A stretch of DNA of 64,000 nucleotides from positions 68,125 through 132,124 of the forward strand of contig JBAZZR010000003.1 in NCBI GenBank assembly GCA_041658665.1, written 5' to 3'. The stretch's first letter is position 1. Each line of letters begins with the position of its first letter. This document shows, piece after piece, positions 1 through 64,000 of the stretch. The DNA comes from Patescibacteria group bacterium (GTDB lineage: Bacteria; Patescibacteriota; Patescibacteriia; Patescibacteriales; UBA12465). The translations under genes were made by a program, and so were the position numbers. Below the pieces are notes generated by a model. It was given only the letters and a program-made list of their open reading frames with translations. It did no database searches and was not told the origin of the DNA.

Positions 1-132
1 GGCCCCTTCAAAAATATGGAGGGTAAGGTAACCGCCGTTGACGAAGCTAAGGGAAAAATAAAAGTTTCGGTCTCGATGTTCGGCCGCGAAACGCCAGTTG
101 AATTAGACTTTTTACAAATTAGAAAAATTTAA
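1..132 (+). CDS. nusG: Transcription antitermination factor NusG, C-terminal KOW fragment (5' end lies outside the window)
   Basis: Frame +1 from the window edge reads GPFKNMEGKVTAVDEAKGKIKVSVSMFGRETPVELDFLQIRKI*, a KOW-type C-terminus. It sits directly upstream of rplK-rplA, as in the conserved nusG-rplKA cluster. It is absent from the ORF track because it is partial. Confidence 0.7.
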   Translation, partial: GPFKNMEGKVTAVDEAKGKIKVSVSMFGRETPVELDFLQIRKI

Positions 133-185
133 AAAACGAGCAGCGCTTCTCTGCCCTTAATATTCAGTCAACAAATTAGAAAAAT

Positions 186-608
186 ATGGCTAAAAAAATA
201 AAAACTAAAATAAAATTACAAATTGCTGGCGGTCAAGCTAACCCGGCGCCACCAGTCGGTCCAGCTTTAGGCCAACACGGTTTAAATATCGCCGAATTCT
301 GTAAACAATTTAATGATAAAACCAAGGATAAAATGGGCGACATCATTCCGGTCGAAATTACCGTTTATGAAGATCGCAGTTATGATTTCATCTTAAAAAC
401 CCCGCCCGCCGCGGAACTGATTAAAAAAGCCGCTGGCATTAAAAAAGGTTCTGGTAAACCTTTAACCGAAAAAATCGGCACTATTACTAACGCCCAATTA
501 GAAGAAATCGCTCAAATAAAAATGTCCGACCTGAATGCTAACGATCTAGAAGCAGCCAAAAATACCATTGCCGGAACGGCCAGACAAATGGGAGTCGAAA
601 TAAAATAA
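186..608 (+). CDS. rplK: 50S ribosomal protein L11 (uL11)
   Basis: 140 aa with the [14 protein letters not shown] motif typical of uL11. Followed by rplA. Confidence 0.97.
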
Positions 609-627
609 AAATTATAATTTATTAATT

Positions 628-667
628 GTGGGAGTCGACTTAAATAATTTTAAGCGACGATGACCAC
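628..667 (+). promoter_or_regulatory. Candidate structured mRNA element in the rplK-rplA spacer (possible uL1 autoregulatory site)
   Basis: Imperfect hairpin GUGGGA-GUCGACUUAAA-uaau-UUUAAG-CGAC-GAUGA-CCAC: a helix with one bulge plus an asymmetric internal loop. It ends 11 nt before the rplA AUG. Its shape resembles uL1-binding mRNA mimics of the 23S L1 stalk. Not verified. Confidence 0.25.
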
Positions 668-678
668 GAAATAAAACT

Positions 679-1428
679 ATGGCTAAAGAAAAAATAGTTA
701 AAGAAAAAAAGACCATTAGCAAAAAGGGGGTAATAAATTCGCCGATTATTAAAAAAGAAAAAAAACAAGATTACTCGACAATTTATGACCGAACTAAAGC
801 CTACTCCCCGGAGGAGGCTCTAGAAATAACCAAAAAGATTACTAAAACAAAATTCGATGCTTCTTTAGAGGTTCACTTTCGCCTAGGTATTAATACCAAA
901 AAAGGCGATCAACAGGTTCGTGGTTCGGTCAGCTTACCACACGGCACCGGAAAAACTATCAAAGTGGCAGCCTTTGTTTCTCCAGAAAATGAAGCGGCCG
1001 TTAAAGCGGCGGGGGCGGATTTTGTAGGCGGTGAAGAGCTAATTGCCGAAATTAAGAAAACCGAAAAAACTGATTTCCAAGTAGCTATCGCCGAACCTGC
1101 TCTTATGAAAAATTTAGCGATGATCGCGAAAATTCTCGGCACCAGAGGTTTAATGCCCTCCCCGAAAAACGATACCGTTACTACCAACCCCGTCAAAACC
1201 GTGGAGGAACTAAAGAAAGGTAAAATCAGTTTTAAAAATGACGATACAGCTAATGTCCACGCGGTCATTGGTAAAATCAGTTTTGATACTAAAAAATTAT
1301 TAGAAAATTATCAAACCTTACTAGATATCGTCAAAAAAAGTAAACCGGCTGCTTCTAAGGGAACTTATATTAAAAATATCAGTTTTTCGTCTTCGATGAG
1401 CGCTGGAGTAAAAGTGAATCTTTCTTAA
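679..1428 (+). CDS. rplA: 50S ribosomal protein L1 (uL1), with a Lys-rich N-terminal extension
   Basis: 249 aa with a typical uL1 core (LEVHFRLGINTKKGDQQVRGSVSLPHGTGK). It has about 20 extra lysine-rich residues near the N-terminus. Confidence 0.97.
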   Translation: MAKEKIVKEKKTISKKGVINSPIIKKEKKQDYSTIYDRTKAYSPEEALEITKKITKTKFDASLEVHFRLGINTKKGDQQVRGSVSLPHGTGKTIKVAAFVSPENEAAVKAAGADFVGGEELIAEIKKTEKTDFQVAIAEPALMKNLAMIAKILGTRGLMPSPKNDTVTTNPVKTVEELKKGKISFKNDDTANVHAVIGKISFDTKKLLENYQTLLDIVKKSKPAASKGTYIKNISFSSSMSAGVKVNLS

Positions 1429-1462
1429 CATTATTCCCGTCTAATTAAAGCCTAATCAAATA

Positions 1463-1491
1463 TTGACTTATTTTATCAATACTGCTATAAT
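1463..1491 (+). promoter_or_regulatory. Sigma-70-type promoter (TTGACT-17 nt-TGcTATAAT)
   Basis: -35 TTGACT at 1463-1468, a 17-nt spacer, and -10 TATAAT at 1486-1491 preceded by TGc (extended -10). It lies upstream of the RRM gene. Confidence 0.5.
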
Positions 1492-1510
1492 GATTAATAG
1501 GTAAGCGTAA

Positions 1511-1540
1511 AAAAAGAGCGGACCAAACCGTTCTTTTTTT
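1511..1540 (+). terminator. Intrinsic-terminator-like hairpin plus U-run, either the rplKA terminator or a leader attenuator
   Basis: AGAGCGG-accaaa-CCGTTCT (7 bp with one G-U pair) followed by T7. It lies downstream of the 1463-1491 promoter and 47 nt upstream of the RRM gene ATG. Confidence 0.55.
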
Positions 1541-1586
1541 AAGAAAAAGGTCGTCTTACAATTAAAAAAAATAAGTAGAAAAAAAG

Positions 1587-1844
1587 ATGAAAAAATTATT
1601 TGTCGGCGGCTTGTCTTTCAAGACGACTGAACAGGGCCTAGCGGATTCTTTCGCTAAAGCCGGAAAAGTTTTGTCCGCTATTATTATCACCGACCGGATG
1701 ACTCACCGCTCTAAGGGCTTCGGCTTTGTAGAGATGGAAAATAACGATGAAGCGGATAAGGCTATTGCTATGTTCAATAACCAAGAATTAGATGGACGCA
1801 CCGTTGTGGTTAACGAGGCTCGTCCTCTAGAAAAGAGATTCTAA
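1587..1844 (+). CDS. RRM-type RNA-binding protein (RNP-1/RNP-2 motifs)
   Basis: 85 aa with RNP-2 LFVGGL and RNP-1 KGFGFVEM. Confidence 0.9.
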   Translation: MKKLFVGGLSFKTTEQGLADSFAKAGKVLSAIIITDRMTHRSKGFGFVEMENNDEADKAIAMFNNQELDGRTVVVNEARPLEKRF

Positions 1845-1861
1845 CTACACGATTTAGAAAT

Positions 1862-1897
1862 AAACAAAAACACTCCCTACGGGGAGTGTTTTTGTTT
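1862..1897. terminator. Bidirectional intrinsic terminator between convergent genes
   Basis: 16-bp perfect stem AAACAAAAACACTCCC-tacg-GGGAGTGTTTTTGTTT with A/T runs on both sides. Confidence 0.7.
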
Positions 1898-1921
1898 ATA
1901 TGTAACCAATGATTTCAACTG

Positions 1922-2548
1922 CTATTCAAAATTCCTAATCGGCCGATGACTAAGAGCCGGCTCATCTCGTCCGACTGCGGGCGGCCCTCCGGGCGACAGT
2001 TGATCGGCTGAAACTGCCTGACGATTAGTATCCGATGATACGACGGCGGCGCCGTCACGATGAAATAAATTATCTTTAGTCTGTTTTCTAATAGTATCCA
2101 CCACTTTTTTCAAATCATCACGATCCTGCCAGCTAAAATGGCTTCCCTCCGCTTTAACCATCTTACGCGATTCCTTCATAATGTTTATCTTATCCCGCCG
2201 GCTGATCATAACCTTTGAGCCGACAGCCTTGTTTTTCAAACGATCAGCGATAAGATTATGAATCTGTTTCAAGTTATCAAAAGAAAGATTCTTAGTCGTA
2301 GTTCTTCGACCCATTGTTTTGACGCCCATCAGTTGGCCCTTAAGTCCAAAATTAGTTTTTTCACCCAACCGCTTATAGTAAGATCCCTCAATCATAAGCC
2401 GACCGGAGCCGATCTTATCCACATTTAAATTATCGAAAACACTCCTGACCTTACCGACTGGCGAGCTAAGAGAACGACGATCATTATTGATTATCGACCC
2501 CAAACCGCCGCCAGAGCTGACTAAGGGTCGCACCGGTTGTATATTCAT
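1922..2548 (-). CDS. Hypothetical protein (208 aa)
   Basis: A long ORF whose start overlaps the upstream gene's stop by 4 nt (ATGA). No motif recognised. The 3' end is unusually GC-rich. Confidence 0.5.
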   Translation of the reverse strand: MNIQPVRPLVSSGGGLGSIINNDRRSLSSPVGKVRSVFDNLNVDKIGSGRLMIEGSYYKRLGEKTNFGLKGQLMGVKTMGRRTTTKNLSFDNLKQIHNLIADRLKNKAVGSKVMISRRDKINIMKESRKMVKAEGSHFSWQDRDDLKKVVDTIRKQTKDNLFHRDGAAVVSSDTNRQAVSADQLSPGGPPAVGRDEPALSHRPIRNFE

Positions 2549-3705
2549 AAACTATTTTTCAATTTTGAAATCTGTTCTATTAAAATTGTATTGAAAGCCA
2601 AAATAATAATAAAAATTAAAATCAGAGAATTGCCGCCCAAGAATATACCACCCATAATAGCAACGATAGCTGCGCCCAAAGTGGTCACAATATTATCCAT
2701 GGCCACGCCAACAATAGCGTCGCCGATTCGGCCGTTAGCATGAACGGAAAAATTGTGAACTACAATCATCTCGCCGAAACAGCCGATCAAACCGGCTAAA
2801 ACGCCGGTAATAACGAAAGGGATATGGGTCAGGTGAGAAAACACCTCGATGGCCCTAACCATACTCTCAGCGGCAAATAAAATTGCTAAACCGGACATGA
2901 TTAAATCTAGCCAAATACGCCAAGTCCCCTGGCGATTATAATATCTTTCGTCATTCACAATCTCTGATAACGGCGATTCGGGGCGCTCACTCTGACGAAA
3001 ATAATAAAGAACGCCAGCGCACAGAAAAAACAAGGCGATACCCACCGGCCAAATCAACTCATACATGTCACCGGATATCCCCATAATTCCCGCCTCGACC
3101 TTACCGAATAAAACCATGCTAATCGCGACAAAAGCCGTTAAAACAGTCAAAGCCGTTAAAATTCTAATAGCGTTATCAATCTCCCGCCGCGTTGGCTTGT
3201 TCTTATGTTGGGTAATCGGATTCAAGCTGCCGCCCGACTTGAAGAACGGAAACATTAAAATATTTCGACCAGTCAAATTCGCTAAATTTTGACGATAGAT
3301 ACACCAAGCCGCGTGAATAATATTGTAAATATTGGAACCAAAGGTAGTAGCGGCGGCGACAACAGCTAAATTAATAGCCCGCGTATAATCAGTGTCTCTA
3401 ATTTTTAAAGAAATAAAAGCCGCAACTATCCCAATAACCATATCCGGAAAAGCTGTTCCAAAAGCTTGCAAAAACCCGCCCGCCAGCTTAGTACGATCCT
3501 TTAAAACATCCGTTGTCTCTTCGATTACTTTGGCCGTGCCGCTAAAAATATAACCAATGCCGATATAAAATATCAAACCGATGACCAAGGCCTGGACCCA
3601 CCAGACCCCACCCTGATCTAATAATTTATCGACCAGTAAAAATCGCAAACCTAAAGCAGCGACAATATAGACGATAATTTTTGCGAACTTATTTTTGATC
3701 AACAT
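2545..3705 (-). CDS. Polytopic membrane protein, probably a Ca2+/cation antiporter (CaCA, YrbG-like)
   Basis: 386 aa and very hydrophobic. GTAFPDMVIG and GSNIYNI resemble the CaCA alpha-repeat motifs GTSxPE and GSNIFNI. The second repeat is degenerate. Confidence 0.5.
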   Translation of the reverse strand: MLIKNKFAKIIVYIVAALGLRFLLVDKLLDQGGVWWVQALVIGLIFYIGIGYIFSGTAKVIEETTDVLKDRTKLAGGFLQAFGTAFPDMVIGIVAAFISLKIRDTDYTRAINLAVVAAATTFGSNIYNIIHAAWCIYRQNLANLTGRNILMFPFFKSGGSLNPITQHKNKPTRREIDNAIRILTALTVLTAFVAISMVLFGKVEAGIMGISGDMYELIWPVGIALFFLCAGVLYYFRQSERPESPLSEIVNDERYYNRQGTWRIWLDLIMSGLAILFAAESMVRAIEVFSHLTHIPFVITGVLAGLIGCFGEMIVVHNFSVHANGRIGDAIVGVAMDNIVTTLGAAIVAIMGGIFLGGNSLILIFIIILAFNTILIEQISKLKNSL

Positions 3706-3717
3706 ACTGATTACTTT

Positions 3718-4155
3718 TTATTTTTTTAAAATCTTTACGGCCGGGATTTTCCTTTTAACAGGCTTAATACCGGGCTTAATAATTTGACTCTGCTCATAAT
3801 CAGCGATTGCTTTTTTTAAACCAGCCACGGCCATCACCGAGCAATGAATCTTTTGACTCGGTAACCCGCCGAGCTCCTCAACAATCTTCTGCCAATTATA
3901 TTTTTTCGCGGCCGCAATAGTTAACCCTTTGACCTTTTCAGAAAGAAGCGAAGCCGTAGCAATATTAGAAGCACAACCAAAGGATAAAAATTTTACATCT
4001 TTTATTCTTCCCTTTTCTACTTTAAGAAAAAAATTAAGCTGATCGCCGCAAACCATATTACCAATTTGCGCATAGCCATCTGGTTTCTTAATCGAGCCGA
4101 CATTCTTCGGTTTTAAAAAATGATGTAAAGTCTTTTTGGTATAATTAAGAGCCAT
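3718..4155 (-). CDS. nifU: U-type Fe-S cluster scaffold (NifU/IscU N-terminal domain type)
   Basis: The three conserved Cys contexts are present: MVCGDQ, SFGCASNIATAS and KIHCSVMA. It is adjacent to the cysteine desulfurase gene. Confidence 0.85.
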   Translation of the reverse strand: MALNYTKKTLHHFLKPKNVGSIKKPDGYAQIGNMVCGDQLNFFLKVEKGRIKDVKFLSFGCASNIATASLLSEKVKGLTIAAAKKYNWQKIVEELGGLPSQKIHCSVMAVAGLKKAIADYEQSQIIKPGIKPVKRKIPAVKILKK

Positions 4156-4187
4156 AAAATTAAAATTATTGACAGTCCCCTCTACCC

Positions 4188-5339
4188 CTAGTTAATCGGG
4201 CTAAAACTTCGCAGACGTTTCACCGTATCTTTCAAACATTTAAGAGTATAATCAATTTCCCGCCGCGTATTAAAGCGACCTAAAGAAAAACGGATATTAC
4301 TATTAAGATAATTCTTATCTAAGCCAATCGCCCTTAAAACATGAGACGATTTCAGGTTAGTGGCCGAACAAGCCGACCCAGTCGAAACATAAACTCCTCG
4401 AGACGACAAATCAATCAGAATAGCTTCACCTTCAATATTCTTAAACATCACATTAAGATTAGCCGGGCTACGCTTAGTCCAAGAACCATTTAATTTAACG
4501 TCCGAAATCTCCTTTTTTATTTTTTGCCAAAAATAATCACGTAAACCTTTGACTTCCCGTAAATAAGTTTTCTGTTCTTTATAAGCTAAATCTAAAGCAG
4601 CCGCTAAACCGATTATGCCCGGTAAATTATAAGTACCCGAGCGATAGCCTTCTTCTTGCCCCCCGCCGACAATTAGCGGCCTTATTTTAACCGCTCGGTT
4701 AAGATAAGCTAAACCAACTCCTTTTGGCCCATAAAATTTATGAGCCGATAGCGTTAAGAAGTCGAGAGCCATTTTCTTAATATCTAAATTTAAATAAGGA
4801 ACGGCTTGAACCGCATCGGTATGAAAATAAGCGCCCGCTCCGTGAGCGATTTTAGCTAAAGCAGCGATATCTTGAATAGTGCCTATCTCATTATTTACGG
4901 CTATGATAGAAACTAAAATAGTATCTCTATCAACTAATTTACTAAGTGCTTCGGGTTTTACTAGACCATTTGCGTCTACCGGCACAAACTCTATTTTAAA
5001 ACCCTCATCGGCTAGTTCATGAGCCGATTCGCGAACACAGGGGTGTTCAATATTAGAAATAATAATTTTATTACCACGCTGGCGATTAGCGCGCGCGACG
5101 CCTTTAATAATAAAATTATTGGCTTCCGTCGCGCTAGAACAAAAAACAATATTCTCGGCCTCGCCGTGTAAAATCTTCGCGACCTTCTTTTTAGCCTCTA
5201 AAAGCTCACCATAGGCCTCTTGACCAAGCCGGTGGATAGAAGAAGCATTTGCGTATTTAGTCGTTAAATATGGCTTCATTTTCGCCAAAACGCGCGAGTC
5301 TAAGCGCGTTGTGGCGGCATTGTCTAAATAGACGGACAT
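4188..5339 (-). CDS. nifS: Cysteine desulfurase (NifS/IscS class)
   Basis: 383 aa with the PLP-lysine motif SAHKFYGPKG and the active-site loop STGSACS. Confidence 0.9.
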   Translation of the reverse strand: MSVYLDNAATTRLDSRVLAKMKPYLTTKYANASSIHRLGQEAYGELLEAKKKVAKILHGEAENIVFCSSATEANNFIIKGVARANRQRGNKIIISNIEHPCVRESAHELADEGFKIEFVPVDANGLVKPEALSKLVDRDTILVSIIAVNNEIGTIQDIAALAKIAHGAGAYFHTDAVQAVPYLNLDIKKMALDFLTLSAHKFYGPKGVGLAYLNRAVKIRPLIVGGGQEEGYRSGTYNLPGIIGLAAALDLAYKEQKTYLREVKGLRDYFWQKIKKEISDVKLNGSWTKRSPANLNVMFKNIEGEAILIDLSSRGVYVSTGSACSATNLKSSHVLRAIGLDKNYLNSNIRFSLGRFNTRREIDYTLKCLKDTVKRLRSFSPIN

Positions 5340-5385
5340 ATTTTAATTTATCCCCACCAAGCCAAATTTTGGTTAGTGAGAATTT

Positions 5386-6207
5386 CTATTTCAATAATTC
5401 AATACTGTTAATTATTACCTCAGCCACCGGCCGATCATTCGCTCCAGTTTCTACCGCGCCAATTTTTTTAACAATCTCGAGGCCGGAAACGACTTCCCCG
5501 AAATTAGTGTGGTGACCGTCAAGCCAAGGGGTCTCCGCCGCTGTGACAATAAAAAACTGGGAACCATTAGTATCCGCACCAGAATTAGCCATCGCTAAAC
5601 TACCAATAACCAGTTTATGGTTATTGAATTCGTCTTTAAAACGGTAACCCGGCCCACCCGTACCATAAACACTAACATCACTCCCCCGACTTAAGGGGTC
5701 GCCGCCTTGAATCATGAAATCTCTAATAACGCGGTGAAATTTAGTGCCATTATAAAAACCGGCCTTAGCTAAATTCAAAAAATTGTTAACCGTCACCGGC
5801 GAATCGGCTCCATAAAATTTAACTTTAATATCGCCATAATTAGTTTTAATTAAAGCTTGCGAGTACTGCTTTAATAGGTCTGATTGGTTGTCGGGAGTTG
5901 ACATAGATTCATTATTACTAACCGGCTGGCTCGAGGCCGGAGCCTCTTTTATAATAGTTTCGCCAGACGGGGCGATCGCGCTGGCCGCGGCCGCTGAATT
6001 ATTATTTTGAATAAGATCAGGAGTAACGACAGGGCTATTCTCTTTTAAGCCCCCACTCTCCTCAGCACTTAATTCCGGCGCCTGATTAACGCTTTCTTCA
6101 GAATTTTGATTAACATTTTTATCGGTTTCGGATGAATTTTCTTTAGAACAAGCGGTCACGCTCAACACAATCATTAAGATTGTTGAAATAAAAAACAATT
6201 TTTTCAT
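5386..6207 (-). CDS. Cyclophilin-type peptidyl-prolyl isomerase, lipoprotein
   Basis: Signal peptide plus lipobox LSVTAC, a low-complexity linker, then the cyclophilin motifs FHRVIRDFMIQGGDP and GSQFFI. Confidence 0.9.
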   Translation of the reverse strand: MKKLFFISTILMIVLSVTACSKENSSETDKNVNQNSEESVNQAPELSAEESGGLKENSPVVTPDLIQNNNSAAAASAIAPSGETIIKEAPASSQPVSNNESMSTPDNQSDLLKQYSQALIKTNYGDIKVKFYGADSPVTVNNFLNLAKAGFYNGTKFHRVIRDFMIQGGDPLSRGSDVSVYGTGGPGYRFKDEFNNHKLVIGSLAMANSGADTNGSQFFIVTAAETPWLDGHHTNFGEVVSGLEIVKKIGAVETGANDRPVAEVIINSIELLK

Positions 6208-6231
6208 ACTTTTATACTAAATTTATAAATA

Positions 6232-7716
6232 TTAGACTTTATAATGGCGCTTCATTTCTTTTTCCTCTTTCTCCCGTTCTTCAATAATTAAAGCTTTCGC
6301 CCTCAGCCGCAATTCCGCTAAATCAAGTTCCCCAATTTCTTGAGCCCGTTTTTCTAAGTAAGCAGAATTATTTAAAGCCGGATCCTCAATTACTTCGCCT
6401 AGTAATACGTCTAAAATCATGCCGATCTTCGGTCCGGCCGCACTCTGCAAAATTCGCATGATGTCATCGCCCTTAATTTTCAACATTTTCACAGAAATCG
6501 GATCATTCTGAACGCTCTCGAGCATATACTGAAGATGACGTAATTTATAAGGCATCGCCTTAGGCGTTCCTGAGCCTAAACGATCGGCGACCCGTAAGTC
6601 TAAAAGATCCTGTAAATTTTCCTTACCAACCTTAACCACTAGACGACGAACGGAGGCGGCGCTCACTTCCCCCACATTATAATAAAACATGTGATTTTTC
6701 ACAAGATTAACTACACGCCGGCTATCATCAGTCGAAAATTTTAAACGCCGCATAATCCGCTCTGTCATTTTAGCTCCTAAATATTCATGGTTATAAAAAG
6801 TCGCTATCCCTTTAATAATTTTTCTAGTTTGCGGTTTACCGACATCGTGTAAGAGCGCTGCTAAACGAACGGGCCAAGTCTTATTCGGACAATGTTCTAA
6901 AGATAAAACATTATGTTTAAAGACCGGGTAAATATGGTGGCGATCTTGGGCGACGCCAACGCCTTGTTCGAGCTCTGGCAAAATATACTGTAGAAGTTTA
7001 GACTCATGCAAAAGATTTATTCCCAAGGCCGGACGATCGGAAGATAAAATCTTAATAAGCTCGTCACGAATTCTCTCCTGAGAAACAAATTTAAGACTGC
7101 CGGCTAATTTTATAATCGCCCGCTGAGTTTTCGGCTCAAGAGCAAAACCTAGTTGCGCGCTAAAACGAATCGCTCTTAGCATCCGCAAAGCATCTTCTTT
7201 AAAACGATTGCTCGGTTCGCCCACGGCGCGAATTATTTTATGTTTAATATCTTTTTCGCCGCCGAATAAATCAATAATTTCTCCCGGTTTAGTTGGATTA
7301 AGCGCTAAAGCGTTAATGGTAAAATCTCGGCGCTCTAAATCCTTATCTAATTCTTTTTCGAATAGAACTGCGTCCGGATGACGGCGGTCAGAGTAACCTT
7401 GTTCGCTCCGATAAGTCGTTATTTCAACCACATCTGTTAGTTCTCCTTTAGCGCCTTCGTTTAAAGCTGGCTGGCGAATCGGCAGCAAAACCGTACCAAA
7501 ATTATTCTCATACTTCGCAGCGGAAAAAACCGCTAAGATCTGTTCCGGCCGCGCATTAGTCGTAATATCCCAGTCTTGTGGCGCTTTATTCATTAAAACA
7601 TCGCGCACGCAGCCACCAACAATATAGGCCTCATAATGAGAGGCCTCCAAATCCTTAATAATATTTAAAATATAATCGGGAATATTCATACAGATAATAA
7701 ACAGATAATAAATCAA
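6232..7716 (-). CDS. cca: CCA-adding tRNA nucleotidyltransferase / poly(A) polymerase family with an HD domain
   Basis: GGCVRDVLMNKAPQDWDITT nucleotidyltransferase head, RFSAQLGF, and HD (LLHDVGK). The true start may be the ATG at 7689 (MNIPDYILNII). Confidence 0.8.
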   Translation of the reverse strand: MIYYLFIICMNIPDYILNIIKDLEASHYEAYIVGGCVRDVLMNKAPQDWDITTNARPEQILAVFSAAKYENNFGTVLLPIRQPALNEGAKGELTDVVEITTYRSEQGYSDRRHPDAVLFEKELDKDLERRDFTINALALNPTKPGEIIDLFGGEKDIKHKIIRAVGEPSNRFKEDALRMLRAIRFSAQLGFALEPKTQRAIIKLAGSLKFVSQERIRDELIKILSSDRPALGINLLHESKLLQYILPELEQGVGVAQDRHHIYPVFKHNVLSLEHCPNKTWPVRLAALLHDVGKPQTRKIIKGIATFYNHEYLGAKMTERIMRRLKFSTDDSRRVVNLVKNHMFYYNVGEVSAASVRRLVVKVGKENLQDLLDLRVADRLGSGTPKAMPYKLRHLQYMLESVQNDPISVKMLKIKGDDIMRILQSAAGPKIGMILDVLLGEVIEDPALNNSAYLEKRAQEIGELDLAELRLRAKALIIEEREKEEKEMKRHYKV

Positions 7717-7726
7717 GTCTTAATAT

Positions 7727-8413
7727 TTATATTTCACCCTTAATTTCTTTCTCTAAACGGACCAGAAACTGCTCTTCATAAACAATTCTCTCTGCCCCAA
7801 TTTTTTTAGCTGTAGCGGTATATAATTTTTCCAATAAATGTTTTTCTTTTAGTTCCCACTGAATTTGGACACTATGTTTCGAACGATCTTTAATTCGTCC
7901 ATTAAATTTACCGCCGACTAAATTGTCCTGCGCATATTCTTCTAAGCTAGCGACCGTTTTATAAATTTTGGCTTTATTTTTTCCCATCCAAGCATAGCCA
8001 CGCGCCACGCCAATCGCTCCGATAGCATCTAACTTATCAGCGTCAAACAAAATTTTAGCTTCGATAGTTTTTGGCTTATTATCTGTTCGATACCGATGCG
8101 ATAGAATACAATCCTGAATATGAGCGATCTGGTCTGGCGAAAAATTAAGTTTTTCCAAAATTGGCTTCGCCATTTCCTGACCAACTACCGCGTGATCAGT
8201 CGCGCCGGTCGGATCATTAGCTTCTTGAGCGCCGCCAATATCGTGTAATAAAACGGCGGCTTGCAGAATTTCTAAATCAACGCCGGTTTCATTTTCCGCG
8301 ATAATTAAAGCTAAATTATAAACGCGCAGGACATGATCAAGATCATGCGCCGAGCAATCTTTTAGTTCCGCCATCGCTAGCTGTTTAATTTTTTCAAATT
8401 TTTCGTCCATCAT
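7727..8413 (-). CDS. HD-domain phosphohydrolase
   Basis: H...HD motif (LLHDIGG) with later H and D residues (SHRY, FDADKLD). Confidence 0.75.
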   Translation of the reverse strand: MMDEKFEKIKQLAMAELKDCSAHDLDHVLRVYNLALIIAENETGVDLEILQAAVLLHDIGGAQEANDPTGATDHAVVGQEMAKPILEKLNFSPDQIAHIQDCILSHRYRTDNKPKTIEAKILFDADKLDAIGAIGVARGYAWMGKNKAKIYKTVASLEEYAQDNLVGGKFNGRIKDRSKHSVQIQWELKEKHLLEKLYTATAKKIGAERIVYEEQFLVRLEKEIKGEI

Positions 8414-8431
8414 AAATAACCACTCTAAAAA

Positions 8432-9163
8432 TTAGCGCGCCGTCCACCCGCCATCGACATAAATAACCGTCCCGGTCACATATTTAGAATCTTCACTCGC
8501 TAAATATAAAGCGGCTTGAGCAATATCATTAGGCTCGCCAACATGTCCTAAAGGAGTATTAGTTTCTACTAATTTTTTAAAATCAGGATTCTCTAAAATT
8601 CCTTTGGTCATATTCGTTGCAATAAAGCCAGGCGCAATCGCGTTCATTCTAATACCCAGGGGCGCTAAATCTAAAGCCGCCGCATGAGTCAACTGGACGA
8701 CTCCGCCTTTAGTAGCGGAGTAAGCTAAGGCGCCCGGAAAACCAACCTGGCCTAAAATAGAGCTCATATTAATAATCGAACCCTTAATTCCCGCCGCTTG
8801 CATCGCTCGAGCCGCGGCGCGGGCGCCATAAAAAACTCCGAATAAATTAACCCGCAAAGTTCGCTCCCAAGATTCGTCGGTCGTATCAAGTATTCCGCCT
8901 AAGGAACCGATCCCGGCGTTACTAACCATAATATCTAGACGCCCAAATTTATCTAGCGCGGCTTTAACCAACGCTTCAACTTCTGAGGCGCTCGCCACGT
9001 CACACTTAACAAAGGCGGCTTGAGCCGGATCTAATTTTAAATCATTGTTGCTAACGTCTGAATAAATTACTTTGGCGCCTTCGGCGACAAATAAATTGGC
9101 AATTGCTAAACCGATGCCGGAAGCGGCGCCGGTTACAACCGCTACTTTATTTTCTAATTTCAT
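8432..9163 (-). CDS. Short-chain dehydrogenase/reductase (SDR, FabG-like)
   Basis: TGAASGIGLA cofactor motif, NAG, and the catalytic YSATKGG. Confidence 0.85.
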   Translation of the reverse strand: MKLENKVAVVTGAASGIGLAIANLFVAEGAKVIYSDVSNNDLKLDPAQAAFVKCDVASASEVEALVKAALDKFGRLDIMVSNAGIGSLGGILDTTDESWERTLRVNLFGVFYGARAAARAMQAAGIKGSIINMSSILGQVGFPGALAYSATKGGVVQLTHAAALDLAPLGIRMNAIAPGFIATNMTKGILENPDFKKLVETNTPLGHVGEPNDIAQAALYLASEDSKYVTGTVIYVDGGWTAR

Positions 9164-9213
9164 ATGATTAATAATTATAAGACTAGAGCAGTCTTTTTTA
9201 TTTTCTTAATATT

Positions 9214-10224
9214 TTAAATAAACTTAGTTAGGTAATTAGCGAGTTCGACAAAGCGATTCGCATAACCCCATTCATTATCATACCAAGAAATAACTTTGAG
9301 TAGATCGCCGCCGACTATTTTTGTACTCTTTAAATCAATAATTGCGCTATGAGAATTACCAACAATATCCGCGGAGACTAATTCTTCGCTCGAAGCTTCG
9401 ATAATTCCCCTCATTTTTCCTCGCGCCGCTTTGATAAAAGCTTTATTAACGGTTTCCACCGTGGTTTTTTTATTTAACAAATAAACAGTATCACAAATCG
9501 ACCCGACTGGCGTCGGCACCCGCACGGCTAGTCCATCAAATTTATTTTTTAAAGCCGGAATAGTTTCCGTCGTCGCAATCGCCGCGCCGGTCGTCGTCGG
9601 AATCATATTAATAGCGGCGGCACGCGCCCGACGTAAATCTTTATGCGGCCCGTCAACTAAATTCTGATCAGCGGTATAAGAATGAATCGTCGTCATAAGC
9701 GCCTTCTTAATACCGAAGGTTTCTTTAATTACTTTAGTCGCCGGAGCTAAACAATTAGTCGTACAGGAAGCGGCGGAAATAAGATGGTCAGATTTAGTAA
9801 TCTTTTCCAAATTAACGCCCGGAACGATGGTCTTAACTCCGCCCTTTTTCGCCGGAGCGGACAAAACTACTTTTTTAGCACCGGCCAGAAGATGCAAGTT
9901 CAAATCGGCTTTATTAGTAAAGCGGCCCGTACATTCTAAGACAATATCGACTTTCAACTCTTTCCAAGGAAGTTGGGCCGGATCTTTAACGGCCAAAATC
10001 GGGATTTTTAAACCATCGATGAATAAGGCGTCTTTAGTCGCCCTAATTTTTTGATCCGTCGTCCCGTAGCAAGAGTCATATTTCAATAAATGAGCCAGCG
10101 TCGCCGGATCAGTCAAATCGTTAATAGCGACGACCCGCAAATTCGGAAAACGCATCCAAATAGCTTTAAGGGCGGCTCGGCCAATTCGCCCAAAACCATT
10201 AATAGCAATATTTACTTTTTTCAT
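9214..10224 (-). CDS. gap: Glyceraldehyde-3-phosphate dehydrogenase
   Basis: NGFGRIGR, catalytic SCTTNCLAP, and WYDNEWGY. Confidence 0.95.
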   Translation of the reverse strand: MKKVNIAINGFGRIGRAALKAIWMRFPNLRVVAINDLTDPATLAHLLKYDSCYGTTDQKIRATKDALFIDGLKIPILAVKDPAQLPWKELKVDIVLECTGRFTNKADLNLHLLAGAKKVVLSAPAKKGGVKTIVPGVNLEKITKSDHLISAASCTTNCLAPATKVIKETFGIKKALMTTIHSYTADQNLVDGPHKDLRRARAAAINMIPTTTGAAIATTETIPALKNKFDGLAVRVPTPVGSICDTVYLLNKKTTVETVNKAFIKAARGKMRGIIEASSEELVSADIVGNSHSAIIDLKSTKIVGGDLLKVISWYDNEWGYANRFVELANYLTKFI

Positions 10225-10260
10225 ATTGATAAAGTCTTAATTATAATCATAATATTCAAT

Positions 10261-10269
10261 ATTATAGCA
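10261..10269 (-). promoter_or_regulatory. Extended -10 promoter element (TGcTATAAT) upstream of gap
   Basis: The minus strand reads gTGcTATAAT about 36 nt upstream of the gap ATG. The -35 is weak (TTTTAT). Confidence 0.35.
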
Positions 10270-10306
10270 CGCTTAAACAATAAATAAAACGAACTAATCT
10301 AGGCCA

Positions 10307-13300
10307 CTACTGCTCATTTCCTTTCATTTTCTTAGCCTTCAAATAGGTCGCAATCGCTATATACACCTTTCTTTCTTGAATAGTTAATTTCTGACCAGTC
10401 GCCTCGATAACCTGTTCAAATAAACGGACCGCTTTCTCTGGCGACTCCGAACCATTTTTTACTTCAAATTTTTGAATAAATTTATTAGCTAAATCAAATA
10501 CTTGAGACCCCGGATTGACTACTTCGCTAGACGAAGTAGTCTTTAACTCTTTTTCAAAAAATTTCTCAAACTCCTTTTTCACTTTAGAGCTACCCATATT
10601 AGAACTGCTAAATGGTGTATACCAATAAGCATCTAACACGTTCTGGAGAGCAAACAAATCTTCTCCCGTCGTTTCATATTTTAAAATAGTATTGACCACA
10701 GTTTCTAGGTCACCATTAGTTAGTTTCTTAATGGCGGCCAAATCATTTGATTTAACAATATTCATAATTTCCTCCAATTTTTTATTTGCGTCTTGAACTA
10801 TGGAGCCGATTGCTTCACTGCGCATTTTTTCTTTCTCAACAATACTCGCGCCAGATATTCCTTCAATTCCCGAGGGTGTTCCATCGACCGAAAAAACTTC
10901 GTTGCCACCGCGCGCAGTCGGCCAAAGGACAAAAGCTGTACTATGGGCATTAGCAATTGTCGCTGTTTTTCCGTTGGGCATAAATCCCGTGAGGACGCCC
11001 GAAGGAAACCCCGCTTTGCGCAGCAACGCTGATGTCAACATCGCAAAATCAGCACAGACCCCGGCATATTTTTTCCCCTCGAGGGAAATCTTATTCTTTT
11101 CCCGGAGCTCATCAACGCGCGACTCCATTATACTAAAACGGTCTTCTAAAGAGGCTCCAGTCTTTAACGGAGAAACTTCCCTATTTTTCTTATCATAATA
11201 ACTAACCTGGCGCACAAAATTTTCAATCGCCATCACCTGCTCCTTAGGATCTTTATTTTTTATACTCTCAATAAATAAATCGGTTTCTTCCGGTAATTCC
11301 GCTAGCGGCGTCAGCATAATATCGCCATATTCACGGACGAATTGTTTCTTATATATTGCGTATTCACTAGCCGTAACATTACGCATTTCTCTAGGAATTT
11401 CATTCTGGCGGACCGAATAAATAATTTCTTCCGCTCGCTTAGTATCTTTTACCGTTCCCTCTCCGAGCGGCGAAAACTCCGTTTCGCAAGCGAGTTCCTT
11501 TCCTTTTTTAATAGCTTTAACGCGCTCTTTAATAATCGTTCCGGAAACCGGTTTAGGAAGTTTTGTTTGTTGACCCACGTGCGGCAAAGTAATGGTAATG
11601 TCTTTAGTTTTTTCGCTCGAAATATCAGCTACACTAAACTGATATCTACTATCCCAAGCCGACCCGTTATATTTTCCAAAAATTCCTGTCACGACTAGCT
11701 CATGAAGCGGCTCTCGGAATTTTAACACTTCCTCTTGATATTCCTTTTCTGGATCGCCGCCGGCGAGAGAGTCGAGTAGACTATCCGGATTTAAATAATC
11801 CTCGGGAGAAGGCTCTCGGCCAAAATTTAAGGTATTTGATTCAAACCCGGAATAGCCAGAAAAACCTCGCCAAGTCTCCTGATCCTTTTCTAAAATACTA
11901 GGAAAAACTTTGGCCGCTAATTTCCCTACGCCGCGCCGCGACGACTTTCGAGCGGCTAGCATATTAAGAAATATTTCTGGAGAATCTTTGATAACACTAT
12001 TAACCGATCTCACAAAAGCGCGCGAGGTTTGAAGTTCTTTTTTTAATTTATCCCCTAATGTTTTCGGTTTTTTCTTAGCAATTTTTGACTCTTGTTCTAA
12101 ATAGTTGTTTATTTCTACTAAAAGTTTTTCGGCATCAAAATCGCTATCTTTTTGCCCACCACTAGATTGTATTATTCTATTTGAAGTAAAAACATTTTTA
12201 TTTTTACTATATAGGGCGGCAGCAATTTCTGCGGCCGCAATCACCCGATCATTCTTTAAAAGTTTATACAGGATATTCTGGGCAGACTCTCGATCATTAA
12301 GAGCAATCATGATTTTTCCAGCCGCACCGAGATAACCTGTTGCTAAACATTTCTCCATAGCTCCCTTAGCCAATTCCGGATTTTTACTAGCCACGGCAAC
12401 GGCCATATCAGCGGCAGCCGTCTCCAGATTATGTTCAAAACACCCCTCAATAATACTTTCAAAAAATATAATATTCTGAGAGAATTCCGGATCTTTACCT
12501 GCTAAGGCAACCGCAACCTCCACGGCCGAAATAAAATTATTTTCCTCTAAATATTTATACATAATATTCTTAGCAGACTCTAAATCATTAAGGGCGACCT
12601 CAATTCTTCCGGCACAAGCAAGATAACCTTTTTCTACTAAACATTTCTCCATAACATCTTTAGCCAATTCCGGATTGTTATCAGCTATGATAACGGCCAT
12701 ATCAGCGGCAGCATAGAGACAACGACCAGCTAAACATTCTTGTATAATATTTTGAGAGAATATAATATTCTTAGCAGATTCTAGATCTTTGGCGGCTAGA
12801 GCAACAATAATATCCGCGACCGAAGTTAACCAATCGTTCTTTAAACATTCTTGGATAAGATTCTGGGCAGACTCTCGATCATCAAGCGCCACCATGATTT
12901 CCGCGGCCGAAGAAAAATATTTAGCCTTTAAACATTTCTGCATTAAATCTTTCATTTCCTCTTCAGAAAAATAGCGAGCATTTTTTTCAATACCTCCCGT
13001 CGTCTCAATACTAGACGAACTTTTTGAATCGTTTATATCGTCCCTATTCCCTTCTTCTGAATAATAAAACTCCGTAATTACCGCGATACTGGCAAAATTA
13101 TCGTCTTGGCGTAACTGAGAAATTATCCTCCTGGCCTGAGCGATATCGCCAAGCGCAATAAATATTTTAGCCGCTTCTTCGTAGTCTTTCTCCGACTCTA
13201 GCGACTGCGCTATTCTTAGCGCACTATCATCAGCCTTAATAGCAATCGATAATAACCCCATCCTAAATTCTTCCTCACGATGATAAATCTCATCATTAGA

Positions 13301-15946
13301 TGGACTATACTCCTCAGGTGATCTTTGCATTGTTAAGGCTTTAGATATTATATCTTTATTCTTCGTTTTAATAGCAATATCATAAATATCCAATAACATT
13401 GCCCCAGTCATTTTCCCCGACGCCGGCAGAAAATCATCATCAAAACAATAGTTAACCAGTTTTGTGTCGCCAATACTAACCGCTAAAAAACCTACTTTAA
13501 TAGCATCGCGTAAATTCGTTCTAACCGACAGTTTTTTGATTATTTTTTTAACAGTTTCTTTATCTTTAAGCGCCAGCGCCAAATCGCCAGCTCTAAAAAA
13601 CTCTTCCATTTTTAGGCACTGATCCATTACTTCTCTCGCTGAGTCCAGTAACTCCGTGTCGCCCAAACGATTAGCAATTGTTACAAAATCAGAATTATAA
13701 ATATTATTTTTTATTAACCGGCGATAAGTATCTTTATGATTAGTGGCGACGGCCACTTGAGTAGCGGCTAGCTCCTCGCCCATTTCAGTAAATTTTTGCA
13801 TCAAAACCACTGCCTCTTCTTCGGTAAATAAGGGTGGTCTTGATTCAACAACTTCAGTTTTATTTTTTTCAATTTCAAATTTCCCTAAATCAGGTCTTAA
13901 GGTATGAAGGATATTTAATAAATGAAGTTTGCGAGAAAGTTCTGGCGATTGATTTTGTCCCTGTTTATCTTTTTTATTTTTTAACTGCCAAACAAATGTT
14001 AGATAGTCTCCAGCTAAACCATGAGCGATAGAACCCTTGCTAACTCCTGAGGTCATAAACTCCTCCCGCATTTTCCAAGCTCGATCAGAATCAAGACCAG
14101 CTAAACCCTTAGCGATTGAACCTTTATCAACGCCTAAAACAATAAACTCTTCCCGCATTTTCCAGGCGCGATCAGAATCCAAGCCAGCCAGACTTACGGC
14201 AATGAAACCTTTATTAATTTCGCCTGAAGCCATAAGCTCCTCCCGCATTTTCCAGGCGCGATCGGAGTCAAGACTAGTAAGACTTAAAGCGATGGAATTT
14301 TCATCAATTGCGCCTGAAGCCATCAACTTTTCCCGCATTTTCCAAGCCCGATCGGAGTCTAAACCAGCCAGACTTTCGGCAATAGAATCTCTATCAACTT
14401 TTTCAGCTTTGTTTGAAGCCATAAGCTCATCACGTATTTTCCAGGCCCGATCAGAGTCCAGACTAACAAGACTTAAAACTATAACAGCTTTACTAGTTTT
14501 GTCTGAAGCCATAAACTCCTCCCGCATTTTCCAAGCCCGATCGGAGTCAAGGCCAGCCAGACTTAAAACGATAAAATCTATATTAACTTCACCTGAGGCA
14601 ATCAGCCTATCCCGCATTTTCCAAGCACGCTCCGAGTCTAGGCCAGCCAGACCTTGGGCGATAAGACTCCTGCTAACACCTGAATCCATAAGCTCCTCCC
14701 GCATTTTCCAAGCCCGATCGGAGTCCAGACCAGCAAAATTTCGGGCGATCAAATTTCTGTAAACACCTAAGGCCATAAGTTCCTCAAGTTTATCAAGGAT
14801 TTTTTCTTCACTAAGATATTTAGATTTTTCACTTTCACGCTTATTGGCTAAAGAAAAATCTCCCTGTTCATCAATTCTGAGCTGGCCGCCTAAACTCTGA
14901 ATTTCCTTAATCAGATTTTTTTGCGCCTGATCATTTTGCCGGTTAAAAGTAAGATCCAAGGGCTGATACCGAACAGTGGCAAATTTCTGAGCGGCGGCTT
15001 CAGTTAAATTAAATGTTTCTTTAATCTTGTCTAAATCGTCTTGGGATACAAAAGAGTCCCATTCTAAACGATCAATAATAGCGAGCGGAAGACGAGCGCG
15101 TAATTCTTCTAAAACAATCTCCCGCGCATTCTCTTTCCCGCGTTCTAAATTACGAACATAAGCTTCTAACCCCGTATGTTTATATTTTTCTCGCAAACCA
15201 GCGCTTGAGCCAAAATGTTCTTTGACTAATTTACTAATTCTATCTCCGTCAGTTTTTTTTATCTCGGCAAAAAGTATTTTTAAAACATCGCCGGAGTAAT
15301 AATTTTTTTCTAGCGTCGTTTTAATAAGTTCAATATTTTTTTCCCCTAAGCGCTCGCCGCTTGACCGGGGATCTTTTTCGCCAATTATTTCAATTTTTTT
15401 AGTACTTAAAAACGGTTCATAGGCCCGGTCAAGCTCTTGAATAATTTCCCGCTCCTGGCCATATTTTTTCGGCTTGGTAATTTCTCTACCGGCCTCAACC
15501 GCCTGGCCTAATTCAGCAAAATGCGTTAACAATTTTTTCGCGGCTTGTCTTTCGGGTTTTCCCTTAGCTTGAGACAAACCAATCGTCGCCACCTTCAAGG
15601 CATCTTCACTGTGTTTTAAATAAAATTCCGGCGCGGTAATAATCCGCGCGACATCACTAGACGTTAGACGCAAAGTTTCTACTACTTTTAACCCATCATC
15701 AATAGAATGTTCGAAAATACGGGAAACAACTTTAATCTGTTCTTCTTTAGAAAGTAATCGGCAATATTCCACGGCTTTTTTTAGAGCTAAATCTTTAACC
15801 TGAATAACATCAACCATCCCCTCTTTTAAAGACGTTTCAGTTTCTTGTTCAGTACGAGCCGCTCCCTTTATTTTATCTTCATCAACCGATTCGTTTAGAA
15901 CCTTCTTTTTAGGGCTCGCTGTTTGATTAATTAATTCTGTAAACAT
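10307..15946 (-). CDS. Giant (1879 aa) alpha-helical repeat protein with a C-terminal transglutaminase-like cysteine-protease core
   Basis: A single uninterrupted ORF with two internal repeat arrays. Transglutaminase-core triad context: GVCADFAMLTSALLRKAGFP (Cys codon 11054-11056), ANAHSTAFVLW and VFSVDGTP. I recognised no signal peptide or TM segment. Confidence 0.85.
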   Translation of the reverse strand: MFTELINQTASPKKKVLNESVDEDKIKGAARTEQETETSLKEGMVDVIQVKDLALKKAVEYCRLLSKEEQIKVVSRIFEHSIDDGLKVVETLRLTSSDVARIITAPEFYLKHSEDALKVATIGLSQAKGKPERQAAKKLLTHFAELGQAVEAGREITKPKKYGQEREIIQELDRAYEPFLSTKKIEIIGEKDPRSSGERLGEKNIELIKTTLEKNYYSGDVLKILFAEIKKTDGDRISKLVKEHFGSSAGLREKYKHTGLEAYVRNLERGKENAREIVLEELRARLPLAIIDRLEWDSFVSQDDLDKIKETFNLTEAAAQKFATVRYQPLDLTFNRQNDQAQKNLIKEIQSLGGQLRIDEQGDFSLANKRESEKSKYLSEEKILDKLEELMALGVYRNLIARNFAGLDSDRAWKMREELMDSGVSRSLIAQGLAGLDSERAWKMRDRLIASGEVNIDFIVLSLAGLDSDRAWKMREEFMASDKTSKAVIVLSLVSLDSDRAWKIRDELMASNKAEKVDRDSIAESLAGLDSDRAWKMREKLMASGAIDENSIALSLTSLDSDRAWKMREELMASGEINKGFIAVSLAGLDSDRAWKMREEFIVLGVDKGSIAKGLAGLDSDRAWKMREEFMTSGVSKGSIAHGLAGDYLTFVWQLKNKKDKQGQNQSPELSRKLHLLNILHTLRPDLGKFEIEKNKTEVVESRPPLFTEEEAVVLMQKFTEMGEELAATQVAVATNHKDTYRRLIKNNIYNSDFVTIANRLGDTELLDSAREVMDQCLKMEEFFRAGDLALALKDKETVKKIIKKLSVRTNLRDAIKVGFLAVSIGDTKLVNYCFDDDFLPASGKMTGAMLLDIYDIAIKTKNKDIISKALTMQRSPEEYSPSNDEIYHREEEFRMGLLSIAIKADDSALRIAQSLESEKDYEEAAKIFIALGDIAQARRIISQLRQDDNFASIAVITEFYYSEEGNRDDINDSKSSSSIETTGGIEKNARYFSEEEMKDLMQKCLKAKYFSSAAEIMVALDDRESAQNLIQECLKNDWLTSVADIIVALAAKDLESAKNIIFSQNIIQECLAGRCLYAAADMAVIIADNNPELAKDVMEKCLVEKGYLACAGRIEVALNDLESAKNIMYKYLEENNFISAVEVAVALAGKDPEFSQNIIFFESIIEGCFEHNLETAAADMAVAVASKNPELAKGAMEKCLATGYLGAAGKIMIALNDRESAQNILYKLLKNDRVIAAAEIAAALYSKNKNVFTSNRIIQSSGGQKDSDFDAEKLLVEINNYLEQESKIAKKKPKTLGDKLKKELQTSRAFVRSVNSVIKDSPEIFLNMLAARKSSRRGVGKLAAKVFPSILEKDQETWRGFSGYSGFESNTLNFGREPSPEDYLNPDSLLDSLAGGDPEKEYQEEVLKFREPLHELVVTGIFGKYNGSAWDSRYQFSVADISSEKTKDITITLPHVGQQTKLPKPVSGTIIKERVKAIKKGKELACETEFSPLGEGTVKDTKRAEEIIYSVRQNEIPREMRNVTASEYAIYKKQFVREYGDIMLTPLAELPEETDLFIESIKNKDPKEQVMAIENFVRQVSYYDKKNREVSPLKTGASLEDRFSIMESRVDELREKNKISLEGKKYAGVCADFAMLTSALLRKAGFPSGVLTGFMPNGKTATIANAHSTAFVLWPTARGGNEVFSVDGTPSGIEGISGASIVEKEKMRSEAIGSIVQDANKKLEEIMNIVKSNDLAAIKKLTNGDLETVVNTILKYETTGEDLFALQNVLDAYWYTPFSSSNMGSSKVKKEFEKFFEKELKTTSSSEVVNPGSQVFDLANKFIQKFEVKNGSESPEKAVRLFEQVIEATGQKLTIQERKVYIAIATYLKAKKMKGNEQ
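12205..12965 (-). repeat. Intragenic higher-order repeat: about 2.5-3 copies of a 294-nt (98-aa) unit, each made of three ~33-aa helical sub-repeats
   Basis: ccaattccgga recurs at 12370 and 12664, 294 nt apart. Protein units run NPELAK..MEKCL..ALND(L/R)ESA(K/Q)NI..A(V/I)ALA. Confidence 0.8.
14013..14770 (-). repeat. Intragenic tandem array: 8 copies plus 1 partial copy of a 29-33-aa repeat (LAGLDSDRAWKMREELMASG...)
   Basis: The DNA core (c)cgcattttcca(a/g)gc(c/g)cgatc(g/a)ga(g/a)tc recurs at 14067, 14154, 14244, 14334, 14433, 14523, 14613 and 14700, with periods of 87-99 nt. The core is conserved and the linker is variable. Confidence 0.9.
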
Positions 15947-15974
15947 ATTACTAAATTTTACTCCTCTGAAGCTT

Positions 15975-16002
15975 AAAAAAAACCGCCCTTAAAATTGGCG
16001 GT
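15975..16002 (-). terminator. Intrinsic terminator immediately after the ricT stop codon
   Basis: The minus strand reads ACCGCC-aattttaag-GGCGGT followed by T8. Confidence 0.6.
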
Positions 16003-16815
16003 TTATTTTTCTTTTCCTCGGTGTTTATTAATATCAACTTCAATCGTTACGTCTCTTTCGTCCGGCTTATCCGCGGCCACTCTAACGTCAATGGTCTGTT
16101 TTAAAATATGATGGCCGACAACGACGCCACGCGTTCCGGCGATATTTACTTTCGTGCCGAGAGGCGGCAATTCACCGGCCATTTTTTTATAACCCTCGTA
16201 TTCAAAAGATAAACAACACATCAACCGGCCACACATCCCGGAAATTCGCTCGCTCCCGCGATGGACGACCTGTTGCGCTTCGGCCATTTCGGAAGTAATC
16301 GACGAAAACTCATTAATAAAAGTCCGACAGCATAAACCTCGACCACAAGGTCCGCAATCGCCAGTTACTCGCGCCTCATCGCGCGTGCCAATTTGTGTCA
16401 GACGGACATTAACATTAAAATGAGCGACTAAATCTTTCACTAAATCGCGAAAATCAACGCGGCCTTCGGCGAGAAAAGCGAAATTAAAGCGATTACCTTC
16501 TAAAGAAAAGTGAACATCGATTAACTTCATCGGCAAGCCGTGTCGCTGAATCATTTCCTCACAAAATTTTAAAACTTCAGTTTTTTTCGCTTGATCAGGA
16601 ATCTGAGCAATATCGTCATAAACGGCTAACCGTAAAACTGGTTTAAGTTCTTGTTTAAATGGCTCCGTTAAATTTTTGAGATTAACGACTTTCCCTAACT
16701 CTAGACCTAGTTCCGTTTTAACTACGACATAATCACCGGCGACGAGAGTTAAACCAGCCAACGAAAAATTATAAACTTTATCCCAGGGAGCGAATTGTAC
16801 TTGCGCGATTAACAT
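16003..16815 (-). CDS. ricT: PSP1-domain protein (RicT/YaaT family)
   Basis: 270 aa with the Cys cluster GDCGPCGRGLCCRTF ... GMCGRLMCC, typical of YaaT/PSP1 proteins. Confidence 0.8.
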   Translation of the reverse strand: MLIAQVQFAPWDKVYNFSLAGLTLVAGDYVVVKTELGLELGKVVNLKNLTEPFKQELKPVLRLAVYDDIAQIPDQAKKTEVLKFCEEMIQRHGLPMKLIDVHFSLEGNRFNFAFLAEGRVDFRDLVKDLVAHFNVNVRLTQIGTRDEARVTGDCGPCGRGLCCRTFINEFSSITSEMAEAQQVVHRGSERISGMCGRLMCCLSFEYEGYKKMAGELPPLGTKVNIAGTRGVVVGHHILKQTIDVRVAADKPDERDVTIEVDINKHRGKEK

Positions 16816-16865
16816 GGGATGAGAAAAAATTCTAATCCAAAAATAGATTAAAATTTAGATATAAA

Positions 16866-17660
16866 TTAGAGAGAGTAACGAACAAATTGTAAAATATTAG
16901 CGCCACCTAAAATATCTTTAACTTTTTTCTTGTCGTCTTTAATATACTCTTGTTCCACTAAACAAACCTCGGCGTAATACTTACTCATCTTGCCCTCCAG
17001 AATCTTATCAATCATATTCTCCGGCTTACCTTCTTTAAGTAGTTGTTCCTTATAAATTTCTTTTTCCTTAGCCATTTCCGCGGGATCAACTTCCGTCGAC
17101 CGTAAATATTTAGGATTGGCCGCCGCCACTTGCATCGCGATATCCGAAGCTAAAGTCTCCTGCCCCGGTTTATCTAAAGCGACTAAAACGCCGAGGCGTC
17201 CGCCTAAATGAGAATAAGCGGCGACACTGGCCCCTGAAACAATAGCAAAACGCTTCAGACCCATCTTTTCGCCAACGGTACCGCTTAAAGTAGCTAAACT
17301 ATCCTGGACGCTTACGCCAGTCATAGAGAGAGCCAAAAGTTCTTCTAAGCTACCGGGTTTTTTAGTTTTAACTAATTCTAAAACGGCAGTGGCGAAAGCC
17401 TGGAATTTTTCATTACGAGAAACAAAATCGGTTTCCGTATTAAGTTCTAAAATATAAGCCTCGGTTTTATCAGCGCTCAGAGCGACCTTCACTACTCCTT
17501 CATTAGTCTCGCGATCAGTCCGTTTCGCGGCCTTAAGAATTCCCTTCTTACGGAGAATTTCGACCGCTTTATTCAAGTCATTAGCGGCTTCCTCTAAAGC
17601 TTTTTTACAATCAACCATGCCCGCGCCGGTTATTTCGCGCAATTGTTTAATTAATTCCAT
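16866..17660 (-). CDS. tsf: Elongation factor Ts
   Basis: LREITGAGMVDCKKAL UBA-like N-terminus. Located downstream of rpsB. Confidence 0.95.
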   Translation of the reverse strand: MELIKQLREITGAGMVDCKKALEEAANDLNKAVEILRKKGILKAAKRTDRETNEGVVKVALSADKTEAYILELNTETDFVSRNEKFQAFATAVLELVKTKKPGSLEELLALSMTGVSVQDSLATLSGTVGEKMGLKRFAIVSGASVAAYSHLGGRLGVLVALDKPGQETLASDIAMQVAAANPKYLRSTEVDPAEMAKEKEIYKEQLLKEGKPENMIDKILEGKMSKYYAEVCLVEQEYIKDDKKKVKDILGGANILQFVRYSL

Positions 17661-17679
17661 ATTGAGATAAGTTAAATTT

Positions 17680-18372
17680 TTATTTAAGATTGCTTTTCCC
17701 CTCTAAAATAGCGCTTTTAATCGCGGCTAAAAGGAGCTGAATAGTTTTTGTCGAATCGTCGTTAGCCGGAATAGGATAATTCGCGTCTTCCGGATTAACA
17801 TTAGTATCGCAGATAGCAATAATCGGAATATGTTTTTGTTGCGCCTCGCGTACGGCCGTCTCTTCTTCTTTAATATCCCAAACGAATAAAGCGTCCGGTA
17901 ATTTAGTTAAAGCGGCTAAACCGCCGACGCGAACTTCTAATTTTTTAATTTCCCGATCAAAATTCAAACGTTCTTTTTTTGTATATTTATCTAATTTACC
18001 AGCCTCCCGTTTTTCAATTAAGTCTAGATATTTTTTTACGGATTTTTTAACAATAACAAAATTAGTTAAATAACCACCGAGCCATTTCCCAACTACGTAT
18101 GACTGGCCCGTTTCTTCGGCCATTTTTTTTAAAGGCGCCGCTACCTGGCTCTTCGTGCCGACAAAGAGAATATTTTTCCCCTCCGCCACTAATTTAGCCA
18201 TAAATTCTAAAGCTTCTTGTAATTTTTCCTGAGTTTTTCTTAAATCAATAATATAAACGCCATTTTTAGAAGTAAAAATAAATGGCTTCATCTTCGGATG
18301 CCAACGGTTAGTCCGGTGGCCAAAATGCATGCCCGCTTTAAGCATGTCTTCAATTTTTGGTACAGTAATCAT
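17680..18372 (-). CDS. rpsB: 30S ribosomal protein S2 (uS2)
   Basis: MLKAGMHFGHRTNRWHPKM and ICDTNVNPE motifs. Conserved rpsB-tsf order. Confidence 0.97.
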   Translation of the reverse strand: MITVPKIEDMLKAGMHFGHRTNRWHPKMKPFIFTSKNGVYIIDLRKTQEKLQEALEFMAKLVAEGKNILFVGTKSQVAAPLKKMAEETGQSYVVGKWLGGYLTNFVIVKKSVKKYLDLIEKREAGKLDKYTKKERLNFDREIKKLEVRVGGLAALTKLPDALFVWDIKEEETAVREAQQKHIPIIAICDTNVNPEDANYPIPANDDSTKTIQLLLAAIKSAILEGKSNLK

Positions 18373-18470
18373 ATTTTTTCTTTTTAAGGCCGAAGCCTGT
18401 TACATCTGCTCTCCAGCCTCGGAAAACCGAGGAAGAAAAATAATGGCCAATAAGGCCTTAAGAGCATGAT
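18373..18470 (-). promoter_or_regulatory. Structured rpsB 5' leader (candidate cis-regulatory RNA)
   Basis: The minus strand contains CCUCGG-uuuu-CCGAGG (6 bp) and GGC-uucg-GCC hairpins within about 70 nt of the rpsB AUG. No Shine-Dalgarno site is present. Confidence 0.3.
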
Positions 18471-18499
18471 AATTAATTAAATTTTTATAAAAATAATAT

Positions 18500-18531
18500 A
18501 AAAAAGAGGTCGATCTAGAGGCCGTACCTCT
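18500..18531 (-). terminator. Terminator-like hairpin plus U-run downstream of the 518-aa gene
   Basis: The minus strand reads AGAGGU-acggccucuagaucg-ACCUCU-UUUUU. An alternative shorter pairing is AGAGG-uacgg-CCUCU. Confidence 0.5.
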
Positions 18532-18537
18532 AAAATA

Positions 18538-18566
18538 AATATATAGGAAATTTAAGCTATTGTCAA
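18538..18566 (-). promoter_or_regulatory. Sigma-70-type promoter (TTGACA-17 nt-TATATT) for rpsB-tsf
   Basis: -35 at 18561-18566 and -10 at 18538-18543 on the minus strand, just after the stop of the upstream gene. Confidence 0.4.
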
Positions 18567-18577
18567 GGTTATTTTGA

Positions 18578-20134
18578 CTATTTCTGATAAAAATCGGTAA
18601 TCGCCTGATTGAACTCCCGCGCGGTTTGATTATAGTTATTAACTTTAAGTTGATAATCAGTTAAAAGGTCATTATAGACTTTAACTAGACTATTATAAGA
18701 GCTTACTAAATCATTATACTGGGCGCTCTGACCATTATTATAGTAATTATCCATTTGAACTTTTAATTGGCTTAAATCGGTTTCTTGTTGACGCGCGGCG
18801 GCGTTAAGAGAAGTTAAAGCGGTTTGCTTAGCCGCCAAACCTGTCTTAGTAAATTGCAAATACTCGATTTTAGCGCGCGTCGCCGTCAAACCTTTATAAA
18901 TTTGGCCATTAGTCTTCTGATAAATTTCTACTTGGCCTAAATTAGCGCTATTAAACATCGAACCAAACTCATCCGCCGTATTTTGGGCTTTCCCGGGACT
19001 AATACTTTGTGGAATTACGCCCAAGGGGAAATAATTAGTCGTCTCGACATAACAATAGCCAGAACCATTTAGAGAGTCACTAGTCGGGCAAGCGACGCCT
19101 AAAGCGCTGTGATTAATTTCTGGGAAATCTAAAACCGCCGCGCCATAGCCTAATTTTCGTAGTAGCGCTACGGCTAAAAAAGTTTTATCCGAACAAACTC
19201 CTCGACCGAGGTACAAAGTTTCATAAGGATAATAGGGACTGATATTACGGTTGGAGTCAACTGCGACTTTCGCCTGATCATAAGGTAAATATTGCACTAG
19301 CGCTAAAGTAAATTCTAATAATTCGTCATCGCTCCATTTATTTTGCGCCGCTACCGCCCTTAAATCAGCGAGTAAATTATCTAAAGAATAATCATCTGCT
19401 TTAACGTTAAAAAATAAACTATAAAAAGACTCTCGCAAATTACTAGGGGCGGTATTATTAAAATAAGTATAAACTTTAGGAGAATTTTTATAACTATTAT
19501 ATAAAGACGACGATAAAGTCTGACTTATATCATAACTAGTATTTTTATACTTAAAGCTAAAACGTTTAACGGACTCCGAAGAAGTTGACGCTCTAGAAAT
19601 TGGCGCGTCGGCCGCCGCTTCGGGATTCGGATTGAGCGGCGTTATCTTAGGAGAAATTACTTTAGGCGGCAGCGTTAAATTACTTAAATTTTTATTAGTA
19701 ATTCCTAGCCCCTGGCTCTTAATTAGACTAAGGACGACCGACTCGTTCGTGAGGGGATATAATTTAAAGTCCAGGGGGCTAAGATAATAGGCCTGTCCCT
19801 TGTCTTCAACTTTTAAAAGAATACGCCCGGCTAAGCGCCGCGGCGTCGTTTTCTGAAAAACCGCCCAATCTTTATTGCTAACGCCTAAACCTAAAGTACT
19901 TAAAGTTTTTAAAGCCGCTCCTCCTTTAACTAATAAATAACGACGATTATCAGACGGATTAACGTACCAAGCCTGCCCCCGATCTTCGACTTGAATTAAA
20001 AAACGGCCACGTAAATTAACCGCCGCTTGCGCCGCTGACGAATAATAACTAAAACCGTTAATACCAAAATCAGCGCCAAAAACTAGGACGCTGACTAAAC
20101 AAAAAATTATTATTTTAATTTTTTTTGAATTCAT
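18578..20134 (-). CDS. Secreted transglutaminase-like protein with a duplicated N-terminal module and a C-terminal coiled coil
   Basis: N-terminal signal/TM segment (IIIFCLVSVLVFGA). Duplicated module GRFLIQVEDRGQAWYVNP / GRILLKVEDKGQAYYLSP. Transglutaminase-like GRGVCSDKTFLAVALLRKLGY ... NHSALGV. The Q/N-rich C-terminus looks heptad-like. Confidence 0.7.
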   Translation of the reverse strand: MNSKKIKIIIFCLVSVLVFGADFGINGFSYYSSAAQAAVNLRGRFLIQVEDRGQAWYVNPSDNRRYLLVKGGAALKTLSTLGLGVSNKDWAVFQKTTPRRLAGRILLKVEDKGQAYYLSPLDFKLYPLTNESVVLSLIKSQGLGITNKNLSNLTLPPKVISPKITPLNPNPEAAADAPISRASTSSESVKRFSFKYKNTSYDISQTLSSSLYNSYKNSPKVYTYFNNTAPSNLRESFYSLFFNVKADDYSLDNLLADLRAVAAQNKWSDDELLEFTLALVQYLPYDQAKVAVDSNRNISPYYPYETLYLGRGVCSDKTFLAVALLRKLGYGAAVLDFPEINHSALGVACPTSDSLNGSGYCYVETTNYFPLGVIPQSISPGKAQNTADEFGSMFNSANLGQVEIYQKTNGQIYKGLTATRAKIEYLQFTKTGLAAKQTALTSLNAAARQQETDLSQLKVQMDNYYNNGQSAQYNDLVSSYNSLVKVYNDLLTDYQLKVNNYNQTAREFNQAITDFYQK

Positions 20135-20202
20135 AAGAATAGGGACAAAAAATTTAAGCTCCGGTTCTACCTAGTTTTAAAGATCCGATCCACTAAAAAA
20201 AT

Positions 20203-20886
20203 TTAATCCGCTAAAGTAATAAAGAGATCCTCTTTTGGCACTAACGGCAAATGGCTAACATCGTTAATAAAACTGACTTTAACATAACCGTCGCGATCAA
20301 TCACTATCTTACTAATTGAAGACTGGAAAATTTCTAAGGACAAGAAACCGAGCACATCAGCATCCAGGATACCCGTTATCAAGGCTTTAATAAAATTACC
20401 GTGTGAGAAGACAAGCACCCGATGACCGCGATTGCGACGGAATAAATCGGCTAAAGCGCGCCGCGCCGTTATTTGCATCTTATCTAATTCTTTATAAAGC
20501 TGCGGGTGAGACGGTAATTTATTCTTTCGGCTCGACTCGGACATGTTAAAATATTTAATTTTATGCCAATGCGTCCAATCAATTTCATCCAAACGCTGAT
20601 CAATAATCATCGTCAAACCAGTTTTCTTAATATAGCTCGCCGCCGTCTCTTGAGCGCGAATTAAACCACTAGAATAAACTTTATCGATATCAAGAGACAA
20701 TAATTTTTTAGTCAGATATTTTCTCTGCTTTAAACCGAAGGGGGAAAGAGGCATATTATAAGGCCCCCGTTTTTTTTCTAAAGAATAATTAGGATTACAA
20801 TGACGAATTAAATAAATTTCCGTATAGGGACGCTGCGTCCGGGGCTTAAGTTTAATATAAGGATTCTGATACATAAAAACGGTCAA
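20203..20886 (-). CDS. Histidine phosphatase superfamily protein (phosphoglycerate-mutase-like)
   Basis: IYLIRHC (RH motif), LSPFGLKQ, SSGLIRAQETA and VFSHGNFIKAL. Confidence 0.65.
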   Translation of the reverse strand: MTVFMYQNPYIKLKPRTQRPYTEIYLIRHCNPNYSLEKKRGPYNMPLSPFGLKQRKYLTKKLLSLDIDKVYSSGLIRAQETAASYIKKTGLTMIIDQRLDEIDWTHWHKIKYFNMSESSRKNKLPSHPQLYKELDKMQITARRALADLFRRNRGHRVLVFSHGNFIKALITGILDADVLGFLSLEIFQSSISKIVIDRDGYVKVSFINDVSHLPLVPKEDLFITLAD

Positions 20887-20920
20887 CTAAAAAATAAGAC
20901 GGTAAAAAAAATTAAGTTAA

Positions 20921-21025
20921 GTAATAAATACTAAATATTAGGTGCTAGATCATAAATACTAAATACTAAGTATTAGATCATAGATACTAGATGCCAAATA
21001 ATAGGTACTATACTAAATACAAAAT
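20921..21025. repeat. AT-rich intergenic degenerate direct repeats (tagatcata[a/g]atacta...) containing a 13-nt palindrome
   Basis: ctagatcataaatactaaatactaagtat and tagatcatagatactagatgcc. The palindrome AATACT-a-AGTATT is at 20962-20974. Confidence 0.5.
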
Positions 21026-21029
21026 AAAA

Positions 21030-21620
21030 CTATAAATTATCCTGAACAAATTTCCAATTTAATAAATTATGCAAAACCGCTTCCACAAAATCCGCGCGGC
21101 GATTCTGATAGTCTAAATAATAAGAATGTTCCCAAACGTCGAGAGCCAAAAGAATTTTTAGGCCGGACGTTAGAGGATTATTAGCATTAGCCGTCTTCAT
21201 TATTTTCAAAACTTCTCCCTCACGAACCAACCAAACCCAACCGCTCCCAAACTGTCCTAAAGCCGCGGTCTTAAACTGAGCATAAAAGTCAGTTAAAGAG
21301 CCAAAAGATTTATTGATCAAGTCTAAAACGGCCGCCGTCGGTTCTATTTTAGTCTCGGCCGGCGCTAAGCATTGCCAAAAAATCTGATGATTATAGCTTT
21401 GGGCGGCGTTATTAAAAATAGCACTCAACGCGGGGTTGTTAGCGGTTTTCACGACTATATCGACTAAAGACATATTTTCAAATTCCGTACCGATAATCAG
21501 CTTATTTAAGTTATCCAGATAAGCCTGGTGGTGTTTGCCATAATGAAATTCTAAAGTACGAGCCGACATATACGGCTCTAAAGCCGACTGTTCATAAGGT
21601 AATATTGGTAAAGTAAACAT
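21030..21620 (-). CDS. Fe/Mn superoxide dismutase
   Basis: HHQAY and DVWEHSYYLDYQNRR motifs. Confidence 0.93.
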   Translation of the reverse strand: MFTLPILPYEQSALEPYMSARTLEFHYGKHHQAYLDNLNKLIIGTEFENMSLVDIVVKTANNPALSAIFNNAAQSYNHQIFWQCLAPAETKIEPTAAVLDLINKSFGSLTDFYAQFKTAALGQFGSGWVWLVREGEVLKIMKTANANNPLTSGLKILLALDVWEHSYYLDYQNRRADFVEAVLHNLLNWKFVQDNL

Positions 21621-21673
21621 AAAATTATTATTAATTAATTAGTCTAAACAATTAAATTATAACTTAATTATCT

Positions 21674-22231
21674 TCAAGTATCAACCGCTTGCCGCAGAGC
21701 CCGACGTTTTTTCTGATAGTCCGGAATAGTTTTAGCCACGGCGGACCAAAAATTTGGCGAATGATTAAATTCGCCTAAGTGACAAAGCTCGTGAACAATT
21801 AAATAGTCCCGCAAAGGTGGCGCTAAATCTAAAAGACGATGATTGAAATTAAGGTTAGCGCGCCGCGAACAACTCCCCCAGCGGGTACTCTGGTTACGAA
21901 TACTTATCCGCTTATAACTAAAGCCATAAAACTGATTAAAATATTCCAAACGCTCTTTGACTAAAGAATACGCAGCGACTCGTCGTTTTAAATAACTAGC
22001 TTTATCGAGCAAGGGCGCAAGCCCGCGCCGCGGTAACTTATCAAGTTTTTCTTGCAACCATTCCTTTTTACTCTCGATCAGAAGCCGTGTTTGTCGCAAA
22101 CTTACGTAACGGGGTTTAGTAATTAAAATCCGCCCATCTCTATAAACGCTTAAGCGTAAATTCTTCGATAGGCGGTTAGTCTTAATTTGATATTCAATAG
22201 TTTTCTGATTATTTAGAATCAAAGAGGACAT
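21674..22231 (-). CDS. YgjP-like metal-dependent hydrolase (DUF45, HExxH)
   Basis: WGSCS ... IVHELCHLGEFNHSPNFW. Confidence 0.8.
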   Translation of the reverse strand: MSSLILNNQKTIEYQIKTNRLSKNLRLSVYRDGRILITKPRYVSLRQTRLLIESKKEWLQEKLDKLPRRGLAPLLDKASYLKRRVAAYSLVKERLEYFNQFYGFSYKRISIRNQSTRWGSCSRRANLNFNHRLLDLAPPLRDYLIVHELCHLGEFNHSPNFWSAVAKTIPDYQKKRRALRQAVDT

Positions 22232-22240
22232 GACGACGAT

Positions 22241-23320
22241 TTACAAATTTTTATTAAGCGACCTATTTTTCGGCCGACCTTTTAACTGGCCGCAAGCGGC
22301 GCCTATCGCCGAGCCAAAACTCAAACGAATAGTCGCGGGCACGCCATTAGACTCTAAGATTTCCTTAAATCTCGCAATTCTTTCTCGACTAGACGGCTCA
22401 AAACGACCCGTCGGATTATAAGGAATAAGATTAACTAAGTAGAGAGGCCGCTGTAATAATTTAGCGAGCGCAAGAGCGTCGGCATCGCTATCATTGATAT
22501 TTTTAAGCATTAAATATTCGAACATAACCCGCCGGCCAGTTTTAATAATATAATGATCAACCGCTTTCAAAATTTCAAACAAGCTATATTTTTTAGCAAT
22601 CGGCATTAAGCCGGCTCGCTGCTCATCCTTGGCTGCGTGTAAAGATATAGCTAAATTAATTTGTAATTTTTCCCCTGCTAAACGTTTAATACCCTCTACT
22701 AGACCCGCCGTTGAAACCGACATCCGGCGCGAACCAATATTTAAGGTCTCCGGATTATTAATAAATTTGACGGCTTTAATAAACTGGTCATAATTTAAAA
22801 ATGGTTCACCCATACCCATAAAGACTAAATTATCTATTTTAGCGCCCCCTTTTTCGGCTTTTAAATAACGCGCCCATAAAATAACTTGTTCAACTATTTC
22901 TGCGGCGTTTAAATTACGAGTAAAACCACGTTCGCCGGTCGCACAAAAAACGCAACCCAAGGAACAACCAACCTGAGAAGAAACACAAACCGTATAACGG
23001 AAATCACTACCACCATTAGTCGGGTCGACCGTTTTTTTTCTTTGACGAATTAAAACAGTTTCTACTGTTTCTCCGTCTTCTAAAGTAATTAGGGCCTTTA
23101 GACTAGTCGTGCTCGTCTTATCCTTAATAATCTCCGCTTTAATTTCGAGCGGGCAATCAAGCGTTAATTTTTCTCGCAAATTCTTCGGCAAATTCGAAAC
23201 CTGGTCCCAAGTAGCAATAAAATCCTGAAACACGGCTTTATTTACCTGGGAGTAGCGATACTTTGCTTCTGGCGCTAAAATTTGGGTTAATTTTTCTAAA
23301 TTCATAGTGGTGTTATTCAT
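22241..23320 (-). CDS. rlmN: 23S rRNA/tRNA adenine-C2 methyltransferase RlmN (radical SAM)
   Basis: VCVSSQVGCSLGCVFCATG (CxxxCxxC), GMGEP, and the C-terminal catalytic Cys (GAACGQL). Confidence 0.9.
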   Translation of the reverse strand: MNNTTMNLEKLTQILAPEAKYRYSQVNKAVFQDFIATWDQVSNLPKNLREKLTLDCPLEIKAEIIKDKTSTTSLKALITLEDGETVETVLIRQRKKTVDPTNGGSDFRYTVCVSSQVGCSLGCVFCATGERGFTRNLNAAEIVEQVILWARYLKAEKGGAKIDNLVFMGMGEPFLNYDQFIKAVKFINNPETLNIGSRRMSVSTAGLVEGIKRLAGEKLQINLAISLHAAKDEQRAGLMPIAKKYSLFEILKAVDHYIIKTGRRVMFEYLMLKNINDSDADALALAKLLQRPLYLVNLIPYNPTGRFEPSSRERIARFKEILESNGVPATIRLSFGSAIGAACGQLKGRPKNRSLNKNL

Positions 23321-23365
23321 TGATTAAAAATCGGCTGGATTATTTTTCTAAACTATTTTTCTGGA

Positions 23366-24475
23366 TTATTTTTTATGAAGAGTTATTTTGACTATTTCAC
23401 TGCGCGCTGCGGTTCGCATCGGCGGCCCCCAAGAACCGGCTCCGGAATTGACGATCAAGGAAAAATCTCCTTCGGTAAAAAATCCATAGCCATGTCCTTC
23501 ATGAGCTAAATTAACGATATAATTAAAAGGCCAAATCTGACCATCATGCGTATGCCCCGAGAGCTGTAAATCAATACCGGATTTTTTAGCGAGAGCAATA
23601 TTCTTAGGCACATGTAACATTAGAATACTAGGCTGATGCGGATCATAGGCGACCTGTTTTAAAATCGCCTCTTCTAAATTAAAATCACTATTAAAAGAAT
23701 AATTAATGCCAATAATCTGCAAACCATCAACCACCACCAGCTGATTATCCAAAATCTTAACCGGATTATTTTCGAGCATACTAATTACCCGGCTGAAACC
23801 TAAATATAAATCATGATTACCAAAACCGTAGTAAATCCCTCTCGGCACCTGTAGCCGCGTAAAAGGATGATTAAGCCAAGAAAAATCTGATTCGGTTCCG
23901 TCGAATAAATCACCAGTAATAAAAACGGCTGTCGGTTTTAACGCCTGAATCCGATCAATTAGGCGATCAAAAAATTTTTTGCGGTGAATCGGGCCGAGAT
24001 GAACATCGGATAATTGCACAATCACTTTATTATCCCAGGCGGCCGGTAAATTTTTAATAAAAACTTCATAACTAGTAATTTGTGGAAAAAAAGCCCGGTA
24101 GACACCGGCGATGGAAAGAAGGAGAGCGCCGGCTAAAAAAATAATCTTGAGATGTAAATCGGGGACATAAAAACCAAATGTCCAACCGGATAACCTAATT
24201 AAAGCAATTAAAAGAGCCATCAAACAAAGATTAATCGAGAGCCCAACCCAAAGATTAGAAAAAAGATAATAAATTCTGGTCAGAAGATTATCCCATTTAT
24301 GAATAATATAAGAAGCGATAAGAGCATTCAAGAATAAACCAAAGATAATAATCGCCACCATGGCCTGATTATAAGCCGAAGTAATATCAAAAAACCTAAC
24401 CAAAATATACCAAAATAAAACATTGGCCACAAACAGGATCAGCATCGAAGTAGCAAAAAAGATAAATTGCATCAT
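23366..24475 (-). CDS. Membrane-anchored metallophosphoesterase (YkuE-like)
   Basis: Four N-terminal TM helices, then SDVHLG, GDLFDG, GNHD and GHTHDGQ. Confidence 0.8.
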   Translation of the reverse strand: MMQFIFFATSMLILFVANVLFWYILVRFFDITSAYNQAMVAIIIFGLFLNALIASYIIHKWDNLLTRIYYLFSNLWVGLSINLCLMALLIALIRLSGWTFGFYVPDLHLKIIFLAGALLLSIAGVYRAFFPQITSYEVFIKNLPAAWDNKVIVQLSDVHLGPIHRKKFFDRLIDRIQALKPTAVFITGDLFDGTESDFSWLNHPFTRLQVPRGIYYGFGNHDLYLGFSRVISMLENNPVKILDNQLVVVDGLQIIGINYSFNSDFNLEEAILKQVAYDPHQPSILMLHVPKNIALAKKSGIDLQLSGHTHDGQIWPFNYIVNLAHEGHGYGFFTEGDFSLIVNSGAGSWGPPMRTAARSEIVKITLHKK

Positions 24476-24523
24476 ATATTTTAGTTTTCCGGAAGACTAA
24501 AAACTGAGGATTAGAAAAAGGGC

Positions 24524-25813
24524 TTATTTAACGCTAAAAGGAAAAGTGGCGTAGCTCGCTTTTTCTCCCAGCGCCGCGGCGATTTCTAAGAGACGATTAT
24601 ATTTAGCGGTCCGCTCCGAACGAGCGGGCGCGCCAGTTTTAATTTGTCCGGTTCCTAGCGCCACGACTAAATCGGCAATGAAAGAATCTTCGGTTTCGCC
24701 GCTGCGGTGAGAAATAACGGCTGTCAAATTACTAGCTCGCGCCAGTAGAATAGCGGCGACGGTCTCCGATAGCGTCCCGATCTGATTAAGTTTTATTAAA
24801 ATAGAGTTAGTCGCCTTATCTTTAATGCCCCGCTCTAAACGCTCGACACTAGTTGCATAAAGATCATCACCGACTATTTGGACCGCCTGACCGAATTTGG
24901 CAGTAAATTCCTGAAAACTCGACCAATCGTCTTCCGCAAAAATATCCTCAAAAGAATAAATCGGATACTTGGCTTGTAGTTCGCTATAGAATGTCGCTAG
25001 TTCCGCGCCACTTAAAATTTTATTTTCTTTTTTTAAATTATATGTCCCCTCAGAATAAAATTCCGTTGCGGCAGCATCAATTCCAAAAACAATATCTCGG
25101 CCTAAAACATAGCCAGCGGCCCTAACCGCTTCGACTAGAAGAATAAAGGCTTCCTCATTATTACTAACCGCCGGGGCAAATCCCCCCTCATCGCCGACAC
25201 TAATTGAATAAGACTTAGATTTAAGAATTTTTTTTAAACTCTGATAAACCTCGGCGCCACAGCGCACCGCGGCCGCCATAGTTTTTGCTCCAACCGGTAA
25301 AATCAAATATTCTTGAATATCAGTCGCCCAGTTAGCGTGTTTCCCGCCGTTTAAAACATTCATCATCGGTACCGGCAAATAATAATGACCGGAAAAATTA
25401 GGATCAAACTTAGTCAAATACTGATACAGCGGTAAACCTAAAGAATTAGCCGCGGCCCGAGCCGCCGCTAAAGAAACCGCTAAAATAGCATTAGCGCCTA
25501 ACTTCGCTTTATTCGTCGTTGCGTCCAGCTTAATCATAATATCATCAATCATCGCTTGATCTTCTACCTCCTGGCCGACTAAAGCCGGTTTAATTTTTTC
25601 GGTAATATTTTTAATCGCCTGCTGAACGCCCAAACCGTCATAGAATTTTTCATCATTATCGCGTAGTTCTACGGCCTCATGACTCCCGGTAGAAGCGCCC
25701 GAAGGAACCATGGCTGTCCCCTGGACGCCATTGTCTAATTTAATCGTCGCTGCGATAGTCGGATTACCGCGAGAATCCAAAATTTCTAAAGCCGAGATAT
25801 CTTTTATTTTCAT
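24524..25813 (-). CDS. eno: Enolase
   Basis: 429 aa with SRGNPT, SHRSGETED and IKTGAPARSER. Confidence 0.97.
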   Translation of the reverse strand: MKIKDISALEILDSRGNPTIAATIKLDNGVQGTAMVPSGASTGSHEAVELRDNDEKFYDGLGVQQAIKNITEKIKPALVGQEVEDQAMIDDIMIKLDATTNKAKLGANAILAVSLAAARAAANSLGLPLYQYLTKFDPNFSGHYYLPVPMMNVLNGGKHANWATDIQEYLILPVGAKTMAAAVRCGAEVYQSLKKILKSKSYSISVGDEGGFAPAVSNNEEAFILLVEAVRAAGYVLGRDIVFGIDAAATEFYSEGTYNLKKENKILSGAELATFYSELQAKYPIYSFEDIFAEDDWSSFQEFTAKFGQAVQIVGDDLYATSVERLERGIKDKATNSILIKLNQIGTLSETVAAILLARASNLTAVISHRSGETEDSFIADLVVALGTGQIKTGAPARSERTAKYNRLLEIAAALGEKASYATFPFSVK

Positions 25814-25817
25814 AAAT

Positions 25818-26846
25818 TTAGAAAATTACATTAGTTTTATATAAATAAGCTTCCGAACGGTCTAAAACTCGACGTAAAATTTTAATCGCCGCAACCGGAT
25901 AATCACCGACGGCCGTTTCATCCGACAACATAACCATATCCGCTCCATCAAAAACCGCGTTAGCGATATCGGAAATTTCGGCGCGCGTCGGATGCGGATT
26001 AGTAATCATAGAAGTCATAACTTGAGTCGCAATAATCGCCGGTTTATCGTGCCAATGGGCGTGACGAACTAAATTCTTTTGAATAATTGGCAGATCTTCA
26101 ATCGGTACTTCAATGCCGAGATCGCCGCGCGCTACCATAATTACATCCGAAGCCGAAATAATCTCATCAATATTTTTTAAAGCGACCCCCCGTTCAATTT
26201 TAGAAATAATTTTAACCTTACTCTTCTGGCCCAAGAGACGACGCAAACGTTTAACGTCTTCGGCGGTCTGGACAAAAGAGAGGGCGACATAATCCATCCC
26301 CGCCTTTAAACCAAATCGGACATTTTTAATATCGCGAGCGGTCATTCCACCTTTTTTAATATGCGTATAAGGCACATTAATTCCCTTTCTAGAACTTAGC
26401 AAACCACCGGAAACTACTTTAGCGGTAATGACTTTATTCTTAATATCCATCACTAATAATTCAAGGGCGCCATTACATAAAAATAAGGGCTCATCTTTCT
26501 TAATATCAAGATACAAATCAGCATTATTAATCGGAATGGCTCCCCCGGGTTTATAAGGTTTATTCGAATAAGAAAATTTATAAACTTCCCTTTCTCTAAG
26601 CATCAGCCCCTCGAACGGCAAAACGCCAACGCGAATACGCGGTCCTTGTAAATCTAACATCAAAGAGATTTTCCGATCAGATCGTCGATTAAAGTCATTA
26701 ATAATTTTTTTAATATTACGGTACTGATCGTAATTAGCGTGCGAAAAGTTAACCCGAACAATATCTACTCCCGCCTTAAATAAGGCTAAAAGTTCAGCCG
26801 GTTTTTCACTCTTCGGTCCGATAGTCGCAATAATTTTTGTGGTCAT
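25818..26846 (-). CDS. pyk: Pyruvate kinase, short form lacking the C-terminal regulatory domain
   Basis: KIIATIGP, NFSHA and MVARGDLGIEVP. It is only 342 aa and ends after the A domain. Confidence 0.9.
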   Translation of the reverse strand: MTTKIIATIGPKSEKPAELLALFKAGVDIVRVNFSHANYDQYRNIKKIINDFNRRSDRKISLMLDLQGPRIRVGVLPFEGLMLREREVYKFSYSNKPYKPGGAIPINNADLYLDIKKDEPLFLCNGALELLVMDIKNKVITAKVVSGGLLSSRKGINVPYTHIKKGGMTARDIKNVRFGLKAGMDYVALSFVQTAEDVKRLRRLLGQKSKVKIISKIERGVALKNIDEIISASDVIMVARGDLGIEVPIEDLPIIQKNLVRHAHWHDKPAIIATQVMTSMITNPHPTRAEISDIANAVFDGADMVMLSDETAVGDYPVAAIKILRRVLDRSEAYLYKTNVIF

Positions 26847-26907
26847 AATAAACTAAAATAAAGACATACTAAATGTCCTTTAATAAAAGGCAATAAAAGC
26901 CAACTTT

Positions 26908-26936
26908 ATTATAAAGAAAAAATAAGATTTTGCCAA
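26908..26936 (-). promoter_or_regulatory. Sigma-70-type promoter (TTGGCA-17 nt-TATAAT) for pyk-eno
   Basis: -35 at 26931-26936 and -10 at 26908-26913 on the minus strand, about 60 nt upstream of the pyk ATG. Confidence 0.5.
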
Positions 26937-26955
26937 GTTAAAAATATTAATAAAT

Positions 26956-26984
26956 TTGACAAATAATAAAATTAATTATAAAGT
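26956..26984 (+). promoter_or_regulatory. Candidate divergent promoter (TTGACA-17 nt-TAAAGT) for the 147-aa gene
   Basis: -35 at 26956-26961 and a weak -10 at 26979-26984. The background is AT-rich, so specificity is low. Confidence 0.3.
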
Positions 26985-27041
26985 ATATTTAATTTTAAAA
27001 CTTAATTAACTGTTCATTTTTCAATAAAAATAAGGTGTGTA

Positions 27042-27485
27042 ATGGAAAAAATACTGATCATCACTGTTGGCGCAACGGCAACCGACGTTAATCCCGGACT
27101 AACGCCAACGGGAAAAGGGCAAATGAATTCTATTTTGAATTCTGGCCTCTTAGCCAAGGTAACCAGTGATTATTATATAATCAGTGGAAGCAAACCTCAT
27201 TATAACGAGGCGGCCAAATGGCTGGGGCTAGAGATCAACATTTCCCGGGAAGAAGTCGGAATACAATGTGGCTCGCAATATATCGGTCAAATAATCGAAT
27301 GGTTTATGAACCACTACGTGACACAGTTCGACAAACCAATCCTGATAGTTGACCCCAGTTTTATCGGCCCGAAAGGCAAACCAGGCATGGTTATTGAAAT
27401 CGCGTCCAACGGACAAGCGATAACCTGGCCTCTCGCTCATTATAAAATTTTGTTCTCCGATAATCAACTAACGAAAACGGAATAA
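27042..27485 (+). CDS. Hypothetical protein (147 aa)
   Basis: It has an AAGGTG ribosome-binding site 4 nt upstream and its own terminator. It is the only plus-strand gene in about 37 kb. No confident motif. Confidence 0.5.
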   Translation: MEKILIITVGATATDVNPGLTPTGKGQMNSILNSGLLAKVTSDYYIISGSKPHYNEAAKWLGLEINISREEVGIQCGSQYIGQIIEWFMNHYVTQFDKPILIVDPSFIGPKGKPGMVIEIASNGQAITWPLAHYKILFSDNQLTKTE

Positions 27486-27516
27486 ATCCCACCTGAACGA
27501 ATACCGGACCTTCCTC

Positions 27517-27543
27517 GGCTGCGACCCAAACGCAGCCTTTTTT
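27517..27543 (+). terminator. Intrinsic terminator
   Basis: GGCTGCG-acccaaa-CGCAGCC followed by T6. The T-run overlaps the stop codon of the convergent tgt gene. Confidence 0.65.
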
Positions 27544-28636
27544 ATTGACGAAGTTTCTTCATTATACCCTGATAAAACTCCAAATTATTTAAACTAGCTA
27601 AACGTTGGCCGAGCGGATCACCGGCGCGAAAAAGATGATGTAAATAAGCGCGGGAATTATTTTTTAATTCGACTAGAGAGCTAGAACGATTAACGGACGA
27701 AAAATCTTGAGTAAACTTAGCATTATTAATATTAAGCGTCTGATATTTCTGACGCTGATTAGAAAAAAATAATTTTCCGTGCCGCCCTTCGCGCGTCGGA
27801 ATAACACAATCGAACATATCCCAGCCTAGCTTAGCGCAACGAATAATATCGGCCGGCGTCCCCACGCCCAAAGCGAAACGTAAAGCGGTTGGCGGAATAA
27901 AAGCCGCCGTTTTTTTTAACACGGCTTGCAAAAATTTTCCGTCTTTATCGACCGGCCGCGCGCCGAAACCATAGCCGGCAAAACCAATTTTGACTAATTC
28001 CCGCGCACAATATTCCCGTAAATCTATGGCCGCGCCGCCCTGAATAACGGCAAATAATAAAGGACGTTTAAGGCCGCGCAATTTTTTTATTTTCAACTGT
28101 TTTTCATATTCTTTTTTACATCTTTTAGCCCAAGCAATCGTCCGCGCAACCGCTTTTTCTAAATCAGAACGAGAAAATTCATTCGGCGGGCAATCATCTA
28201 AACAAACCATCATATCGACGCCGAGGGCGAATTGAATTTGAATAGATTTCTCCGGCGTTAGCTCATGGCGAGAACCGTCTAAAGGCGATTTAAAAATAAC
28301 CTGATTATCAGTAATAGTTCCTAGCGCCTTATTTTTATGAATTAAAGAAAAAACTTGAAAACCGCCGGAATCAGATAATAAAGGCCCGGACCAATTCATA
28401 AACTTATGTAGACCCCCCGCTTTTTTAATAACTTCTAAGCCGGGTTGCAAATAGAGATGAAAAGTATTAACGACTAAGGCTTGCGTGCCGCTTCTTTTAA
28501 CCGTTTCATTATCAGTTAACTTAATAAAACCCCGCGTCGCGTCGGGCAAATAAAAAGGCGTATCTAAAAAACCATGGGCCGTCTGTAAACGGCCCTGGCG
28601 GATTCCCTGTTTCGTCGTCCGGATCAATTTAAACAT
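27542..28636 (-). CDS. tgt: tRNA-guanine transglycosylase homolog (Tgt) lacking the zinc site
   Basis: LLSDSGGFQVFSL, LDDC, GVGTPADI, WDMFDCVIPTR and SRAYLHHL are conserved. The CxCxxC...H zinc ligands are absent. Confidence 0.85.
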   Translation of the reverse strand: MFKLIRTTKQGIRQGRLQTAHGFLDTPFYLPDATRGFIKLTDNETVKRSGTQALVVNTFHLYLQPGLEVIKKAGGLHKFMNWSGPLLSDSGGFQVFSLIHKNKALGTITDNQVIFKSPLDGSRHELTPEKSIQIQFALGVDMMVCLDDCPPNEFSRSDLEKAVARTIAWAKRCKKEYEKQLKIKKLRGLKRPLLFAVIQGGAAIDLREYCARELVKIGFAGYGFGARPVDKDGKFLQAVLKKTAAFIPPTALRFALGVGTPADIIRCAKLGWDMFDCVIPTREGRHGKLFFSNQRQKYQTLNINNAKFTQDFSSVNRSSSLVELKNNSRAYLHHLFRAGDPLGQRLASLNNLEFYQGIMKKLRQ

Positions 28637-28639
28637 AAT

Positions 28640-30646
28640 TTATTTAATTATCCCGGAATTATTTAGTCCCGCGATATCGTCATCTTCTAACTTAGTCGTC
28701 TTAGCGCCTAATCGTTTACTAATCAAACTCTTCGTCTCCGTATCCATAGCGCTCAGCGCCGAACCGGGCGATAAAACCAAAATTTTATTTTTGTCGCTCG
28801 CCGTTGGGGTCAAACTTAGACTGAATTCGGCGTCTACCCGGTAAACCGAGACCGGCAGACGGCCAATCTCCCAAATCACTTGGTGGCTAGTTGAATCATA
28901 ATATAGATTACCGACATTGGTCGTACTATTATTTTCCCAGGCGACATAATCTGGTAAATCAAAAACTGCTCGAGTATCGCTTAATTCATGTAAATTATTT
29001 TTGACCGTCCAATAAACTCTAAAACTAGTCTTATTGTCTACCTGGGGCGGCAGAGGACCGGAACCAACCGGTAAATTATCCTCGTTAAAATAAAGAATTT
29101 TTTCGTCGAGCGATAAATCGCTATTAATTAATCCCTTAATTTCATTACTCCTATTACCCTGGCCTTTCACCGGCTGATTGTTCATACTATATTGGCCATA
29201 AGCGGTCACTAGTAAATCTTGCCCCTGTTCACTATCCTTAAAAAGACGTAAATTTATCGAAAAATTTATTTCACCAGCGGCGCCTGGCTTAACTTCAGCT
29301 AACTCCGGAATTTCATTCTTAGTCCAAATAATCGTATTATTATGTACCGCTCCGTTCTTACTATCCTGCAAAGAATTCCAATCTAGAAAACTGCCGCTAA
29401 GCCCGGCCATAATAACCACGTCTTTATAGGCGTTACTGCCGTGATTAGCGTAAGTCAAAGAATAATTTAAAGGTTGACCAAAATTAACCGCTGCTTCAGT
29501 TTTAGAACCGTTAAGAGATAAAGTTAAATTTAAATCACTGCTAATTATATTTGGCTTAATTGATTTTTCCCAGAAAACATATAACTGGCCATCCGCTAAT
29601 CTTTTTTCCAAACGAACCTTTAACTCTAGATCGGCGGAACGTTGTTTAACTTTATAAGATAAAGGGATTTCCTGACGTCCCGCTTCTGGGCTCAAACCGC
29701 TTAAACGCCAGCTTAGACCGCCACTTTTAGTAATCTGCACCTTCCCGGGAGTAACCCCCGACGCGGTACTACTGGCTTGGAGCGAAGAGCTAGAGGCCAC
29801 ATTCACGACGCTCGCCTCGACCCCACTAGGCAAAACAAAACTTAAATTAAAATCACCGAGCTGGTTTACTTGAATATCGGAAATAATTAGAGTTAAATCA
29901 TTATCAGAATCTAAAAAGGCCGTGCTAGAGAAATCTAAATCAGCTCGGAAGCCTAAACCGCTGATAATCGTCGAAGCCGAAGCTTCTTTTTTAAATTGAG
30001 TAGATAAATTACTCGGCACATAACTTAAGCGTCCTAAAACAACATTAGCCGAATCGGCTTGAGCAATTAGCTGACCGTTAATTACTAAAGAAAAATTTCC
30101 GCCGGGCGCTAAATCAGGTAAATCCCAGCCATAATTACCACTCGCCGGCGCAAGCGAAGCGGAGTCAAAAATAAAATTAGTCGGATATTGTAACTCCAGG
30201 CGAACCTTCGATACCGGATAATTAGTCGGATTATGATACTCTACCCGATAAGAAAAAGCTTCACCGACGAGCCGACTTTCCGGAGCGCTAATCTTAAAAT
30301 CCAAATCACCAACGCTCGCGCTACCATTTAACCAATACTGATATCCGCCATAAATTACGGCGACTAAAATAGCGAGAATAAATACCTGACGAAAAAATCT
30401 TAGCCAAAAAGGCGGCCGCTGCCTAATATTTAATTGCTTAACATCAACGGTGCTACCCTTCTTATCGCGATAAATTTCCGAAAGATCCGAATCCATTTCT
30501 AGCTCTCTCACCTCTCGCTTAATAGCGCGATCAAAGCTGGCGACTTCTTTTTCGGTCGGTACCGGCCTTTCGACAAAAGAAGACAAACCGGAAAATTCTT
30601 CGCGACCGATATTTAAATTATTTTTACTTTTTTTTGACGAAGACAT
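28640..30646 (-). CDS. Membrane-anchored hypothetical protein with a beta-rich ectodomain (DUF11/CARDB-like impression)
   Basis: 668 aa with one N-terminal TM helix (FILAILVAVIYGGYQYW), followed by repeated beta-sandwich-like segments. Confidence 0.6.
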   Translation of the reverse strand: MSSSKKSKNNLNIGREEFSGLSSFVERPVPTEKEVASFDRAIKREVRELEMDSDLSEIYRDKKGSTVDVKQLNIRQRPPFWLRFFRQVFILAILVAVIYGGYQYWLNGSASVGDLDFKISAPESRLVGEAFSYRVEYHNPTNYPVSKVRLELQYPTNFIFDSASLAPASGNYGWDLPDLAPGGNFSLVINGQLIAQADSANVVLGRLSYVPSNLSTQFKKEASASTIISGLGFRADLDFSSTAFLDSDNDLTLIISDIQVNQLGDFNLSFVLPSGVEASVVNVASSSSLQASSTASGVTPGKVQITKSGGLSWRLSGLSPEAGRQEIPLSYKVKQRSADLELKVRLEKRLADGQLYVFWEKSIKPNIISSDLNLTLSLNGSKTEAAVNFGQPLNYSLTYANHGSNAYKDVVIMAGLSGSFLDWNSLQDSKNGAVHNNTIIWTKNEIPELAEVKPGAAGEINFSINLRLFKDSEQGQDLLVTAYGQYSMNNQPVKGQGNRSNEIKGLINSDLSLDEKILYFNEDNLPVGSGPLPPQVDNKTSFRVYWTVKNNLHELSDTRAVFDLPDYVAWENNSTTNVGNLYYDSTSHQVIWEIGRLPVSVYRVDAEFSLSLTPTASDKNKILVLSPGSALSAMDTETKSLISKRLGAKTTKLEDDDIAGLNNSGIIK

Positions 30647-30680
30647 ATTTTAAGCTAGCTGGAGCCAAACCAGCTCATAA

Positions 30681-33230
30681 TTAATAATTAGAGTCCTTCA
30701 CTAAAATAGACCAATATTTATCACGATCTAATATTTCTTGAAAATCCCAACCGGCTGAGCCTTTTAAAAAATCAGGATAACGCCAAAATATTTGACTACT
30801 AGCGGGTAAAATTAACTGGCTCGTCAGCTCGCTCGGTGGCGCCCCCGCCTGCTTCTGAACTAATAAAGAATAGGGGAATAAATTACCAAATTCTGGATTC
30901 AGATAGCGGTTAAAAACGGCCAACCAACCGGATTTAGCCGCCGAGGCGAAAAAATTAAAAGGTAAACGATACTGAATAGTTATCACCGCCGTTTCCCCCG
31001 GATCAATCATAACCCAATTCGCAAACACCGTCTTATCCTTTTCCTGATAAATTTTAGTGCCGGTCGTCTCGTTAGTGACAGCGGCCCGCTCATTACTCAA
31101 TAAAGCTAGAGATTCTAAATCTCCGACGGGTTGAGGTTGAAAATATTTAGTCTCGGGTTTTTTGAAACCCGCCGCCAACAATAATTCACTATTTAAAGGC
31201 ACATAAATTCGTAACCAATCGACATTACGCACGCCGGTCAAAGCGACTCCCTCAACTCCCTGGTGCGTCCGCTGGATTTTTAAAGTATTAATAATACTGC
31301 CGTCCACCTGAACTTCACTCTTTAAATCTATTTTCTCGCTCATTAAACGATCGGACTTCTGACCGGCGATATTAGTATGAATCACCGCCAAATAATCATG
31401 ATCACTAGAGCGCATCTCGCCGGCCCAATTCTGGCTAGCAATTCCGGCTTGTAAAGATTCATTTTTAAAATAAAGCATGATCTGTTTAGCCGCCATATTC
31501 TCTTCAAAAAGCGCCATCATTTTTACTAAGTTTTCTCTCGTTAATTTTTGAGGTAAAATTTCTAAAATCTTCACTAGTAAATCACCAATAATCTTCTTCG
31601 GTTTATTAGCCGCATTAATTTCAAGATCTTGTTTGAGCGGCCAATTAGATTTAACCGGCACTGTCGTAGTCGGCAGACCGACGATAGAATAAGGATTAGT
31701 CTTAGCTAAATTTTTTTGTTCGGTTATTTTTTGAACAGTTTCCCAAAAATTAGCCGCATCAATAGTCAGGCCATATTCGGATTGTAAATTAATCGGCCCG
31801 GTAATTTCTAAAAGTCCTTCCAGCACGGTCGGAGTAAGGCCAATCACGCCGTCGACACTGGGGCCGCCGCTCTTACTATAAAACCACATCAAATTTTGAG
31901 CGGTCGTCGGCCAATCTGGCCACCAATTAGCATCCCAAAAATACCAAAGCGGACTAACTAGGGATAGCGGTTCCGGTGGCACGACTCTTAGCTCTAGTCC
32001 ACCCTCCGTATCATAAGATCCGCCGCCCGGCACTTCTAAATTATTAATCCGACCATTTTTAAAATCGACTAAAGCGTAGCTGCCAATAAAACCGCCGCTC
32101 GCTCGGAGCTCACTATTATTTTGAAAAACCACTAAATATCTTTTGTCGCTACTCCGGCCTAACAGTTCCTTGAGATTATCAGCTAAATTAATAAAATTTA
32201 CTAAATTATTAACCAATAGATCGGACTGCTGACTTAAGGCCACGAACTTAGCTTGGTATTCCGTCGGGAGGTTAACGTTCTTAATACTCGCGAGAACCTC
32301 TTGTAAACTTTGAGCGTCTCGCGCCGCCGTCTGGCCATAAAGCAAAAAATTATCCAGACGCCTCGAAAAATCTAATTCTGATTCGCTAAATAGGCTGCCC
32401 GTCGCTTGCGCTAAGTTACTCCCCAAAGAAGCGCTGAGAGCGCCGAGACGCAAGAATTTTTTGCTCTCCGCGGCTAATTTAATCTTAGGATTATCCGAAA
32501 AAGCCGCCAGAGACAGGACTAAATCATTAATTTTATTTAAATCACTTTCGGCCGCCAAAAAATTAACTCCGGCCGCCTGAAATTTAGAATTCGCCTCCTT
32601 AAAATCCAGGTTGGAGGCCGAATCAGTCGCCGCTAGTAAATTACTAAAAGCGAATTCCGAACGAGCAACGATTTTTTTCTCCCAATTTTTAAAATCAAAT
32701 ATTTGGAAATAAGCGAGTAGCTTAAAAGGAATAATAATTAAAATTAAAACAATAATAAATGATAAAAGTGAGCGATACCAAAAAACTTGAGACTCCGCCG
32801 TATCTAGCCGCTGGCGCTCCGTTTGGCTCGCAGCATTCGGACGCGGGGCAGCCTTAAAAATCCTCTCTTGATCATCGACAAATTTCCGCCAAAAACTTTT
32901 AGGCGCTGGGGCAAGCGACGAAATAGTACGCGCTTGTTTTATAAACGCCGACCAATGTAAATAATTATTTAAATTTCTAAAAACAAGCCCTAGACGAAAT
33001 TTACGCAGGCGACGAAAAAGATTTTCCGGCTCTCTTAGTAAATTAAAATTTATTTTATCGGTCACGCGACTCAAGCGCCGGAAACTAATTTGTCCCCGCT
33101 CCCTTATTTTTTTCTCTTCTTTTCTAATATCACGCGTCGCCTTTTTTTCAATTTTTCTTAAGTCAACTACAAAATTAGAGAACCTTTCTCTTTCTAAACT
33201 AAATAACAAATTTTTATCTTTAATCGCCAT
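30681..33230 (-). CDS. DUF4012-domain membrane-anchored protein
   Basis: 849 aa with an N-terminal TM helix. The motif RYLVVFQNNSELRASGGFIGSYALV matches the DUF4012 signature as I remember it. Confidence 0.7.
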   Translation of the reverse strand: MAIKDKNLLFSLERERFSNFVVDLRKIEKKATRDIRKEEKKIRERGQISFRRLSRVTDKINFNLLREPENLFRRLRKFRLGLVFRNLNNYLHWSAFIKQARTISSLAPAPKSFWRKFVDDQERIFKAAPRPNAASQTERQRLDTAESQVFWYRSLLSFIIVLILIIIPFKLLAYFQIFDFKNWEKKIVARSEFAFSNLLAATDSASNLDFKEANSKFQAAGVNFLAAESDLNKINDLVLSLAAFSDNPKIKLAAESKKFLRLGALSASLGSNLAQATGSLFSESELDFSRRLDNFLLYGQTAARDAQSLQEVLASIKNVNLPTEYQAKFVALSQQSDLLVNNLVNFINLADNLKELLGRSSDKRYLVVFQNNSELRASGGFIGSYALVDFKNGRINNLEVPGGGSYDTEGGLELRVVPPEPLSLVSPLWYFWDANWWPDWPTTAQNLMWFYSKSGGPSVDGVIGLTPTVLEGLLEITGPINLQSEYGLTIDAANFWETVQKITEQKNLAKTNPYSIVGLPTTTVPVKSNWPLKQDLEINAANKPKKIIGDLLVKILEILPQKLTRENLVKMMALFEENMAAKQIMLYFKNESLQAGIASQNWAGEMRSSDHDYLAVIHTNIAGQKSDRLMSEKIDLKSEVQVDGSIINTLKIQRTHQGVEGVALTGVRNVDWLRIYVPLNSELLLAAGFKKPETKYFQPQPVGDLESLALLSNERAAVTNETTGTKIYQEKDKTVFANWVMIDPGETAVITIQYRLPFNFFASAAKSGWLAVFNRYLNPEFGNLFPYSLLVQKQAGAPPSELTSQLILPASSQIFWRYPDFLKGSAGWDFQEILDRDKYWSILVKDSNY

Positions 33231-33242
33231 TTTAACGAGTAT

Positions 33243-34427
33243 TTAACGAATATTTAAAGCCTGTTTATAAATCAGCCTGGTTTGGTTAGCGCACTCCCAC
33301 CAATTATATTTTTTGACGAGCGCCTGGCCTAAATGTTTTAAATTATCGCGCTTCGCTTGATCAGTCATAATTAAATTAATCTTGGCTAATAAATCATCTT
33401 CTCGAGCGGGATCAAAATACAAACAAGCGTCACCTAAAATTTCCGGCAGAGAGGAAAGACTCGAGCTCAAAACGGGGCAACCCTGCGCCATCGCCTCTAA
33501 AGGCGGCAAACCAAACCCTTCATATAAAGAAGGAAAGACATAGGCGAGCGCGGCGGCGTAAAAAAGCGCTAATTGAGCATCAGGGACATAAGCCGTAAAA
33601 ATAACGGGATTATTAAGGTTATTCTTCTGCCACAAATTCAAAGAACGAGCATAATCTTGCAAACGCAGATAAAAATAATCTAATTTACCGACGAGCACTA
33701 AGCGTAAATCTGGCTGAGTAACATGCAGACGGCTAAAAACTTTTAACAAGAACTCTAAATTTTTATGAGGATAGGCATTACCGACATATAATAAAAATTT
33801 ATTGGCAATATTATACTGGGCCAAAACCTCATGCGAGTCTAATTTAGAAACAAATAAGGAATCTCGCCCCTTCGATAAATTAGCTAACCCCTCATAAGTC
33901 ACTTGAATCTTACTCGGCGAAATTTTAAATTTTTGGACAATATCGTTCTTAGTAAACTCGGAGACGGCGATCACCGCCGCGGCCCGCTTGAGGGCCAACC
34001 AAATCACTAAATGGTAAACTAAATTCTTAAAATAATAATAAAACCGACTACGAGTACTGGCTCGCACCGTGGGAAAATGCGTCAAAATTAAATCATGAAT
34101 AGTGACGATAAATTTTACCGGCGTCAGTATGGGCACGTTAAAATGAGGAAAATGAACTAAATCTAATTTTTCTCGCCACAAATAATACGGAAAAACTAAT
34201 TGTTCTCGCCAGCCATACCAGATACATGATAATTTAATCTTCTTGACCCTTGGTCCTTCACTAGTAAATTCATCAAAATTATCCGGACTCAAAAATATCA
34301 CATAAGTAAAATCATCGCTGTCAGCAGCGTTATTTATTTTGATTAAATTATCGACCACTTCTTGAGTATAGCGGCCTAAGCCTTTACCAATCGGACCGTA
34401 GAAGCGGGCGTCAATACCTATTTTCAT
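33243..34427 (-). CDS. Glycosyltransferase family 4 (GT-B)
   Basis: PSLYEGFGLPPLEAMAQGCPV (E-x7-E region). Confidence 0.85.
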   Translation of the reverse strand: MKIGIDARFYGPIGKGLGRYTQEVVDNLIKINNAADSDDFTYVIFLSPDNFDEFTSEGPRVKKIKLSCIWYGWREQLVFPYYLWREKLDLVHFPHFNVPILTPVKFIVTIHDLILTHFPTVRASTRSRFYYYFKNLVYHLVIWLALKRAAAVIAVSEFTKNDIVQKFKISPSKIQVTYEGLANLSKGRDSLFVSKLDSHEVLAQYNIANKFLLYVGNAYPHKNLEFLLKVFSRLHVTQPDLRLVLVGKLDYFYLRLQDYARSLNLWQKNNLNNPVIFTAYVPDAQLALFYAAALAYVFPSLYEGFGLPPLEAMAQGCPVLSSSLSSLPEILGDACLYFDPAREDDLLAKINLIMTDQAKRDNLKHLGQALVKKYNWWECANQTRLIYKQALNIR

Positions 34428-34437
34428 GTATGTAAAA

Positions 34438-35862
34438 CTAAACGAAAGGTAAATTGGCGGGTGGGGCGGCTGGCTTATCTAATAAATCATCAGCCACATA
34501 ATTAGCCGGACGATTATGCTTATACTTAAGATTAGTAAACATATCAGGCAGAGGAACGGCTTTTTCCTCGGCGAGCGGTAGCGAAGCCGGCGCATCGGCC
34601 TTGCGTCCCGGCGCCTTTTGAATCATCGCCGCCTTAACATTAGCTTCGACAGGAAAATGCCAAAGAGTCGCTAGTTCCTCAATACTATAGAGACCGGGTC
34701 GCCGGCCTCGAGATTCCGACCGCCGAATATAAGCCTGAAAAATATTTCTCTTTTTTCTCAGTAATCGAGCCTTTTGAAAAAAATAAGATGTCCTCGTAAA
34801 AGTCATGTCCAGATCCGGCTTCAAATTATTGAGGTCTAAAGCAATGAACTGCTTCATATAACCGACTAACCCATTAGCTACTTTAGCCTTATTCATCACT
34901 TCAGGTTTAGCCACATAGACAATCCTAATTTTAACTTCAAACGCCACTTTCGAAGATTTCAGCTGAATCGCCTCAACCTTCTTCTTTTCGCCAGGATTTA
35001 AATCCATCATAGTTTTAGCCCGTTCTTCCTTTTTTTCAATCTCACCCCAGATAGGATAAACCATCTCGCTCGCTTCGCCTAAAACTTCCAGTCCTTTCAT
35101 CGCTAAGCCTTTTTTAACCTTTTCTTTACGACCCATTATTTTATTTATTTCTTTTTCGCATCTTTTCACCCAGCTAAAATCGACCGGAATAACAATAATT
35201 TGAAACCAAAACTGTTCGCCTTGGCGCAAAGAGCCGCAAAGATCCATCAGACTCGCCATCGGATCCTTAAACTGTGTTTCACTCGGCCCGAGCATATGTT
35301 CAAATTCTTGATAACATTTTATTGGGTAAACTGAGGACTCTTTTTGAATAAACTCTGTTCCCCAAACGTCATATTCTTCATCTGGCAAATCACTCGGCAG
35401 CGCCTCGGTATAATCATCAACCTCAGCGATCTCAGCGTCCGGGTACTGGGAGTAAACCGCCGATTCTACTAAATTACGAAATTCCGACGGCGTATGAATT
35501 AAAAATTGCGTATAACCTTCTAGGCTAACAATTTCGAAGCTAAAACTTTTTTGGAACTTCCCTTCAAACCATTTTTCAAAAAAACTAATCGAGCCATGCG
35601 CTCCCGCTAAATAAGTAAACATATTCTCTACGGCTTTGGGCGTCTGCTCATTGCCGCGCGGTATATCAATCGCTAGGAGAATGCTCTGGTGGTTCGCCCC
35701 CCAACGGGTTCTCAGCCAAAAAAGATATAATTCCCGAACGCCAAACAAAAAAACTAACGAAATAATCAACCAGCCGACGTTACCCATAAAAACCCAAAAC
35801 ATCTGTTCCGGAGGCAGATTAAAAAAATTATCAAGACGAACGGTATTAATTACTATATTCAT
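34438..35862 (-). CDS. Hypothetical membrane protein (474 aa)
   Basis: It has an N-terminal TM helix and is tightly linked to the GT4 gene (10-nt gap). No motif recognised. Confidence 0.6.
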   Translation of the reverse strand: MNIVINTVRLDNFFNLPPEQMFWVFMGNVGWLIISLVFLFGVRELYLFWLRTRWGANHQSILLAIDIPRGNEQTPKAVENMFTYLAGAHGSISFFEKWFEGKFQKSFSFEIVSLEGYTQFLIHTPSEFRNLVESAVYSQYPDAEIAEVDDYTEALPSDLPDEEYDVWGTEFIQKESSVYPIKCYQEFEHMLGPSETQFKDPMASLMDLCGSLRQGEQFWFQIIVIPVDFSWVKRCEKEINKIMGRKEKVKKGLAMKGLEVLGEASEMVYPIWGEIEKKEERAKTMMDLNPGEKKKVEAIQLKSSKVAFEVKIRIVYVAKPEVMNKAKVANGLVGYMKQFIALDLNNLKPDLDMTFTRTSYFFQKARLLRKKRNIFQAYIRRSESRGRRPGLYSIEELATLWHFPVEANVKAAMIQKAPGRKADAPASLPLAEEKAVPLPDMFTNLKYKHNRPANYVADDLLDKPAAPPANLPFV

Positions 35863-35922
35863 GGCCTAATAATGCTAGTTAAGGCTACTTAATTATTAAT
35901 AATTTTACCATAAAAATTAAAA

Positions 35923-35957
35923 AAAATAAAATCCGATGCTTGATCGGATTTTATTTT
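35923..35957. terminator. Bidirectional intrinsic terminator
   Basis: AAAATAAAATCCGAT-gcttg-ATCGGATTTTATTTT. Confidence 0.7.
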
Positions 35958-36039
35958 AAAAACTTGACTCTAAATTCGGGAAGTTATAATAGTCTAAACT
36001 AATCAACTCATGATAATCTAAACTAATATTAATTAAATA

Positions 36040-37080
36040 TTATTTTTGCCACTCCTTAAGGCCGTAAGTCCCCCGACTCACTAAAACATAGCGATTATCT
36101 AGGATAAGTTCATTGTGCACCGTGGCGGCATTAGCCACCTTTTTATCAAATTTAATGGTGTTAATCTGTTTAGCAATTTCCGTAAAATGGAGAGGCTGTC
36201 CTTGATGTTTTAAAATTAAATAAATCTTATCATTAACAGTTTTCGGCTTAATTTCTCCCCAGTGAGCCAAACCCCAATCGCCATACTTATTTTGTTCTAA
36301 GTTCTTAACCGTCTGCAAAAGAGAGTAAAGAATTTTATTATTATTAATTAACTCCGCCTTATCAGGAAAAATCTGACTTTTAAAAATAGGGCTGATATCC
36401 ATCTTTGAATCCGGGTTCAGTCTTAATTCATGCTTACTATAAACGTCTAACTTCTTTAATAAATCTAATAATTCTTCAGTACTTAAGGTCTTTTTCAAAC
36501 CATCGACTTTTGCTAATAAATCAACGGTTAATTCCGTTAAATGATCGACGGCGCCGTCTTTCGTCTTAAAAGCCGGATTAAAATTTTCCACATCGCCTAC
36601 TAATTCCAAATCATCATTCATTAACTTAGAAATCAAAAAATTAAAATGATTACGGTAACTCTGGCGACTAATTTCTTGTTCAGGAGCGCCCGCTAAAACA
36701 TCACCTTTAATTTCTAAACAAATAACCGATAAAATATCCAATAAATAATCACGCCGCATTAAGCCACCATGTTCTGAGAGTAAACTCTGAACAACTTCTT
36801 TTAAAGTAGCGACGGCTTCTGTCAGCTTGTCTAATTTTTTAATTTTTTTAATACTGGCCGCTTCGATTTGTCTAACTCGTTCGCGAGTTAATTTATGGAG
36901 GCCACCGATTTTTTCTAAGGTCTCTCCTTTATTCCCTTTTAAACCAAAACGACGAGATAAAATATCTTTTTCTCGATCTAATAACTCGGAAAATAAAGAG
37001 TTGACAATACTAATCGCATCAAGGCGAACTAATTCTTGTTCTTTTTTCTCCTTAATAATTTTTTCTAATAAATTGTCCAT
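36040..37080 (-). CDS. Sigma-70 region 4 HTH plus C-terminal HARE-HTH domain protein
   Basis: N-terminal region: ILSRRFGLKGNKGETLEKIGGLHKLTRERVRQIEAASIKKI (sigma region 4.2 type). C-terminal region: PLHFTEIAKQI...TVHNELILDNRYVLVSRGTYGLKEW (HARE-HTH type, as in the RNAP delta subunit). Sigma regions 1-3 are absent. Confidence 0.7.
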   Translation of the reverse strand: MDNLLEKIIKEKKEQELVRLDAISIVNSLFSELLDREKDILSRRFGLKGNKGETLEKIGGLHKLTRERVRQIEAASIKKIKKLDKLTEAVATLKEVVQSLLSEHGGLMRRDYLLDILSVICLEIKGDVLAGAPEQEISRQSYRNHFNFLISKLMNDDLELVGDVENFNPAFKTKDGAVDHLTELTVDLLAKVDGLKKTLSTEELLDLLKKLDVYSKHELRLNPDSKMDISPIFKSQIFPDKAELINNNKILYSLLQTVKNLEQNKYGDWGLAHWGEIKPKTVNDKIYLILKHQGQPLHFTEIAKQINTIKFDKKVANAATVHNELILDNRYVLVSRGTYGLKEWQK

Positions 37081-37142
37081 ATAAAAAAAATAAGACCTTA
37101 AGTTATTTAATTCCTCCTTTAATTCTCCCTTAACTTATCATA

Positions 37143-38150
37143 TTATTTTATATTAGTCAATGCTGTATTACTACGAAAGAGATAATAATATTGTTTTAGA
37201 AGAAATTGCTCTAATATTAAAGCAAAAATAAACATATTCAAAATTCTAACAATAATGAAACAACGATTGACAAAATTTTGTGTTTTCCAGTGTTTGAAAA
37301 AAATTAAATGTTGATTTTTAAATGACCAAGCTCTAATTTGTCGACTTTTGCGATAACGATCGAAGATAGCTCGGACTATCCCCCGCCCGGAAGTCGTCGC
37401 CGTTCGGTCGTGATAAAACAAAGATTCAGGAACTAGAACAGACTTATAGGCCGCTAGAAATAAGCGATAACTTAAATCGCAATCTTCTTTATACATAAAA
37501 AACCGCTCATCAAAATATTCCGGAGTTAGCGAACCCCGGCGACGCTCGGCTATTTTAACTAAAGCGTCAAGACAAAAAAGACCCGCCGCGCCAGAAGGAC
37601 CTAAGATCATAAATTGGTCAAACTGACCCCGATCGGTTTCGCCTTGTCCTAAATCTAAAAATTTTAGTCCCGGTTCGAGAATTAAACCGGCGGAATCAAT
37701 AACAGTTGTTCTAATATTTTGAGAAAAATCCCAGCGTCTAATCTTAGGAGCAACCGAAGCAAGGCGATGGTCAGCTTCTAACTTATTTAAAAGACCCTGA
37801 ATAGCCCCCGGCTCTAGCAGGATATCAGGATTAAGAATTAAAAAATATTGAGCCTGGTTCTTAAGCGCTTCATTAATTAAAATATTATAAGCTCGGCTAT
37901 AACCTAAATTAGCCCCCTGACTAAAATAGTTAATTTTCGGGGCCAGCCCTTTGGTATCTCGATAGTTTTGCTTAAAATCTTTTAAGAGGCGCCGGTTTTC
38001 GTCATGACTAGATAAACTATTATCAAAAGCGTAAATTTCATAATCAGCGGCCGCTAAAAAACTCAGCGCCGTTAGTAAACTCGGTAAAAAAAATGGTAAA
38101 TATTTAGCGCTAAACTCATTATAAAGAATAAAGCCAACAACTAATTTCAT
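37143..38150 (-). CDS. Glycosyltransferase family 2 (rhamnosyltransferase-like)
   Basis: FDNSLS, ANLGYSRAYN and YKEDCDLSYRL motifs. Confidence 0.8.
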   Translation of the reverse strand: MKLVVGFILYNEFSAKYLPFFLPSLLTALSFLAAADYEIYAFDNSLSSHDENRRLLKDFKQNYRDTKGLAPKINYFSQGANLGYSRAYNILINEALKNQAQYFLILNPDILLEPGAIQGLLNKLEADHRLASVAPKIRRWDFSQNIRTTVIDSAGLILEPGLKFLDLGQGETDRGQFDQFMILGPSGAAGLFCLDALVKIAERRRGSLTPEYFDERFFMYKEDCDLSYRLFLAAYKSVLVPESLFYHDRTATTSGRGIVRAIFDRYRKSRQIRAWSFKNQHLIFFKHWKTQNFVNRCFIIVRILNMFIFALILEQFLLKQYYYLFRSNTALTNIK

Positions 38151-38151
38151 A

Positions 38152-38877
38152 TTAAATAATCATCTTATCAGCCATTTTTTCTTTGGCAAAATTTTGCGCC
38201 TTAAGTAGACTATCGAAAGTTCCGGCATCTAGCCATTCACCGTCGACTAAGGCAACCTCCAACTCACCTTTAGCTAAATACCAATTATTAACATCGGTAA
38301 TTTCCAGTTCACCGCGCGCGCTCGGCGCCATATTCTTAGCTATTTCAATTACCCGCTTATCATATATATATAAGCCCGTCACCGCATAATCGCTCAAATA
38401 TTCCTGAGGCTTTTCAACGATTTTCTGAGCTTGCCGCTCCCCGTCGAATTTAACGACACCGAATCTCTCCGGATCAGTTACTTTTTTAGCAAAAATTTTC
38501 GCCCCGCCCCGGAAGCTTTGTATTTCTTGAACGAAATCATCTTCAAAAATATTGTCACCTAAAATAAGAGCGACATCTTCCTGATCAATAAAATTTTCGC
38601 CGATTAAAAAGGCTTGCGCGATACCTTCCGGATGATCCTGAATTTCATACGTAAACTTTACTCCTAATTCTTTACCGGAACCTAATAAATTTAAATAATC
38701 GCCAGCTCTCTCGGGCGCCACGATAATCAAGATTTCTTTAATCCCCGCTTTAATCAAAGTATTCAAGGGATAATAAATCATCGGCCGATGATAAATCGGC
38801 AGTAGCTGTTTACTAGTAATTTTAGTTAGCGGCTTAAGGCGCGTCCCCGAACCGCCGGACAAGATTATTCCTCTCAT
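38152..38877 (-). CDS. rfbA: Glucose-1-phosphate thymidylyltransferase-like sugar nucleotidyltransferase (short form)
   Basis: MRGIILSGGSGTRLKPLT and LGDNIF motifs. 241 aa. Confidence 0.85.
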   Translation of the reverse strand: MRGIILSGGSGTRLKPLTKITSKQLLPIYHRPMIYYPLNTLIKAGIKEILIIVAPERAGDYLNLLGSGKELGVKFTYEIQDHPEGIAQAFLIGENFIDQEDVALILGDNIFEDDFVQEIQSFRGGAKIFAKKVTDPERFGVVKFDGERQAQKIVEKPQEYLSDYAVTGLYIYDKRVIEIAKNMAPSARGELEITDVNNWYLAKGELEVALVDGEWLDAGTFDSLLKAQNFAKEKMADKMII

Positions 38878-38893
38878 AAATTATAATTATTAT

Positions 38894-39760
38894 CTAGATA
38901 CTTGTATTATCTAGATACTCGCGCAAAGCGAGTTTCCAATTTCTCATTTTTTTTAATTTAGTATTTTCTAACACCGAAAATTTAGGCCGGCGCGCCAAAC
39001 GCGATAAATCTTCGCTCCGAATAGGCCGCACCATATTCTTTATTTTTTTATAATGGAATAAAGCGAGAACGCCATCATACCAAGTACAGGACCCTTCGTT
39101 AACTAAATGATAAATCCCGAAAGGAACTTCCAGCTCCCACAAACGTTTCGTCGCCTCCGCCAAGTCGGGGGTATAAGTAAAACAACTTAGTTCTTCATTA
39201 ACGACTGTCAGTTCCGGCTTAACCGGGGCTAAATTTAACATTATCTCAAAAAAACTAGGTTTTGCTTGGGGACTCGTTCCCTGCGGCCCAAATAATTTTG
39301 AAGTCCTAACCAGATAATACTTTAAACCATATTGAGAACGCTTAAGGATCTCTTGCTCGCCAAGAAACTTACTCTCTCCATATTTATTAAGCGGATTAGG
39401 CGTTTCCTCTTCTTGAAAACTAAATTTTTCCGCCGTCCCGCTAAAAACATAATCCGAAGAATAATGAATCAAGACCGCTCCGATAGATAACGATAAATCA
39501 GCGAGCACTCCCGGAAAATCTCGATTCAGTCTCAAGGCCATTCCATATTCTTCCTTATCTTCACATTTGTCAACGGCGTTATAAGCCACGGCATTAATTA
39601 TTAAAACCGGCGCTATTTCCCTCACTCGGGCGCTTAAAAGCGGATAATCTAAAACATCTAAATCACTCCTATCTAAAGAAATAACTTCCTGATCTAAAGA
39701 AAATGTTTTCGCCAGCTGGACACCGAGATTACCGCGGCCGCCGAGAATAAGTATACTCAT
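38894..39760 (-). CDS. rfbD: dTDP-4-dehydrorhamnose reductase
   Basis: ILILGGRGNLG, SSDYVFSG and YGESKFLGE. I place the start at the ATG at 39760 (MSILILGG). The track ORF extends to 39886, but that extension is nonsense-like and overlaps the pyrD promoter. Confidence 0.85.
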   Translation of the reverse strand: MSILILGGRGNLGVQLAKTFSLDQEVISLDRSDLDVLDYPLLSARVREIAPVLIINAVAYNAVDKCEDKEEYGMALRLNRDFPGVLADLSLSIGAVLIHYSSDYVFSGTAEKFSFQEEETPNPLNKYGESKFLGEQEILKRSQYGLKYYLVRTSKLFGPQGTSPQAKPSFFEIMLNLAPVKPELTVVNEELSCFTYTPDLAEATKRLWELEVPFGIYHLVNEGSCTWYDGVLALFHYKKIKNMVRPIRSEDLSRLARRPKFSVLENTKLKKMRNWKLALREYLDNTSI

Positions 39761-39768
39761 ATAATCCC

Positions 39769-39777
39769 AGTATAACA
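39769..39777 (-). promoter_or_regulatory. Extended -10 element (TGtTATACT) 8 nt upstream of the rfbD ATG, suggesting a leaderless or near-leaderless mRNA
   Basis: The minus strand reads tcTGtTATACTgggattatATG. Confidence 0.4.
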
Positions 39778-39841
39778 GATTTTTAAAATATGTTCGACAA
39801 ATTAAAAGCTTAAAAATAGTCGAAGCGGAAAAAACAATTAA

Positions 39842-39870
39842 TTGACATTTATCGTCTTTTAAAGTAAATT
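39842..39870 (+). promoter_or_regulatory. Sigma-70-type promoter (TTGACA-17 nt-TAAATT) for the pyrD-like gene
   Basis: -35 at 39842-39847 and -10 at 39865-39870, followed by the AAGGAG ribosome-binding site at 39906-39911. Confidence 0.45.
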
Positions 39871-39916
39871 TTAGATAATTAAACAAAAATTAACGAACTT
39901 TAACAAAGGAGAAATC

Positions 39917-40867
39917 ATGAAAATTGGAAATATTGATGTGACTAGCTGTTCTTTCGGCTCTGGATCATTAAGTTTTTTCGGTAATGGCTACTGGTACAGC
40001 CATTGGCTCAAATTTCTAATACCAGAATTTAAAGAAATTCTAGACAGTACTACTTTCGTCGCTAAAACAGCGACCTTAGACCCTCGAGAGGGACACATGG
40101 CTCTCGACGAAAACTTTCAACCGCGGGAACTGATACCGAAATGTATTAAAGTTTACCCCTTTAAAGGAGTAATCCAGAACGCCGTCGGACTAAGTAACCC
40201 CGGATTTAATGTGTTACTGAGAACTCGGCGCTGGCAAGAAATTACGCGGCCGTTTTTTCTTTCTTTCATAACCCTAAGGGACACACCGCAAGAAAGGATA
40301 GATGAGGCTAAAAAATTTTTTAATATTTTAGAAAATAATCTGCCTAATTTTAAGGCTCCAGTCGGTTTACAGATTAATGTTTCGTGCCCTAACACTCAGC
40401 ACGACACAAGACATTTAGCCGAAGAAGCTTTAACGATTTTGTATCTAGCTTCTCGCCTTAATATTCCCCTCGACCTAAAGATTAATATCTTAGTGAGCGC
40501 CGATCTTATCACCGAAATAGAAAAAAGTGGGTTCTGCGATAGTTTAACCGTCAGCAACACGCTACCATATGGCAGCCCCGGCGTCGACTGGAAAAAACTT
40601 TTTGGCCGAGACTCCTCACCCCTCCAGCAATTTGGCGGTGGCGGCTTATCAGGAAAACCTATACTGCCGTTAGTTCTCTGGAAAATCTTAAATTTACGAT
40701 CAGCCGGCATTACTCTACCTATTAGAGGCAGCGGCGGAATATTATCAGTTAGTGACGTAGACCGCATGAAAGCCGCGGGCGCGAGCGCCATTGAAATCTC
40801 CAGCGTCTTAATTTTAAGACCCTGGCGCGTTCCAGCGATTATCAAACGCGCTAATCAAATTTTTTAA
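39917..40867 (+). CDS. pyrD: Dihydroorotate dehydrogenase-like FMN TIM-barrel protein (class 1-like)
   Basis: NAVGLSNPG, INVSCPN (catalytic Cys context), GGGLSGKPILP and GSGGILSVSDVDRMKAAGASAIEISS. Confidence 0.75.
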   Translation: MKIGNIDVTSCSFGSGSLSFFGNGYWYSHWLKFLIPEFKEILDSTTFVAKTATLDPREGHMALDENFQPRELIPKCIKVYPFKGVIQNAVGLSNPGFNVLLRTRRWQEITRPFFLSFITLRDTPQERIDEAKKFFNILENNLPNFKAPVGLQINVSCPNTQHDTRHLAEEALTILYLASRLNIPLDLKINILVSADLITEIEKSGFCDSLTVSNTLPYGSPGVDWKKLFGRDSSPLQQFGGGGLSGKPILPLVLWKILNLRSAGITLPIRGSGGILSVSDVDRMKAAGASAIEISSVLILRPWRVPAIIKRANQIF

Positions 40868-40885
40868 ATGTTATTTAAATTAGTA

Positions 40886-40915
40886 AAAGACCGCTCAGGA
40901 AACGGTCTTTTTTTT
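40886..40915 (+). terminator. Intrinsic terminator of the pyrD-like gene
   Basis: AGACCG-ctcaggaaa-CGGTCT followed by T8. Confidence 0.7.
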
Positions 40916-40949
40916 AAAAAAAGAGTGTGTGGTTATTAGCCTCACACTC
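40916..40949 (-). terminator. Intrinsic terminator of the pyrF-like gene
   Basis: The minus strand reads GAGTGTG-aggctaataacca-CACACTC followed by T7. Confidence 0.6.
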
Positions 40950-40982
40950 GGAAAAGATACATTTGATTTTTAAAATAATTAT

Positions 40983-42161
40983 TTAAGCAGCTAAGGGAAA
41001 ATCGGGATAGAAAGGATAAACAATTCCCATTTTCTGTACTTCTGGGGTTTCATAGGCCGCTTTCTCATTGATTCTGAACCGAGTTATGGCGTTCACCAAA
41101 TCAACTTGTAAATTATCAACTTGACCACTACCCCCAAGATTTTCCATCCACGGATACATAGTGCCGCGGGAGGAAGAAAAAATAGCGCCCTGACCGTTCC
41201 ATTTTCCGATCCGAATAAGTTCCGGCATAACTCGAGAGAATTTACCGTCTTGTGCTCCAAAACCAGGATTTAATGTTGTCGTCGAAGGAAAAGCCTTCCG
41301 AATACTACCATCACAGGTATGAGTCGCGCCGACAACTAAACCGATTGATGATAAACCGTCATATTCAAGATCAAAATTATCACTAATTGTATTCATATCA
41401 TCAACATTAGTCATTTGTAGCGTTGTATTATATGCACAAAGTTTTTGTTCTTGATATTCCGGTCCACTAGGATTAGAGCTTTTATTAACGACTATTATCC
41501 CTTTTCCGGCATTCATTAATTTCAAACCTAAACCAGGTTTTTCTGGGGTTCCTAAAACCATAATATCTCTTCCCATCCAAGGAGTGACATTTATAATATC
41601 GAAATCGAACGGAGCATAGTCTACGCCCCAACTATCTTTTAGATTACCGAGAAGTCCAACAAAATAAGCCACCTGAGTAGTGTCGATATCACCACGTTTG
41701 CAATCCAGAATTCGAATCAATCTTATTTTTTCCATCCTCTGCCGTTCTTGGATGTATTGATTTATTCTAGAGAGAAGAACCATTCCAATCGGCCCAAATT
41801 GTTCATAAAAGGCTATTTGGAGCTTAAACACTCTAATATTACAGAAATGGACCAAAACATTGATAACCTTAATCAGATAAGCTTCAACGCAAGCTAATAA
41901 ATATGAAAACTCATTAGATCGATTGCGCTCACCGGACATACCTGGAATTAAATTTAAGATTTGACGATATACGTCTTGCGTTAACCCTAACACATATTCT
42001 TCTTCGGTTGTCTCAACTACGGATGTCCTAACTACCGAACCATAAACAGCTATATTGTCCCGATAGCTGCCGAAAGGATGAATATCCAATCCAGCGCAGT
42101 ATAAAGTATTTTGTTTTCTCTGCACTTCGGCTAGTTCTACAAAATTATTTTTCGTTAACAT
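40983..42161 (-). CDS. pyrF: Orotidine-5'-phosphate decarboxylase, type 2, with insertions (392 aa)
   Basis: All type-2 OMPDC blocks are visible: AGLDIHP, KLQIAFYEQFG, LDCKRGDIDTT, INVTPWMG, VVNKSSNPSG, GLVVGATH and LNPGFGAQDG. A strong AAAGGAG ribosome-binding site is present. Confidence 0.8.
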   Translation of the reverse strand: MLTKNNFVELAEVQRKQNTLYCAGLDIHPFGSYRDNIAVYGSVVRTSVVETTEEEYVLGLTQDVYRQILNLIPGMSGERNRSNEFSYLLACVEAYLIKVINVLVHFCNIRVFKLQIAFYEQFGPIGMVLLSRINQYIQERQRMEKIRLIRILDCKRGDIDTTQVAYFVGLLGNLKDSWGVDYAPFDFDIINVTPWMGRDIMVLGTPEKPGLGLKLMNAGKGIIVVNKSSNPSGPEYQEQKLCAYNTTLQMTNVDDMNTISDNFDLEYDGLSSIGLVVGATHTCDGSIRKAFPSTTTLNPGFGAQDGKFSRVMPELIRIGKWNGQGAIFSSSRGTMYPWMENLGGSGQVDNLQVDLVNAITRFRINEKAAYETPEVQKMGIVYPFYPDFPLAA

Positions 42162-42192
42162 GATAACTCCTTTAATGAAATGAGTGAAAAAA

Positions 42193-42918
42193 TTACAACT
42201 TGATCTTTCCCGTTAAAATATCCCAATTTTTATCTTTTTTTGGTTTATATCTTAACGAGCCGGCAGCGCACAACGGGCATTCTTTCTGATCAACGGCCCA
42301 GACTTCTTTAGCAATCAGAGAAATAACTTGGCGTTCGCCGCACATATTTATCCGCGGCATTAAATGTTTCGGGCGATAAACTAAAGCGCCCACCAGGGGG
42401 ATCCAATTAACCGGTTCTTTGTTTCCCTCATCAACGGCTAGCTGAACAGCGTTGGTAGTCTTTGAGGTAGTGATTAATTCCTCTATCTGCAAAACCGTCT
42501 CGCCGGCCGGAATAGTTCTTCTAACCCACAACATCTTATCCTTATCAGCCGGATCTTTTTCCGTAAAAAACATCCGCGTCGCCCCTAAAGCGCGAGCCAC
42601 ATCATGACCGAAGGTTATGCCGGCCATCGGTGAAGCGATCACCCAATCAATAGGCTGATCACTAATTGTCTGCCGTATTTTCTGCGCTAATTGATCGGCT
42701 AAAATTTCCGATAGATTAAGATACTCCAGCACGCGCAAGCAATCAAAAAAAGCATTGCTGCACATACCTGTGGTTAATTCAGCATGCGGGTCTTTAGGGT
42801 CACCACTATGCCCCCAATATGCTTCACAAGTACCAAACCAGGACAATATTTCCAGCGGATCAATATACAGTCCTCCGGCAAATCCCGGTTTAAGATTAAT
42901 AAGTGATTTTAGGTCCAT
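42193..42918 (-). CDS. Type I phosphoribosyltransferase (orotate PRTase-like)
   Basis: PRPP loop VLQIEELITTSKTT. DWVIASPMAGITFGHDVARALG resembles the OPRT hood/loop region. C-terminal CPLCAAG motif. A GAGGAG ribosome-binding site is present. Confidence 0.65.
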   Translation of the reverse strand: MDLKSLINLKPGFAGGLYIDPLEILSWFGTCEAYWGHSGDPKDPHAELTTGMCSNAFFDCLRVLEYLNLSEILADQLAQKIRQTISDQPIDWVIASPMAGITFGHDVARALGATRMFFTEKDPADKDKMLWVRRTIPAGETVLQIEELITTSKTTNAVQLAVDEGNKEPVNWIPLVGALVYRPKHLMPRINMCGERQVISLIAKEVWAVDQKECPLCAAGSLRYKPKKDKNWDILTGKIKL

Positions 42919-43036
42919 TTGAGTCTCCTCGTTTTTGTTGATGAATATTACTTTTATTTATTGTTCTATTGTAAAATAACAAATTTAATCAAATTTAAAC
43001 CAAATTAAATTAATAATAAATCTTATCATAAATATT

Positions 43037-43062
43037 AAAAAAAACAAGACCTAATTAGGCCT
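43037..43062 (-). terminator. Intrinsic terminator after murF
   Basis: The minus strand reads AGGCCT-aatt-AGGTCT, then tg, then T8. Confidence 0.5.
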
Positions 43063-43100
43063 CATTAAAAATACCCGCTCGTAAATTTTTATTATAAGTT

Positions 43101-44393
43101 TTACTTCTCCGCCCACTCTTTCCCCTGTCGCACCAATAACTCACCGGCTTTTTCTGGCTCGGCCATTATTTCTTTAACAATTTTTTCTAGTCGCATCCCC
43201 TGAGATCCTTTGACTAAAATTAAATCGCCGGCCTTAATTCGATTCTGTAAAAAATGTCCGGCTTCGGCTAGTTTATCAAAATAAAAAATATGTTCATCGG
43301 CTAAACCCGCCGCCTGAGCGCCTCTGACGATATCGCGCGCCTTTTCACCAACCGCGATTAAATAATTTATTTTAGCAGCAGCGACTTTTCGGCCGACAAT
43401 CTGGTGGCCTTCTTCGGTATAATGGCCAAGTTCTAACATATCGCCCAAAACCGCATATTTAGAAGCGGCCTCATCAGTTTTTATCCGACCTAAAATATCT
43501 AAAGCGGCGACAACCGCTTCGGGAGAAGAATTATAGGTATCATCAATAATAAAAGTATGTTTAATGCCTGGCAGGACGTTCATGCGACCAGCGGGCAAGC
43601 TAAAACTATTCAGAGCTTGAGCGACTTCGACTAAATTAAGTTCAAAATAAAGACCAACAGCCGCTGCCGCTAAGGCCGCATAAATCGCGCTTTCCGTAAG
43701 CACATTATTCATAAAAACCGGAACCACTGCGCCATTATAATTTAACTTAAAATTCAAGCCCGCTAATTCATAGTTGCCTTTAGTAAAATTAAAAATAATA
43801 TCTTGCGCCTGTAAATTAGCCCCCTCTTTTAAGCCATAAGTCAGAACCCGAGTTTTACTGGCACTAGCCATTTCGCGCGCCGGCTCATTATCATAATTTA
43901 AAACCGCTAAACCTTTATTATCGAGGTTCTCAATTAAAACTTGTTTTTCCTTCTTAATATTAACTAAACTACCAAAATATTCGAGATGCGAATAACTAAC
44001 CGCGGTCACGACGCCAACGGTCGGCGGGGCTAAACGAACTAAATAGGCCATATCGCCAGGCCGATCCACTCCCATTTCTAAAACTAAAACCTGCGGATAA
44101 GTATTATCGCGAAGAATAATAAGTTTAAGCGCGTGACAAAAGACTTTTGACCAACCGAACAAGCTAGCGCCTGGCGAATCACAACCAAAAATAGTGAGCG
44201 GCAAGCCGATCTCGTTATTATAATTTTTTTGGCTCATACGCACGGCCAGCTTATCTTTTAAAACCGTGTAAATCGCTTCTTTAGTGCTAGTCTTACCCAG
44301 CGAACCGGTAATCGCAATAATAACCGGCCGGTATTTTTTTAAAATCAGCCTGGCCCAAAAATTTAGTTTTAATTGCAAAATTTTTCGTATCAT
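43101..44393 (-). CDS. murF: UDP-N-acetylmuramoyl-tripeptide--D-alanyl-D-alanine ligase
   Basis: ITGSLGKTSTKE P-loop, the Mur ligase middle and C-terminal domains, and the dcw context. Confidence 0.9.
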   Translation of the reverse strand: MIRKILQLKLNFWARLILKKYRPVIIAITGSLGKTSTKEAIYTVLKDKLAVRMSQKNYNNEIGLPLTIFGCDSPGASLFGWSKVFCHALKLIILRDNTYPQVLVLEMGVDRPGDMAYLVRLAPPTVGVVTAVSYSHLEYFGSLVNIKKEKQVLIENLDNKGLAVLNYDNEPAREMASASKTRVLTYGLKEGANLQAQDIIFNFTKGNYELAGLNFKLNYNGAVVPVFMNNVLTESAIYAALAAAAVGLYFELNLVEVAQALNSFSLPAGRMNVLPGIKHTFIIDDTYNSSPEAVVAALDILGRIKTDEAASKYAVLGDMLELGHYTEEGHQIVGRKVAAAKINYLIAVGEKARDIVRGAQAAGLADEHIFYFDKLAEAGHFLQNRIKAGDLILVKGSQGMRLEKIVKEIMAEPEKAGELLVRQGKEWAEK

Positions 44394-44448
44394 ACCAATT
44401 AATTTAAACTTTAACTCTCCAATTAATTTAAGCTTTAACTCTATTTAT

Positions 44449-46446
44449 CTATCTCGTTTTCGGCACTTGATAATATTTCAGCATAAAATCAGCAATATCT
44501 TTCCAAAGGGGCAAAGCGGAACCTTCCGCATATTGAACGTCTTTAGGCGCATCAATTTTCGTCAACATAACAAAAGCCGGATTATCAATTGGCGCTATGC
44601 CGATAAACGTATGAATATATTTATCTTTACTATAAGATCCGTCCACGGCCACTTGCGCCGTGCCGGTTTTTCCGCCGACATAATAACCGGCGATAGCGGC
44701 ACGTTTAGCATGACCATTTTCTACCACGTTAACTAACATCGCCGAGATAGTCGCAGCTGTTTTATCGCTAATTACTTTTCTAACTTGTTTGGGCAAAATA
44801 TCCTCCCGGCGACCGTCGCGAATAATCGCCTTAACCACGTAAGGCTTCATCATCGTACCGCGATTAGCGAGCGCTTGATAGGCCATCACCATTTGCAAGG
44901 GGTTAGTAGCAATTCCTTGGCCGAAAGAAGCCGTGGCGGCGTCTATTTCTTTCACCTTCTTACTTAATAACTGATTAATATCACCAGGCGACTCGGCGCC
45001 TAATTCAATTCCCGTCCGTTCGCCAAAACCATAATTCTTAACATAATCCGCAAAGACTTTAACACCCGCCTGACGCATAGCGAAAATCGCTCCGGTATTT
45101 AAAGAGTAATCTAAAACTGTGCTCATATTAACTACGCCGTGCGGTCCAAAAGTCGAGTAGTCAGAATTTCGAATCGGCTTAGGCCAACCGTTAATCATAA
45201 TTTCGCCAGCATCCTTATAAGTAGTATTAGGCGTCACTTTCCCCTGATCAATAGCAATAGACATCGTCACCGTTTTAAATACCGAACCGGGTTCGTATTG
45301 ATCAAAAATAGCGGGATTATTATAAACATTCAAATCTTTGACCGCTTTATAATTATTAGGATCAAAGTCGGGCACGGAACACATCGCAATAATAGCTCCC
45401 GTTTTAGGAGCGATGACGATAACTGAGCCACCGCTCGCGCCATGCTGCTTAACCGCTTCCTTTAATTTCTGACAAGCCATAAATTCAACGTTGCGATCAA
45501 TTGTTAAAACTAAATCCGCTCCCGGAGTCGGTTTAGTATATTCCCGATCACTGACAATCATTAAATTAGACTGACCGCCTTTTTCTGATTTTAAATAGCC
45601 GTATTTCCCAAAGAGCTCTTCGTTAAAAAATTCCTCTAGGCCATACTTTCCCTTACCTTCACCGTCCGCATAACTAACGAAGCCTAAAAGGTGCGAAGCG
45701 ATTTCTTTCTCGGGATAATAACGAAAACTCTCTAAATTAAAATCTAAACCAGGGATTTTAAGTTCCGTGGCCGAAGAGGTCGCGCGGGCTTTATAAAATA
45801 CTTGATAATTTTTTAATTCTAAATCATTAGCGTGCACTGGACTAGAAGTCGAACTAGCTAAAAAAGCAAATAATTTTAAGAGGGTATCACTGTCAATCTT
45901 TTTATTACTTAAAGAATCATAGACACTACCTGGTTTATCAAAATGTTTAAGATAATAGGCGATCCGTTCTTCTCTTGTCGAAGTCGCTAGGAGCGTTTTA
46001 GTGCTACTTGCGTCCGGACTAATAGCCAAAGTCGAAGAACCGCTAAATTTCCCCGCCGCCGCGAGAGCCAAAGCCGGAACGTCAAAAAATTCATAAAATT
46101 TTTCGGCGAAAGCACGGGGGTCACTAATATCTTTAGGCACGGCAAAAAGGACAGCGAACTCTTTATTAGTTGCCATCGGATAAAGTCTTTCTTGTTTATT
46201 AATAGACTCGGTAAAATAAATTTTACCGCGCGCCGGTTCTAAACGGCTAGAAGTCTGCTGCTGACTGGCGGCCATCGCCGTATAAAGATCGCACTGTTTT
46301 ATTTGTAAATTAAAAAGCTGATAAACCAAAGCCCCGGCAAATAAAAAAATAATCGCCACGACTAATCGCCAGCGACTAAGACTAACCCGGGCTCTCTCCG
46401 GCCTAGAGTTGTTGGAAACATTACGCCACATATTATTAACTTTCAA
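44449..46446 (-). CDS. ftsI: Penicillin-binding protein 2/3-type transpeptidase (FtsI-like)
   Basis: N-terminal TM helix, SVFK (SxxK) and KTGTA. The track start is a TTG at 46446. An in-frame ATG at 46431 is an alternative start. Confidence 0.9.
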   Translation of the reverse strand: MKVNNMWRNVSNNSRPERARVSLSRWRLVVAIIFLFAGALVYQLFNLQIKQCDLYTAMAASQQQTSSRLEPARGKIYFTESINKQERLYPMATNKEFAVLFAVPKDISDPRAFAEKFYEFFDVPALALAAAGKFSGSSTLAISPDASSTKTLLATSTREERIAYYLKHFDKPGSVYDSLSNKKIDSDTLLKLFAFLASSTSSPVHANDLELKNYQVFYKARATSSATELKIPGLDFNLESFRYYPEKEIASHLLGFVSYADGEGKGKYGLEEFFNEELFGKYGYLKSEKGGQSNLMIVSDREYTKPTPGADLVLTIDRNVEFMACQKLKEAVKQHGASGGSVIVIAPKTGAIIAMCSVPDFDPNNYKAVKDLNVYNNPAIFDQYEPGSVFKTVTMSIAIDQGKVTPNTTYKDAGEIMINGWPKPIRNSDYSTFGPHGVVNMSTVLDYSLNTGAIFAMRQAGVKVFADYVKNYGFGERTGIELGAESPGDINQLLSKKVKEIDAATASFGQGIATNPLQMVMAYQALANRGTMMKPYVVKAIIRDGRREDILPKQVRKVISDKTAATISAMLVNVVENGHAKRAAIAGYYVGGKTGTAQVAVDGSYSKDKYIHTFIGIAPIDNPAFVMLTKIDAPKDVQYAEGSALPLWKDIADFMLKYYQVPKTR

Positions 46447-46509
46447 CTCCCCGCTCCCGCCGTTAAAATCCGAAAAATGTAGAGCTGGGTTTTAAGAGCT
46501 AGGGTTATA

Positions 46510-46851
46510 TTACTTCTTAGCTAAAGACAAATTCGCGCTGGATAAATATTCGACATCGCCGACGGCAATCATATTCAAACTACCGGCCCGCGCGTTCACG
46601 GAATAATAAGATTGCGCTAAACTAACTTTTTCTTCTTGATCGGCTTGGCTACTCGCTAAAGACATCGCCCGCGATTTTAATTCTCGAAGAATAAAGCCTT
46701 GAGCCGTCAAAGCACTAATATTGAATAAATAGAAAACACCAACCGCAGCAATAACCGAAAATAAACCGAGATTAAAATATTTGAGCGATAATTTTTTAGG
46801 TTTGGCGGCGTTATTTAAAGAGATAGCGCAACCATTGATAATCTTGGTCAT
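46510..46851 (-). CDS. Small bitopic cell-division protein (FtsL-like by position)
   Basis: 113 aa with a single TM helix, located between rsmH and ftsI. Confidence 0.5.
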   Translation of the reverse strand: MTKIINGCAISLNNAAKPKKLSLKYFNLGLFSVIAAVGVFYLFNISALTAQGFILRELKSRAMSLASSQADQEEKVSLAQSYYSVNARAGSLNMIAVGDVEYLSSANLSLAKK

Positions 46852-46876
46852 AAGTAAGAAGCAAATTTATATTAAT

Positions 46877-47776
46877 TTAAAAATTATTTAATTGTCGGGC
46901 AGCGGCCCGTAGTTTAGCACTCCTAGAGCGAGGATTATTCTCTAATTCCGACTCACTCGGCGTTAGTGGTCTCTTAGTTAAAATATCTAAGACCTCGCTA
47001 GAGCGAAAAAATCTTTTAACAATCCGGTCTTCGCCGCTATGAAAAGAAACTACGACCAGACGACCACCCGGCGACAAAATTTTCAAAGTAGCCGGTAAAA
47101 CTTCCTGTAAAGCGCCTAGTTCATCGTTCGTCGCTATTCTTAAGGCTTGAAAGATTCTCGTCGCGGGATGAATCCTCGAATGAACACGAGGCGGAACGAT
47201 TCTTTCCACTATTTTAACTAAATCCAAGGTACTAGTAATGGCATGCTCCCGTCGCGCCGCAATTATTCCTTTAGCGATCTGATAAGCTCGTTTCTCTTCT
47301 CCGTATTCTCTAAATATTCTCGTTAAATCCGGCAAAGAATAATGATTAACTATTTCCCTGGTCGAATTCTCATTTAACGGACCAAACGACATATCAAGCG
47401 GCCTTTCGCCCTGAAAGGAAAATCCTCGCTCAGTATCCTCTAGCTGAGCCGAGGACAGACCGAGATCAAAAACAATCCCATCAAACTTATCTGATTTCGG
47501 AAAATACTGTTTAACAACCGTGGCTAAATTTTTAAAATTCTCTTGAACTAAACTGACATTATTTAAATTACTATCACGAATAAGTTGTCGGGCACTATCA
47601 ATCGCTAAGGCATCTAGATCTAAACTAAGGATTCGGCCCCGTTCTCCCACCGCTCTGGCTAGAGCTAAAGTATAACCGGCTCCGCCTAAGGTACAGTCAA
47701 TGAAGGATTCCCCCGGCTGAGGATCGAGATAGGCTAGGACTTCAGTCAGCATGACCGGGATGTGGGCATAAGCCAT
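46877..47776 (-). CDS. rsmH: 16S rRNA m4C1402 methyltransferase RsmH (MraW)
   Basis: HIPVML, DCTLGGAGY, DLGLSS and FHSGEDR. Confidence 0.95.
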   Translation of the reverse strand: MAYAHIPVMLTEVLAYLDPQPGESFIDCTLGGAGYTLALARAVGERGRILSLDLDALAIDSARQLIRDSNLNNVSLVQENFKNLATVVKQYFPKSDKFDGIVFDLGLSSAQLEDTERGFSFQGERPLDMSFGPLNENSTREIVNHYSLPDLTRIFREYGEEKRAYQIAKGIIAARREHAITSTLDLVKIVERIVPPRVHSRIHPATRIFQALRIATNDELGALQEVLPATLKILSPGGRLVVVSFHSGEDRIVKRFFRSSEVLDILTKRPLTPSESELENNPRSRSAKLRAAARQLNNF

Positions 47777-47783
47777 AAAATTT

Positions 47784-48215
47784 TTAAATTCCTAAATCTC
47801 CCAACTCTTCGGCAATCGCGTTACTATTTTTCTCTGATTCTTTCTTATACTTATTCCAGCTCGCTTCATTCCAAATTTCTAAATGATTATATAAACCGGC
47901 AATAATTATACTTTTATGGAGACCGGAAAATTTACGCAGATATTCCGGCAGAGTGATTCGACCCTGATTATCAAATTCTAAATCCATCGCGCCGGCTAAC
48001 ATATGACGAGAAAAAGCGCGCGCCTTCGATTGGCTTAAAGGAAGCGCCGCAAACTTGGCGGCAATTTTTTCAAACTGTTCTTTAGAGTATAAAAATAAGC
48101 AGTCATCCAAACCCTTGGTCACTACTGCTCCTTTTTTTAAAATGGCCCGAAACTTAGCCGGTATTGCTAAGCGCCCTTTGTCATCTAAATTATGATTGTA
48201 TTCACCGATAAACAT
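47784..48215 (-). CDS. mraZ: Transcriptional regulator MraZ
   Basis: Two DxxxR motifs (DDKGRLAIPAKFR and DNQGRITLPEYLR). I prefer the start at the ATG at 48215 (MFIGEYNH). The track ORF extends to 48275. Confidence 0.9.
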   Translation of the reverse strand: MFIGEYNHNLDDKGRLAIPAKFRAILKKGAVVTKGLDDCLFLYSKEQFEKIAAKFAALPLSQSKARAFSRHMLAGAMDLEFDNQGRITLPEYLRKFSGLHKSIIIAGLYNHLEIWNEASWNKYKKESEKNSNAIAEELGDLGI

Positions 48216-48292
48216 AAATATTATTGTTAGGGAGATCTGATGATGACAAGCAAAGTTCACCACATCTCCCCACAATTCACCTTACGAGTTTA

Positions 48293-48321
48293 ATTATACA
48301 CCACTTAGCCCCTAGGGTCAA
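48293..48321 (-). promoter_or_regulatory. Consensus sigma-70 promoter (TTGACC-17 nt-TATAAT) of the mraZ/dcw operon
   Basis: -35 at 48316-48321 and -10 at 48293-48298 on the minus strand. Confidence 0.6.
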
Positions 48322-48357
48322 CATTCCTCTTTCCCTTAAAATAAGCCTAAAAACAAG

Positions 48358-48388
48358 AAAAAAGCTACTTATCAACAAGTAGCTTTTT
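48358..48388. terminator. Bidirectional intrinsic terminator after tsaB
   Basis: AAAAAGCTACTT-atcaac-AAGTAGCTTTTT. Confidence 0.7.
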
Positions 48389-48457
48389 AAATAAATAATA
48401 ATTTAAAAAAAATTTTTAAAAGTTTTCAACAATTAGTGCACAGGACTAAAATTAGGC

Positions 48458-48838
48458 TTAAAGTAATTTTTTCGGGGCGCCAATAGTCGGCTCACGGTCA
48501 TAAAGCGGTTCGACAATAGAATAAACGGCAAATTTTTTATTTTTTAATTTAGTTTTTGGCTCCGCTTCGACCGGAATTTTTAAGGCATAAGCAAGCGCGT
48601 TAGCCGTAATCACGCCGATACGTAAACTAGTGAAGCTTCCCCCTTGATTAGCTACGATTATTTTCTTGAGCGCCTGAAGTTTTACTTTCTGGTCTTGTAA
48701 TAATTTAGCAATCGCCGGTAATAATTTCTCGGCTTGCTGGCGCGGCGCTTTAAATTTTTTCTGGACGATTGTTTTTTCGTTATCGCGTAAAGCAATAATT
48801 ATTTCTTCGTGACTCGTGGTATTAATATAGAGGGTCAT
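48458..48838 (-). CDS. tsaB: TsaB (YeaZ)-like protein, N-terminal half only (126 aa)
   Basis: GGSFTSLRIGVITANALAYALKIPV is typical of the TsaB/ASKHA N-lobe. The protein is about half the usual length. Confidence 0.65.
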   Translation of the reverse strand: MTLYINTTSHEEIIIALRDNEKTIVQKKFKAPRQQAEKLLPAIAKLLQDQKVKLQALKKIIVANQGGSFTSLRIGVITANALAYALKIPVEAEPKTKLKNKKFAVYSIVEPLYDREPTIGAPKKLL

Positions 48839-48850
48839 ATAAAACTAAAA

Positions 48851-50314
48851 TTATTTTCTTTTCAAAATTTTAATAATTCCTTGATCAGCATTAACCTCAA
48901 CCTCATCGCCATCGTTTAAAATCTGGGTAGCAATCTTTGTCCCGATAACACAAGGGATTTTTAATTCCCGAGAAATAATCGCGGCATGAGAGGTAATCCC
49001 GCCTTCATCCGTAATTATCGCCGCCGCTAGCTTCATCGCTGGTACCATTTCCGGCCGAGTCATTGAGGAAACCAAGATATCCCCCTTTTCCATATTAACC
49101 ATATCATGAATCTTTAAAATTTTTTTTACTCTACCCCGCGCCCGTCCTAAGGAAGCGGTTAAACCTTTTAATTCCTGTTCCGATTGCTGATCCTTAAAAA
49201 AATAAGCAAATATCTGCCGATAATCTCGGCCAGAGAATAAATAAAAACCGGCCGCCGTCTGTAAACAAGCGCTTCCCTTTATTCTCGACTTTAAAACCTG
49301 ACGAGAAATTTTGCCGCGCAAGCAATCGGCCACTTCCGGAAAAATTAAATATTTCAAATAAACCAAAGAAATTTTTGTCCGCCGAGAAATTTCCTCTAAA
49401 AATTTAAATTGATAAAAATTAGCTATCAAAACATACTTCTTTCTCGTATCTTGTATACCAAAAAATTCGTCCATAAGCCATAAAAGAGTTTTTTGCCAAA
49501 TCGTTAATTTATATTTTTTAATTATCTTCTGTTTCTTGCTCCAAGCTTGTTTTAAACTACCCGTCCGTCCGATTCTCCGGTTCTTTAAACCCGCAATAAT
49601 TAATTGTTTAAAATCCGTTCCCGTGAGTCTAACGCCGCGGGCATAATTATTAGTAATATAAAAATACTTAGCGGCATGAGCTGATAATTCTTGCTCCTTT
49701 AATTTTTTACCAATCGCTAGCTTCTGAATTAGTTTTTCACGCGCGAGCGCCTCTTCTTCAATAAACGATAAATGCCGAGTCGCTAATAAAGCCGGAAAAT
49801 CTTGGGCAAAATTAGGGCCCAAAACTTTTTTGAATTCCGGCACTAAATATTTTTCCGCGGGCATAGAAATAGCGTCGCCGAGCACCATAAAATATTTAAA
49901 CTCTTCCGAGTAGGCTTCATAGAAAGAATTATAGGCCTTCACTAAATCCTGATTAGACAGTTTAGCGAGGTCTAAATGATCTATTTTTTTTAGGACTATT
50001 TCAAAAATTTTAATTTTTCGAGCCCAAGCTTTTTTTAAATTAGCCAAATAATTCTTATTTTTCTTTAACCGCTTAAAAAACTCCTCTCGAATAAAAGTTA
50101 AATCATTTTCATTCCAATACCAATGAATATAATTATCTTTAGCAAAAAAAATAGTCCTGACCGCCCGCTGGCTTAAAAAACTCTGCACCGCTGGACCAGT
50201 TTGACCGACCGGAAAAAAAGTATGAAAAATCCCATGGAAACCTTTATAAATCCACTCGGAATCAGCTAAATTATATTTCTTGATAAGCGAATCAATTTTA
50301 GGCTTAGTTATCAT
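48851..50314 (-). CDS. Protein with a C-terminal PEP-utilising-enzyme mobile (phosphohistidine swivel) domain and an unknown N-terminal ~400 aa (paralog 2)
   Basis: The C-terminus reads GDILVSSMTRPEMVPAMKLAAAIITDEGGITSHAAIISRELKIPCVIGT. I recognised no ATP-grasp or PEP/pyruvate TIM-barrel motif. Confidence 0.75.
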   Translation of the reverse strand: MITKPKIDSLIKKYNLADSEWIYKGFHGIFHTFFPVGQTGPAVQSFLSQRAVRTIFFAKDNYIHWYWNENDLTFIREEFFKRLKKNKNYLANLKKAWARKIKIFEIVLKKIDHLDLAKLSNQDLVKAYNSFYEAYSEEFKYFMVLGDAISMPAEKYLVPEFKKVLGPNFAQDFPALLATRHLSFIEEEALAREKLIQKLAIGKKLKEQELSAHAAKYFYITNNYARGVRLTGTDFKQLIIAGLKNRRIGRTGSLKQAWSKKQKIIKKYKLTIWQKTLLWLMDEFFGIQDTRKKYVLIANFYQFKFLEEISRRTKISLVYLKYLIFPEVADCLRGKISRQVLKSRIKGSACLQTAAGFYLFSGRDYRQIFAYFFKDQQSEQELKGLTASLGRARGRVKKILKIHDMVNMEKGDILVSSMTRPEMVPAMKLAAAIITDEGGITSHAAIISRELKIPCVIGTKIATQILNDGDEVEVNADQGIIKILKRK

Positions 50315-50316
50315 AT

Positions 50317-51813
50317 TTATTTTAGAATAATTATTCGCCCTTTATCGAGATCAAGTTCAACTTCGTCTCCATCTTTTAAAATTTCGGTGGCCACCTTTGT
50401 ACCGATGATGGCGGGAATCTTTAGTTCGCGAGAAACAATGGCCGCATGACATAACATTCCACCTTCATTAGTAATAATGGCTTTAGCCTTATAAATAGCC
50501 GGCATAAATTGCGGCATAGTTTGTCCGGCTACTAATATTCTCCCCTCGGGAAAATTATAGATTTTTTTATCAATATCTTTTTCTCCCCATTTAAAAACAA
50601 ATACTCTACCTCGAATCTTACCGCGGCCACTAGCGGCCTGGCCAAAAAACTCCGACACTGAAACTATCTCTTCTGCTAATTCCGCCTGATATTTTCTTTC
50701 GGCTTCTTTACCCCAAAAAATTTCATACCCTTTTTCCGGTGTTATTAGAGCTAAGATATTACCGCCACGCCGTTTACGATGTTCCGCGGTTAATTTGAAA
50801 TTTCCCTTTAACAATTTAATAAATTCAGGAAAAGTTAAATTAAACACATCTTCTTTCGGCAAATTGAATATAGCGGCCGTTCTAGATACTAATAGCGGCC
50901 CTAAATAAAGGAGAAAGGCCCAACCTTTGAGATGGGCTTCTAGTCGCAACCAACTTAAAACTCTAATAGTCTTTATTTTTTCTAGTAACGACTGAGGAAG
51001 TTGATAAAACTCCGCAATCTTAAGCTGACTATTCCTGGTTTTTAGACCTCGACTACTTATTTCTTTTAATTCATGTTCTAAAATTGATAAGCTCTTAGTT
51101 GATTCAGCTTGTAATAATTTTTGGTAATGTTTTTTATCCCAAGTCCCAAACTGCGAACTAGCCGGTAAATATTTATAAAGATTTATCTGACAAGCTATCC
51201 GGGTAGACAATTCTTCTGGGTCTAACTTTCCTTTCTTATAAGGAATAGAAATTTTTTGTAACCAGTTTTTTCTCTCTTCCTCTAGACAAGTCGGCCGATC
51301 CGATTTAATAAGGGCTAAAAATTTCTCCTGTAATTTATTGTCGGGTACATACTTATTAAGTTCTCTTAGCAAAAAACGATTAAGCTTAGCCGTATACTCT
51401 GGTTGAGATAAAAAATAATAGCCCATCGATTCATTATAAAGAAGCGCCGATTTTTTAACTAAATCGAGAATCTGTTTGGCCGCCAATCGATTAACTGGAA
51501 AATGGTCAATTTCTTTTTTTAATTGGTCAACTTCACTGACTATCTCTAAAGTTTTTTTAATATATTCCTTAACTTTTTTTTGATTCGTAAAAAATTTATA
51601 ACCAATTTCCGCTTTTTTCTCCTCATCCTCGGTCCAAGTATGTTCACTAAAAACCCGATTCTGACGGTCTAGATAACTAGCATAACTCTCTTTACAACCC
51701 GTTAACTTCTCAGTAATCAAAAATGAATCATAATAAGATAGTTCGCCAAAAATAAAAGTTACCGATTCGGCTTTACTAGTATAATACTTATTCCAAGACA
51801 TAATTTTATCCAA
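50317..51813 (-). CDS. Protein with a C-terminal PEP-utilising-enzyme mobile (phosphohistidine swivel) domain and an unknown N-terminal ~400 aa (paralog 1)
   Basis: The C-terminus reads GRILVAGQTMPQFMPAIYKAKAIITNEGGMLCHAAIVSRELKIPAIIGT, with LCH in place of the usual TSH. Confidence 0.75.
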   Translation of the reverse strand: MDKIMSWNKYYTSKAESVTFIFGELSYYDSFLITEKLTGCKESYASYLDRQNRVFSEHTWTEDEEKKAEIGYKFFTNQKKVKEYIKKTLEIVSEVDQLKKEIDHFPVNRLAAKQILDLVKKSALLYNESMGYYFLSQPEYTAKLNRFLLRELNKYVPDNKLQEKFLALIKSDRPTCLEEERKNWLQKISIPYKKGKLDPEELSTRIACQINLYKYLPASSQFGTWDKKHYQKLLQAESTKSLSILEHELKEISSRGLKTRNSQLKIAEFYQLPQSLLEKIKTIRVLSWLRLEAHLKGWAFLLYLGPLLVSRTAAIFNLPKEDVFNLTFPEFIKLLKGNFKLTAEHRKRRGGNILALITPEKGYEIFWGKEAERKYQAELAEEIVSVSEFFGQAASGRGKIRGRVFVFKWGEKDIDKKIYNFPEGRILVAGQTMPQFMPAIYKAKAIITNEGGMLCHAAIVSRELKIPAIIGTKVATEILKDGDEVELDLDKGRIIILK

Positions 51814-52554
51814 TTAAACTTTACCAGCTAACTGCCGTAATTTTTCTTCACTGAGTTCACCCCGAACATCACGAAACCGATATTTTAAGGAAACCTCGGT
51901 CGGGCTACGTCGACTTATATATAAACGTAAATCTTCTAAAAAATCGAGATTGCCGCCAATCGCCTTAAGGCTCTCTTCGGCTGATCGTTTTTCTAGTAAA
52001 TCAACCAAAAAATTTTCGATGAGACCAGCATGAGAAATAAGCACGATTGGTTTTTTAGTTCCGGATTTATAAGTTTTTGTCTGTTCCACGATAGCTAAAA
52101 GTTCCTGTGCGACTTTTTGGCTGATTTCTACCGAACTTAATGATTCTGAATCAAATCTTTTATCCCCCGTATCAATCACCATTTGTACCGCAGCGGATTC
52201 ATCGCCCTTATTTTGTTCGGTAAGTTCTTGATATTTCTTATCAAATTCATCAGAACCGATAAAAGCCAAACCGGGCCGGATATTATTTTCTAAATCTCCG
52301 GGGCCAGCTTTAATAAGTATCCGAGCGGCTTGGCGCGGTCTTTTGTGTCCAGAATGGCTCACTTCCAACTCATCGGTCTCATACATCTTTTGGTATCGAT
52401 CAAATAATATTCGCAGTTTTTCAGCGTCTTCCTCGCCCTTCGGGCTAATATCGCCATCAAATGTTTCTTTATGGGGATGCCGCATCAAATAAACGGTGGC
52501 GCTAACGTCATAACCCTCCTTCTTTTCTACTGGTGGGTTGTATTTTTCTTGCAT
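51814..52554 (-). CDS. Histidine phosphatase superfamily-like protein
   Basis: VYLMRHPHK (RH motif), ISPKGEEDAEKL and IVLISHAGLIENFL. Its stop codon directly abuts the start of the next gene. Confidence 0.55.
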   Translation of the reverse strand: MQEKYNPPVEKKEGYDVSATVYLMRHPHKETFDGDISPKGEEDAEKLRILFDRYQKMYETDELEVSHSGHKRPRQAARILIKAGPGDLENNIRPGLAFIGSDEFDKKYQELTEQNKGDESAAVQMVIDTGDKRFDSESLSSVEISQKVAQELLAIVEQTKTYKSGTKKPIVLISHAGLIENFLVDLLEKRSAEESLKAIGGNLDFLEDLRLYISRRSPTEVSLKYRFRDVRGELSEEKLRQLAGKV

Positions 52555-52555
52555 A

Positions 52556-53557
52556 TTATTTCAAAATATTTTTAATTTCGTTCAAACTGCTCGACCTTAC
52601 CAGCCGCTCTCTTAATTTCGCAGCGCCATCCATCCCTTGCACGTACCAAACTAAATGTTTGCGCAGTTCAATGATTCCGTTCTTCCCTTTTAATTTTTGT
52701 TCCTGGGCGGCGTGGTCTAGAGCGATTTTAAAAATTTGTTTCGTTTTTAAATTAATAACTTTCCCATTTTTTATTTCCTTAAATAGCCAAGGCCGACCCA
52801 AGATACCACGAGCTAAACCAAGACCATCGGCTTTACTTAACTTCAAGGCGCGCTGCGCCTCCGCTAAATCATTAATCCCGCCATTAGCTAAAATAACACC
52901 TCGGAAATATTTTCTCGCTTCTTTTATTAGTTGCCAATTAGCCGGTCCGGCAAACCCTTCATTGAGCGTTCGCCCATGGATCATCACGGCTGAAACAGGT
53001 AAATCAGAAATATTTTTCAAAAACCGCCGAGCGTCGACTGTTCCGGCCTGAGCTCTAATCTTGATAGATACGGGCAAATTAGTATTGGCTAATACCGCCT
53101 CAATAACAGCCCGCGACTGTTTTAAATTTTTCATTAGACCACTGCCGGCTCCCTGCTTAACAATCTTCGGCACCGGACAACCAAAATTAATATCGATTCC
53201 GTCTGGTTTAACCTTCTTAGTTATTATTTCTGTAGCTACCGCAAAATGTTCTGGATTACTACCAAATAATTGGACGACATAATACTTTTCTACCCGACGC
53301 TGAAAATTTAATAGTTTAAGAGTAGCATTCTTTTCCGAGTTACCTTCTTTTAGAATACTACTACTGGAAACACTAGCTGATTTTCCGGCTCGATAAAAAA
53401 GAGCCGCCGCCGAAGCCATCTCACTATACAAGACATCAGCGCCATATTTTTTACAAATCTGTCGAAAGGCCGAGTCGGTAAAACCAGCCAGAGGCGCCAG
53501 AGCTAAAATCGGCCTCTTGCTCTTTTTTAATTTTTCCCAAAAATTTACAGGCATCAA
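52556..53557 (-). CDS. dus: tRNA-dihydrouridine synthase
   Basis: LAPLAGFTDSAFRQICKKYGADVLYSEM, NFGCPV (catalytic Cys) and IHGRT. Confidence 0.9.
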   Translation of the reverse strand: MMPVNFWEKLKKSKRPILALAPLAGFTDSAFRQICKKYGADVLYSEMASAAALFYRAGKSASVSSSSILKEGNSEKNATLKLLNFQRRVEKYYVVQLFGSNPEHFAVATEIITKKVKPDGIDINFGCPVPKIVKQGAGSGLMKNLKQSRAVIEAVLANTNLPVSIKIRAQAGTVDARRFLKNISDLPVSAVMIHGRTLNEGFAGPANWQLIKEARKYFRGVILANGGINDLAEAQRALKLSKADGLGLARGILGRPWLFKEIKNGKVINLKTKQIFKIALDHAAQEQKLKGKNGIIELRKHLVWYVQGMDGAAKLRERLVRSSSLNEIKNILK

Positions 53558-53559
53558 AA

Positions 53560-54981
53560 TTATTTCTTATGACTCAACTTATAGCCGTCTTTCGTATCTT
53601 CCATAAGATAACCTTTCTCTTCAATACTTTTCCGGAGCGCATCGGCGAGAACCCAATCCTTTATTTCACGGGCGGCGTGGCGTTTTAAAACTAGAGTTTG
53701 AAGCGACTCTGGCAAATCCGTGAACTTCAATTCTTTATCTACTAGTCGCGCGGCTTTATCTAAACCTAAACCGAAAACTTTATCGAAATCTAAGATAGTC
53801 GCTTTCTTATCCGCCGGACTCAATTTTGATTTCAAAACGGCAGCGACCAAAGCCAAGGCCTGAGGTAAATTCAAATCATCATTAATAACGGCTAAAAATT
53901 TATCCTTAAACTCGACACTAACCGTACCTCTCGTTTCTCCTAAATTCGCTACTTGATTTAATAAACTATTTAAACCGTCCTCGGCCTGCTTGATCCCTTC
54001 TTCACTATATTCTATCGGTTTACGGTAATGAGTCTGTAGAGACGCAAAACGATAGGCGAGGGGATTAACTCCCTTCTTAATCAAGGCGTTTTCAAGCGTC
54101 AAAAAATTTTCCGTGGCTTTAGCCATTTTTTTACCACCGCTTATATTAAGGAAGGCTCCATGCAACCAATAATTGAAAAATTTCTTCCCCGTGGCGGCTT
54201 CGGATTGAGCAATCTCATTAGTATGATGGATATTAATGTGATCGATACCGCCGCAATGAATATCTAATTGATCTTTTAGAAATTTTAAACTCATGGCCGA
54301 ACATTCAATATGCCAGCCCGGAAAACCAACGCCCCAAGGCGACGGCCATTCCATTTGTCGCTTCGCTTCCCCCGCTTTAAGCATTAGAGAAAATTTCCAA
54401 AGGGCGAAATCGGTCGGGTTCTTCTTTTCCGGATTTATTTCAATACGCGCGCCCTCCTTTAATTTTTCGAGTGGCAAATGGCTTAATTTATTATAGTCTT
54501 TAATTTTGGACGTATCAAAATATATTCCATCAGAAGTCTGATAAGTAAACCCCTTATCCTTTAAAATTTCAATCATCTCTACCTGCTCTTTAATATAACC
54601 CGTCGCTTTACACCAAATATCCGGTTCTAAAATATTCAAAGCCGCTAAATCTTTTTTAAAAGCCTCCGTATAAAATTCGGCAATATCCCAAGCGCTTTTT
54701 CCTTCCCGTTTGGCGCCGACTTCGAGCTTATCTTCCCCCATGTCCATATCGCCAGTTAAATGGCCGACGTCAGTAATATTGGTAATATGTTTAACGTTAT
54801 AGCCGTTATATTCTAAAACACGAACCAAGAAATCTTCAAATAGATAAGTCCGTAAATTGCCGATATGGGCATAATTATAAACGGTCGGGCCACAAGTATA
54901 AAGACCAACCTCACCCGACTTAATTGGCTTAAATTCTTCTTTTTTTAGAGACAAAGTATTGTATAAAAATAACGGCGACAT
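53560..54981 (-). CDS. cysS: Cysteinyl-tRNA synthetase
   Basis: CGPTVYNYAHIGNLRTY (HIGH), GWHIECS and KMAKA (a KMSKS variant). Confidence 0.95.
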   Translation of the reverse strand: MSPLFLYNTLSLKKEEFKPIKSGEVGLYTCGPTVYNYAHIGNLRTYLFEDFLVRVLEYNGYNVKHITNITDVGHLTGDMDMGEDKLEVGAKREGKSAWDIAEFYTEAFKKDLAALNILEPDIWCKATGYIKEQVEMIEILKDKGFTYQTSDGIYFDTSKIKDYNKLSHLPLEKLKEGARIEINPEKKNPTDFALWKFSLMLKAGEAKRQMEWPSPWGVGFPGWHIECSAMSLKFLKDQLDIHCGGIDHINIHHTNEIAQSEAATGKKFFNYWLHGAFLNISGGKKMAKATENFLTLENALIKKGVNPLAYRFASLQTHYRKPIEYSEEGIKQAEDGLNSLLNQVANLGETRGTVSVEFKDKFLAVINDDLNLPQALALVAAVLKSKLSPADKKATILDFDKVFGLGLDKAARLVDKELKFTDLPESLQTLVLKRHAAREIKDWVLADALRKSIEEKGYLMEDTKDGYKLSHKK

Positions 54982-55018
54982 AGTTTATTACGATAATTCT
55001 TAATTATTAATTATTATT

Positions 55019-55876
55019 TTATTGGGCGTAAGCGATCATCTTAGCTAAAGATCTGTCAAAATTGCCTAGATTATCTCGAAGCCGAGGATCTAAATTTTTA
55101 TTATAGACATACTCCTGGGCTTGTTGTTTTAAAGAATAAACTAATTTAGCATAGACCGATTTCTCTGTCTGATCGGACACGGCCAGAGCCGAGTCGGCTG
55201 TTAAAGACTTTAATAGATTATTCAACTCGACCTTACTCAAGGCCAGATAAAACAAGGGGATATGACCTAATTCTTTTCTGATTAATTTTCCGTTTTGGCA
55301 GGTAGCGCCATATTTAATTCTAGCGCCCTTACCCTCTATCATTTTCCGGCGCATTTTTTCTTCTTTCTTCTCACCGCCGTCATCGCCGACATTACCAATA
55401 ACATCATCCACGCCGCAAACGACCGCTCCGGTTTTTTTATCAATAATCAACTGATCGGCACCATTTTCATAATCATCATAAGTAGAGGCGCGAACAGTAA
55501 CAAATTCCTGGCCTAAAATCTTATTAAACAATAAGGTCATAGCGATCTCCGTAATGTTGCTCGGGTTCTTTTCGCGATCCGCTAAAAATTTTTCCGGAGT
55601 CTTAAATTCATCTTCCGCAAACCCTTTAATTTTCTCCGCCATCCGCTCCTGATCATAATCTGCGTCTCGACCAATCATTTTCATCTGTCCGTCAGCCGTA
55701 CAAAAATCGCCATACTCCGAATTTAAACGTTCGGACATAGACCTTAAACTCGTTTTCAAATCAGGCGAATATTTTTCGGGCCGAGGTACTTGAGGCTTAT
55801 TATCCCATTTAGATTCCGAGAGTTTATCAAGATCAATTTTACCTAATATTTTCAAGCCGGGTAATTTCTCGCTCAT
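55019..55876 (-). CDS. Hypothetical protein (285 aa)
   Basis: A long ORF with codon usage like its neighbours. No motif recognised. Confidence 0.5.
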   Translation of the reverse strand: MSEKLPGLKILGKIDLDKLSESKWDNKPQVPRPEKYSPDLKTSLRSMSERLNSEYGDFCTADGQMKMIGRDADYDQERMAEKIKGFAEDEFKTPEKFLADREKNPSNITEIAMTLLFNKILGQEFVTVRASTYDDYENGADQLIIDKKTGAVVCGVDDVIGNVGDDGGEKKEEKMRRKMIEGKGARIKYGATCQNGKLIRKELGHIPLFYLALSKVELNNLLKSLTADSALAVSDQTEKSVYAKLVYSLKQQAQEYVYNKNLDPRLRDNLGNFDRSLAKMIAYAQ

Positions 55877-55958
55877 ACTTTTAAAGCTAAAATTTAAATT
55901 CTCCCTCGCTAATTATGGCGCCACTCAAAGACCGAAGCAACCAACTTCGGCGTAGATA

Positions 55959-56321
55959 TTAAGCATGATCAGTTTTCAAATCTTTCTCGCTAATTAGCCC
56001 GTTACTCAGCCAAGAGCCGATCCAGAGCCAGAGCGACAAGCCAATTGCTGTCCATAAACCGCCCACAAAAAAACCTTTAACGATGCTGGAAACAAGTAGA
56101 ACAAGCAGACCATTAATAACTAAAGTAAAAAGTCCGAGAGTCAAAATATTAATTGGCAGGGTTAGGATAATAAGTAGCGGACGAATAACCGCATTAACGA
56201 TTCCTAGAATAAGCGCGGTTATAATAGCGACCCACCAACCGGAAACGACCACGCTGCTAAAAATAAGCGGCGCGATGAGCAAAAATAAGGCATTAATAAT
56301 TAAGCGCAAAATCAGTTTCAT
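55959..56321 (-). CDS. Small 4-TM membrane protein (DUF360 / holin superfamily IV-like)
   Basis: 120 aa. GIVNAVIRPLLIILTLPINILTLGLFTLVINGL resembles YvlD/DUF360. Confidence 0.6.
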   Translation of the reverse strand: MKLILRLIINALFLLIAPLIFSSVVVSGWWVAIITALILGIVNAVIRPLLIILTLPINILTLGLFTLVINGLLVLLVSSIVKGFFVGGLWTAIGLSLWLWIGSWLSNGLISEKDLKTDHA

Positions 56322-56389
56322 AAAATTATAATTATTTAATTATAGCTTTATTTTATCACGTTTTGACAGAAAAAGCATTTTTTAGTAAG

Positions 56390-56463
56390 TGGTCGTTAGT
56401 GGATTCGAACCACTGACCTCCGCGATGTGAACGCGGCGCTCTAACCAGCTGAGCCAAACGACC
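56390..56463 (-). tRNA. tRNA-Val (anticodon CAC)
   Basis: The minus strand folds as a canonical cloverleaf: GGTCGTT-TG-GCTC-AGCTGGTTA-GAGC-G-CCGCG-TTCACAT-CGCGG-AGGTC-AGTGG-TTCGAAT-CCACT-AACGACC-A. CCA is not encoded. Confidence 0.9.
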
Positions 56464-56523
56464 TGATTAATAAACTATTATAAGGATAAATTATTATATA
56501 CGGCTGGTCAAGGAATAAACAAG

Positions 56524-56550
56524 AAAAAAGCCCCGTAAAATTACAGGGCT
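56524..56550 (-). terminator. Intrinsic terminator after the Cys-rich ORF
   Basis: The minus strand reads AGCCCUGUAA-uuuu-ACGGGGCU (one mismatch) followed by T6. Confidence 0.55.
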
Positions 56551-56574
56551 TTATCCAATCAAATAGAGGAAATA

Positions 56575-57093
56575 CTATCCGGCTACTTCTTCGGGTAATT
56601 CTTGAGACGGACAAAAAATTTCCTGGCATTGATTAATAAACTCAATGCCACCAATATTTTTAGAAATTTCAAAAACCTCTCTAAAGAATTTACAAATAAT
56701 AAATCGCTCACTATCATCTTGAAAAAGAAAGAGGGTTCCTAGACTAAAGGGCAATAAATTTTCCTCTTTGGCTTGAAAAGTCTTAAGTAGTTTCTTTTGA
56801 CATTTCTCTAGCCCACAGCAAGTCTGCCGGAAACAAGGGCTGAAATTATTCAAGTCGGGTAGGATAAAATAACTAACTTTATGCCGACGACAAACGGGAC
56901 AGAAAATGCTAGTTTCCGGATTCTCGCCAATAGCGATAATATTAGCTATTTTCTCCTTAAGATGTTTATCTCTACTTAGAGAGGGAATTGCCTTAGGCTC
57001 CTGAAAAATGAGCGACAATAAATATTTTCCGCCATATTGACCATAGGACTTAATTTCCGGAACAATAGAAAAAAGAGCTGATTGCGGGTCCAT
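56575..57093 (-). CDS. Cys-rich hypothetical protein (172 aa) located between two tRNA genes
   Basis: It has a GAGGTG ribosome-binding site 4 nt upstream and its own terminator. Cys motifs: CPVCRR ... CFRQTCCGLEKC. Confidence 0.5.
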   Translation of the reverse strand: MDPQSALFSIVPEIKSYGQYGGKYLLSLIFQEPKAIPSLSRDKHLKEKIANIIAIGENPETSIFCPVCRRHKVSYFILPDLNNFSPCFRQTCCGLEKCQKKLLKTFQAKEENLLPFSLGTLFLFQDDSERFIICKFFREVFEISKNIGGIEFINQCQEIFCPSQELPEEVAG

Positions 57094-57149
57094 ATCACAC
57101 CTCGATGTTTATTGAAAAACGATTAATTAATTAATAAAGAACAGAACGG

Positions 57150-57233
57150 TGCCCGGGGGGGGATTTGGACCCCCATGGGATTGCTCCCACAGCGTTCTGA
57201 ACACTGCGTGTCTACCAATTTCACCACCTGGGC
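57150..57233 (-). tRNA. tRNA-Leu (anticodon CAG), class II with a long variable arm and non-canonical features
   Basis: Minus strand: GCCCAGG-TG-GTG-AAATTGGTAGA-CAC-G-CAGTG-TTCAGAA-CGCTG-TGGGAGCAATCCCAT-GGGGG-TCCAAAT-CCCCC-CCCGGGC-A. There is an A5:C68 mismatch, and the T-loop reads TCC rather than TTC. Confidence 0.8.
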
Positions 57234-57302
57234 TAAACTATTTATAGTCTGTCACAGATAATTTTGTTTGTAAATATCAAGATAACATAATAAGACAACT
57301 CA

Positions 57303-57311
57303 TGATATAAT
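57303..57311 (+). promoter_or_regulatory. Extended -10 promoter (TGaTATAAT) 7 nt upstream of the rnhB ATG, suggesting a leaderless mRNA
   Basis: caTGaTATAATcttaaatATG. No Shine-Dalgarno site and no good -35. Confidence 0.5.
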
Positions 57312-57318
57312 CTTAAAT

Positions 57319-57936
57319 ATGATAAATCTAGATACCGAACAAGAATATTTTAAGCTCGGTTACCGGCTTATCGGCGGAGTCGACGAAGCCGGACGCGGCC
57401 CTCTAGCCGGACCGGTTGTCGCCGCTTGTGTCGTAATTGATTCTAATTTTAAAATAACTAACTCTGATTTGGCTTTAGTTAATGATTCTAAAAAACTAAC
57501 CGCCCAAAAACGAGAAAAACTTTTTACTATCATCAGAGAAAAGGCCTTAGCCGTAGAAATTGGCGTCGTGGATAATTTAGTAATTGATAAGATTAATATT
57601 CTCCAAGCTAGTTTTTTAGCGATGCGCCACGCTATAAAAAAAATCGCGGTTAGCCCCGATTATATTCTTCTAGATGGTGCTTTTAAAATTCCTAAATTAG
57701 CGAAACCACAAACCGCTATCATCAAAGGTGATGCTAAAGTCTGGACTATCGCCGCCGCTTCAATAATCGCTAAAGTCAGCCGCGACTGGCTCATGTCAGA
57801 AATCGACAAAAAATATCCCGAGTATTTATTTAAAAAACATAAAGGCTACGGGACCAAGCTCCATTTAGAAAAAATAAAAGAATACGGCCCCTGTCCAATT
57901 CACCGTTTTAGCTTTAAACCGATAAGGGTAAAATAA
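57319..57936 (+). CDS. rnhB: Ribonuclease HII
   Basis: GVDEAGRGPLAGPVVAA and DSKKL motifs. Confidence 0.93.
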   Translation: MINLDTEQEYFKLGYRLIGGVDEAGRGPLAGPVVAACVVIDSNFKITNSDLALVNDSKKLTAQKREKLFTIIREKALAVEIGVVDNLVIDKINILQASFLAMRHAIKKIAVSPDYILLDGAFKIPKLAKPQTAIIKGDAKVWTIAAASIIAKVSRDWLMSEIDKKYPEYLFKKHKGYGTKLHLEKIKEYGPCPIHRFSFKPIRVK

Positions 57937-57938
57937 AG

Positions 57939-58244
57939 TTACCCACGGTGATACATCCGACTATTTTCTTCTCGGTCTTCATCCAAACATTTTATCCGCT
58001 CTTCGGCCTTAAGTCTGTTAGCCTCTTCTTCGAGCTCCTTCCTTTTTTTCTCTCTCATAATCGCCTCTTGATGAGCACGCGCTAAATCTAAATCATCCAG
58101 CGACTCATCGTTTTGACTATCGTCTATATTCTGTTCGGAGCTAGGTCGTAATTTAGTATCATCTAAATTTTTAGCTTCCGAACTTTTAGCTAGTTTTTTC
58201 TCACTGTCAAAATCTAACTCATAATTATAATTTTCTTTAGCCAT
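57939..58244 (-). CDS. Small, highly acidic, low-complexity/coiled-coil hypothetical protein (101 aa)
   Basis: The ORF is bracketed by a 15-nt direct repeat. The composition is D/E/K-rich. Confidence 0.45.
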   Translation of the reverse strand: MAKENYNYELDFDSEKKLAKSSEAKNLDDTKLRPSSEQNIDDSQNDESLDDLDLARAHQEAIMREKKRKELEEEANRLKAEERIKCLDEDREENSRMYHRG

Positions 58245-58299
58245 ATTTTAAAAATTAGTTTATTTATACATCCGACTATTCATCAATCTGTCTATTTAA

Positions 58300-58329
58300 A
58301 TAATAATCCTTTTTTAGACTACTTGTCAA
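58300..58329 (-). promoter_or_regulatory. Candidate promoter (TTGACA-18 nt-TATTAT) for the acidic ORF
   Basis: -35 at 58324-58329 and -10 at 58300-58305 on the minus strand. Confidence 0.35.
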
Positions 58330-58354
58330 AAATTTATATCGAAAAAGTTAATAT

Positions 58355-58381
58355 AAAAAGAACCGCTCTACGGTTCTTTTT
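58355..58381. terminator. Bidirectional intrinsic terminator after the giant surface-protein gene
   Basis: AAAAAGAACCG-ctcta-CGGTTCTTTTT. Confidence 0.75.
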
Positions 58382-58441
58382 ATCTAATATTAAATATATT
58401 TATTTATTTTATTGTTTCCTATTATTTTTTATCTCTCTTTT

Positions 58442-61400
58442 TTATTTCTTAGCGCCGCTATAAGAAACCGCCCGAACAACATTCCAAGCTAAAGCATTGA
58501 CTGGCTGATGGCCATAGACCCAGCGGAAACTTTTAATAGCCGCCGCTTCGCTCGCTAAATTACGTTGCGTCGGCAATAATCCATAAGCGATAACCATAAT
58601 CGCGTTAGAGTCGGCCTTATTAGCCATCACCGCGTTACGGGCATAGACTTTTTTAAACTCTAATTTCGCCTGATTTTCTGCCGCTATATTTCGCTCACTC
58701 GGCCAGCGACCACTAGCAATCTTCAACACATCAGACCATTCTCCTCCAGCATTTGGTAATTTACCATAAGCCTGATAATAAGAATTAGTAACTCCTGCTC
58801 GTTCACCAACGCCGAGACGCTGCGTAGTCGGGGTACCGTAGACGATAAAATCATTGATACTTTCTTTTTCATCCGTCGTAATTTTTTTATCTTGCCCTAA
58901 AATTGTTTTGTATTTTACTAGACTCGCCTGTTCACTAAGAGCATTAGCTTTTTTACCTAAATATGTTAACAGGGTTGCCGTATTATTAGCGCTAACAATT
59001 CCAGACTCAGTAGCAATATTTCCTAAAACATTACTAATCGGGGAAACCGGAGCCGGAGGAGTCGAAGGAGTTGAAGGAGTTGAAGCGGGCGGAAGAGTCG
59101 AAGTAGTAGGAGGGGTAGAAGTAGCAACAGTGGTTTGACAAGTCCTTTGAGCAGCTGCTTGTTGAGCAGTGATTAAAGTACAACTACTAGGAGTACTAGT
59201 AAGAACGGAACGGGTTTGAATATTGCCGAAGCAAGAGGCGCCCCAGTCTGAATAAGTAACTGAACTACAATAGACAGTGGCCGGACTACCGCCACCAGTA
59301 CTGCCGGAAGAAGAGCTACTAATAGTATAAACAGAAGTAGCCACTGGACCAGCGGAATTATTATTATAACAGGCTAAACTTTTAATAGTTTTGGTAGAAG
59401 TAATAGAAATAGCTCCGGAGTATAGAGTACCGGCGCTACAAGTAGTAGCGTTAGAACAGCTAGGTGTTGAACCATCAACCGTATAACAGATAGCGGTAGA
59501 ACCAGCCGCGGCGAGAGTAACGCTCTGTGTACTGGAATAGGTACTAGCGGCCGGAGACGGGGTCGGGGCGGCAACCACCACGCCGTCCATATTGCCGACA
59601 TTACTATTTAGACCGGTGTTTAAATCGCCAGTGACGGAGGAGGGTATAGTTGTAGTCGTAGAAGCCACCGCCGAAGCAGCCGACTCGCCTGAAGCATTCA
59701 AGGCCGAAATTTTATAGTAATAAATGGTACTAGTAGCGAGCCCCGAATCAGAATAAGTCGTAGTGAGTCCCGACGCAACAGTTGGTTCAGATCCTATTCT
59801 TGGGAAATCTCCTGACCCAGAAGTATTTCTATATATATCATAACTAGTTGCTCCGCTTACCGCACTCCAGGAAAGATTAATTTGAGTCGGCCGATAGAGC
59901 GTCGCCGCTAATCCCGAAGGTGTGGCGGGAGCATCGTCGGCCGGAACAGTCGGCGCGAATGAGGATAAATGGGATACTGTTCCAGAAAGTGTTACTGCCG
60001 GATCGGAATCTAAATCGTTTAGCGAAGCGGCAGTGGCCGGATGTAAAGTTACTGAAGTAGGAATTTCCACCCAGTTATTAGCGGTAGAGTCCCAATAAGA
60101 AATTTTCATTCCCTGGACCTGAGAAAAAGAAAGACCTTGTTCTTCAATCTCAGCTTTGGTCACAGTGAATTCAATCGTAATACTGCCCGACAAGGTTGTA
60201 ATATTTTGGTTAGAGCTGTTACGCGCGGTAATATCACGAGCATTGCCAATAACTTTTGTAGAGGCAACGGTCGGAACATTAGTCGTATTTTTTACTTCGA
60301 CTGTACCAGCGCTCGAACCAGTCCCTAAAGAATTTTTAGGAAAATCAACTTTAATTCCATCCTCCTGAATAATTCCCCCAGAAGAGGGCGTAATTGGTGA
60401 ATTTTTTAAATTTGCAGAAAAACCGACAATTGTCGCTAGAGTTATATTTGTGCCCGTCGCCGGCGCGGTAACTAATGTCGAAGTCGAATTGTAGCCATCA
60501 TAAGCGGCCTGAACGTTCCAATTACCACTGCCAACATTTAAAGAATAAGTACCGTTAGCATCGGTTGATCCGCCTGACCAGCCACCAGTATTATTTTGTG
60601 CCCAAACTCGCGCGTTAGTAACCTTAGTTACTCCGTTCGGGAGATAAACGGTTCCCGCTATAGTACTCTCAGCGGCGGAAAGGGTTAAATCTTTACCAGT
60701 TAAAGGCGCCCCACTAACTGTTACTGTAATTTTATTACCAATATAACCCGGCTTACCGACGCCGATATCATAGGTGCCATTTCTTAATTTCAAAGTATAA
60801 GTTCCATCATCCGCTGTTTGCGCACCACCACCGCCATTTGATCCCGAGGTCCAAATCCAGGCGCCGCCATTACTATCGCTACCCGTTACCGTCCCCGAGA
60901 CAGAATAAAATCCTCCTAAAGTATATTCAATAATGCCGTCGTTAGCCGTTCCACTCGCTTCAGTAAATGTCCCATTACTATTTACCACAATAGTATTTTG
61001 CACTAACGGTCCATAGCCCGGAATACCTCCTTCCACGTAATAAGTGGTTGACCCAGAACCAGGACGAGGGATATCAATCTGATATTCTCGATAAAGAGAG
61101 CCCCCCGCGGCCACATCAACATCCGAAAATCCGCCGCCCTGATCACTATGAACGCCAATAAATGCTTGAGAAAAATCAGTCGCCGGAGAAATCCGAACCT
61201 TAATAGTCGAGGCGAGTAAAGTAATATTCTGTACGGTGCTAGTGCTAATTGTTCCTAAATTTTCTTTATACACTTCGCCTTTCCCGGGTAATCCGACATG
61301 AATCCAACGATTACTACCGCCAGAAATACGCGCCGAATATGCCCCTCCGGAATCAGTGCCGCCACTACCCAACATTTGTCCACGCTCCCCCTCGGTAATA

Positions 61401-64000
61401 AATATAAAAGCTTGCTGTAAGCCGACGCCACCCTTAGTAACCGTCCCAGACACCGTATAATTATTAGACGAACTAACATTAAAGTTAACCGTCGGATGAG
61501 TTTCGGAACTGACAACAATTCCCTGTTGTTCACCTAAAAACCCAAATGACTGTGAATTCGCGCCAATATGATAATTATTTCCCGGGCCAACATACATTTT
61601 ATAATATCCTTGACTGTCCGTTTGAGCATTACCATTTCCTGGACCGCCTTCTAGCCAAGCATAGAGAGAAACATTAGCGAGACCATTACCCGCCGCGTCT
61701 TTAACATAACCTTCAATAAAATCAGAAGGCGGAGCGATTATAATTGTCGGGCCTTTATCGGGCTGACCGACTAAATAAGTATCATCAACTTCAACCTGCA
61801 CTTCAACCGGAAAAGGCATATTATCTCCGCCTACTCCTATTTTCCACATTCCTCTAGAAACATTAAGAGTAAAAGTGCCATTCTCCGCTACTTGCGCACC
61901 AGTTCCCTTTCCTTCTTGCGGTTGATAGGCAAAGACCCATAATTTACCTCGCTCTTCGCTACCAAAATTACCTGACGGTTTTTCAACATGACCAACGATT
62001 TTATGCGTGGCTGCAGAAAAAATAAAATTGTTTGTAGATGTTAAGACGGAATCAGAAATAGTCGCCAACTGCGATTCGGGATCGGTGAATGAAGTTGAGG
62101 CCGTAATACCACCAACCGTTGAAGGCTGGATATGTGCTTCAATTCTATAAACACCATTAGAGGAAACACCAATCGCGTAATTAGCGACACAACTACCGTT
62201 CGTCGTAAAAAAAGCCGGATTAGCTTCTTTAAAACCCGTGCTAATACTCTCGGGCGCAGCAAACACGACTACTCTTTTATTTCGTCCGCCGTCGCTACAA
62301 GACGAACCAAGCGTCATCGTCCCAGAAATAATTCGCGTCGTCGCGGGCATAAATAAATTTTGAGTCGTTCCCGTGTTGACTTCTTTACCGGAAGAATTTA
62401 AATGCGTTCCGGTTATATCATAAGCCCAAGTATAGCCCATAGAAGAAACCCCCGTAATAGAAAATCGATTAGTATCGGCGTCATAAGTCATATATCCATC
62501 ACCAACAGCGTAAACCGTCTCACCATTCGTTCCACCAATAACGATCCGAATATTAGAGTTGTCTTCATCCGTCATCGGCGTCGAGGTTCCCGCTGAATAA
62601 TATACTTTTGCCGTATAGGTGCCAGCGATATCAAAAAAAGTATTTTGTCCCATGTCATTCATTAGATCACCAGCCTTAATATTGACTGGGCCACCTTGCG
62701 CGCCGTCAGGGACTTTTACTACAATAGATGAGGTCGACCAGGTTGCCCCGGTATAATCTGCTTCGATCGGAGGAAGCGGACCAGTTTGCTGGCTGAATCC
62801 ACCAGAGAAGAGAACTTTATGATTATTATCACCAATACTGCCCTCTCCGAGAGTACCAAACCCCGTACCAGTAATTGTTACCGTCGCGCCTACGGCGCCA
62901 GATCGAGGGCTTATATTAGTAATATTGGGCAGACTAAGAACTTGAACGGGCATACTTGAACTAGCATAGGCGGTGAGTCTATTATTTGCTCCGCTTAAAT
63001 CCGTAATTGTGGTAGAAGTCGGGACAGAAAAAGAAACGGTGCCTGATAAATTAAGACCGCGAATAGTTATTTTCGTTCCCGAAAAATCTATAAAGGGATT
63101 ACCCGCACCGCCACAAGTCGTCGAGGTAGCGTTGATAATATAATTAGGGGCACAGTTCATCGCTTGCATCCCGTCGACATTTTCACTTAAATCTAAAATA
63201 ATTCTATCCGTAAACGCAGCGGCAGAACTAATGTATGGAGCCGCGTCGGCCACTACCGTAACCAAATTTGATAAATTACCCGCCTGATCACTAACTCGCG
63301 TTTTTACGCTTGTATAAGTCGTGGTATTAATTGAAATTGGCGCAAAATTACCCGCTGGCCCTAACGTAGCTTGCCCTAAAAACGTTGTGCCATCCATATC
63401 ATAAACTTTTACTACGCTACCCTCCATACCAATAGACGAGCCATTCCTCGCTAGAATCTGATTATTCCCTAAAATGAAATTATCACCTAAAATATTAGCC
63501 GGTGCGATTGCATCCAAACGAAGCGGCGCCGTAGAAACAGCCGAGATTGTTGGCGATACATCGCTAGTAGTAATACTATCAGAAGCCATCGAGATTATAA
63601 ATTCATGCGTATCAGAATTTAAGTCGGCAGCTGTTTTAAAAACAACAAAAAACACGCTCGGTGTTTCAGAGAGTGTTATAGAATCCTTTAAAGTAAGCGC
63701 AGTTAAAAATAATCCAGAACCAGTCCAAACGGGAGTAGAGGAAGCTTCTAAAAATCCACTAGCTTCACTATATAAAGAAATCCCTGAACTGCTGCTCGTA
63801 GCTAGCGCCGCTAAATCGCTAGTAGAAAACCCCGTACTGCCCGCGTCGGCCACTCCGACGGTCACTGCCGTAAGTGTTTCCCCGGTACCAGTTAAAGAAA
63901 TTCGGATAGCGCTTGTTGTAGCACTATTCCCTTTCACCCAAGTAGGCGAAGCGATCAGATTAGTAGTAGTAGCGCTCACCGCGGCGTGGGCGGAAGAAAA
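58442..64000 (-). CDS. Giant secreted/surface multi-domain protein (>1852 aa; N-terminus outside the window)
   Basis: The reading frame stays open to the window edge (FSSAHAA/VSATTT looks like the end of a signal peptide). Motifs seen: IPT/TIG-like PNITNISPRSGAVGATVTITGTGFG; several carboxypeptidase-regulatory-like units (GYVKDAAGNGLANVSLYAW..TDSQGYYKM; GTVYLPNGVTKVTNARVWAQ..TDANGTYSL); FN3 (INLSWSAVSGATSYDIYRN..YYYKISALNASGES); a Pro/Thr linker; and a duplicated C-terminal module. Confidence 0.85.
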   Translation of the reverse strand, partial: FSSAHAAVSATTTNLIASPTWVKGNSATTSAIRISLTGTGETLTAVTVGVADAGSTGFSTSDLAALATSSSSGISLYSEASGFLEASSTPVWTGSGLFLTALTLKDSITLSETPSVFFVVFKTAADLNSDTHEFIISMASDSITTSDVSPTISAVSTAPLRLDAIAPANILGDNFILGNNQILARNGSSIGMEGSVVKVYDMDGTTFLGQATLGPAGNFAPISINTTTYTSVKTRVSDQAGNLSNLVTVVADAAPYISSAAAFTDRIILDLSENVDGMQAMNCAPNYIINATSTTCGGAGNPFIDFSGTKITIRGLNLSGTVSFSVPTSTTITDLSGANNRLTAYASSSMPVQVLSLPNITNISPRSGAVGATVTITGTGFGTLGEGSIGDNNHKVLFSGGFSQQTGPLPPIEADYTGATWSTSSIVVKVPDGAQGGPVNIKAGDLMNDMGQNTFFDIAGTYTAKVYYSAGTSTPMTDEDNSNIRIVIGGTNGETVYAVGDGYMTYDADTNRFSITGVSSMGYTWAYDITGTHLNSSGKEVNTGTTQNLFMPATTRIISGTMTLGSSCSDGGRNKRVVVFAAPESISTGFKEANPAFFTTNGSCVANYAIGVSSNGVYRIEAHIQPSTVGGITASTSFTDPESQLATISDSVLTSTNNFIFSAATHKIVGHVEKPSGNFGSEERGKLWVFAYQPQEGKGTGAQVAENGTFTLNVSRGMWKIGVGGDNMPFPVEVQVEVDDTYLVGQPDKGPTIIIAPPSDFIEGYVKDAAGNGLANVSLYAWLEGGPGNGNAQTDSQGYYKMYVGPGNNYHIGANSQSFGFLGEQQGIVVSSETHPTVNFNVSSSNNYTVSGTVTKGGVGLQQAFIFITEGERGQMLGSGGTDSGGAYSARISGGSNRWIHVGLPGKGEVYKENLGTISTSTVQNITLLASTIKVRISPATDFSQAFIGVHSDQGGGFSDVDVAAGGSLYREYQIDIPRPGSGSTTYYVEGGIPGYGPLVQNTIVVNSNGTFTEASGTANDGIIEYTLGGFYSVSGTVTGSDSNGGAWIWTSGSNGGGGAQTADDGTYTLKLRNGTYDIGVGKPGYIGNKITVTVSGAPLTGKDLTLSAAESTIAGTVYLPNGVTKVTNARVWAQNNTGGWSGGSTDANGTYSLNVGSGNWNVQAAYDGYNSTSTLVTAPATGTNITLATIVGFSANLKNSPITPSSGGIIQEDGIKVDFPKNSLGTGSSAGTVEVKNTTNVPTVASTKVIGNARDITARNSSNQNITTLSGSITIEFTVTKAEIEEQGLSFSQVQGMKISYWDSTANNWVEIPTSVTLHPATAASLNDLDSDPAVTLSGTVSHLSSFAPTVPADDAPATPSGLAATLYRPTQINLSWSAVSGATSYDIYRNTSGSGDFPRIGSEPTVASGLTTTYSDSGLATSTIYYYKISALNASGESAASAVASTTTTIPSSVTGDLNTGLNSNVGNMDGVVVAAPTPSPAASTYSSTQSVTLAAAGSTAICYTVDGSTPSCSNATTCSAGTLYSGAISITSTKTIKSLACYNNNSAGPVATSVYTISSSSSGSTGGGSPATVYCSSVTYSDWGASCFGNIQTRSVLTSTPSSCTLITAQQAAAQRTCQTTVATSTPPTTSTLPPASTPSTPSTPPAPVSPISNVLGNIATESGIVSANNTATLLTYLGKKANALSEQASLVKYKTILGQDKKITTDEKESINDFIVYGTPTTQRLGVGERAGVTNSYYQAYGKLPNAGGEWSDVLKIASGRWPSERNIAAENQAKLEFKKVYARNAVMANKADSNAIMVIAYGLLPTQRNLASEAAAIKSFRWVYGHQPVNALAWNVVRAVSYSGAKK

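Follow-up and report, generated by a model that had tools for sequence, protein, structure and literature searches.

Layout of the locus

The window, by which we mean the whole 64-kb stretch of Patescibacteria DNA analysed here, contains a pyrD-like gene that converges on a pyrE-pyrF pair (Table 1). An earlier description, made from the sequence without database searches and called here the sequence-only reading, had placed the trio at 39917-42918, and the three ORFs agree with what it says of them. They are real genes. Records identical to the window proteins exist in an NCBI Patescibacteria MAG (MFA5886998.1 and MFA5886999.1, locus tags WC863_04490 and WC863_04495) and on the 137-kb ENA contig ERZ27247322:k141_210086. 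Two of the three proteins carry the PGAP label 'hypothetical'. The family calls first made for them, a DHODH-like protein, a type-2 OMP decarboxylase (OMPDC) and a phosphoribosyltransferase (PRTase), are borne out by Pfam and NCBIfam profile matches, and 'divergent' was the right word, all three falling under the curated NCBIfam cut-offs. In GC, GC3 and codon usage the trio stays within 1.7 sd of the other window genes, and its sequence gives no sign of recent transfer.

Table 1. Genes and putative transcription signals of the pyrimidine locus (window coordinates).
Feature	Position	Strand	Details
Sigma-70-like promoter candidate for pyrD	39842..39870	+	TTGACA-17-TAAATT, 10/12 matches, 47 nt upstream of ATG
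pyrD-like gene, class-1-type dihydroorotate dehydrogenase (predicted)	39917..40867	+	316 aa, stand-alone
Intrinsic-terminator-like hairpin and T-run, end of pyrD transcript	40885..40915	+	AAAAGACCG-loop-CGGTCTTTT, then T-run; read from sequence
Intrinsic-terminator-like hairpin and T-run, end of pyrE-pyrF transcript	40916..40949	-	GAGTGTGAGG-CTAATAA-CCACACACTC, then TTTTTTT
pyrF, long-form type-2 OMP decarboxylase (predicted)	40983..42161	-	392 aa
pyrE, Thermus/Helicobacter-type orotate phosphoribosyltransferase (predicted)	42193..42918	-	241 aa
Terminator-like hairpin after murF, parting murF from the pyrE-pyrF unit	43043..43066	-	10-pair stem and T-run

The gene pyrE lies 31 nt upstream of pyrF, and the AT-rich spacer of 180 nt that precedes it carries a ribosome-binding site (GAGGAG). 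With their short spacer, this site, a terminator of their own and another one upstream, after murF, the two genes would form one transcription unit; pyrD would be a separate, convergent unit that ends at its own terminator. The promoter candidate of pyrD is a consensus match only, of a kind found in the region as often as chance expects.

A stand-alone DHODH-like protein

The product of the pyrD-like gene scores 61 bits with Pfam DHO_dh, for a cut-off of 27. Its best NCBIfam match, PRK07259, reaches 63 bits of the 269 required, and TIGR01037 50 of 270; the homologue from Magnetomonas also remains under the cut-off (72 against 269). The family is large, with 1085 matches at E<=1e-3, often labelled 'hypothetical'. 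Residues K50, N88, N154, C157, N159, K188 and N214 are invariant in 28 diverse members, and invariant in the family as well are S156, P158, T215 and the GGGGLSG motif. The catalytic cysteine in N-x-S-C-P-N, the four orotate-binding asparagines and the two lysines are all present and align with those of L. lactis DHODB. In the C-terminal 'IEIGS' FMN-phosphate motif, the window protein has a serine (S295) in place of the family's glycine. The AlphaFold2 (AF2) model (pLDDT 90) points to the FMN-binding TIM barrel of DHODHs; each of the 50 best PDB matches is a DHODH and none a dihydropyrimidine dehydrogenase (DPD).

The closest DHODH class is 1B. With its catalytic subunit (L. lactis PyrDB; PDB 1EP1 and 5UE9; PRK07259) the window enzyme shares the TIM barrel (Foldseek E 1e-15, TM ~0.67) and the N-x-S-C-P-N catalytic-cysteine, NAxGL, K, SNT, GGLSG and GGI motifs. 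Identity is nevertheless only 21-23%; the window enzyme exceeds the profile by ~25 residues and bears family-specific motifs, SGxLxFFGxGYWY at the N-terminus and LRPWR at the C-terminus. Class 1B DHODHs normally need PyrK, an FAD/[2Fe-2S] partner subunit encoded next to PyrD or fused with it. Unlike them, the window enzyme has no partner gene nearby: neither the window nor ~76 kb of the contig contains a PyrK-like sequence (tblastn; Pfam-annotated gene calls). Class 1A enzymes, which are fumarate-dependent (Trypanosoma, Lactococcus A), resemble it in being stand-alone, soluble and equipped with a catalytic cysteine, with a structural E of ~1e-13; their sequence likeness is weaker than that of class 1B (PRK02506, 28 bits). 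Because PyrK is absent, the window PyrD most probably works like class 1A, and fumarate, O2 or another soluble compound are possible electron acceptors.

Another FMN TIM-barrel oxidoreductase, dihydropyrimidine-dehydrogenase-like or similar, would leave pyrE and pyrF on their own as an orotate salvage pair. Such an identity could explain why the score lies so far under every curated PyrD model, the 'hypothetical' label, the separate and convergent transcription, the missing PyrK partner and the absence of the gene from the equivalent site in a 71%-identical relative (L003). It accords poorly with the orotate-binding asparagines, the catalytic cysteine and both lysines, invariant in the 28 members, and with structural matches that are DHODHs throughout. 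The family also repeatedly adjoins pyrC, the maker of its substrate, and pyrF-pyrE. We consider a non-DHODH enzyme improbable.

A predicted long type-2 OMP decarboxylase

PyrF scores just above the cut-off of Pfam OMPdecase (27.3 bits against 27) and just below that of TIGR02127, or pyrF_sub2 (103.9 against 110.6). It belongs to a clade of ~88 long homologues, found in Patescibacteria only and set apart from the ordinary 304-aa PyrF by a sharp gap in similarity. Throughout this family K113, Q115, D153-x-K155-x-x-D158 and P299-G300...Q304 are invariant; the arginine of SSSRG, present in the window protein, is kept in most members. The sequence-only reading had credited PyrF with every catalytic block, and the Lys-Asp-Lys-Asp array, PGxGxQ and the phosphate-binding arginine are all there.

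Searched against the PDB, the AF2 model of PyrF (pLDDT 89, pTM 0.91) finds type-2 OMPDCs in all of the first 27 places and type-1 OMPDCs after them. Known type-2 enzymes (TIGR02127; 3R89 of A. prevotii, 4MJZ of Toxoplasma and those of Plasmodium) have the same fold, at a TMt of 0.7-0.8, and the same K...Q.AFYE, DxKRGDI, PGxGAQ and SR motifs. The excess of ~100 aa noticed at the outset holds against the solved enzyme 3R89 (290 aa). The usual OMPDC fold has one helix between strands β1 and β2; the window PyrF is modelled with three (residues ~33-107), along with further internal insertions and a C-terminal helix longer than in type-2 enzymes. In the model these extra residues make up peripheral helices, between β1 and β2 and at the C-terminus, off the active-site loops.

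A KGPDC or HPS paralogue was also considered. Neither family matches PyrF at E<=0.1 in NCBIfam, where only pyrF models respond; together with the OPRT neighbour found in nearly all loci, this rules the paralogue out.

A predicted Thermus/Helicobacter-type OPRT

The PRTase does not reach the cut-off of Pfam Pribosyltran (21.3 bits against 26.3), nor that of its best NCBIfam match, TIGR01367 or pyrE_Therm (55 against 150.25). All its NCBIfam matches with E <1e-4 are nonetheless models of orotate phosphoribosyltransferase (OPRT), and two weaker ones are other PRTases. Its best PDB match is the OPRT 4PAW (E 2.7e-11), in which ILVCEDIITTGKSA aligns with VLQIEELITTSKTT of the window, the PRPP-binding motif of type I PRTases. 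Within this motif the window has EE for ED and S for G; in the xGxxS motif it has a cysteine where 4PAW has a histidine, and at its N-terminus ~40 extra residues. The window protein and the Thermus/Helicobacter-type OPRTs (TIGR01367; 4PAW) have in common the TG..S..FF motif, the FTE(K/R) loop (FTEK in the match to 4PAW), the PRPP motif acidic-acidic-x-ITT, or E(E/D)xITT, and CPLC at the C-terminus. Judged by sequence the PRTase is of this type. The C-terminal CPLCAAG had been misread as an 'extra' motif: CPLC is present in 4PAW and other relatives and is a hallmark of the subfamily.

Among the homologues of the PRTase (332 cluster representatives at E<=1e-10), some carry a bona fide type-1 OMPDC domain in the same polypeptide. 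These fusions show the subfamily motifs (S/T)G..S..(F/Y)(F/Y), FTE(K/R) and CPLC as well. In P0482 the OMPDC domain scores 195.9 on PRK00230 (cut-off 193), and P0429 and P0500 pass the cut-off of TIGR01740; the C-terminal domain of all three fusions is of the window PRTase type (EELITT...CPLC.G). Locus L135 encodes another OMPDC-PRTase fusion, of 502 aa, whose PRTase half is pyrE_Therm-like. The window differs from these UMP-synthase-like fusions in having separate genes and a decarboxylase that is long type-2, not type 1.

Gene neighbourhoods in relatives

In at least 17 of 22 Patescibacteria loci with a long OMPDC, an OPRT-type PRTase adjoins it or lies within ~1 kb, and one of these PRTases passes the cut-off of TIGR00336 (120.7 against 106.8). 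Two loci combine the long OMPDC with a PyrK-PyrD fusion and PyrC; in the relatives L010 and L014, which have a PyrK-PyrD fusion, PyrD is a different, canonical one.

The DHODH-like gene adjoins pyrC in L046, L056, L057, L061 and L136, five adjacencies verified on the sequence, and in L135 pyrC lies on the other strand at a distance of 150 bp; for ~10 more PyrC/DHODH pairs, contigs of equal length suggest such a link. The trio itself recurs in relatives in differing orders: L134 (pyrD, pyrE, pyrF, rmlD), L004 and, with pyrC, L136. In one relative pyrC, pyrD, pyrE and pyrF stand within 5.3 kb. The sequence-only reading had called the trio 'isolated', which fits the window's own lineage and fails for relatives that have pyrC beside the same genes.

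Outside Patescibacteria, Ca. Magnetomonas plexicatena (CP049016.1), a free-living Nitrospirota with a 3.3-Mb genome, has all three genes on one strand: a DHODH-like gene (its product 49% identical to the window's), then PyrF, then a Thermus-type PyrE. There, PyrF is a canonical type-1 enzyme of 235 aa (221 bits against a cut-off of 193).

The sequence-only reading had also raised the recruitment of the trio to a different base or nucleotide, such as a modified pyrimidine. All that speaks for it is how strongly the three proteins have diverged, together with the ~100 extra residues of the decarboxylase, and those residues lie at the periphery. The residues that contact the substrate are the same as in the canonical enzymes, the structural matches are restricted to DHODHs and OMPDCs, and each protein has homologues that the PRTase-OMPDC fusions, or an operon such as that of Magnetomonas, tie to canonical PyrF and PyrE that pass their thresholds. 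The proposal is not supported, and we hold it to be highly improbable.

Proposed role of the trio

The trio probably encodes genuine, lineage-typical enzymes for the final three steps of UMP synthesis and does not serve another substrate. Aligned residue by residue with L. lactis DHODB, A. prevotii OMPDC and the OPRT 4PAW, the proteins agree with this. From the identities, residues, folds, fusions and neighbourhoods observed, we infer the three activities. PyrD, an FMN enzyme that stands alone and has a catalytic cysteine, would oxidise dihydroorotate to orotate; PyrE, a Thermus-type OPRT, would join orotate and PRPP into OMP; and PyrF, a type-2 OMPDC that carries additional helices inserted between β1 and β2, would turn OMP into UMP, to be passed on towards CTP. 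It looks like ordinary pyrimidine synthesis in divergent form, with no new pathway.

Since pyrC stands directly beside the same type of DHODH in related Patescibacteria, a self-contained three-step module is less likely. The trio would be the form that a pyrC-pyrD-pyrE-pyrF set takes locally, the set being clustered in some of these bacteria and scattered in others, and dihydroorotate most likely comes from the organism's own PyrC and PyrB, encoded elsewhere.

Source of dihydroorotate

No pyrB, pyrC, carA or carB was found in the 64-kb window by tblastn, in keeping with the sequence-only reading; as a positive control, an E. coli PyrB query matched Verrucomicrobia loci. The Pfam-annotated gene calls at contig positions 410-76424, ~76 kb of the 137-kb contig, include no pyrB, pyrC, carAB or pyrK, and pyrB is absent from the ~30 Patescibacteria loci examined that surround a long OMPDC or a DHODH-like gene. 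With PyrC of a related Patescibacteria as query, none of the best 120 matches listed belongs to the source MAG by locus tag or accession range, several NCBI matches being without accession; PyrCs of neighbouring genomes did appear.

These absences would suit a 'late half' salvage, in which dihydroorotate or orotate derived from a host or community is converted to UMP by the same enzymes. So would the position of pyrD in the window, L004 and L134, now beside pyrE-pyrF and away from pyrC, and the reported lack of de novo nucleotide synthesis in most Patescibacteria (preprint 10.64898/2026.06.21.733656; PMC11809585). Close relatives with the same three gene types nevertheless have pyrC by pyrD (L136, L135), and no candidate transporter for orotate or dihydroorotate is seen in the window. 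The PyrC result applies to the best 120 matches, with their gaps in accessions, and the MAG, absent from the GTDB representative genomes, may be incomplete. Moreover, keeping PyrD makes little sense unless the cell makes dihydroorotate; the commonly excreted intermediate is orotate, not dihydroorotate. Salvage is in our judgement a tentative possibility, on the unlikely side. We think it unlikely that pyrB, pyrC and carAB are truly gone from the lineage and that it runs the late half with a PyrK-independent, deep-branching DHODH, of a family that curated models do not recognise and whose acceptor would suit a quinone-less fermentative symbiont.

Significance for Patescibacteria

Patescibacteria are usually described as unable to make nucleotides, which by KEGG/eggNOG annotation applies to 93% of their genomes (preprint 10.64898/2026.06.21.733656). 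The locus suggests that the final three steps of UMP synthesis survive in one lineage of this group, and four steps in relatives. Divergent genes such as these are often labelled 'hypothetical', so surveys may under-count the capacity of CPR bacteria for pyrimidine synthesis, and metabolic reconstructions may miss them as well. If the early steps were truly absent, the locus would be of more interest, as a case of host dependence at the level of an intermediate, orotate or dihydroorotate.

The practical value lies in better annotation and in three well-populated subfamilies, namely a stand-alone PyrK-less DHODH, a long type-2 OMPDC and a divergent Thermus-type OPRT; none has a member known to be characterised, and we found no measured activity for any of them in the literature. 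A CTP synthase gene on the same contig, ~7 kb beyond the window start, offers UMP a route to CTP.

Identification of the trio

All three proteins of the trio agree with their respective enzyme families in residues, fold and genomic context, but the DHODH-like protein and the PRTase fail the curated score thresholds and the OMPDC barely straddles them; we accordingly class them as divergent representatives of known kinds of enzyme, outside the curated equivalogs. The same family scores, set against their cut-offs, confirm that the trio is present and that it is divergent, as the sequence-only reading had proposed, and the three open reading frames match its description exactly. The trio is real and was correctly identified, but its bolder readings are either unsupported or not proven. 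Its chief worth is for annotation, and as three enzyme subfamilies yet to be characterised.

Positions and family scores of the trio and of other features in the window and in loci of relatives
Feature	Sequence	Positions	Strand	Pfam (score vs cut-off)	Best NCBIfam (score vs cut-off)
pyrD-like gene (DHODH-like protein, 316 aa)	window	39917-40867	+	DHO_dh (61 vs 27)	PRK07259, class-1B PyrD (63 vs 269)
Codon of S295, DHODH-like protein	window	40799-40801	+
Hairpin-plus-T-run terminator	window	40885-40915	+
Hairpin-plus-T-run terminator	window	40916-40949	-
pyrF (long OMPDC, 392 aa)	window	40983-42161	-	OMPdecase (27.3 vs 27)	TIGR02127, pyrF_sub2 (103.9 vs 110.6)
pyrE (PRTase, 241 aa)	window	42193-42918	-	Pribosyltran (21.3 vs 26.3)	TIGR01367, pyrE_Therm (55 vs 150)
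Terminator hairpin after murF (sequence reading)	window	43043-43066
Giant ORF	window	10307-15946	-
Fe/Mn superoxide dismutase gene	window	21030-21620	-
Tandem paralogue	window	48851-50314	-
Tandem paralogue	window	50317-51813	-
Giant ORF	window	58442-63979	-
pyrG	L050	19839-20627
PyrK-PyrD fusion, PyrC	L010 (487-kb Parcubacteria contig)	7038-9975
PyrK-PyrD fusion, PyrC	L014	12224-15183
Split long OMPDC gene	L019	1461-3863
Fused OMPDC-PRTase, pyrC, DHODH-like gene	L135 (GCA_028696995.1)	1-10948
Mobile gene (RVT_1)	L134	370-1560
Mobile genes (RVT_1; rve/HTH_38)	L136	419-1297, 3499-4509

The products of the pyrD-like gene and of pyrF are identical to MFA5886998.1 (WC863_04490) and MFA5886999.1 (WC863_04495), respectively, both named 'hypothetical protein' at NCBI. 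The window, part of a Patescibacteria (CPR) metagenome-assembled genome (MAG), corresponds to positions 4346-68345, reversed, of the 137,351-bp ENA source contig ERZ27247322:k141_210086. Reports stress that nucleotide synthesis is missing from most Patescibacteria, apart from scattered exceptions (10.64898/2026.06.21.733656; PMC11809585). Literature searches on CPR pyrimidine, orotate and dihydroorotate metabolism and on new DHODH classes yielded general statements only, none describing these three subfamilies.

The 31-nt spacer between pyrE and pyrF, read from sequence, holds an AAAGGAG ribosome-binding site. A terminator hairpin sets the two genes apart from the cell-wall genes upstream, and the 115-nt spacer between the convergent pyrD and pyrF holds two further terminators, one per strand. 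Any promoter assignment is candidate only, since shuffled sequence yielded at least as many sites in the promoter scan. In GC, GC3 and codon usage, the trio lies within 1.7 standard deviations of the other 48 window genes; on this composition, recent horizontal transfer was rejected.

The PRTase is of the OPRT type

The best solved relative of the window PRTase is the OPRT 4PAW (E 2.7e-11), with which it shares the TG..S..FF motif, the FTE(K/R) loop and an aligned C-terminal CPLC; the PRPP motif reads VLQIEELITTSKTT in the window protein and ILVCEDIITTGKSA in 4PAW. The CPLCAAG motif, at first taken for an extra element, is thus no addition but a hallmark of the Thermus/Helicobacter-type OPRT subfamily.

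Among 1.84 billion cluster representatives, searched exhaustively with HMMER, 332 are relatives at E<=1e-10. Four of them are fusions of 466-486 aa, with a type-1 OMPDC as the N-terminal half and, in the C-terminal half, the EELITT...CPLC.G signature of the window PRTase. The OMPDC half of one fusion, P0482, scores 195.9 with PRK00230 (cut-off 193), and those of two others, P0429 and P0500, lie above the TIGR01740 cut-off. This fusion links the window PRTase type directly to OMP metabolism.

A non-orotate PRTase was considered and rejected: the strong matches are all OPRT models, other PRTase models match only weakly (E 4e-4 and 0.03), and the fusion and operon evidence agrees.

The long OMPDC forms a clade of its own

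A database search identified about 88 full-length relatives of the long OMPDC (365-404 aa); all those with a named source are Patescibacteria (Moranbacteria, Falkowbacteria and Parcubacteria). Beyond this clade similarity falls sharply, from E 1e-62 to E 1e-22, where ordinary 304-aa type-2 PyrF is reached. In a 25-member alignment, K113 and Q115 (FK.Q.AFYE), D153-x-K155-x-x-D158 and P299-G300...Q304 are invariant, and most members keep the phosphate-binding arginine of SSSRG.

The AlphaFold model built from this alignment (pLDDT 89.3, pTM 0.91) has type-2 OMPDCs as its best 27 PDB matches, at target TM 0.7-0.8, from Toxoplasma, Plasmodium, Anaerococcus, Streptomyces and Leishmania; type-1 OMPDCs follow. 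Compared with 3R89, the 290-aa type-2 OMPDC of A. prevotii, the roughly 100 extra residues comprise about 47 N-terminal, 32 internal and 23 C-terminal ones. In the model, the N-terminal extra forms three helices between β1 and β2 (residues ~33-107) and the C-terminal one a longer terminal helix; the extra elements are predicted to be peripheral to the active-site loops.

The decarboxylase was also weighed as a KGPDC or HPS, and this was rejected: its NCBIfam matches are pyrF models only, in agreement with fusion and operon. Recruitment of the trio to a new substrate, one of the explanations raised from the sequence, is unlikely.

A scan of a genome collection yielded 22 Patescibacteria loci with the long OMPDC, the window's own MAG not being among them. 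An OPRT-type PRTase lies beside it, or within about 1 kb, in at least 17 of these 22. L003 and L006 have the window type as partner, L011 a bona fide PyrE (TIGR00336, 120.7 versus 106.8) and L012 a pyrE_Therm-like protein; three more OPRT-like subtypes occur elsewhere. In L010 and L014, a 609-aa PyrK-PyrD fusion, with FAD/NAD/Fe-S domains plus DHO_dh, comes first, followed in order by a dimeric-type dihydroorotase PyrC that matches no Pfam family, only TIGR00856 (104 and 194 bits), by the long PyrF and by PyrE. At L019, an IS256/Mutator-family transposase gene (PF00872, E 5e-12) splits the long OMPDC gene in halves; apparently, that lineage is in the course of losing it.

The DHODH-like protein is the most divergent member

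The most divergent protein of the trio, the DHODH-like one, has 1085 matches at E<=1e-3, of which the top 120 measure 311-351 aa, at 44-66% identity. The family is mostly from Patescibacteria, with Nitrospirota too, and is usually named 'hypothetical' at NCBI and 'dihydroorotate dehydrogenase' at JGI. Across 28 diverse members, none of the canonical class-1 residues varies: K50, N88 (NAVGL), N154-x-S-C157-P-N159, K188, N214-T215, GGGGLSG and GGI. The family adds two motifs of its own, SGxLxFFGxGYWY close to the N-terminal end and LRPWR close to the C-terminal one.

DHODHs are classified as 1A, 1B and 2 (PMC10395836). The top 50 PDB matches of the AlphaFold model (pLDDT 90.1) are all DHODHs, class 1B being best (E 1e-15) and classes 1A and 2 close behind (~1e-13). 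With such nearly equal matches, the modelled family looks like a deep branch outside any one class. Membership of class 1B is unsupported because no PyrK lies in the window or in contig positions 410-76424; the protein probably works like a class-1A enzyme, standing alone with a soluble acceptor.

In the alignment, the C-terminal 'IEIGS/T' motif falls on 'VGT', which binds the FMN phosphate in L. lactis DHODB, a class-1B enzyme. Its position 295 is Ser in the window protein and in the L004 relative, 93% identical to it; in the other aligned members it is mostly Gly, otherwise Ala.

The functional evidence for the DHODH-like protein is its gene neighbourhoods. Ca. Magnetomonas plexicatena (CP049016.1; complete genome, 3.27 Mb) has a homologue (49% identity) directly followed by a PyrF above its curated cut-off (221 versus 193) and by a Thermus-type PyrE. 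PyrC adjoins the DHODH-like gene in L046 (Falkowbacteria), in the metagenome loci L056, L057 and L061, and in L136; at L135 the two are on opposite strands, 150 bp apart. About ten further pairs are inferred from PyrC and DHODH-like hits whose contigs have equal lengths. Since NxSCPN, a generic motif, was among the search patterns, a metagenome scan with the DHODH-like alignment caught mostly ordinary PyrD (24-30% identity); 11 loci belong to the family, three of them informative.

Gene order varies among relatives. L003 (71% OMPDC identity) has the murF, pyrE, pyrF, rmlD, rmlA backbone of the window, with no pyrD at the equivalent site. L004 (90% identity) is window-like: pyrF, opposite-strand pyrD, then rmlD. 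In L134 (60% identity), pyrD, pyrE, pyrF, rmlD and rmlA follow on a single strand, downstream of a reverse-transcriptase gene. Within 5.3 kb, L136 (62%, 58% and 52% identity to the window PyrE, PyrF and PyrD) carries pyrF and pyrE on one strand, an IS30-like transposase, and pyrD and pyrC on the other. The window trio therefore represents one layout of a repeatedly reshuffled pyrC/D/E/F set that often adjoins mobile elements. As pyrD has joined pyrE-pyrF in two or more different orientations, a functional link among the three is favoured.

The reverse-transcriptase and IS30-like transposase genes flanking pyrD/pyrE/pyrF in L134 and L136 may explain the differing gene order between close lineages. 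The fused OMPDC-PRTase of L135, a related Patescibacteria MAG, has 502 aa. Within the same 10 kb lie a purN-like gene and a large purL, so this MAG seems to retain some of each de novo nucleotide pathway.

Source of dihydroorotate

As the sequence-only reading had noted, the window lacks pyrB, pyrC, carA and carB; none of these, nor pyrK, occurs in the window or in contig positions 410-76424. No pyrB was seen in about 30 Patescibacteria loci around long OMPDC and DHODH-like genes, and E. coli PyrB, as positive control, matched Verrucomicrobia loci. A related Falkowbacteria PyrC, searched against 5.8 billion proteins, returned the PyrCs of neighbouring genomes; among its best 120 matches none bears a WC863 tag or an accession near MFA58869xx, which is weak negative evidence, as only these 120 were covered and several have no accession. 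The missing early genes mildly favour true absence; the MAG may be incomplete, as it is not among the GTDB representative genomes.

These absences are what an organism making UMP from supplied dihydroorotate or orotate, without early steps of its own, would display. However, PyrD is retained, which implies an internal source of dihydroorotate, and relatives have pyrC linked to the DHODH-like gene; we accordingly regard such late-half salvage as rather unlikely. More likely, the organism encodes its own PyrC elsewhere, with or without PyrB. A CTP synthase gene (pyrG) lies just outside the window on the same contig (~75.6 kb), about 7 kb beyond window position 1, so that UMP made by the trio could proceed to CTP.

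Other genes of the window

The superoxide dismutase gene lies among the glycolytic GAPDH, enolase and pyruvate kinase genes of this reduced genome. Apart from a PEP-utilising 'mobile' domain at the C-terminus (PF00391, 83-88 bits), the tandem paralogues of about 490 aa have no recognisable domain; over the N-terminal ~400 residues there is no Pfam match. The two giant ORFs (~1850-1880 aa) have faint matches to a transglutaminase core and to CarboxypepD_reg, fn3 and CHB_HEX_C domains, and are probably surface proteins.

What the first reader, a model, noticed from the sequence alone, without database searches (positions are those of the whole stretch)
58442..64000. Surface protein of more than 1850 aa, built from Ig-like/carboxypeptidase-regulatory-like/FN3 modules with a duplicated C-terminal module, truncated by the window edge
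Seen in the sequence: the frame is open to position 64000, and the residues just before the GTG chosen by the ORF track read FSSAHAA|VSATTT. That looks like the end of a signal peptide with an AxA cleavage site, so the real start is outside the window. Modules recognisable by eye are an IPT/TIG-like unit, at least 4 carboxypeptidase-regulatory-like beta-sandwiches, one FN3, a Cys-containing beta domain (ICYTVDGSTPSC...TIKSLAC), and a TSTPPTTSTLPPASTPSTPSTPPAPVSP linker. The C-terminal ~120 aa contain two copies of a ...(T)QR(L/N)...E...F...YG(K/H)(L/Q)P...W..V....Y module. Inference: this is probably an adhesin or S-layer-like envelope protein, and the C-terminal duplicated module is a candidate cell-surface anchor of unknown type.
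Basis: partly seen in the sequence, partly recalled or inferred. Interest (0 to 1): 0.55.

Follow-up and report, generated by a model that had tools for sequence, protein, structure and literature searches.

The report
Patescibacterial surface protein, undescribed C-terminal module
The gene encodes a roughly 1,875-residue exported protein of an ultra-small (Patescibacteria/CPR) bacterium, and it ends in a 198-residue helical domain that no database names but that closes hundreds of different exported proteins in this lineage, so it is probably the tag that holds them on the cell surface.

Summary
An uninterrupted minus-strand ORF (58442..64000) encodes 1,852 residues and runs off the window. 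Orthologues at 72% identity show that only about 24 residues are missing, and those are the start of a Sec signal peptide. Pfam finds TIG, three CarboxypepD_reg copies, FN3 and CHB_HEX_C/Fn3_assoc domains. A 4-Cys mini-domain and a Thr/Pro linker follow.

The C-terminal "duplicated module" is real but larger than described. It is a 198-aa all-alpha domain (AF2 pLDDT 92.5) with three clearly related 42-aa repeats, a degenerate fourth and an N-terminal cap. It has no match in Pfam or NCBIfam, in PDB by sequence or fold, or in BFVD by fold.

A profile search finds 1,378 protein clusters. In 248 of 250 unique members the module ends at the protein's C-terminus, usually as AYSGA[KT]R. Most complete members have signal peptides, and their passenger domains vary widely (fn3, Ig-like, beta-helix, subtilase). 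Named source genomes are almost all Patescibacteria, and some carry 2-5 copies. The module is basic (median pI 9.4) and the passengers are acidic (4.4).

Best reading: a lineage-specific, non-covalent cell-envelope retention domain. This function is inferred, not shown. The anchor family is new, but this kind of anchor is already known.

The parts
58442..64000 (-). Giant surface-protein gene. 1,852 codons are in the window, the stop codon is at 58442-58444, and the 5' end (about 24 codons) lies beyond the window edge.
63980..64000 (-). Last 7 residues of the Sec signal peptide (FSSAHAA), with the predicted AxA cleavage site before VSATTT.
   Evidence: Alignment to the full-length N-termini of orthologues P0023 and P0024.
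62675..62929 (-). IPT/TIG Ig-like domain (aa 358-442).
   Evidence: Pfam PF01833, E 8e-8.
61463..61717 (-). CarboxypepD_reg-like beta-sandwich 1 (about aa 762-846).
   Evidence: Pfam PF13620 and PF13715 on sub-segments.
60704..60901 (-). CarboxypepD_reg-like beta-sandwich 2 (about aa 1034-1099).
   Evidence: Pfam PF13715, E 2.8e-5.
60446..60664 (-). CarboxypepD_reg-like beta-sandwich 3 (aa 1113-1185).
   Evidence: Pfam PF13620; whole-protein E 2e-16 with best stretch here; E 1.3e-9 on the isolated segment.
59657..59923 (-). Fibronectin type III domain (aa 1360-1448).
   Evidence: Pfam PF00041, E 6e-6.
59327..59554 (-). CHB_HEX_C_1 / Fn3_assoc domain (aa 1483-1558).
   Evidence: Pfam PF13290 E 1.9e-8 and PF13287 E 2.4e-7.
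59138..59275 (-). 4-Cys mini-domain (aa 1576-1621) with pattern C..VTY..W..C...Q.R.....P..C.LT..QQ....C.
   Evidence: Conserved directly upstream of the linker in 65 of 213 module proteins. AF2 gives pLDDT 75-84 and a small beta-rich fold. No Pfam hit.
59039..59137 (-). Thr/Pro/Ser-rich linker (aa 1622-1654).
   Evidence: Sequence. AF2 pLDDT below 50, so it is predicted disordered.
58445..59038 (-). Undescribed C-terminal all-alpha module (aa 1655-1852), the candidate envelope-retention domain.
   Evidence: AF2 pLDDT 92.5, pTM 0.88, 11 helices. Family of 1,378 clusters. Always C-terminal. No Pfam, NCBIfam, PDB or BFVD match.
58847..58972 (-). Module repeat unit 0 (aa 1677-1718), degenerate.
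58721..58846 (-). Module repeat unit 1 (aa 1719-1760): YGT..T..LG.GERAGV.NSY..A.GKLP....W.D..K.
58592..58720 (-). Module repeat unit 2 (aa 1761-1803): IA.GRWPSER...AE..AK..FKKVY.R.
58466..58591 (-). Module repeat unit 3 (aa 1804-1845): IAYGL.P..RNL.SE..AIK.F...YG..P.....W..VRA.
58445..58465 (-). Conserved extreme C-terminus. It reads SYSGAKK here and AYSGA[KT]R in 180 of 250 family members.
58353..58383 (-). Terminator-like hairpin (14 pairs followed by a T-run), about 60 nt after the stop codon.
   Evidence: This is a consensus scan only.

Best explanation
The gene encodes a Sec-exported protein of about 1,875 aa from a Patescibacteria (CPR) bacterium; the closest orthologue that carries a lineage name is titled Candidatus Azambacteria. 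A long acidic stalk of Ig-like, TIG, CarboxypepD_reg, FN3 and CHB_HEX_C beta-sandwich domains is joined to a basic 198-aa all-alpha domain by a small disulfide-type mini-domain and a disordered Thr/Pro linker.

That C-terminal domain belongs to a large, unannotated, Patescibacteria-restricted family. It is the one constant element at the C-terminus of many otherwise unrelated exported proteins.

The most likely mechanism runs as follows. After Sec export, the basic helical module binds non-covalently to a conserved, probably anionic, component of the producer's own envelope. Candidates are peptidoglycan, a secondary wall glycan, or a membrane-linked polymer. The linker crosses the wall and the passenger domains project outward. 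The module would then be the functional equivalent of SLH, CWB2, GW or LysM anchors, but on a different fold.

Shown here: the architecture, the repeat structure, the confident helical model, the family size, the strictly C-terminal position, the signal peptides, the passenger diversity, the taxonomic restriction, the multiple copies per genome and the charge contrast. Inferred: the binding itself, the ligand, and the orientation.
For: - Profile search: 1,378 representative proteins at E<=1e-3 and 909 at E<=1e-30, with host proteins of 162-3,605 aa.
- Position: 248 of 250 unique members end within 2 aa of the module's end, and AYSGA[KT]R is the last heptapeptide in 180 of 250. Every module ORF that extends to the end of the profile in 82 loci ends with the module (Cgap 0).
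- Export: 99 of 130 Met-starting representatives have an N-terminal hydrophobic signal-like segment. The window protein's orthologues have a signal peptide.
- Passengers are diverse extracellular domains: fn3, CHB_HEX_C, Bact_surface_Ig-like, Beta_helix, Peptidase_S8, LTD, Cadherin-like and Kelch.
- No other anchor is present: no LPXTG in the last 60 aa of any member, and the protein ends hydrophilically.
- Charge: module pI has median 9.4 (76% above 8.5), against a passenger median of 4.4 (91% below 6). The window values are 9.65 and 4.63.
- A disordered Thr/Pro linker precedes the module.
- Copies per genome: 5 loci in CAYSKV01, 3 in CAVVFV01, and six loci with two module genes within 12 kb. 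The sister MAG JAVHRV01 carries the orthologue (L003, 88.8% nt identity) plus a second module gene, L024.
- One member adds a PG_binding_1 domain after the module (E 3e-14), which fits a wall-proximal location.
- The window itself encodes peptidoglycan synthesis (MraZ, RsmH, PBP, Mur ligase) and a rhamnose/glycosyltransferase cluster, so candidate ligands exist.
- The module is much more conserved than the passengers across a host-diverse lineage. By inference, this favours a ligand on the producer rather than on variable hosts.
Against: - There is no experimental or structural evidence of binding.
- Neither fold nor sequence resembles any known wall-binding domain, so the analogy is functional only.
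- About a quarter of the modules are not basic.
- Stand-alone proteins of signal peptide plus module exist (P0014, 229 aa), so anchoring a passenger cannot be the module's only role.
- No conserved neighbouring gene points to a ligand pathway or a partner.
- Model coordinates could not be inspected, so no binding groove was demonstrated.
- The near-invariant extreme C-terminus would also suit a recognition or processing signal.
Confidence: 0.58

Rival explanations
1. The module is a C-terminal sorting or processing signal. It would be a folded recognition domain, like the T9SS C-terminal domain, read by a dedicated and still unknown attachment or processing enzyme. That enzyme would cleave it or link the protein covalently to the envelope.
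For: The position is strictly C-terminal, and the last residues are nearly invariant (Y-S-G-A-x-R-COOH; 248 of 250 end with the module). Many different cargo proteins per genome carry it.
Against: Patescibacteria are described as lacking lipid A/LPS genes (PMC5220378), so by inference no second membrane needs to be crossed. The module has no hydrophobic tail and no LPXTG-type motif. No conserved neighbouring enzyme gene was found in 82 loci. A 198-aa domain with three internally repeated, conserved loop motifs looks more like a multivalent binder than a signal.
Confidence: 0.12
2. The module mediates protein-protein interaction. Either it docks onto a membrane or S-layer receptor protein, as in cohesin-dockerin pairs, or it self-assembles into a lattice, which would make these proteins S-layer or fibril components.
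For: Helical-repeat domains commonly bind proteins. In 15 loci a short protein (signal peptide, Cys domain and module) lies next to a large secreted protein that lacks the module; L002 is one example. Stand-alone module proteins also exist.
Against: No conserved partner gene lies near the module genes across all loci. The strong basic-versus-acidic contrast is more typical of binders of anionic polymers. The large neighbour in L002 is not homologous to the window's passenger, so there is no fusion-based argument.
Confidence: 0.15
3. The module targets secreted proteins to the surface of the host cell on which these episymbionts live. It would be a host-wall-binding domain, like the targeting domains of lysins and bacteriocins.
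For: Cultivated Patescibacteria are episymbionts (PMC11623550 abstract). Secreted proteins with wall-binding domains (PGBD) were proposed as host-adhesion factors in Paceibacteria (bioRxiv 10.1101/2023.08.25.554742). Some cargoes are hydrolases such as Peptidase_S8.
Against: The module is very conserved (31 invariant positions among 20 diverse members) across orders whose hosts presumably differ, whereas host-binding modules usually diversify. Without the module these giant proteins have no other means of staying on the producer. A distal host-binding tip would be expected at the end opposite the anchor.
Confidence: 0.1
4. The protein is an ordinary multidomain exported protein, and the C-terminal region is just a lineage-specific structural domain with no anchoring or sorting role.
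For: There are no functional data. Many DUF-type domains have no special role.
Against: A strictly terminal position on hundreds of unrelated cargoes, with several copies per genome, is the signature of a localisation module and not of a passenger domain.
Confidence: 0.05

Closest known systems
SLH (S-layer homology) domains, Pfam PF00395
   Same: Both consist of tandem helical repeats, about three per domain, placed at a terminus of many different exported proteins in one genome. SLH binds an envelope polymer non-covalently (established knowledge), and the same is inferred here. Both carry conserved Arg, Glu, Trp and Gly positions repeated in each unit.
   Different: No sequence match to PF00395, and no SLH structure appears among the Foldseek hits. 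The units here are 42 aa, not about 55. There is no TRAE motif. The domain is strictly C-terminal and restricted to Patescibacteria.
GW modules (Listeria InlB/Ami), CWB2 (Clostridioides Cwp proteins), LysM, and the Lactobacillus SLAP C-terminal domain
   Same: These are repeated, often basic, non-covalent wall- or teichoic-acid-binding modules that retain a family of surface proteins, with variable acidic functional regions attached (established knowledge).
   Different: They have beta or alpha/beta folds, whereas this module is all-alpha. There are no Pfam matches. The ligand here is unknown.
PG_binding_1 (PF01471) and CW_7 (Cpl-7) helical peptidoglycan-binding repeats
   Same: These are small helical bundles that bind peptidoglycan. 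CW_7 units are also about 42 aa (own knowledge).
   Different: No HMM or fold match. One family member (P0070) carries a true PG_binding_1 domain in addition to the module, so the two are distinct.
C-terminal sorting domains: LPXTG/sortase signals and the T9SS C-terminal domain
   Same: Each is a constant C-terminal element shared by many cargo proteins that also have N-terminal Sec signals.
   Different: There is no LPXTG motif, hydrophobic segment or charged tail. NCBIfam gave no hit on the full protein, so no C-terminal sorting-domain model in that library matched. The fold is all-alpha and the domain is 198 aa, whereas the T9SS domain is an 80-100 aa beta-sandwich.
PMBR, pseudomurein-binding repeat (PF09373)
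   Same: It is a short repeated wall-binding unit. It was the only wall-related Pfam family to appear at all.
   Different: It matched only 2 of 23 members, with best E 0.074, which is noise level for 23 searches.

Membership tests
Multidomain Ig-like/beta-sandwich exported surface proteins (TIG, CarboxypepD_reg, fn3, CHB_HEX_C) | Significant matches to the Pfam domain models. | tested here: met
   PF01833 E 8e-8; PF13620 E 2e-16 (3 stretches); PF00041 E 6e-6; PF13290 E 1.9e-8.
Sec-exported proteins | N-terminal signal peptide with a basic n-region, a hydrophobic h-region and an AxA cleavage site. | tested here: inconclusive
   The window holds only the last 7 residues (FSSAHAA). Orthologues at 72% and 71% identity have the full MKKIHKIVPFVLLVVAAGFFAFSYIVTVRA|A peptide. 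No dedicated signal-peptide predictor was available.
SLH domain proteins (PF00395) | Match to the SLH HMM and the SLH three-repeat fold. | tested here: not met
   No Pfam hit at E<=10 for the window module, and none among the families reported for the 23 members scanned at E<=1. No SLH structure appears in the Foldseek PDB lists.
PG_binding_1 (PF01471) | Match to the HMM. | tested here: not met
   No hit on the module. The HMM does detect the extra tail of P0070 (E 3.3e-14), so the test has power.
PMBR (PF09373) | Match to the HMM above the curated cut-off. | tested here: not met
   Best E 0.074 in 2 of 23 members, and none in the window protein.
Sortase substrates (LPXTG-type cell wall sorting signal) | LPXTG-like motif, then a hydrophobic segment, then a basic tail, all at the C-terminus. 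| tested here: not met
   No LP.T[GAN] in the last 60 aa of any of 250 members. The proteins end in the folded helical module.
Curated C-terminal sorting domains in NCBIfam (T9SS Por_Secre_tail, PEP-CTERM, etc.) | Match to the NCBIfam/TIGRFAM model. | tested here: not met
   NCBIfam release 20.0 gives 0 families at E<=1 for the whole protein.
The new C-terminal module family (defined here by alignments A1 and A3) | Full-length match to the 198-position profile, ending at the protein's C-terminus with Y-S-G-A-x-[RK]. | tested here: met
   The window protein matches profile positions 3-198 at E 3.8e-99 and ends SYSGAKK. It is 39-73% identical to 19 diverse members.
Non-covalent cell-wall anchors (functional class) | Demonstrated binding to an envelope polymer. 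| not testable with these tools
   Only indirect support: the charge contrast, the linker, and co-occurrence with PG_binding_1 in one member.

The most novel reading that the evidence does not exclude
The module is not merely a passive binder. It would be the recognition domain of a Patescibacteria-specific surface-attachment system that has not been described. A dedicated machinery or a lineage-specific envelope polymer would read the invariant loops and the Y-S-G-A-x-R C-terminus. The set of module-bearing proteins would then define the organism's displayed surface proteome, including the factors that contact its hosts.
Probability: 0.15. Interest if true: 0.85.

Novelty: new variant of a known kind. 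Interest (0 to 1): 0.6.

Why it matters
How CPR/Patescibacteria build their envelope and display proteins is largely unknown. [quoted passage not shown] These bacteria are thought to live attached to other cells, so their surface proteins are the likely host-interaction factors.

A single sequence-defined C-terminal tag shared by more than 1,000 protein clusters would have three uses:
- It gives a simple way to predict the displayed proteome of any genome that carries it.
- It offers a handle (module-GFP fusions, antibodies) for labelling or enriching uncultivated cells.
- It points to a conserved envelope ligand that remains to be identified.

The domain also seems to be a fold with no solved or viral-predicted relative, and it is missing from Pfam and NCBIfam, so it deserves a family entry. 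The rest of the protein is an ordinary multidomain beta-sandwich surface protein.

Tried and rejected
- Pfam and NCBIfam on the whole protein, on the module alone, on sub-segments and on 23 family members gave nothing for the module except PMBR at noise level.
- A PDB sequence profile search gave one chance hit at E 0.49.
- Foldseek of two models against PDB, and of the first against BFVD, gave best E>1 and TM<0.4. The DUF4214 protein at BFVD rank 2 (E 1.7, TM 0.17) is not meaningful.
- Other copies in the 64-kb window: none found.
- Conserved neighbour analysis over 82 loci found no universal partner. Only subfamily synteny appeared: HU, sigma/anti-sigma, and a LamG-like large secreted protein.
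- The 'Rosetta-stone' idea was dropped. It proposed that the window protein is a fusion of the adjacent large protein and short module protein seen in L002. The L002 large protein is not homologous to the window passenger, sharing only a weak FN3 match at E 0.023.
- P0051, a DEAD-box helicase plus module, looked like a cytoplasmic counter-example. It is rejected as a probable assembly chimera: it sits on a 3-kb contig, the junction falls in a poly-Gly run, and there is an exact 32-aa duplication inside the module.
- Three literature searches for a described Patescibacteria C-terminal anchor or sorting domain found nothing specific.
- Rfam and tRNA scans show nothing inside the gene.
Full report
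**The observation**

The feature lies on the minus strand. An uninterrupted ORF runs from the window edge (base 64000) to a stop codon at 58442-58444, giving 1,852 codons. A terminator-like hairpin of 14 pairs followed by a T-run sits about 60 nt downstream, at 58353-58383.

**Domain architecture**

Pfam supports the following domains:
- IPT/TIG at aa 358-442.
- A weak Big_6 match at aa 191-251.
- Three CarboxypepD_reg-like beta-sandwiches, at about aa 762-846, 1034-1099 and 1113-1185.
- fn3 at aa 1360-1448.
- CHB_HEX_C_1/Fn3_assoc at aa 1483-1558.

Further copies are visible by eye but were not confirmed. After a poly-Gly/Ser stretch comes a 46-aa mini-domain with four Cys (aa 1576-1621). A 33-aa Thr/Pro/Ser linker follows, and then the last 198 residues. 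NCBIfam recognises nothing in the protein.

**N-terminus**

A search with the first 460 residues found orthologues at 72% and 71% identity. One is an NCBI protein from a 'Candidatus Azambacteria bacterium' MAG. Both begin MKKIHKIVPFVLLVVAAGFFAFSYIVTVRA|AVGG..., a typical Sec signal peptide. Window residue 5 aligns with residue 29 of the orthologue. About 24 residues are therefore missing, all of them signal peptide, and the full protein is about 1,875 aa. The window sequence itself cannot show it.

**Anatomy of the C-terminal module**

BLASTP between the two halves, and an HMM built from the units, show four consecutive units of about 42 aa. They lie at aa 1677-1718, 1719-1760, 1761-1803 and 1804-1845, and an N-terminal cap precedes them.

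Using family-wide sub-alignments, hhalign gives:
- u2-u3: 96% probability (E 2.4e-9).
- u1-u3: 90% probability (E 1.5e-6).
- u0 against any other unit: 19% or less.

So there are three clear repeats and a degenerate fourth.

AlphaFold2 with a 23-sequence alignment gives a confident all-alpha model (mean pLDDT 92.5, pTM 0.88, 11 helices). Each unit is a roughly 15-residue helix followed by a roughly 11-residue helix. A second model that includes the upstream region reproduces the helices. It also shows the linker as disordered (pLDDT below 50) and the Cys mini-domain as a small beta-rich unit (pLDDT 75-84).

The invariant residues recur in the loops that join units: Y-G-T...G.GE, N-G-R-W-P-S-E-R and Y-G-L-x-P-x-x-R-N. 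Further invariant W, Y, R, D and E residues lie in the helices. I read these as three equivalent sites. This reading is an inference, because the model coordinates could not be inspected.

**How widespread the module is**

A word-indexed search with the window's last 198 aa found only 22 proteins. All were short, and all ended with the module. A full HMMER profile search of 1.84 billion cluster representatives found 1,378 proteins at E<=1e-3 and 909 at E<=1e-30, with lengths of 162-3,605 aa.

Combining these with ORFs from 82 genomic loci gives 250 unique members:
- 248 end within 2 aa of the module's end.
- 180 end with the heptapeptide AYSGA[KT]R.
- None has LPXTG in the last 60 residues.

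Of 130 representatives that start with Met, 99 have an N-terminal hydrophobic signal-like segment. The others look like fragments from short contigs.

A Pfam census of 74 Met-starting representatives of up to 2,300 aa shows varied extracellular passenger domains. These include fn3, CHB_HEX_C_1, Bact_surface_Ig-like, Beta_helix, Peptidase_S8, CarboxypepD_reg, LTD, Cadherin-like, Kelch and Flg_new. The Cys mini-domain precedes the linker in 65 of 213 members.

**Taxonomy and copy number**

A scan of GTDB species representatives gave 416 confirmed matches. Among the best 80 loci the record titles are:
- Candidatus Falkowbacteria: 15.
- 'Patescibacteria group': 21.
- Parcubacteria: 3.
- Kuenenbacteria: 1.
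- Unclassified 'bacterium': 9.
- 'uncultured Gammaproteobacteria' (third-party assemblies): 29.
- Archaeal labels: 2.

At least the 'Gammaproteobacteria' locus L004 shares synteny with the window, including the RNase HII gene and two tRNA genes. I therefore treat those titles as unreliable.

Several assemblies contribute more than one locus. CAYSKV01 has 5, CAVVFV01 has 3, and five others have 2 each. Six loci hold two module genes within 12 kb.

The closest relative of the window is L003, from MAG JAVHRV01. It is 88.8% identical in nucleotide sequence over its whole 4.8 kb and carries the orthologous C-terminus. The same MAG has a second, different module gene, L024. L026 carries an orthologue of the middle of the giant protein at 78% nt identity. 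The window itself has no second copy.

**Is the module already known?**

The evidence says no:
- No Pfam-A (2025) hit at E<=10 on the window module. Among 23 members scanned at E<=1, the only match to a wall-binding family was PMBR, at E 0.074 in two members, which is noise level.
- No NCBIfam hit.
- No PDB sequence relative.
- No Foldseek match in PDB or BFVD: best E>1 and TM<0.4.
- All source names for members are 'hypothetical protein', and none has a precomputed Pfam domain on the module.
- Three full-text searches found no description of such a domain.

AlphaFold DB could not be searched.

**Mechanism**

The module is the only constant part of these proteins, it is always last, and the proteins have no other retention device. 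A localisation role is therefore the economical reading. Several observations favour non-covalent binding to the producer's own envelope:
- The module is basic (median pI 9.4) while the passengers are acidic (median 4.4). The window values are 9.65 and 4.63. This is the pattern known from GW, SLH, LysM and SLAP anchors (established knowledge).
- A disordered Thr/Pro linker precedes the module, like the wall-spanning regions of Gram-positive surface proteins.
- The three repeated conserved loop motifs suggest multivalent binding.
- One member appends a genuine PG_binding_1 domain.
- The window encodes peptidoglycan synthesis (MraZ, RsmH, PBP, Mur ligase) and a rhamnose/glycosyltransferase cluster, so candidate ligands exist.
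- The strong conservation across lineages with presumably different hosts argues for a ligand on the producer.

No conserved neighbouring enzyme was found. This is weak evidence against a sortase-like covalent system.

Four rivals remain: a folded sorting or processing signal (suggested by the invariant C-terminus), a protein-docking or self-assembly domain, a host-targeting domain, and no special role. I put the non-covalent self-envelope anchor at about 0.58.

**Genomic context**

Downstream of the gene on the minus strand lie:
- A 101-aa charged ORF with no family match.
- RNase HII, on the plus strand.
- tRNA-Leu and tRNA-Val.
- Two ORFs without family matches.
- CysRS and Dus.
- Two paralogues carrying a PEP-utilizers mobile domain.
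- The start of the dcw cluster.

Locus L001, from a 128-kb JGI contig, is syntenic. At the same position it has a short protein of about 361 aa made of a signal peptide, Cys domains, a linker and the module. The passenger region is thus exchangeable while the module and its position persist. In L002, a 1,500-aa secreted protein without the module is followed 13 nt later by a 330-aa module protein. That large protein is not homologous to the window's passenger, so I draw no fusion argument from it.

**Caveats**

- The function is inferred entirely from sequence, predicted structure and distribution.
- Many family members come from short metagenomic contigs and are fragments.
- One apparent cytoplasmic fusion, the DEAD-box helicase P0051, is most likely an assembly chimera.
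- Taxonomic labels of MAG records are unreliable.
- The signal-peptide call used a simple hydrophobicity rule, not a trained predictor.

**Verdict**

The giant protein itself is an ordinary multidomain exported surface protein. The interesting part is its last 198 residues. They belong to a large, uncurated, Patescibacteria-restricted C-terminal domain family with a confidently predicted helical-repeat fold that has no known relative. It is probably a new type of envelope-retention module. The kind of device is known, but the family and fold are new.

Noticed in passing
window 10307..15946 (-): A second giant ORF of 1,879 aa with no signal peptide. It has about nine tandem ~33-aa repeats (LAGLDSDRAWKMREELMASG...), a second helical-repeat region, and a transglutaminase-like core at aa 1563-1671. 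It is unrelated to the surface protein.
   Followed up: partly
window 48851..50314 and 50317..51813 (-): Two adjacent paralogous genes (487 and 498 aa). Pfam recognises only a C-terminal PEP-utilizers mobile domain, and the N-terminal ~400 aa are unassigned.
   Followed up: no
window 28640..39886 (-): A cell-envelope glycan cluster: RmlD, a nucleotidyl transferase, GT2, GT4, a DUF4012 protein (849 aa) and a DUF11 protein (668 aa). The start of the dcw cluster lies at 43101..48275 (MraZ, RsmH, PBP, Mur ligase). These are possible sources of the module's ligand.
   Followed up: partly
window 59138..59275 (-): A 46-aa four-Cys mini-domain (C..VTY..W..C...Q.R.....P..C.LT..QQ....C) with no Pfam match. 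It sits directly upstream of the linker in 65 of 213 module proteins. AF2 predicts a small beta-rich unit (pLDDT 75-84). It may be part of the anchor cassette.
   Followed up: partly
window 57148..57233 (-): ARAGORN calls tRNA-Leu(cag), and the sequence is about 90% conserved in L001 and L004. Rfam at gathering threshold did not report it; only tRNA-Val at 56389..56463 was reported.
   Followed up: no
P0070 (398 aa, family member): This is one of only two of the 250 members in which the module is not last, and the only one examined. A genuine PG_binding_1 domain (E 3.3e-14) follows it.
   Followed up: yes
L083 804..2849 (P0051): A DEAD-box helicase fused to the module on a 3-kb contig. The junction is in a poly-Gly run, and there is an exact 32-aa duplication inside the module. 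It is most likely an assembly chimera.
   Followed up: yes
L004 and other loci titled 'uncultured Gammaproteobacteria bacterium': 29 of the 80 best loci come from third-party MAG assemblies titled Gammaproteobacteria. Of these, L004 shares synteny with this Patescibacteria window (RNase HII gene and two tRNA genes); L005 and L006 match mainly in the module gene (L006 also in genes at window 21-27 kb). The titles look like placeholder or wrong taxonomy. One 'Nanoarchaeia' and one 'Methanobacteriaceae' record may be mis-binned.
   Followed up: partly
window 57939..58244 (-): A 101-aa, highly charged (Glu/Asp/Lys-rich) ORF lies directly downstream of the giant gene, with a promoter-like site upstream. 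It has no family match and may be spurious. The syntenic locus L001 has a BipA GTPase gene at this position instead.
   Followed up: no
L002 587..6095 and 14 other loci: A recurring gene pair. One partner is a large secreted protein with a LamG-like N-terminus (F.G..I...KW.EYD.GG.GG..GNV) and no module. The other is an adjacent short protein made of a signal peptide, a Cys domain and the module.
   Followed up: partly
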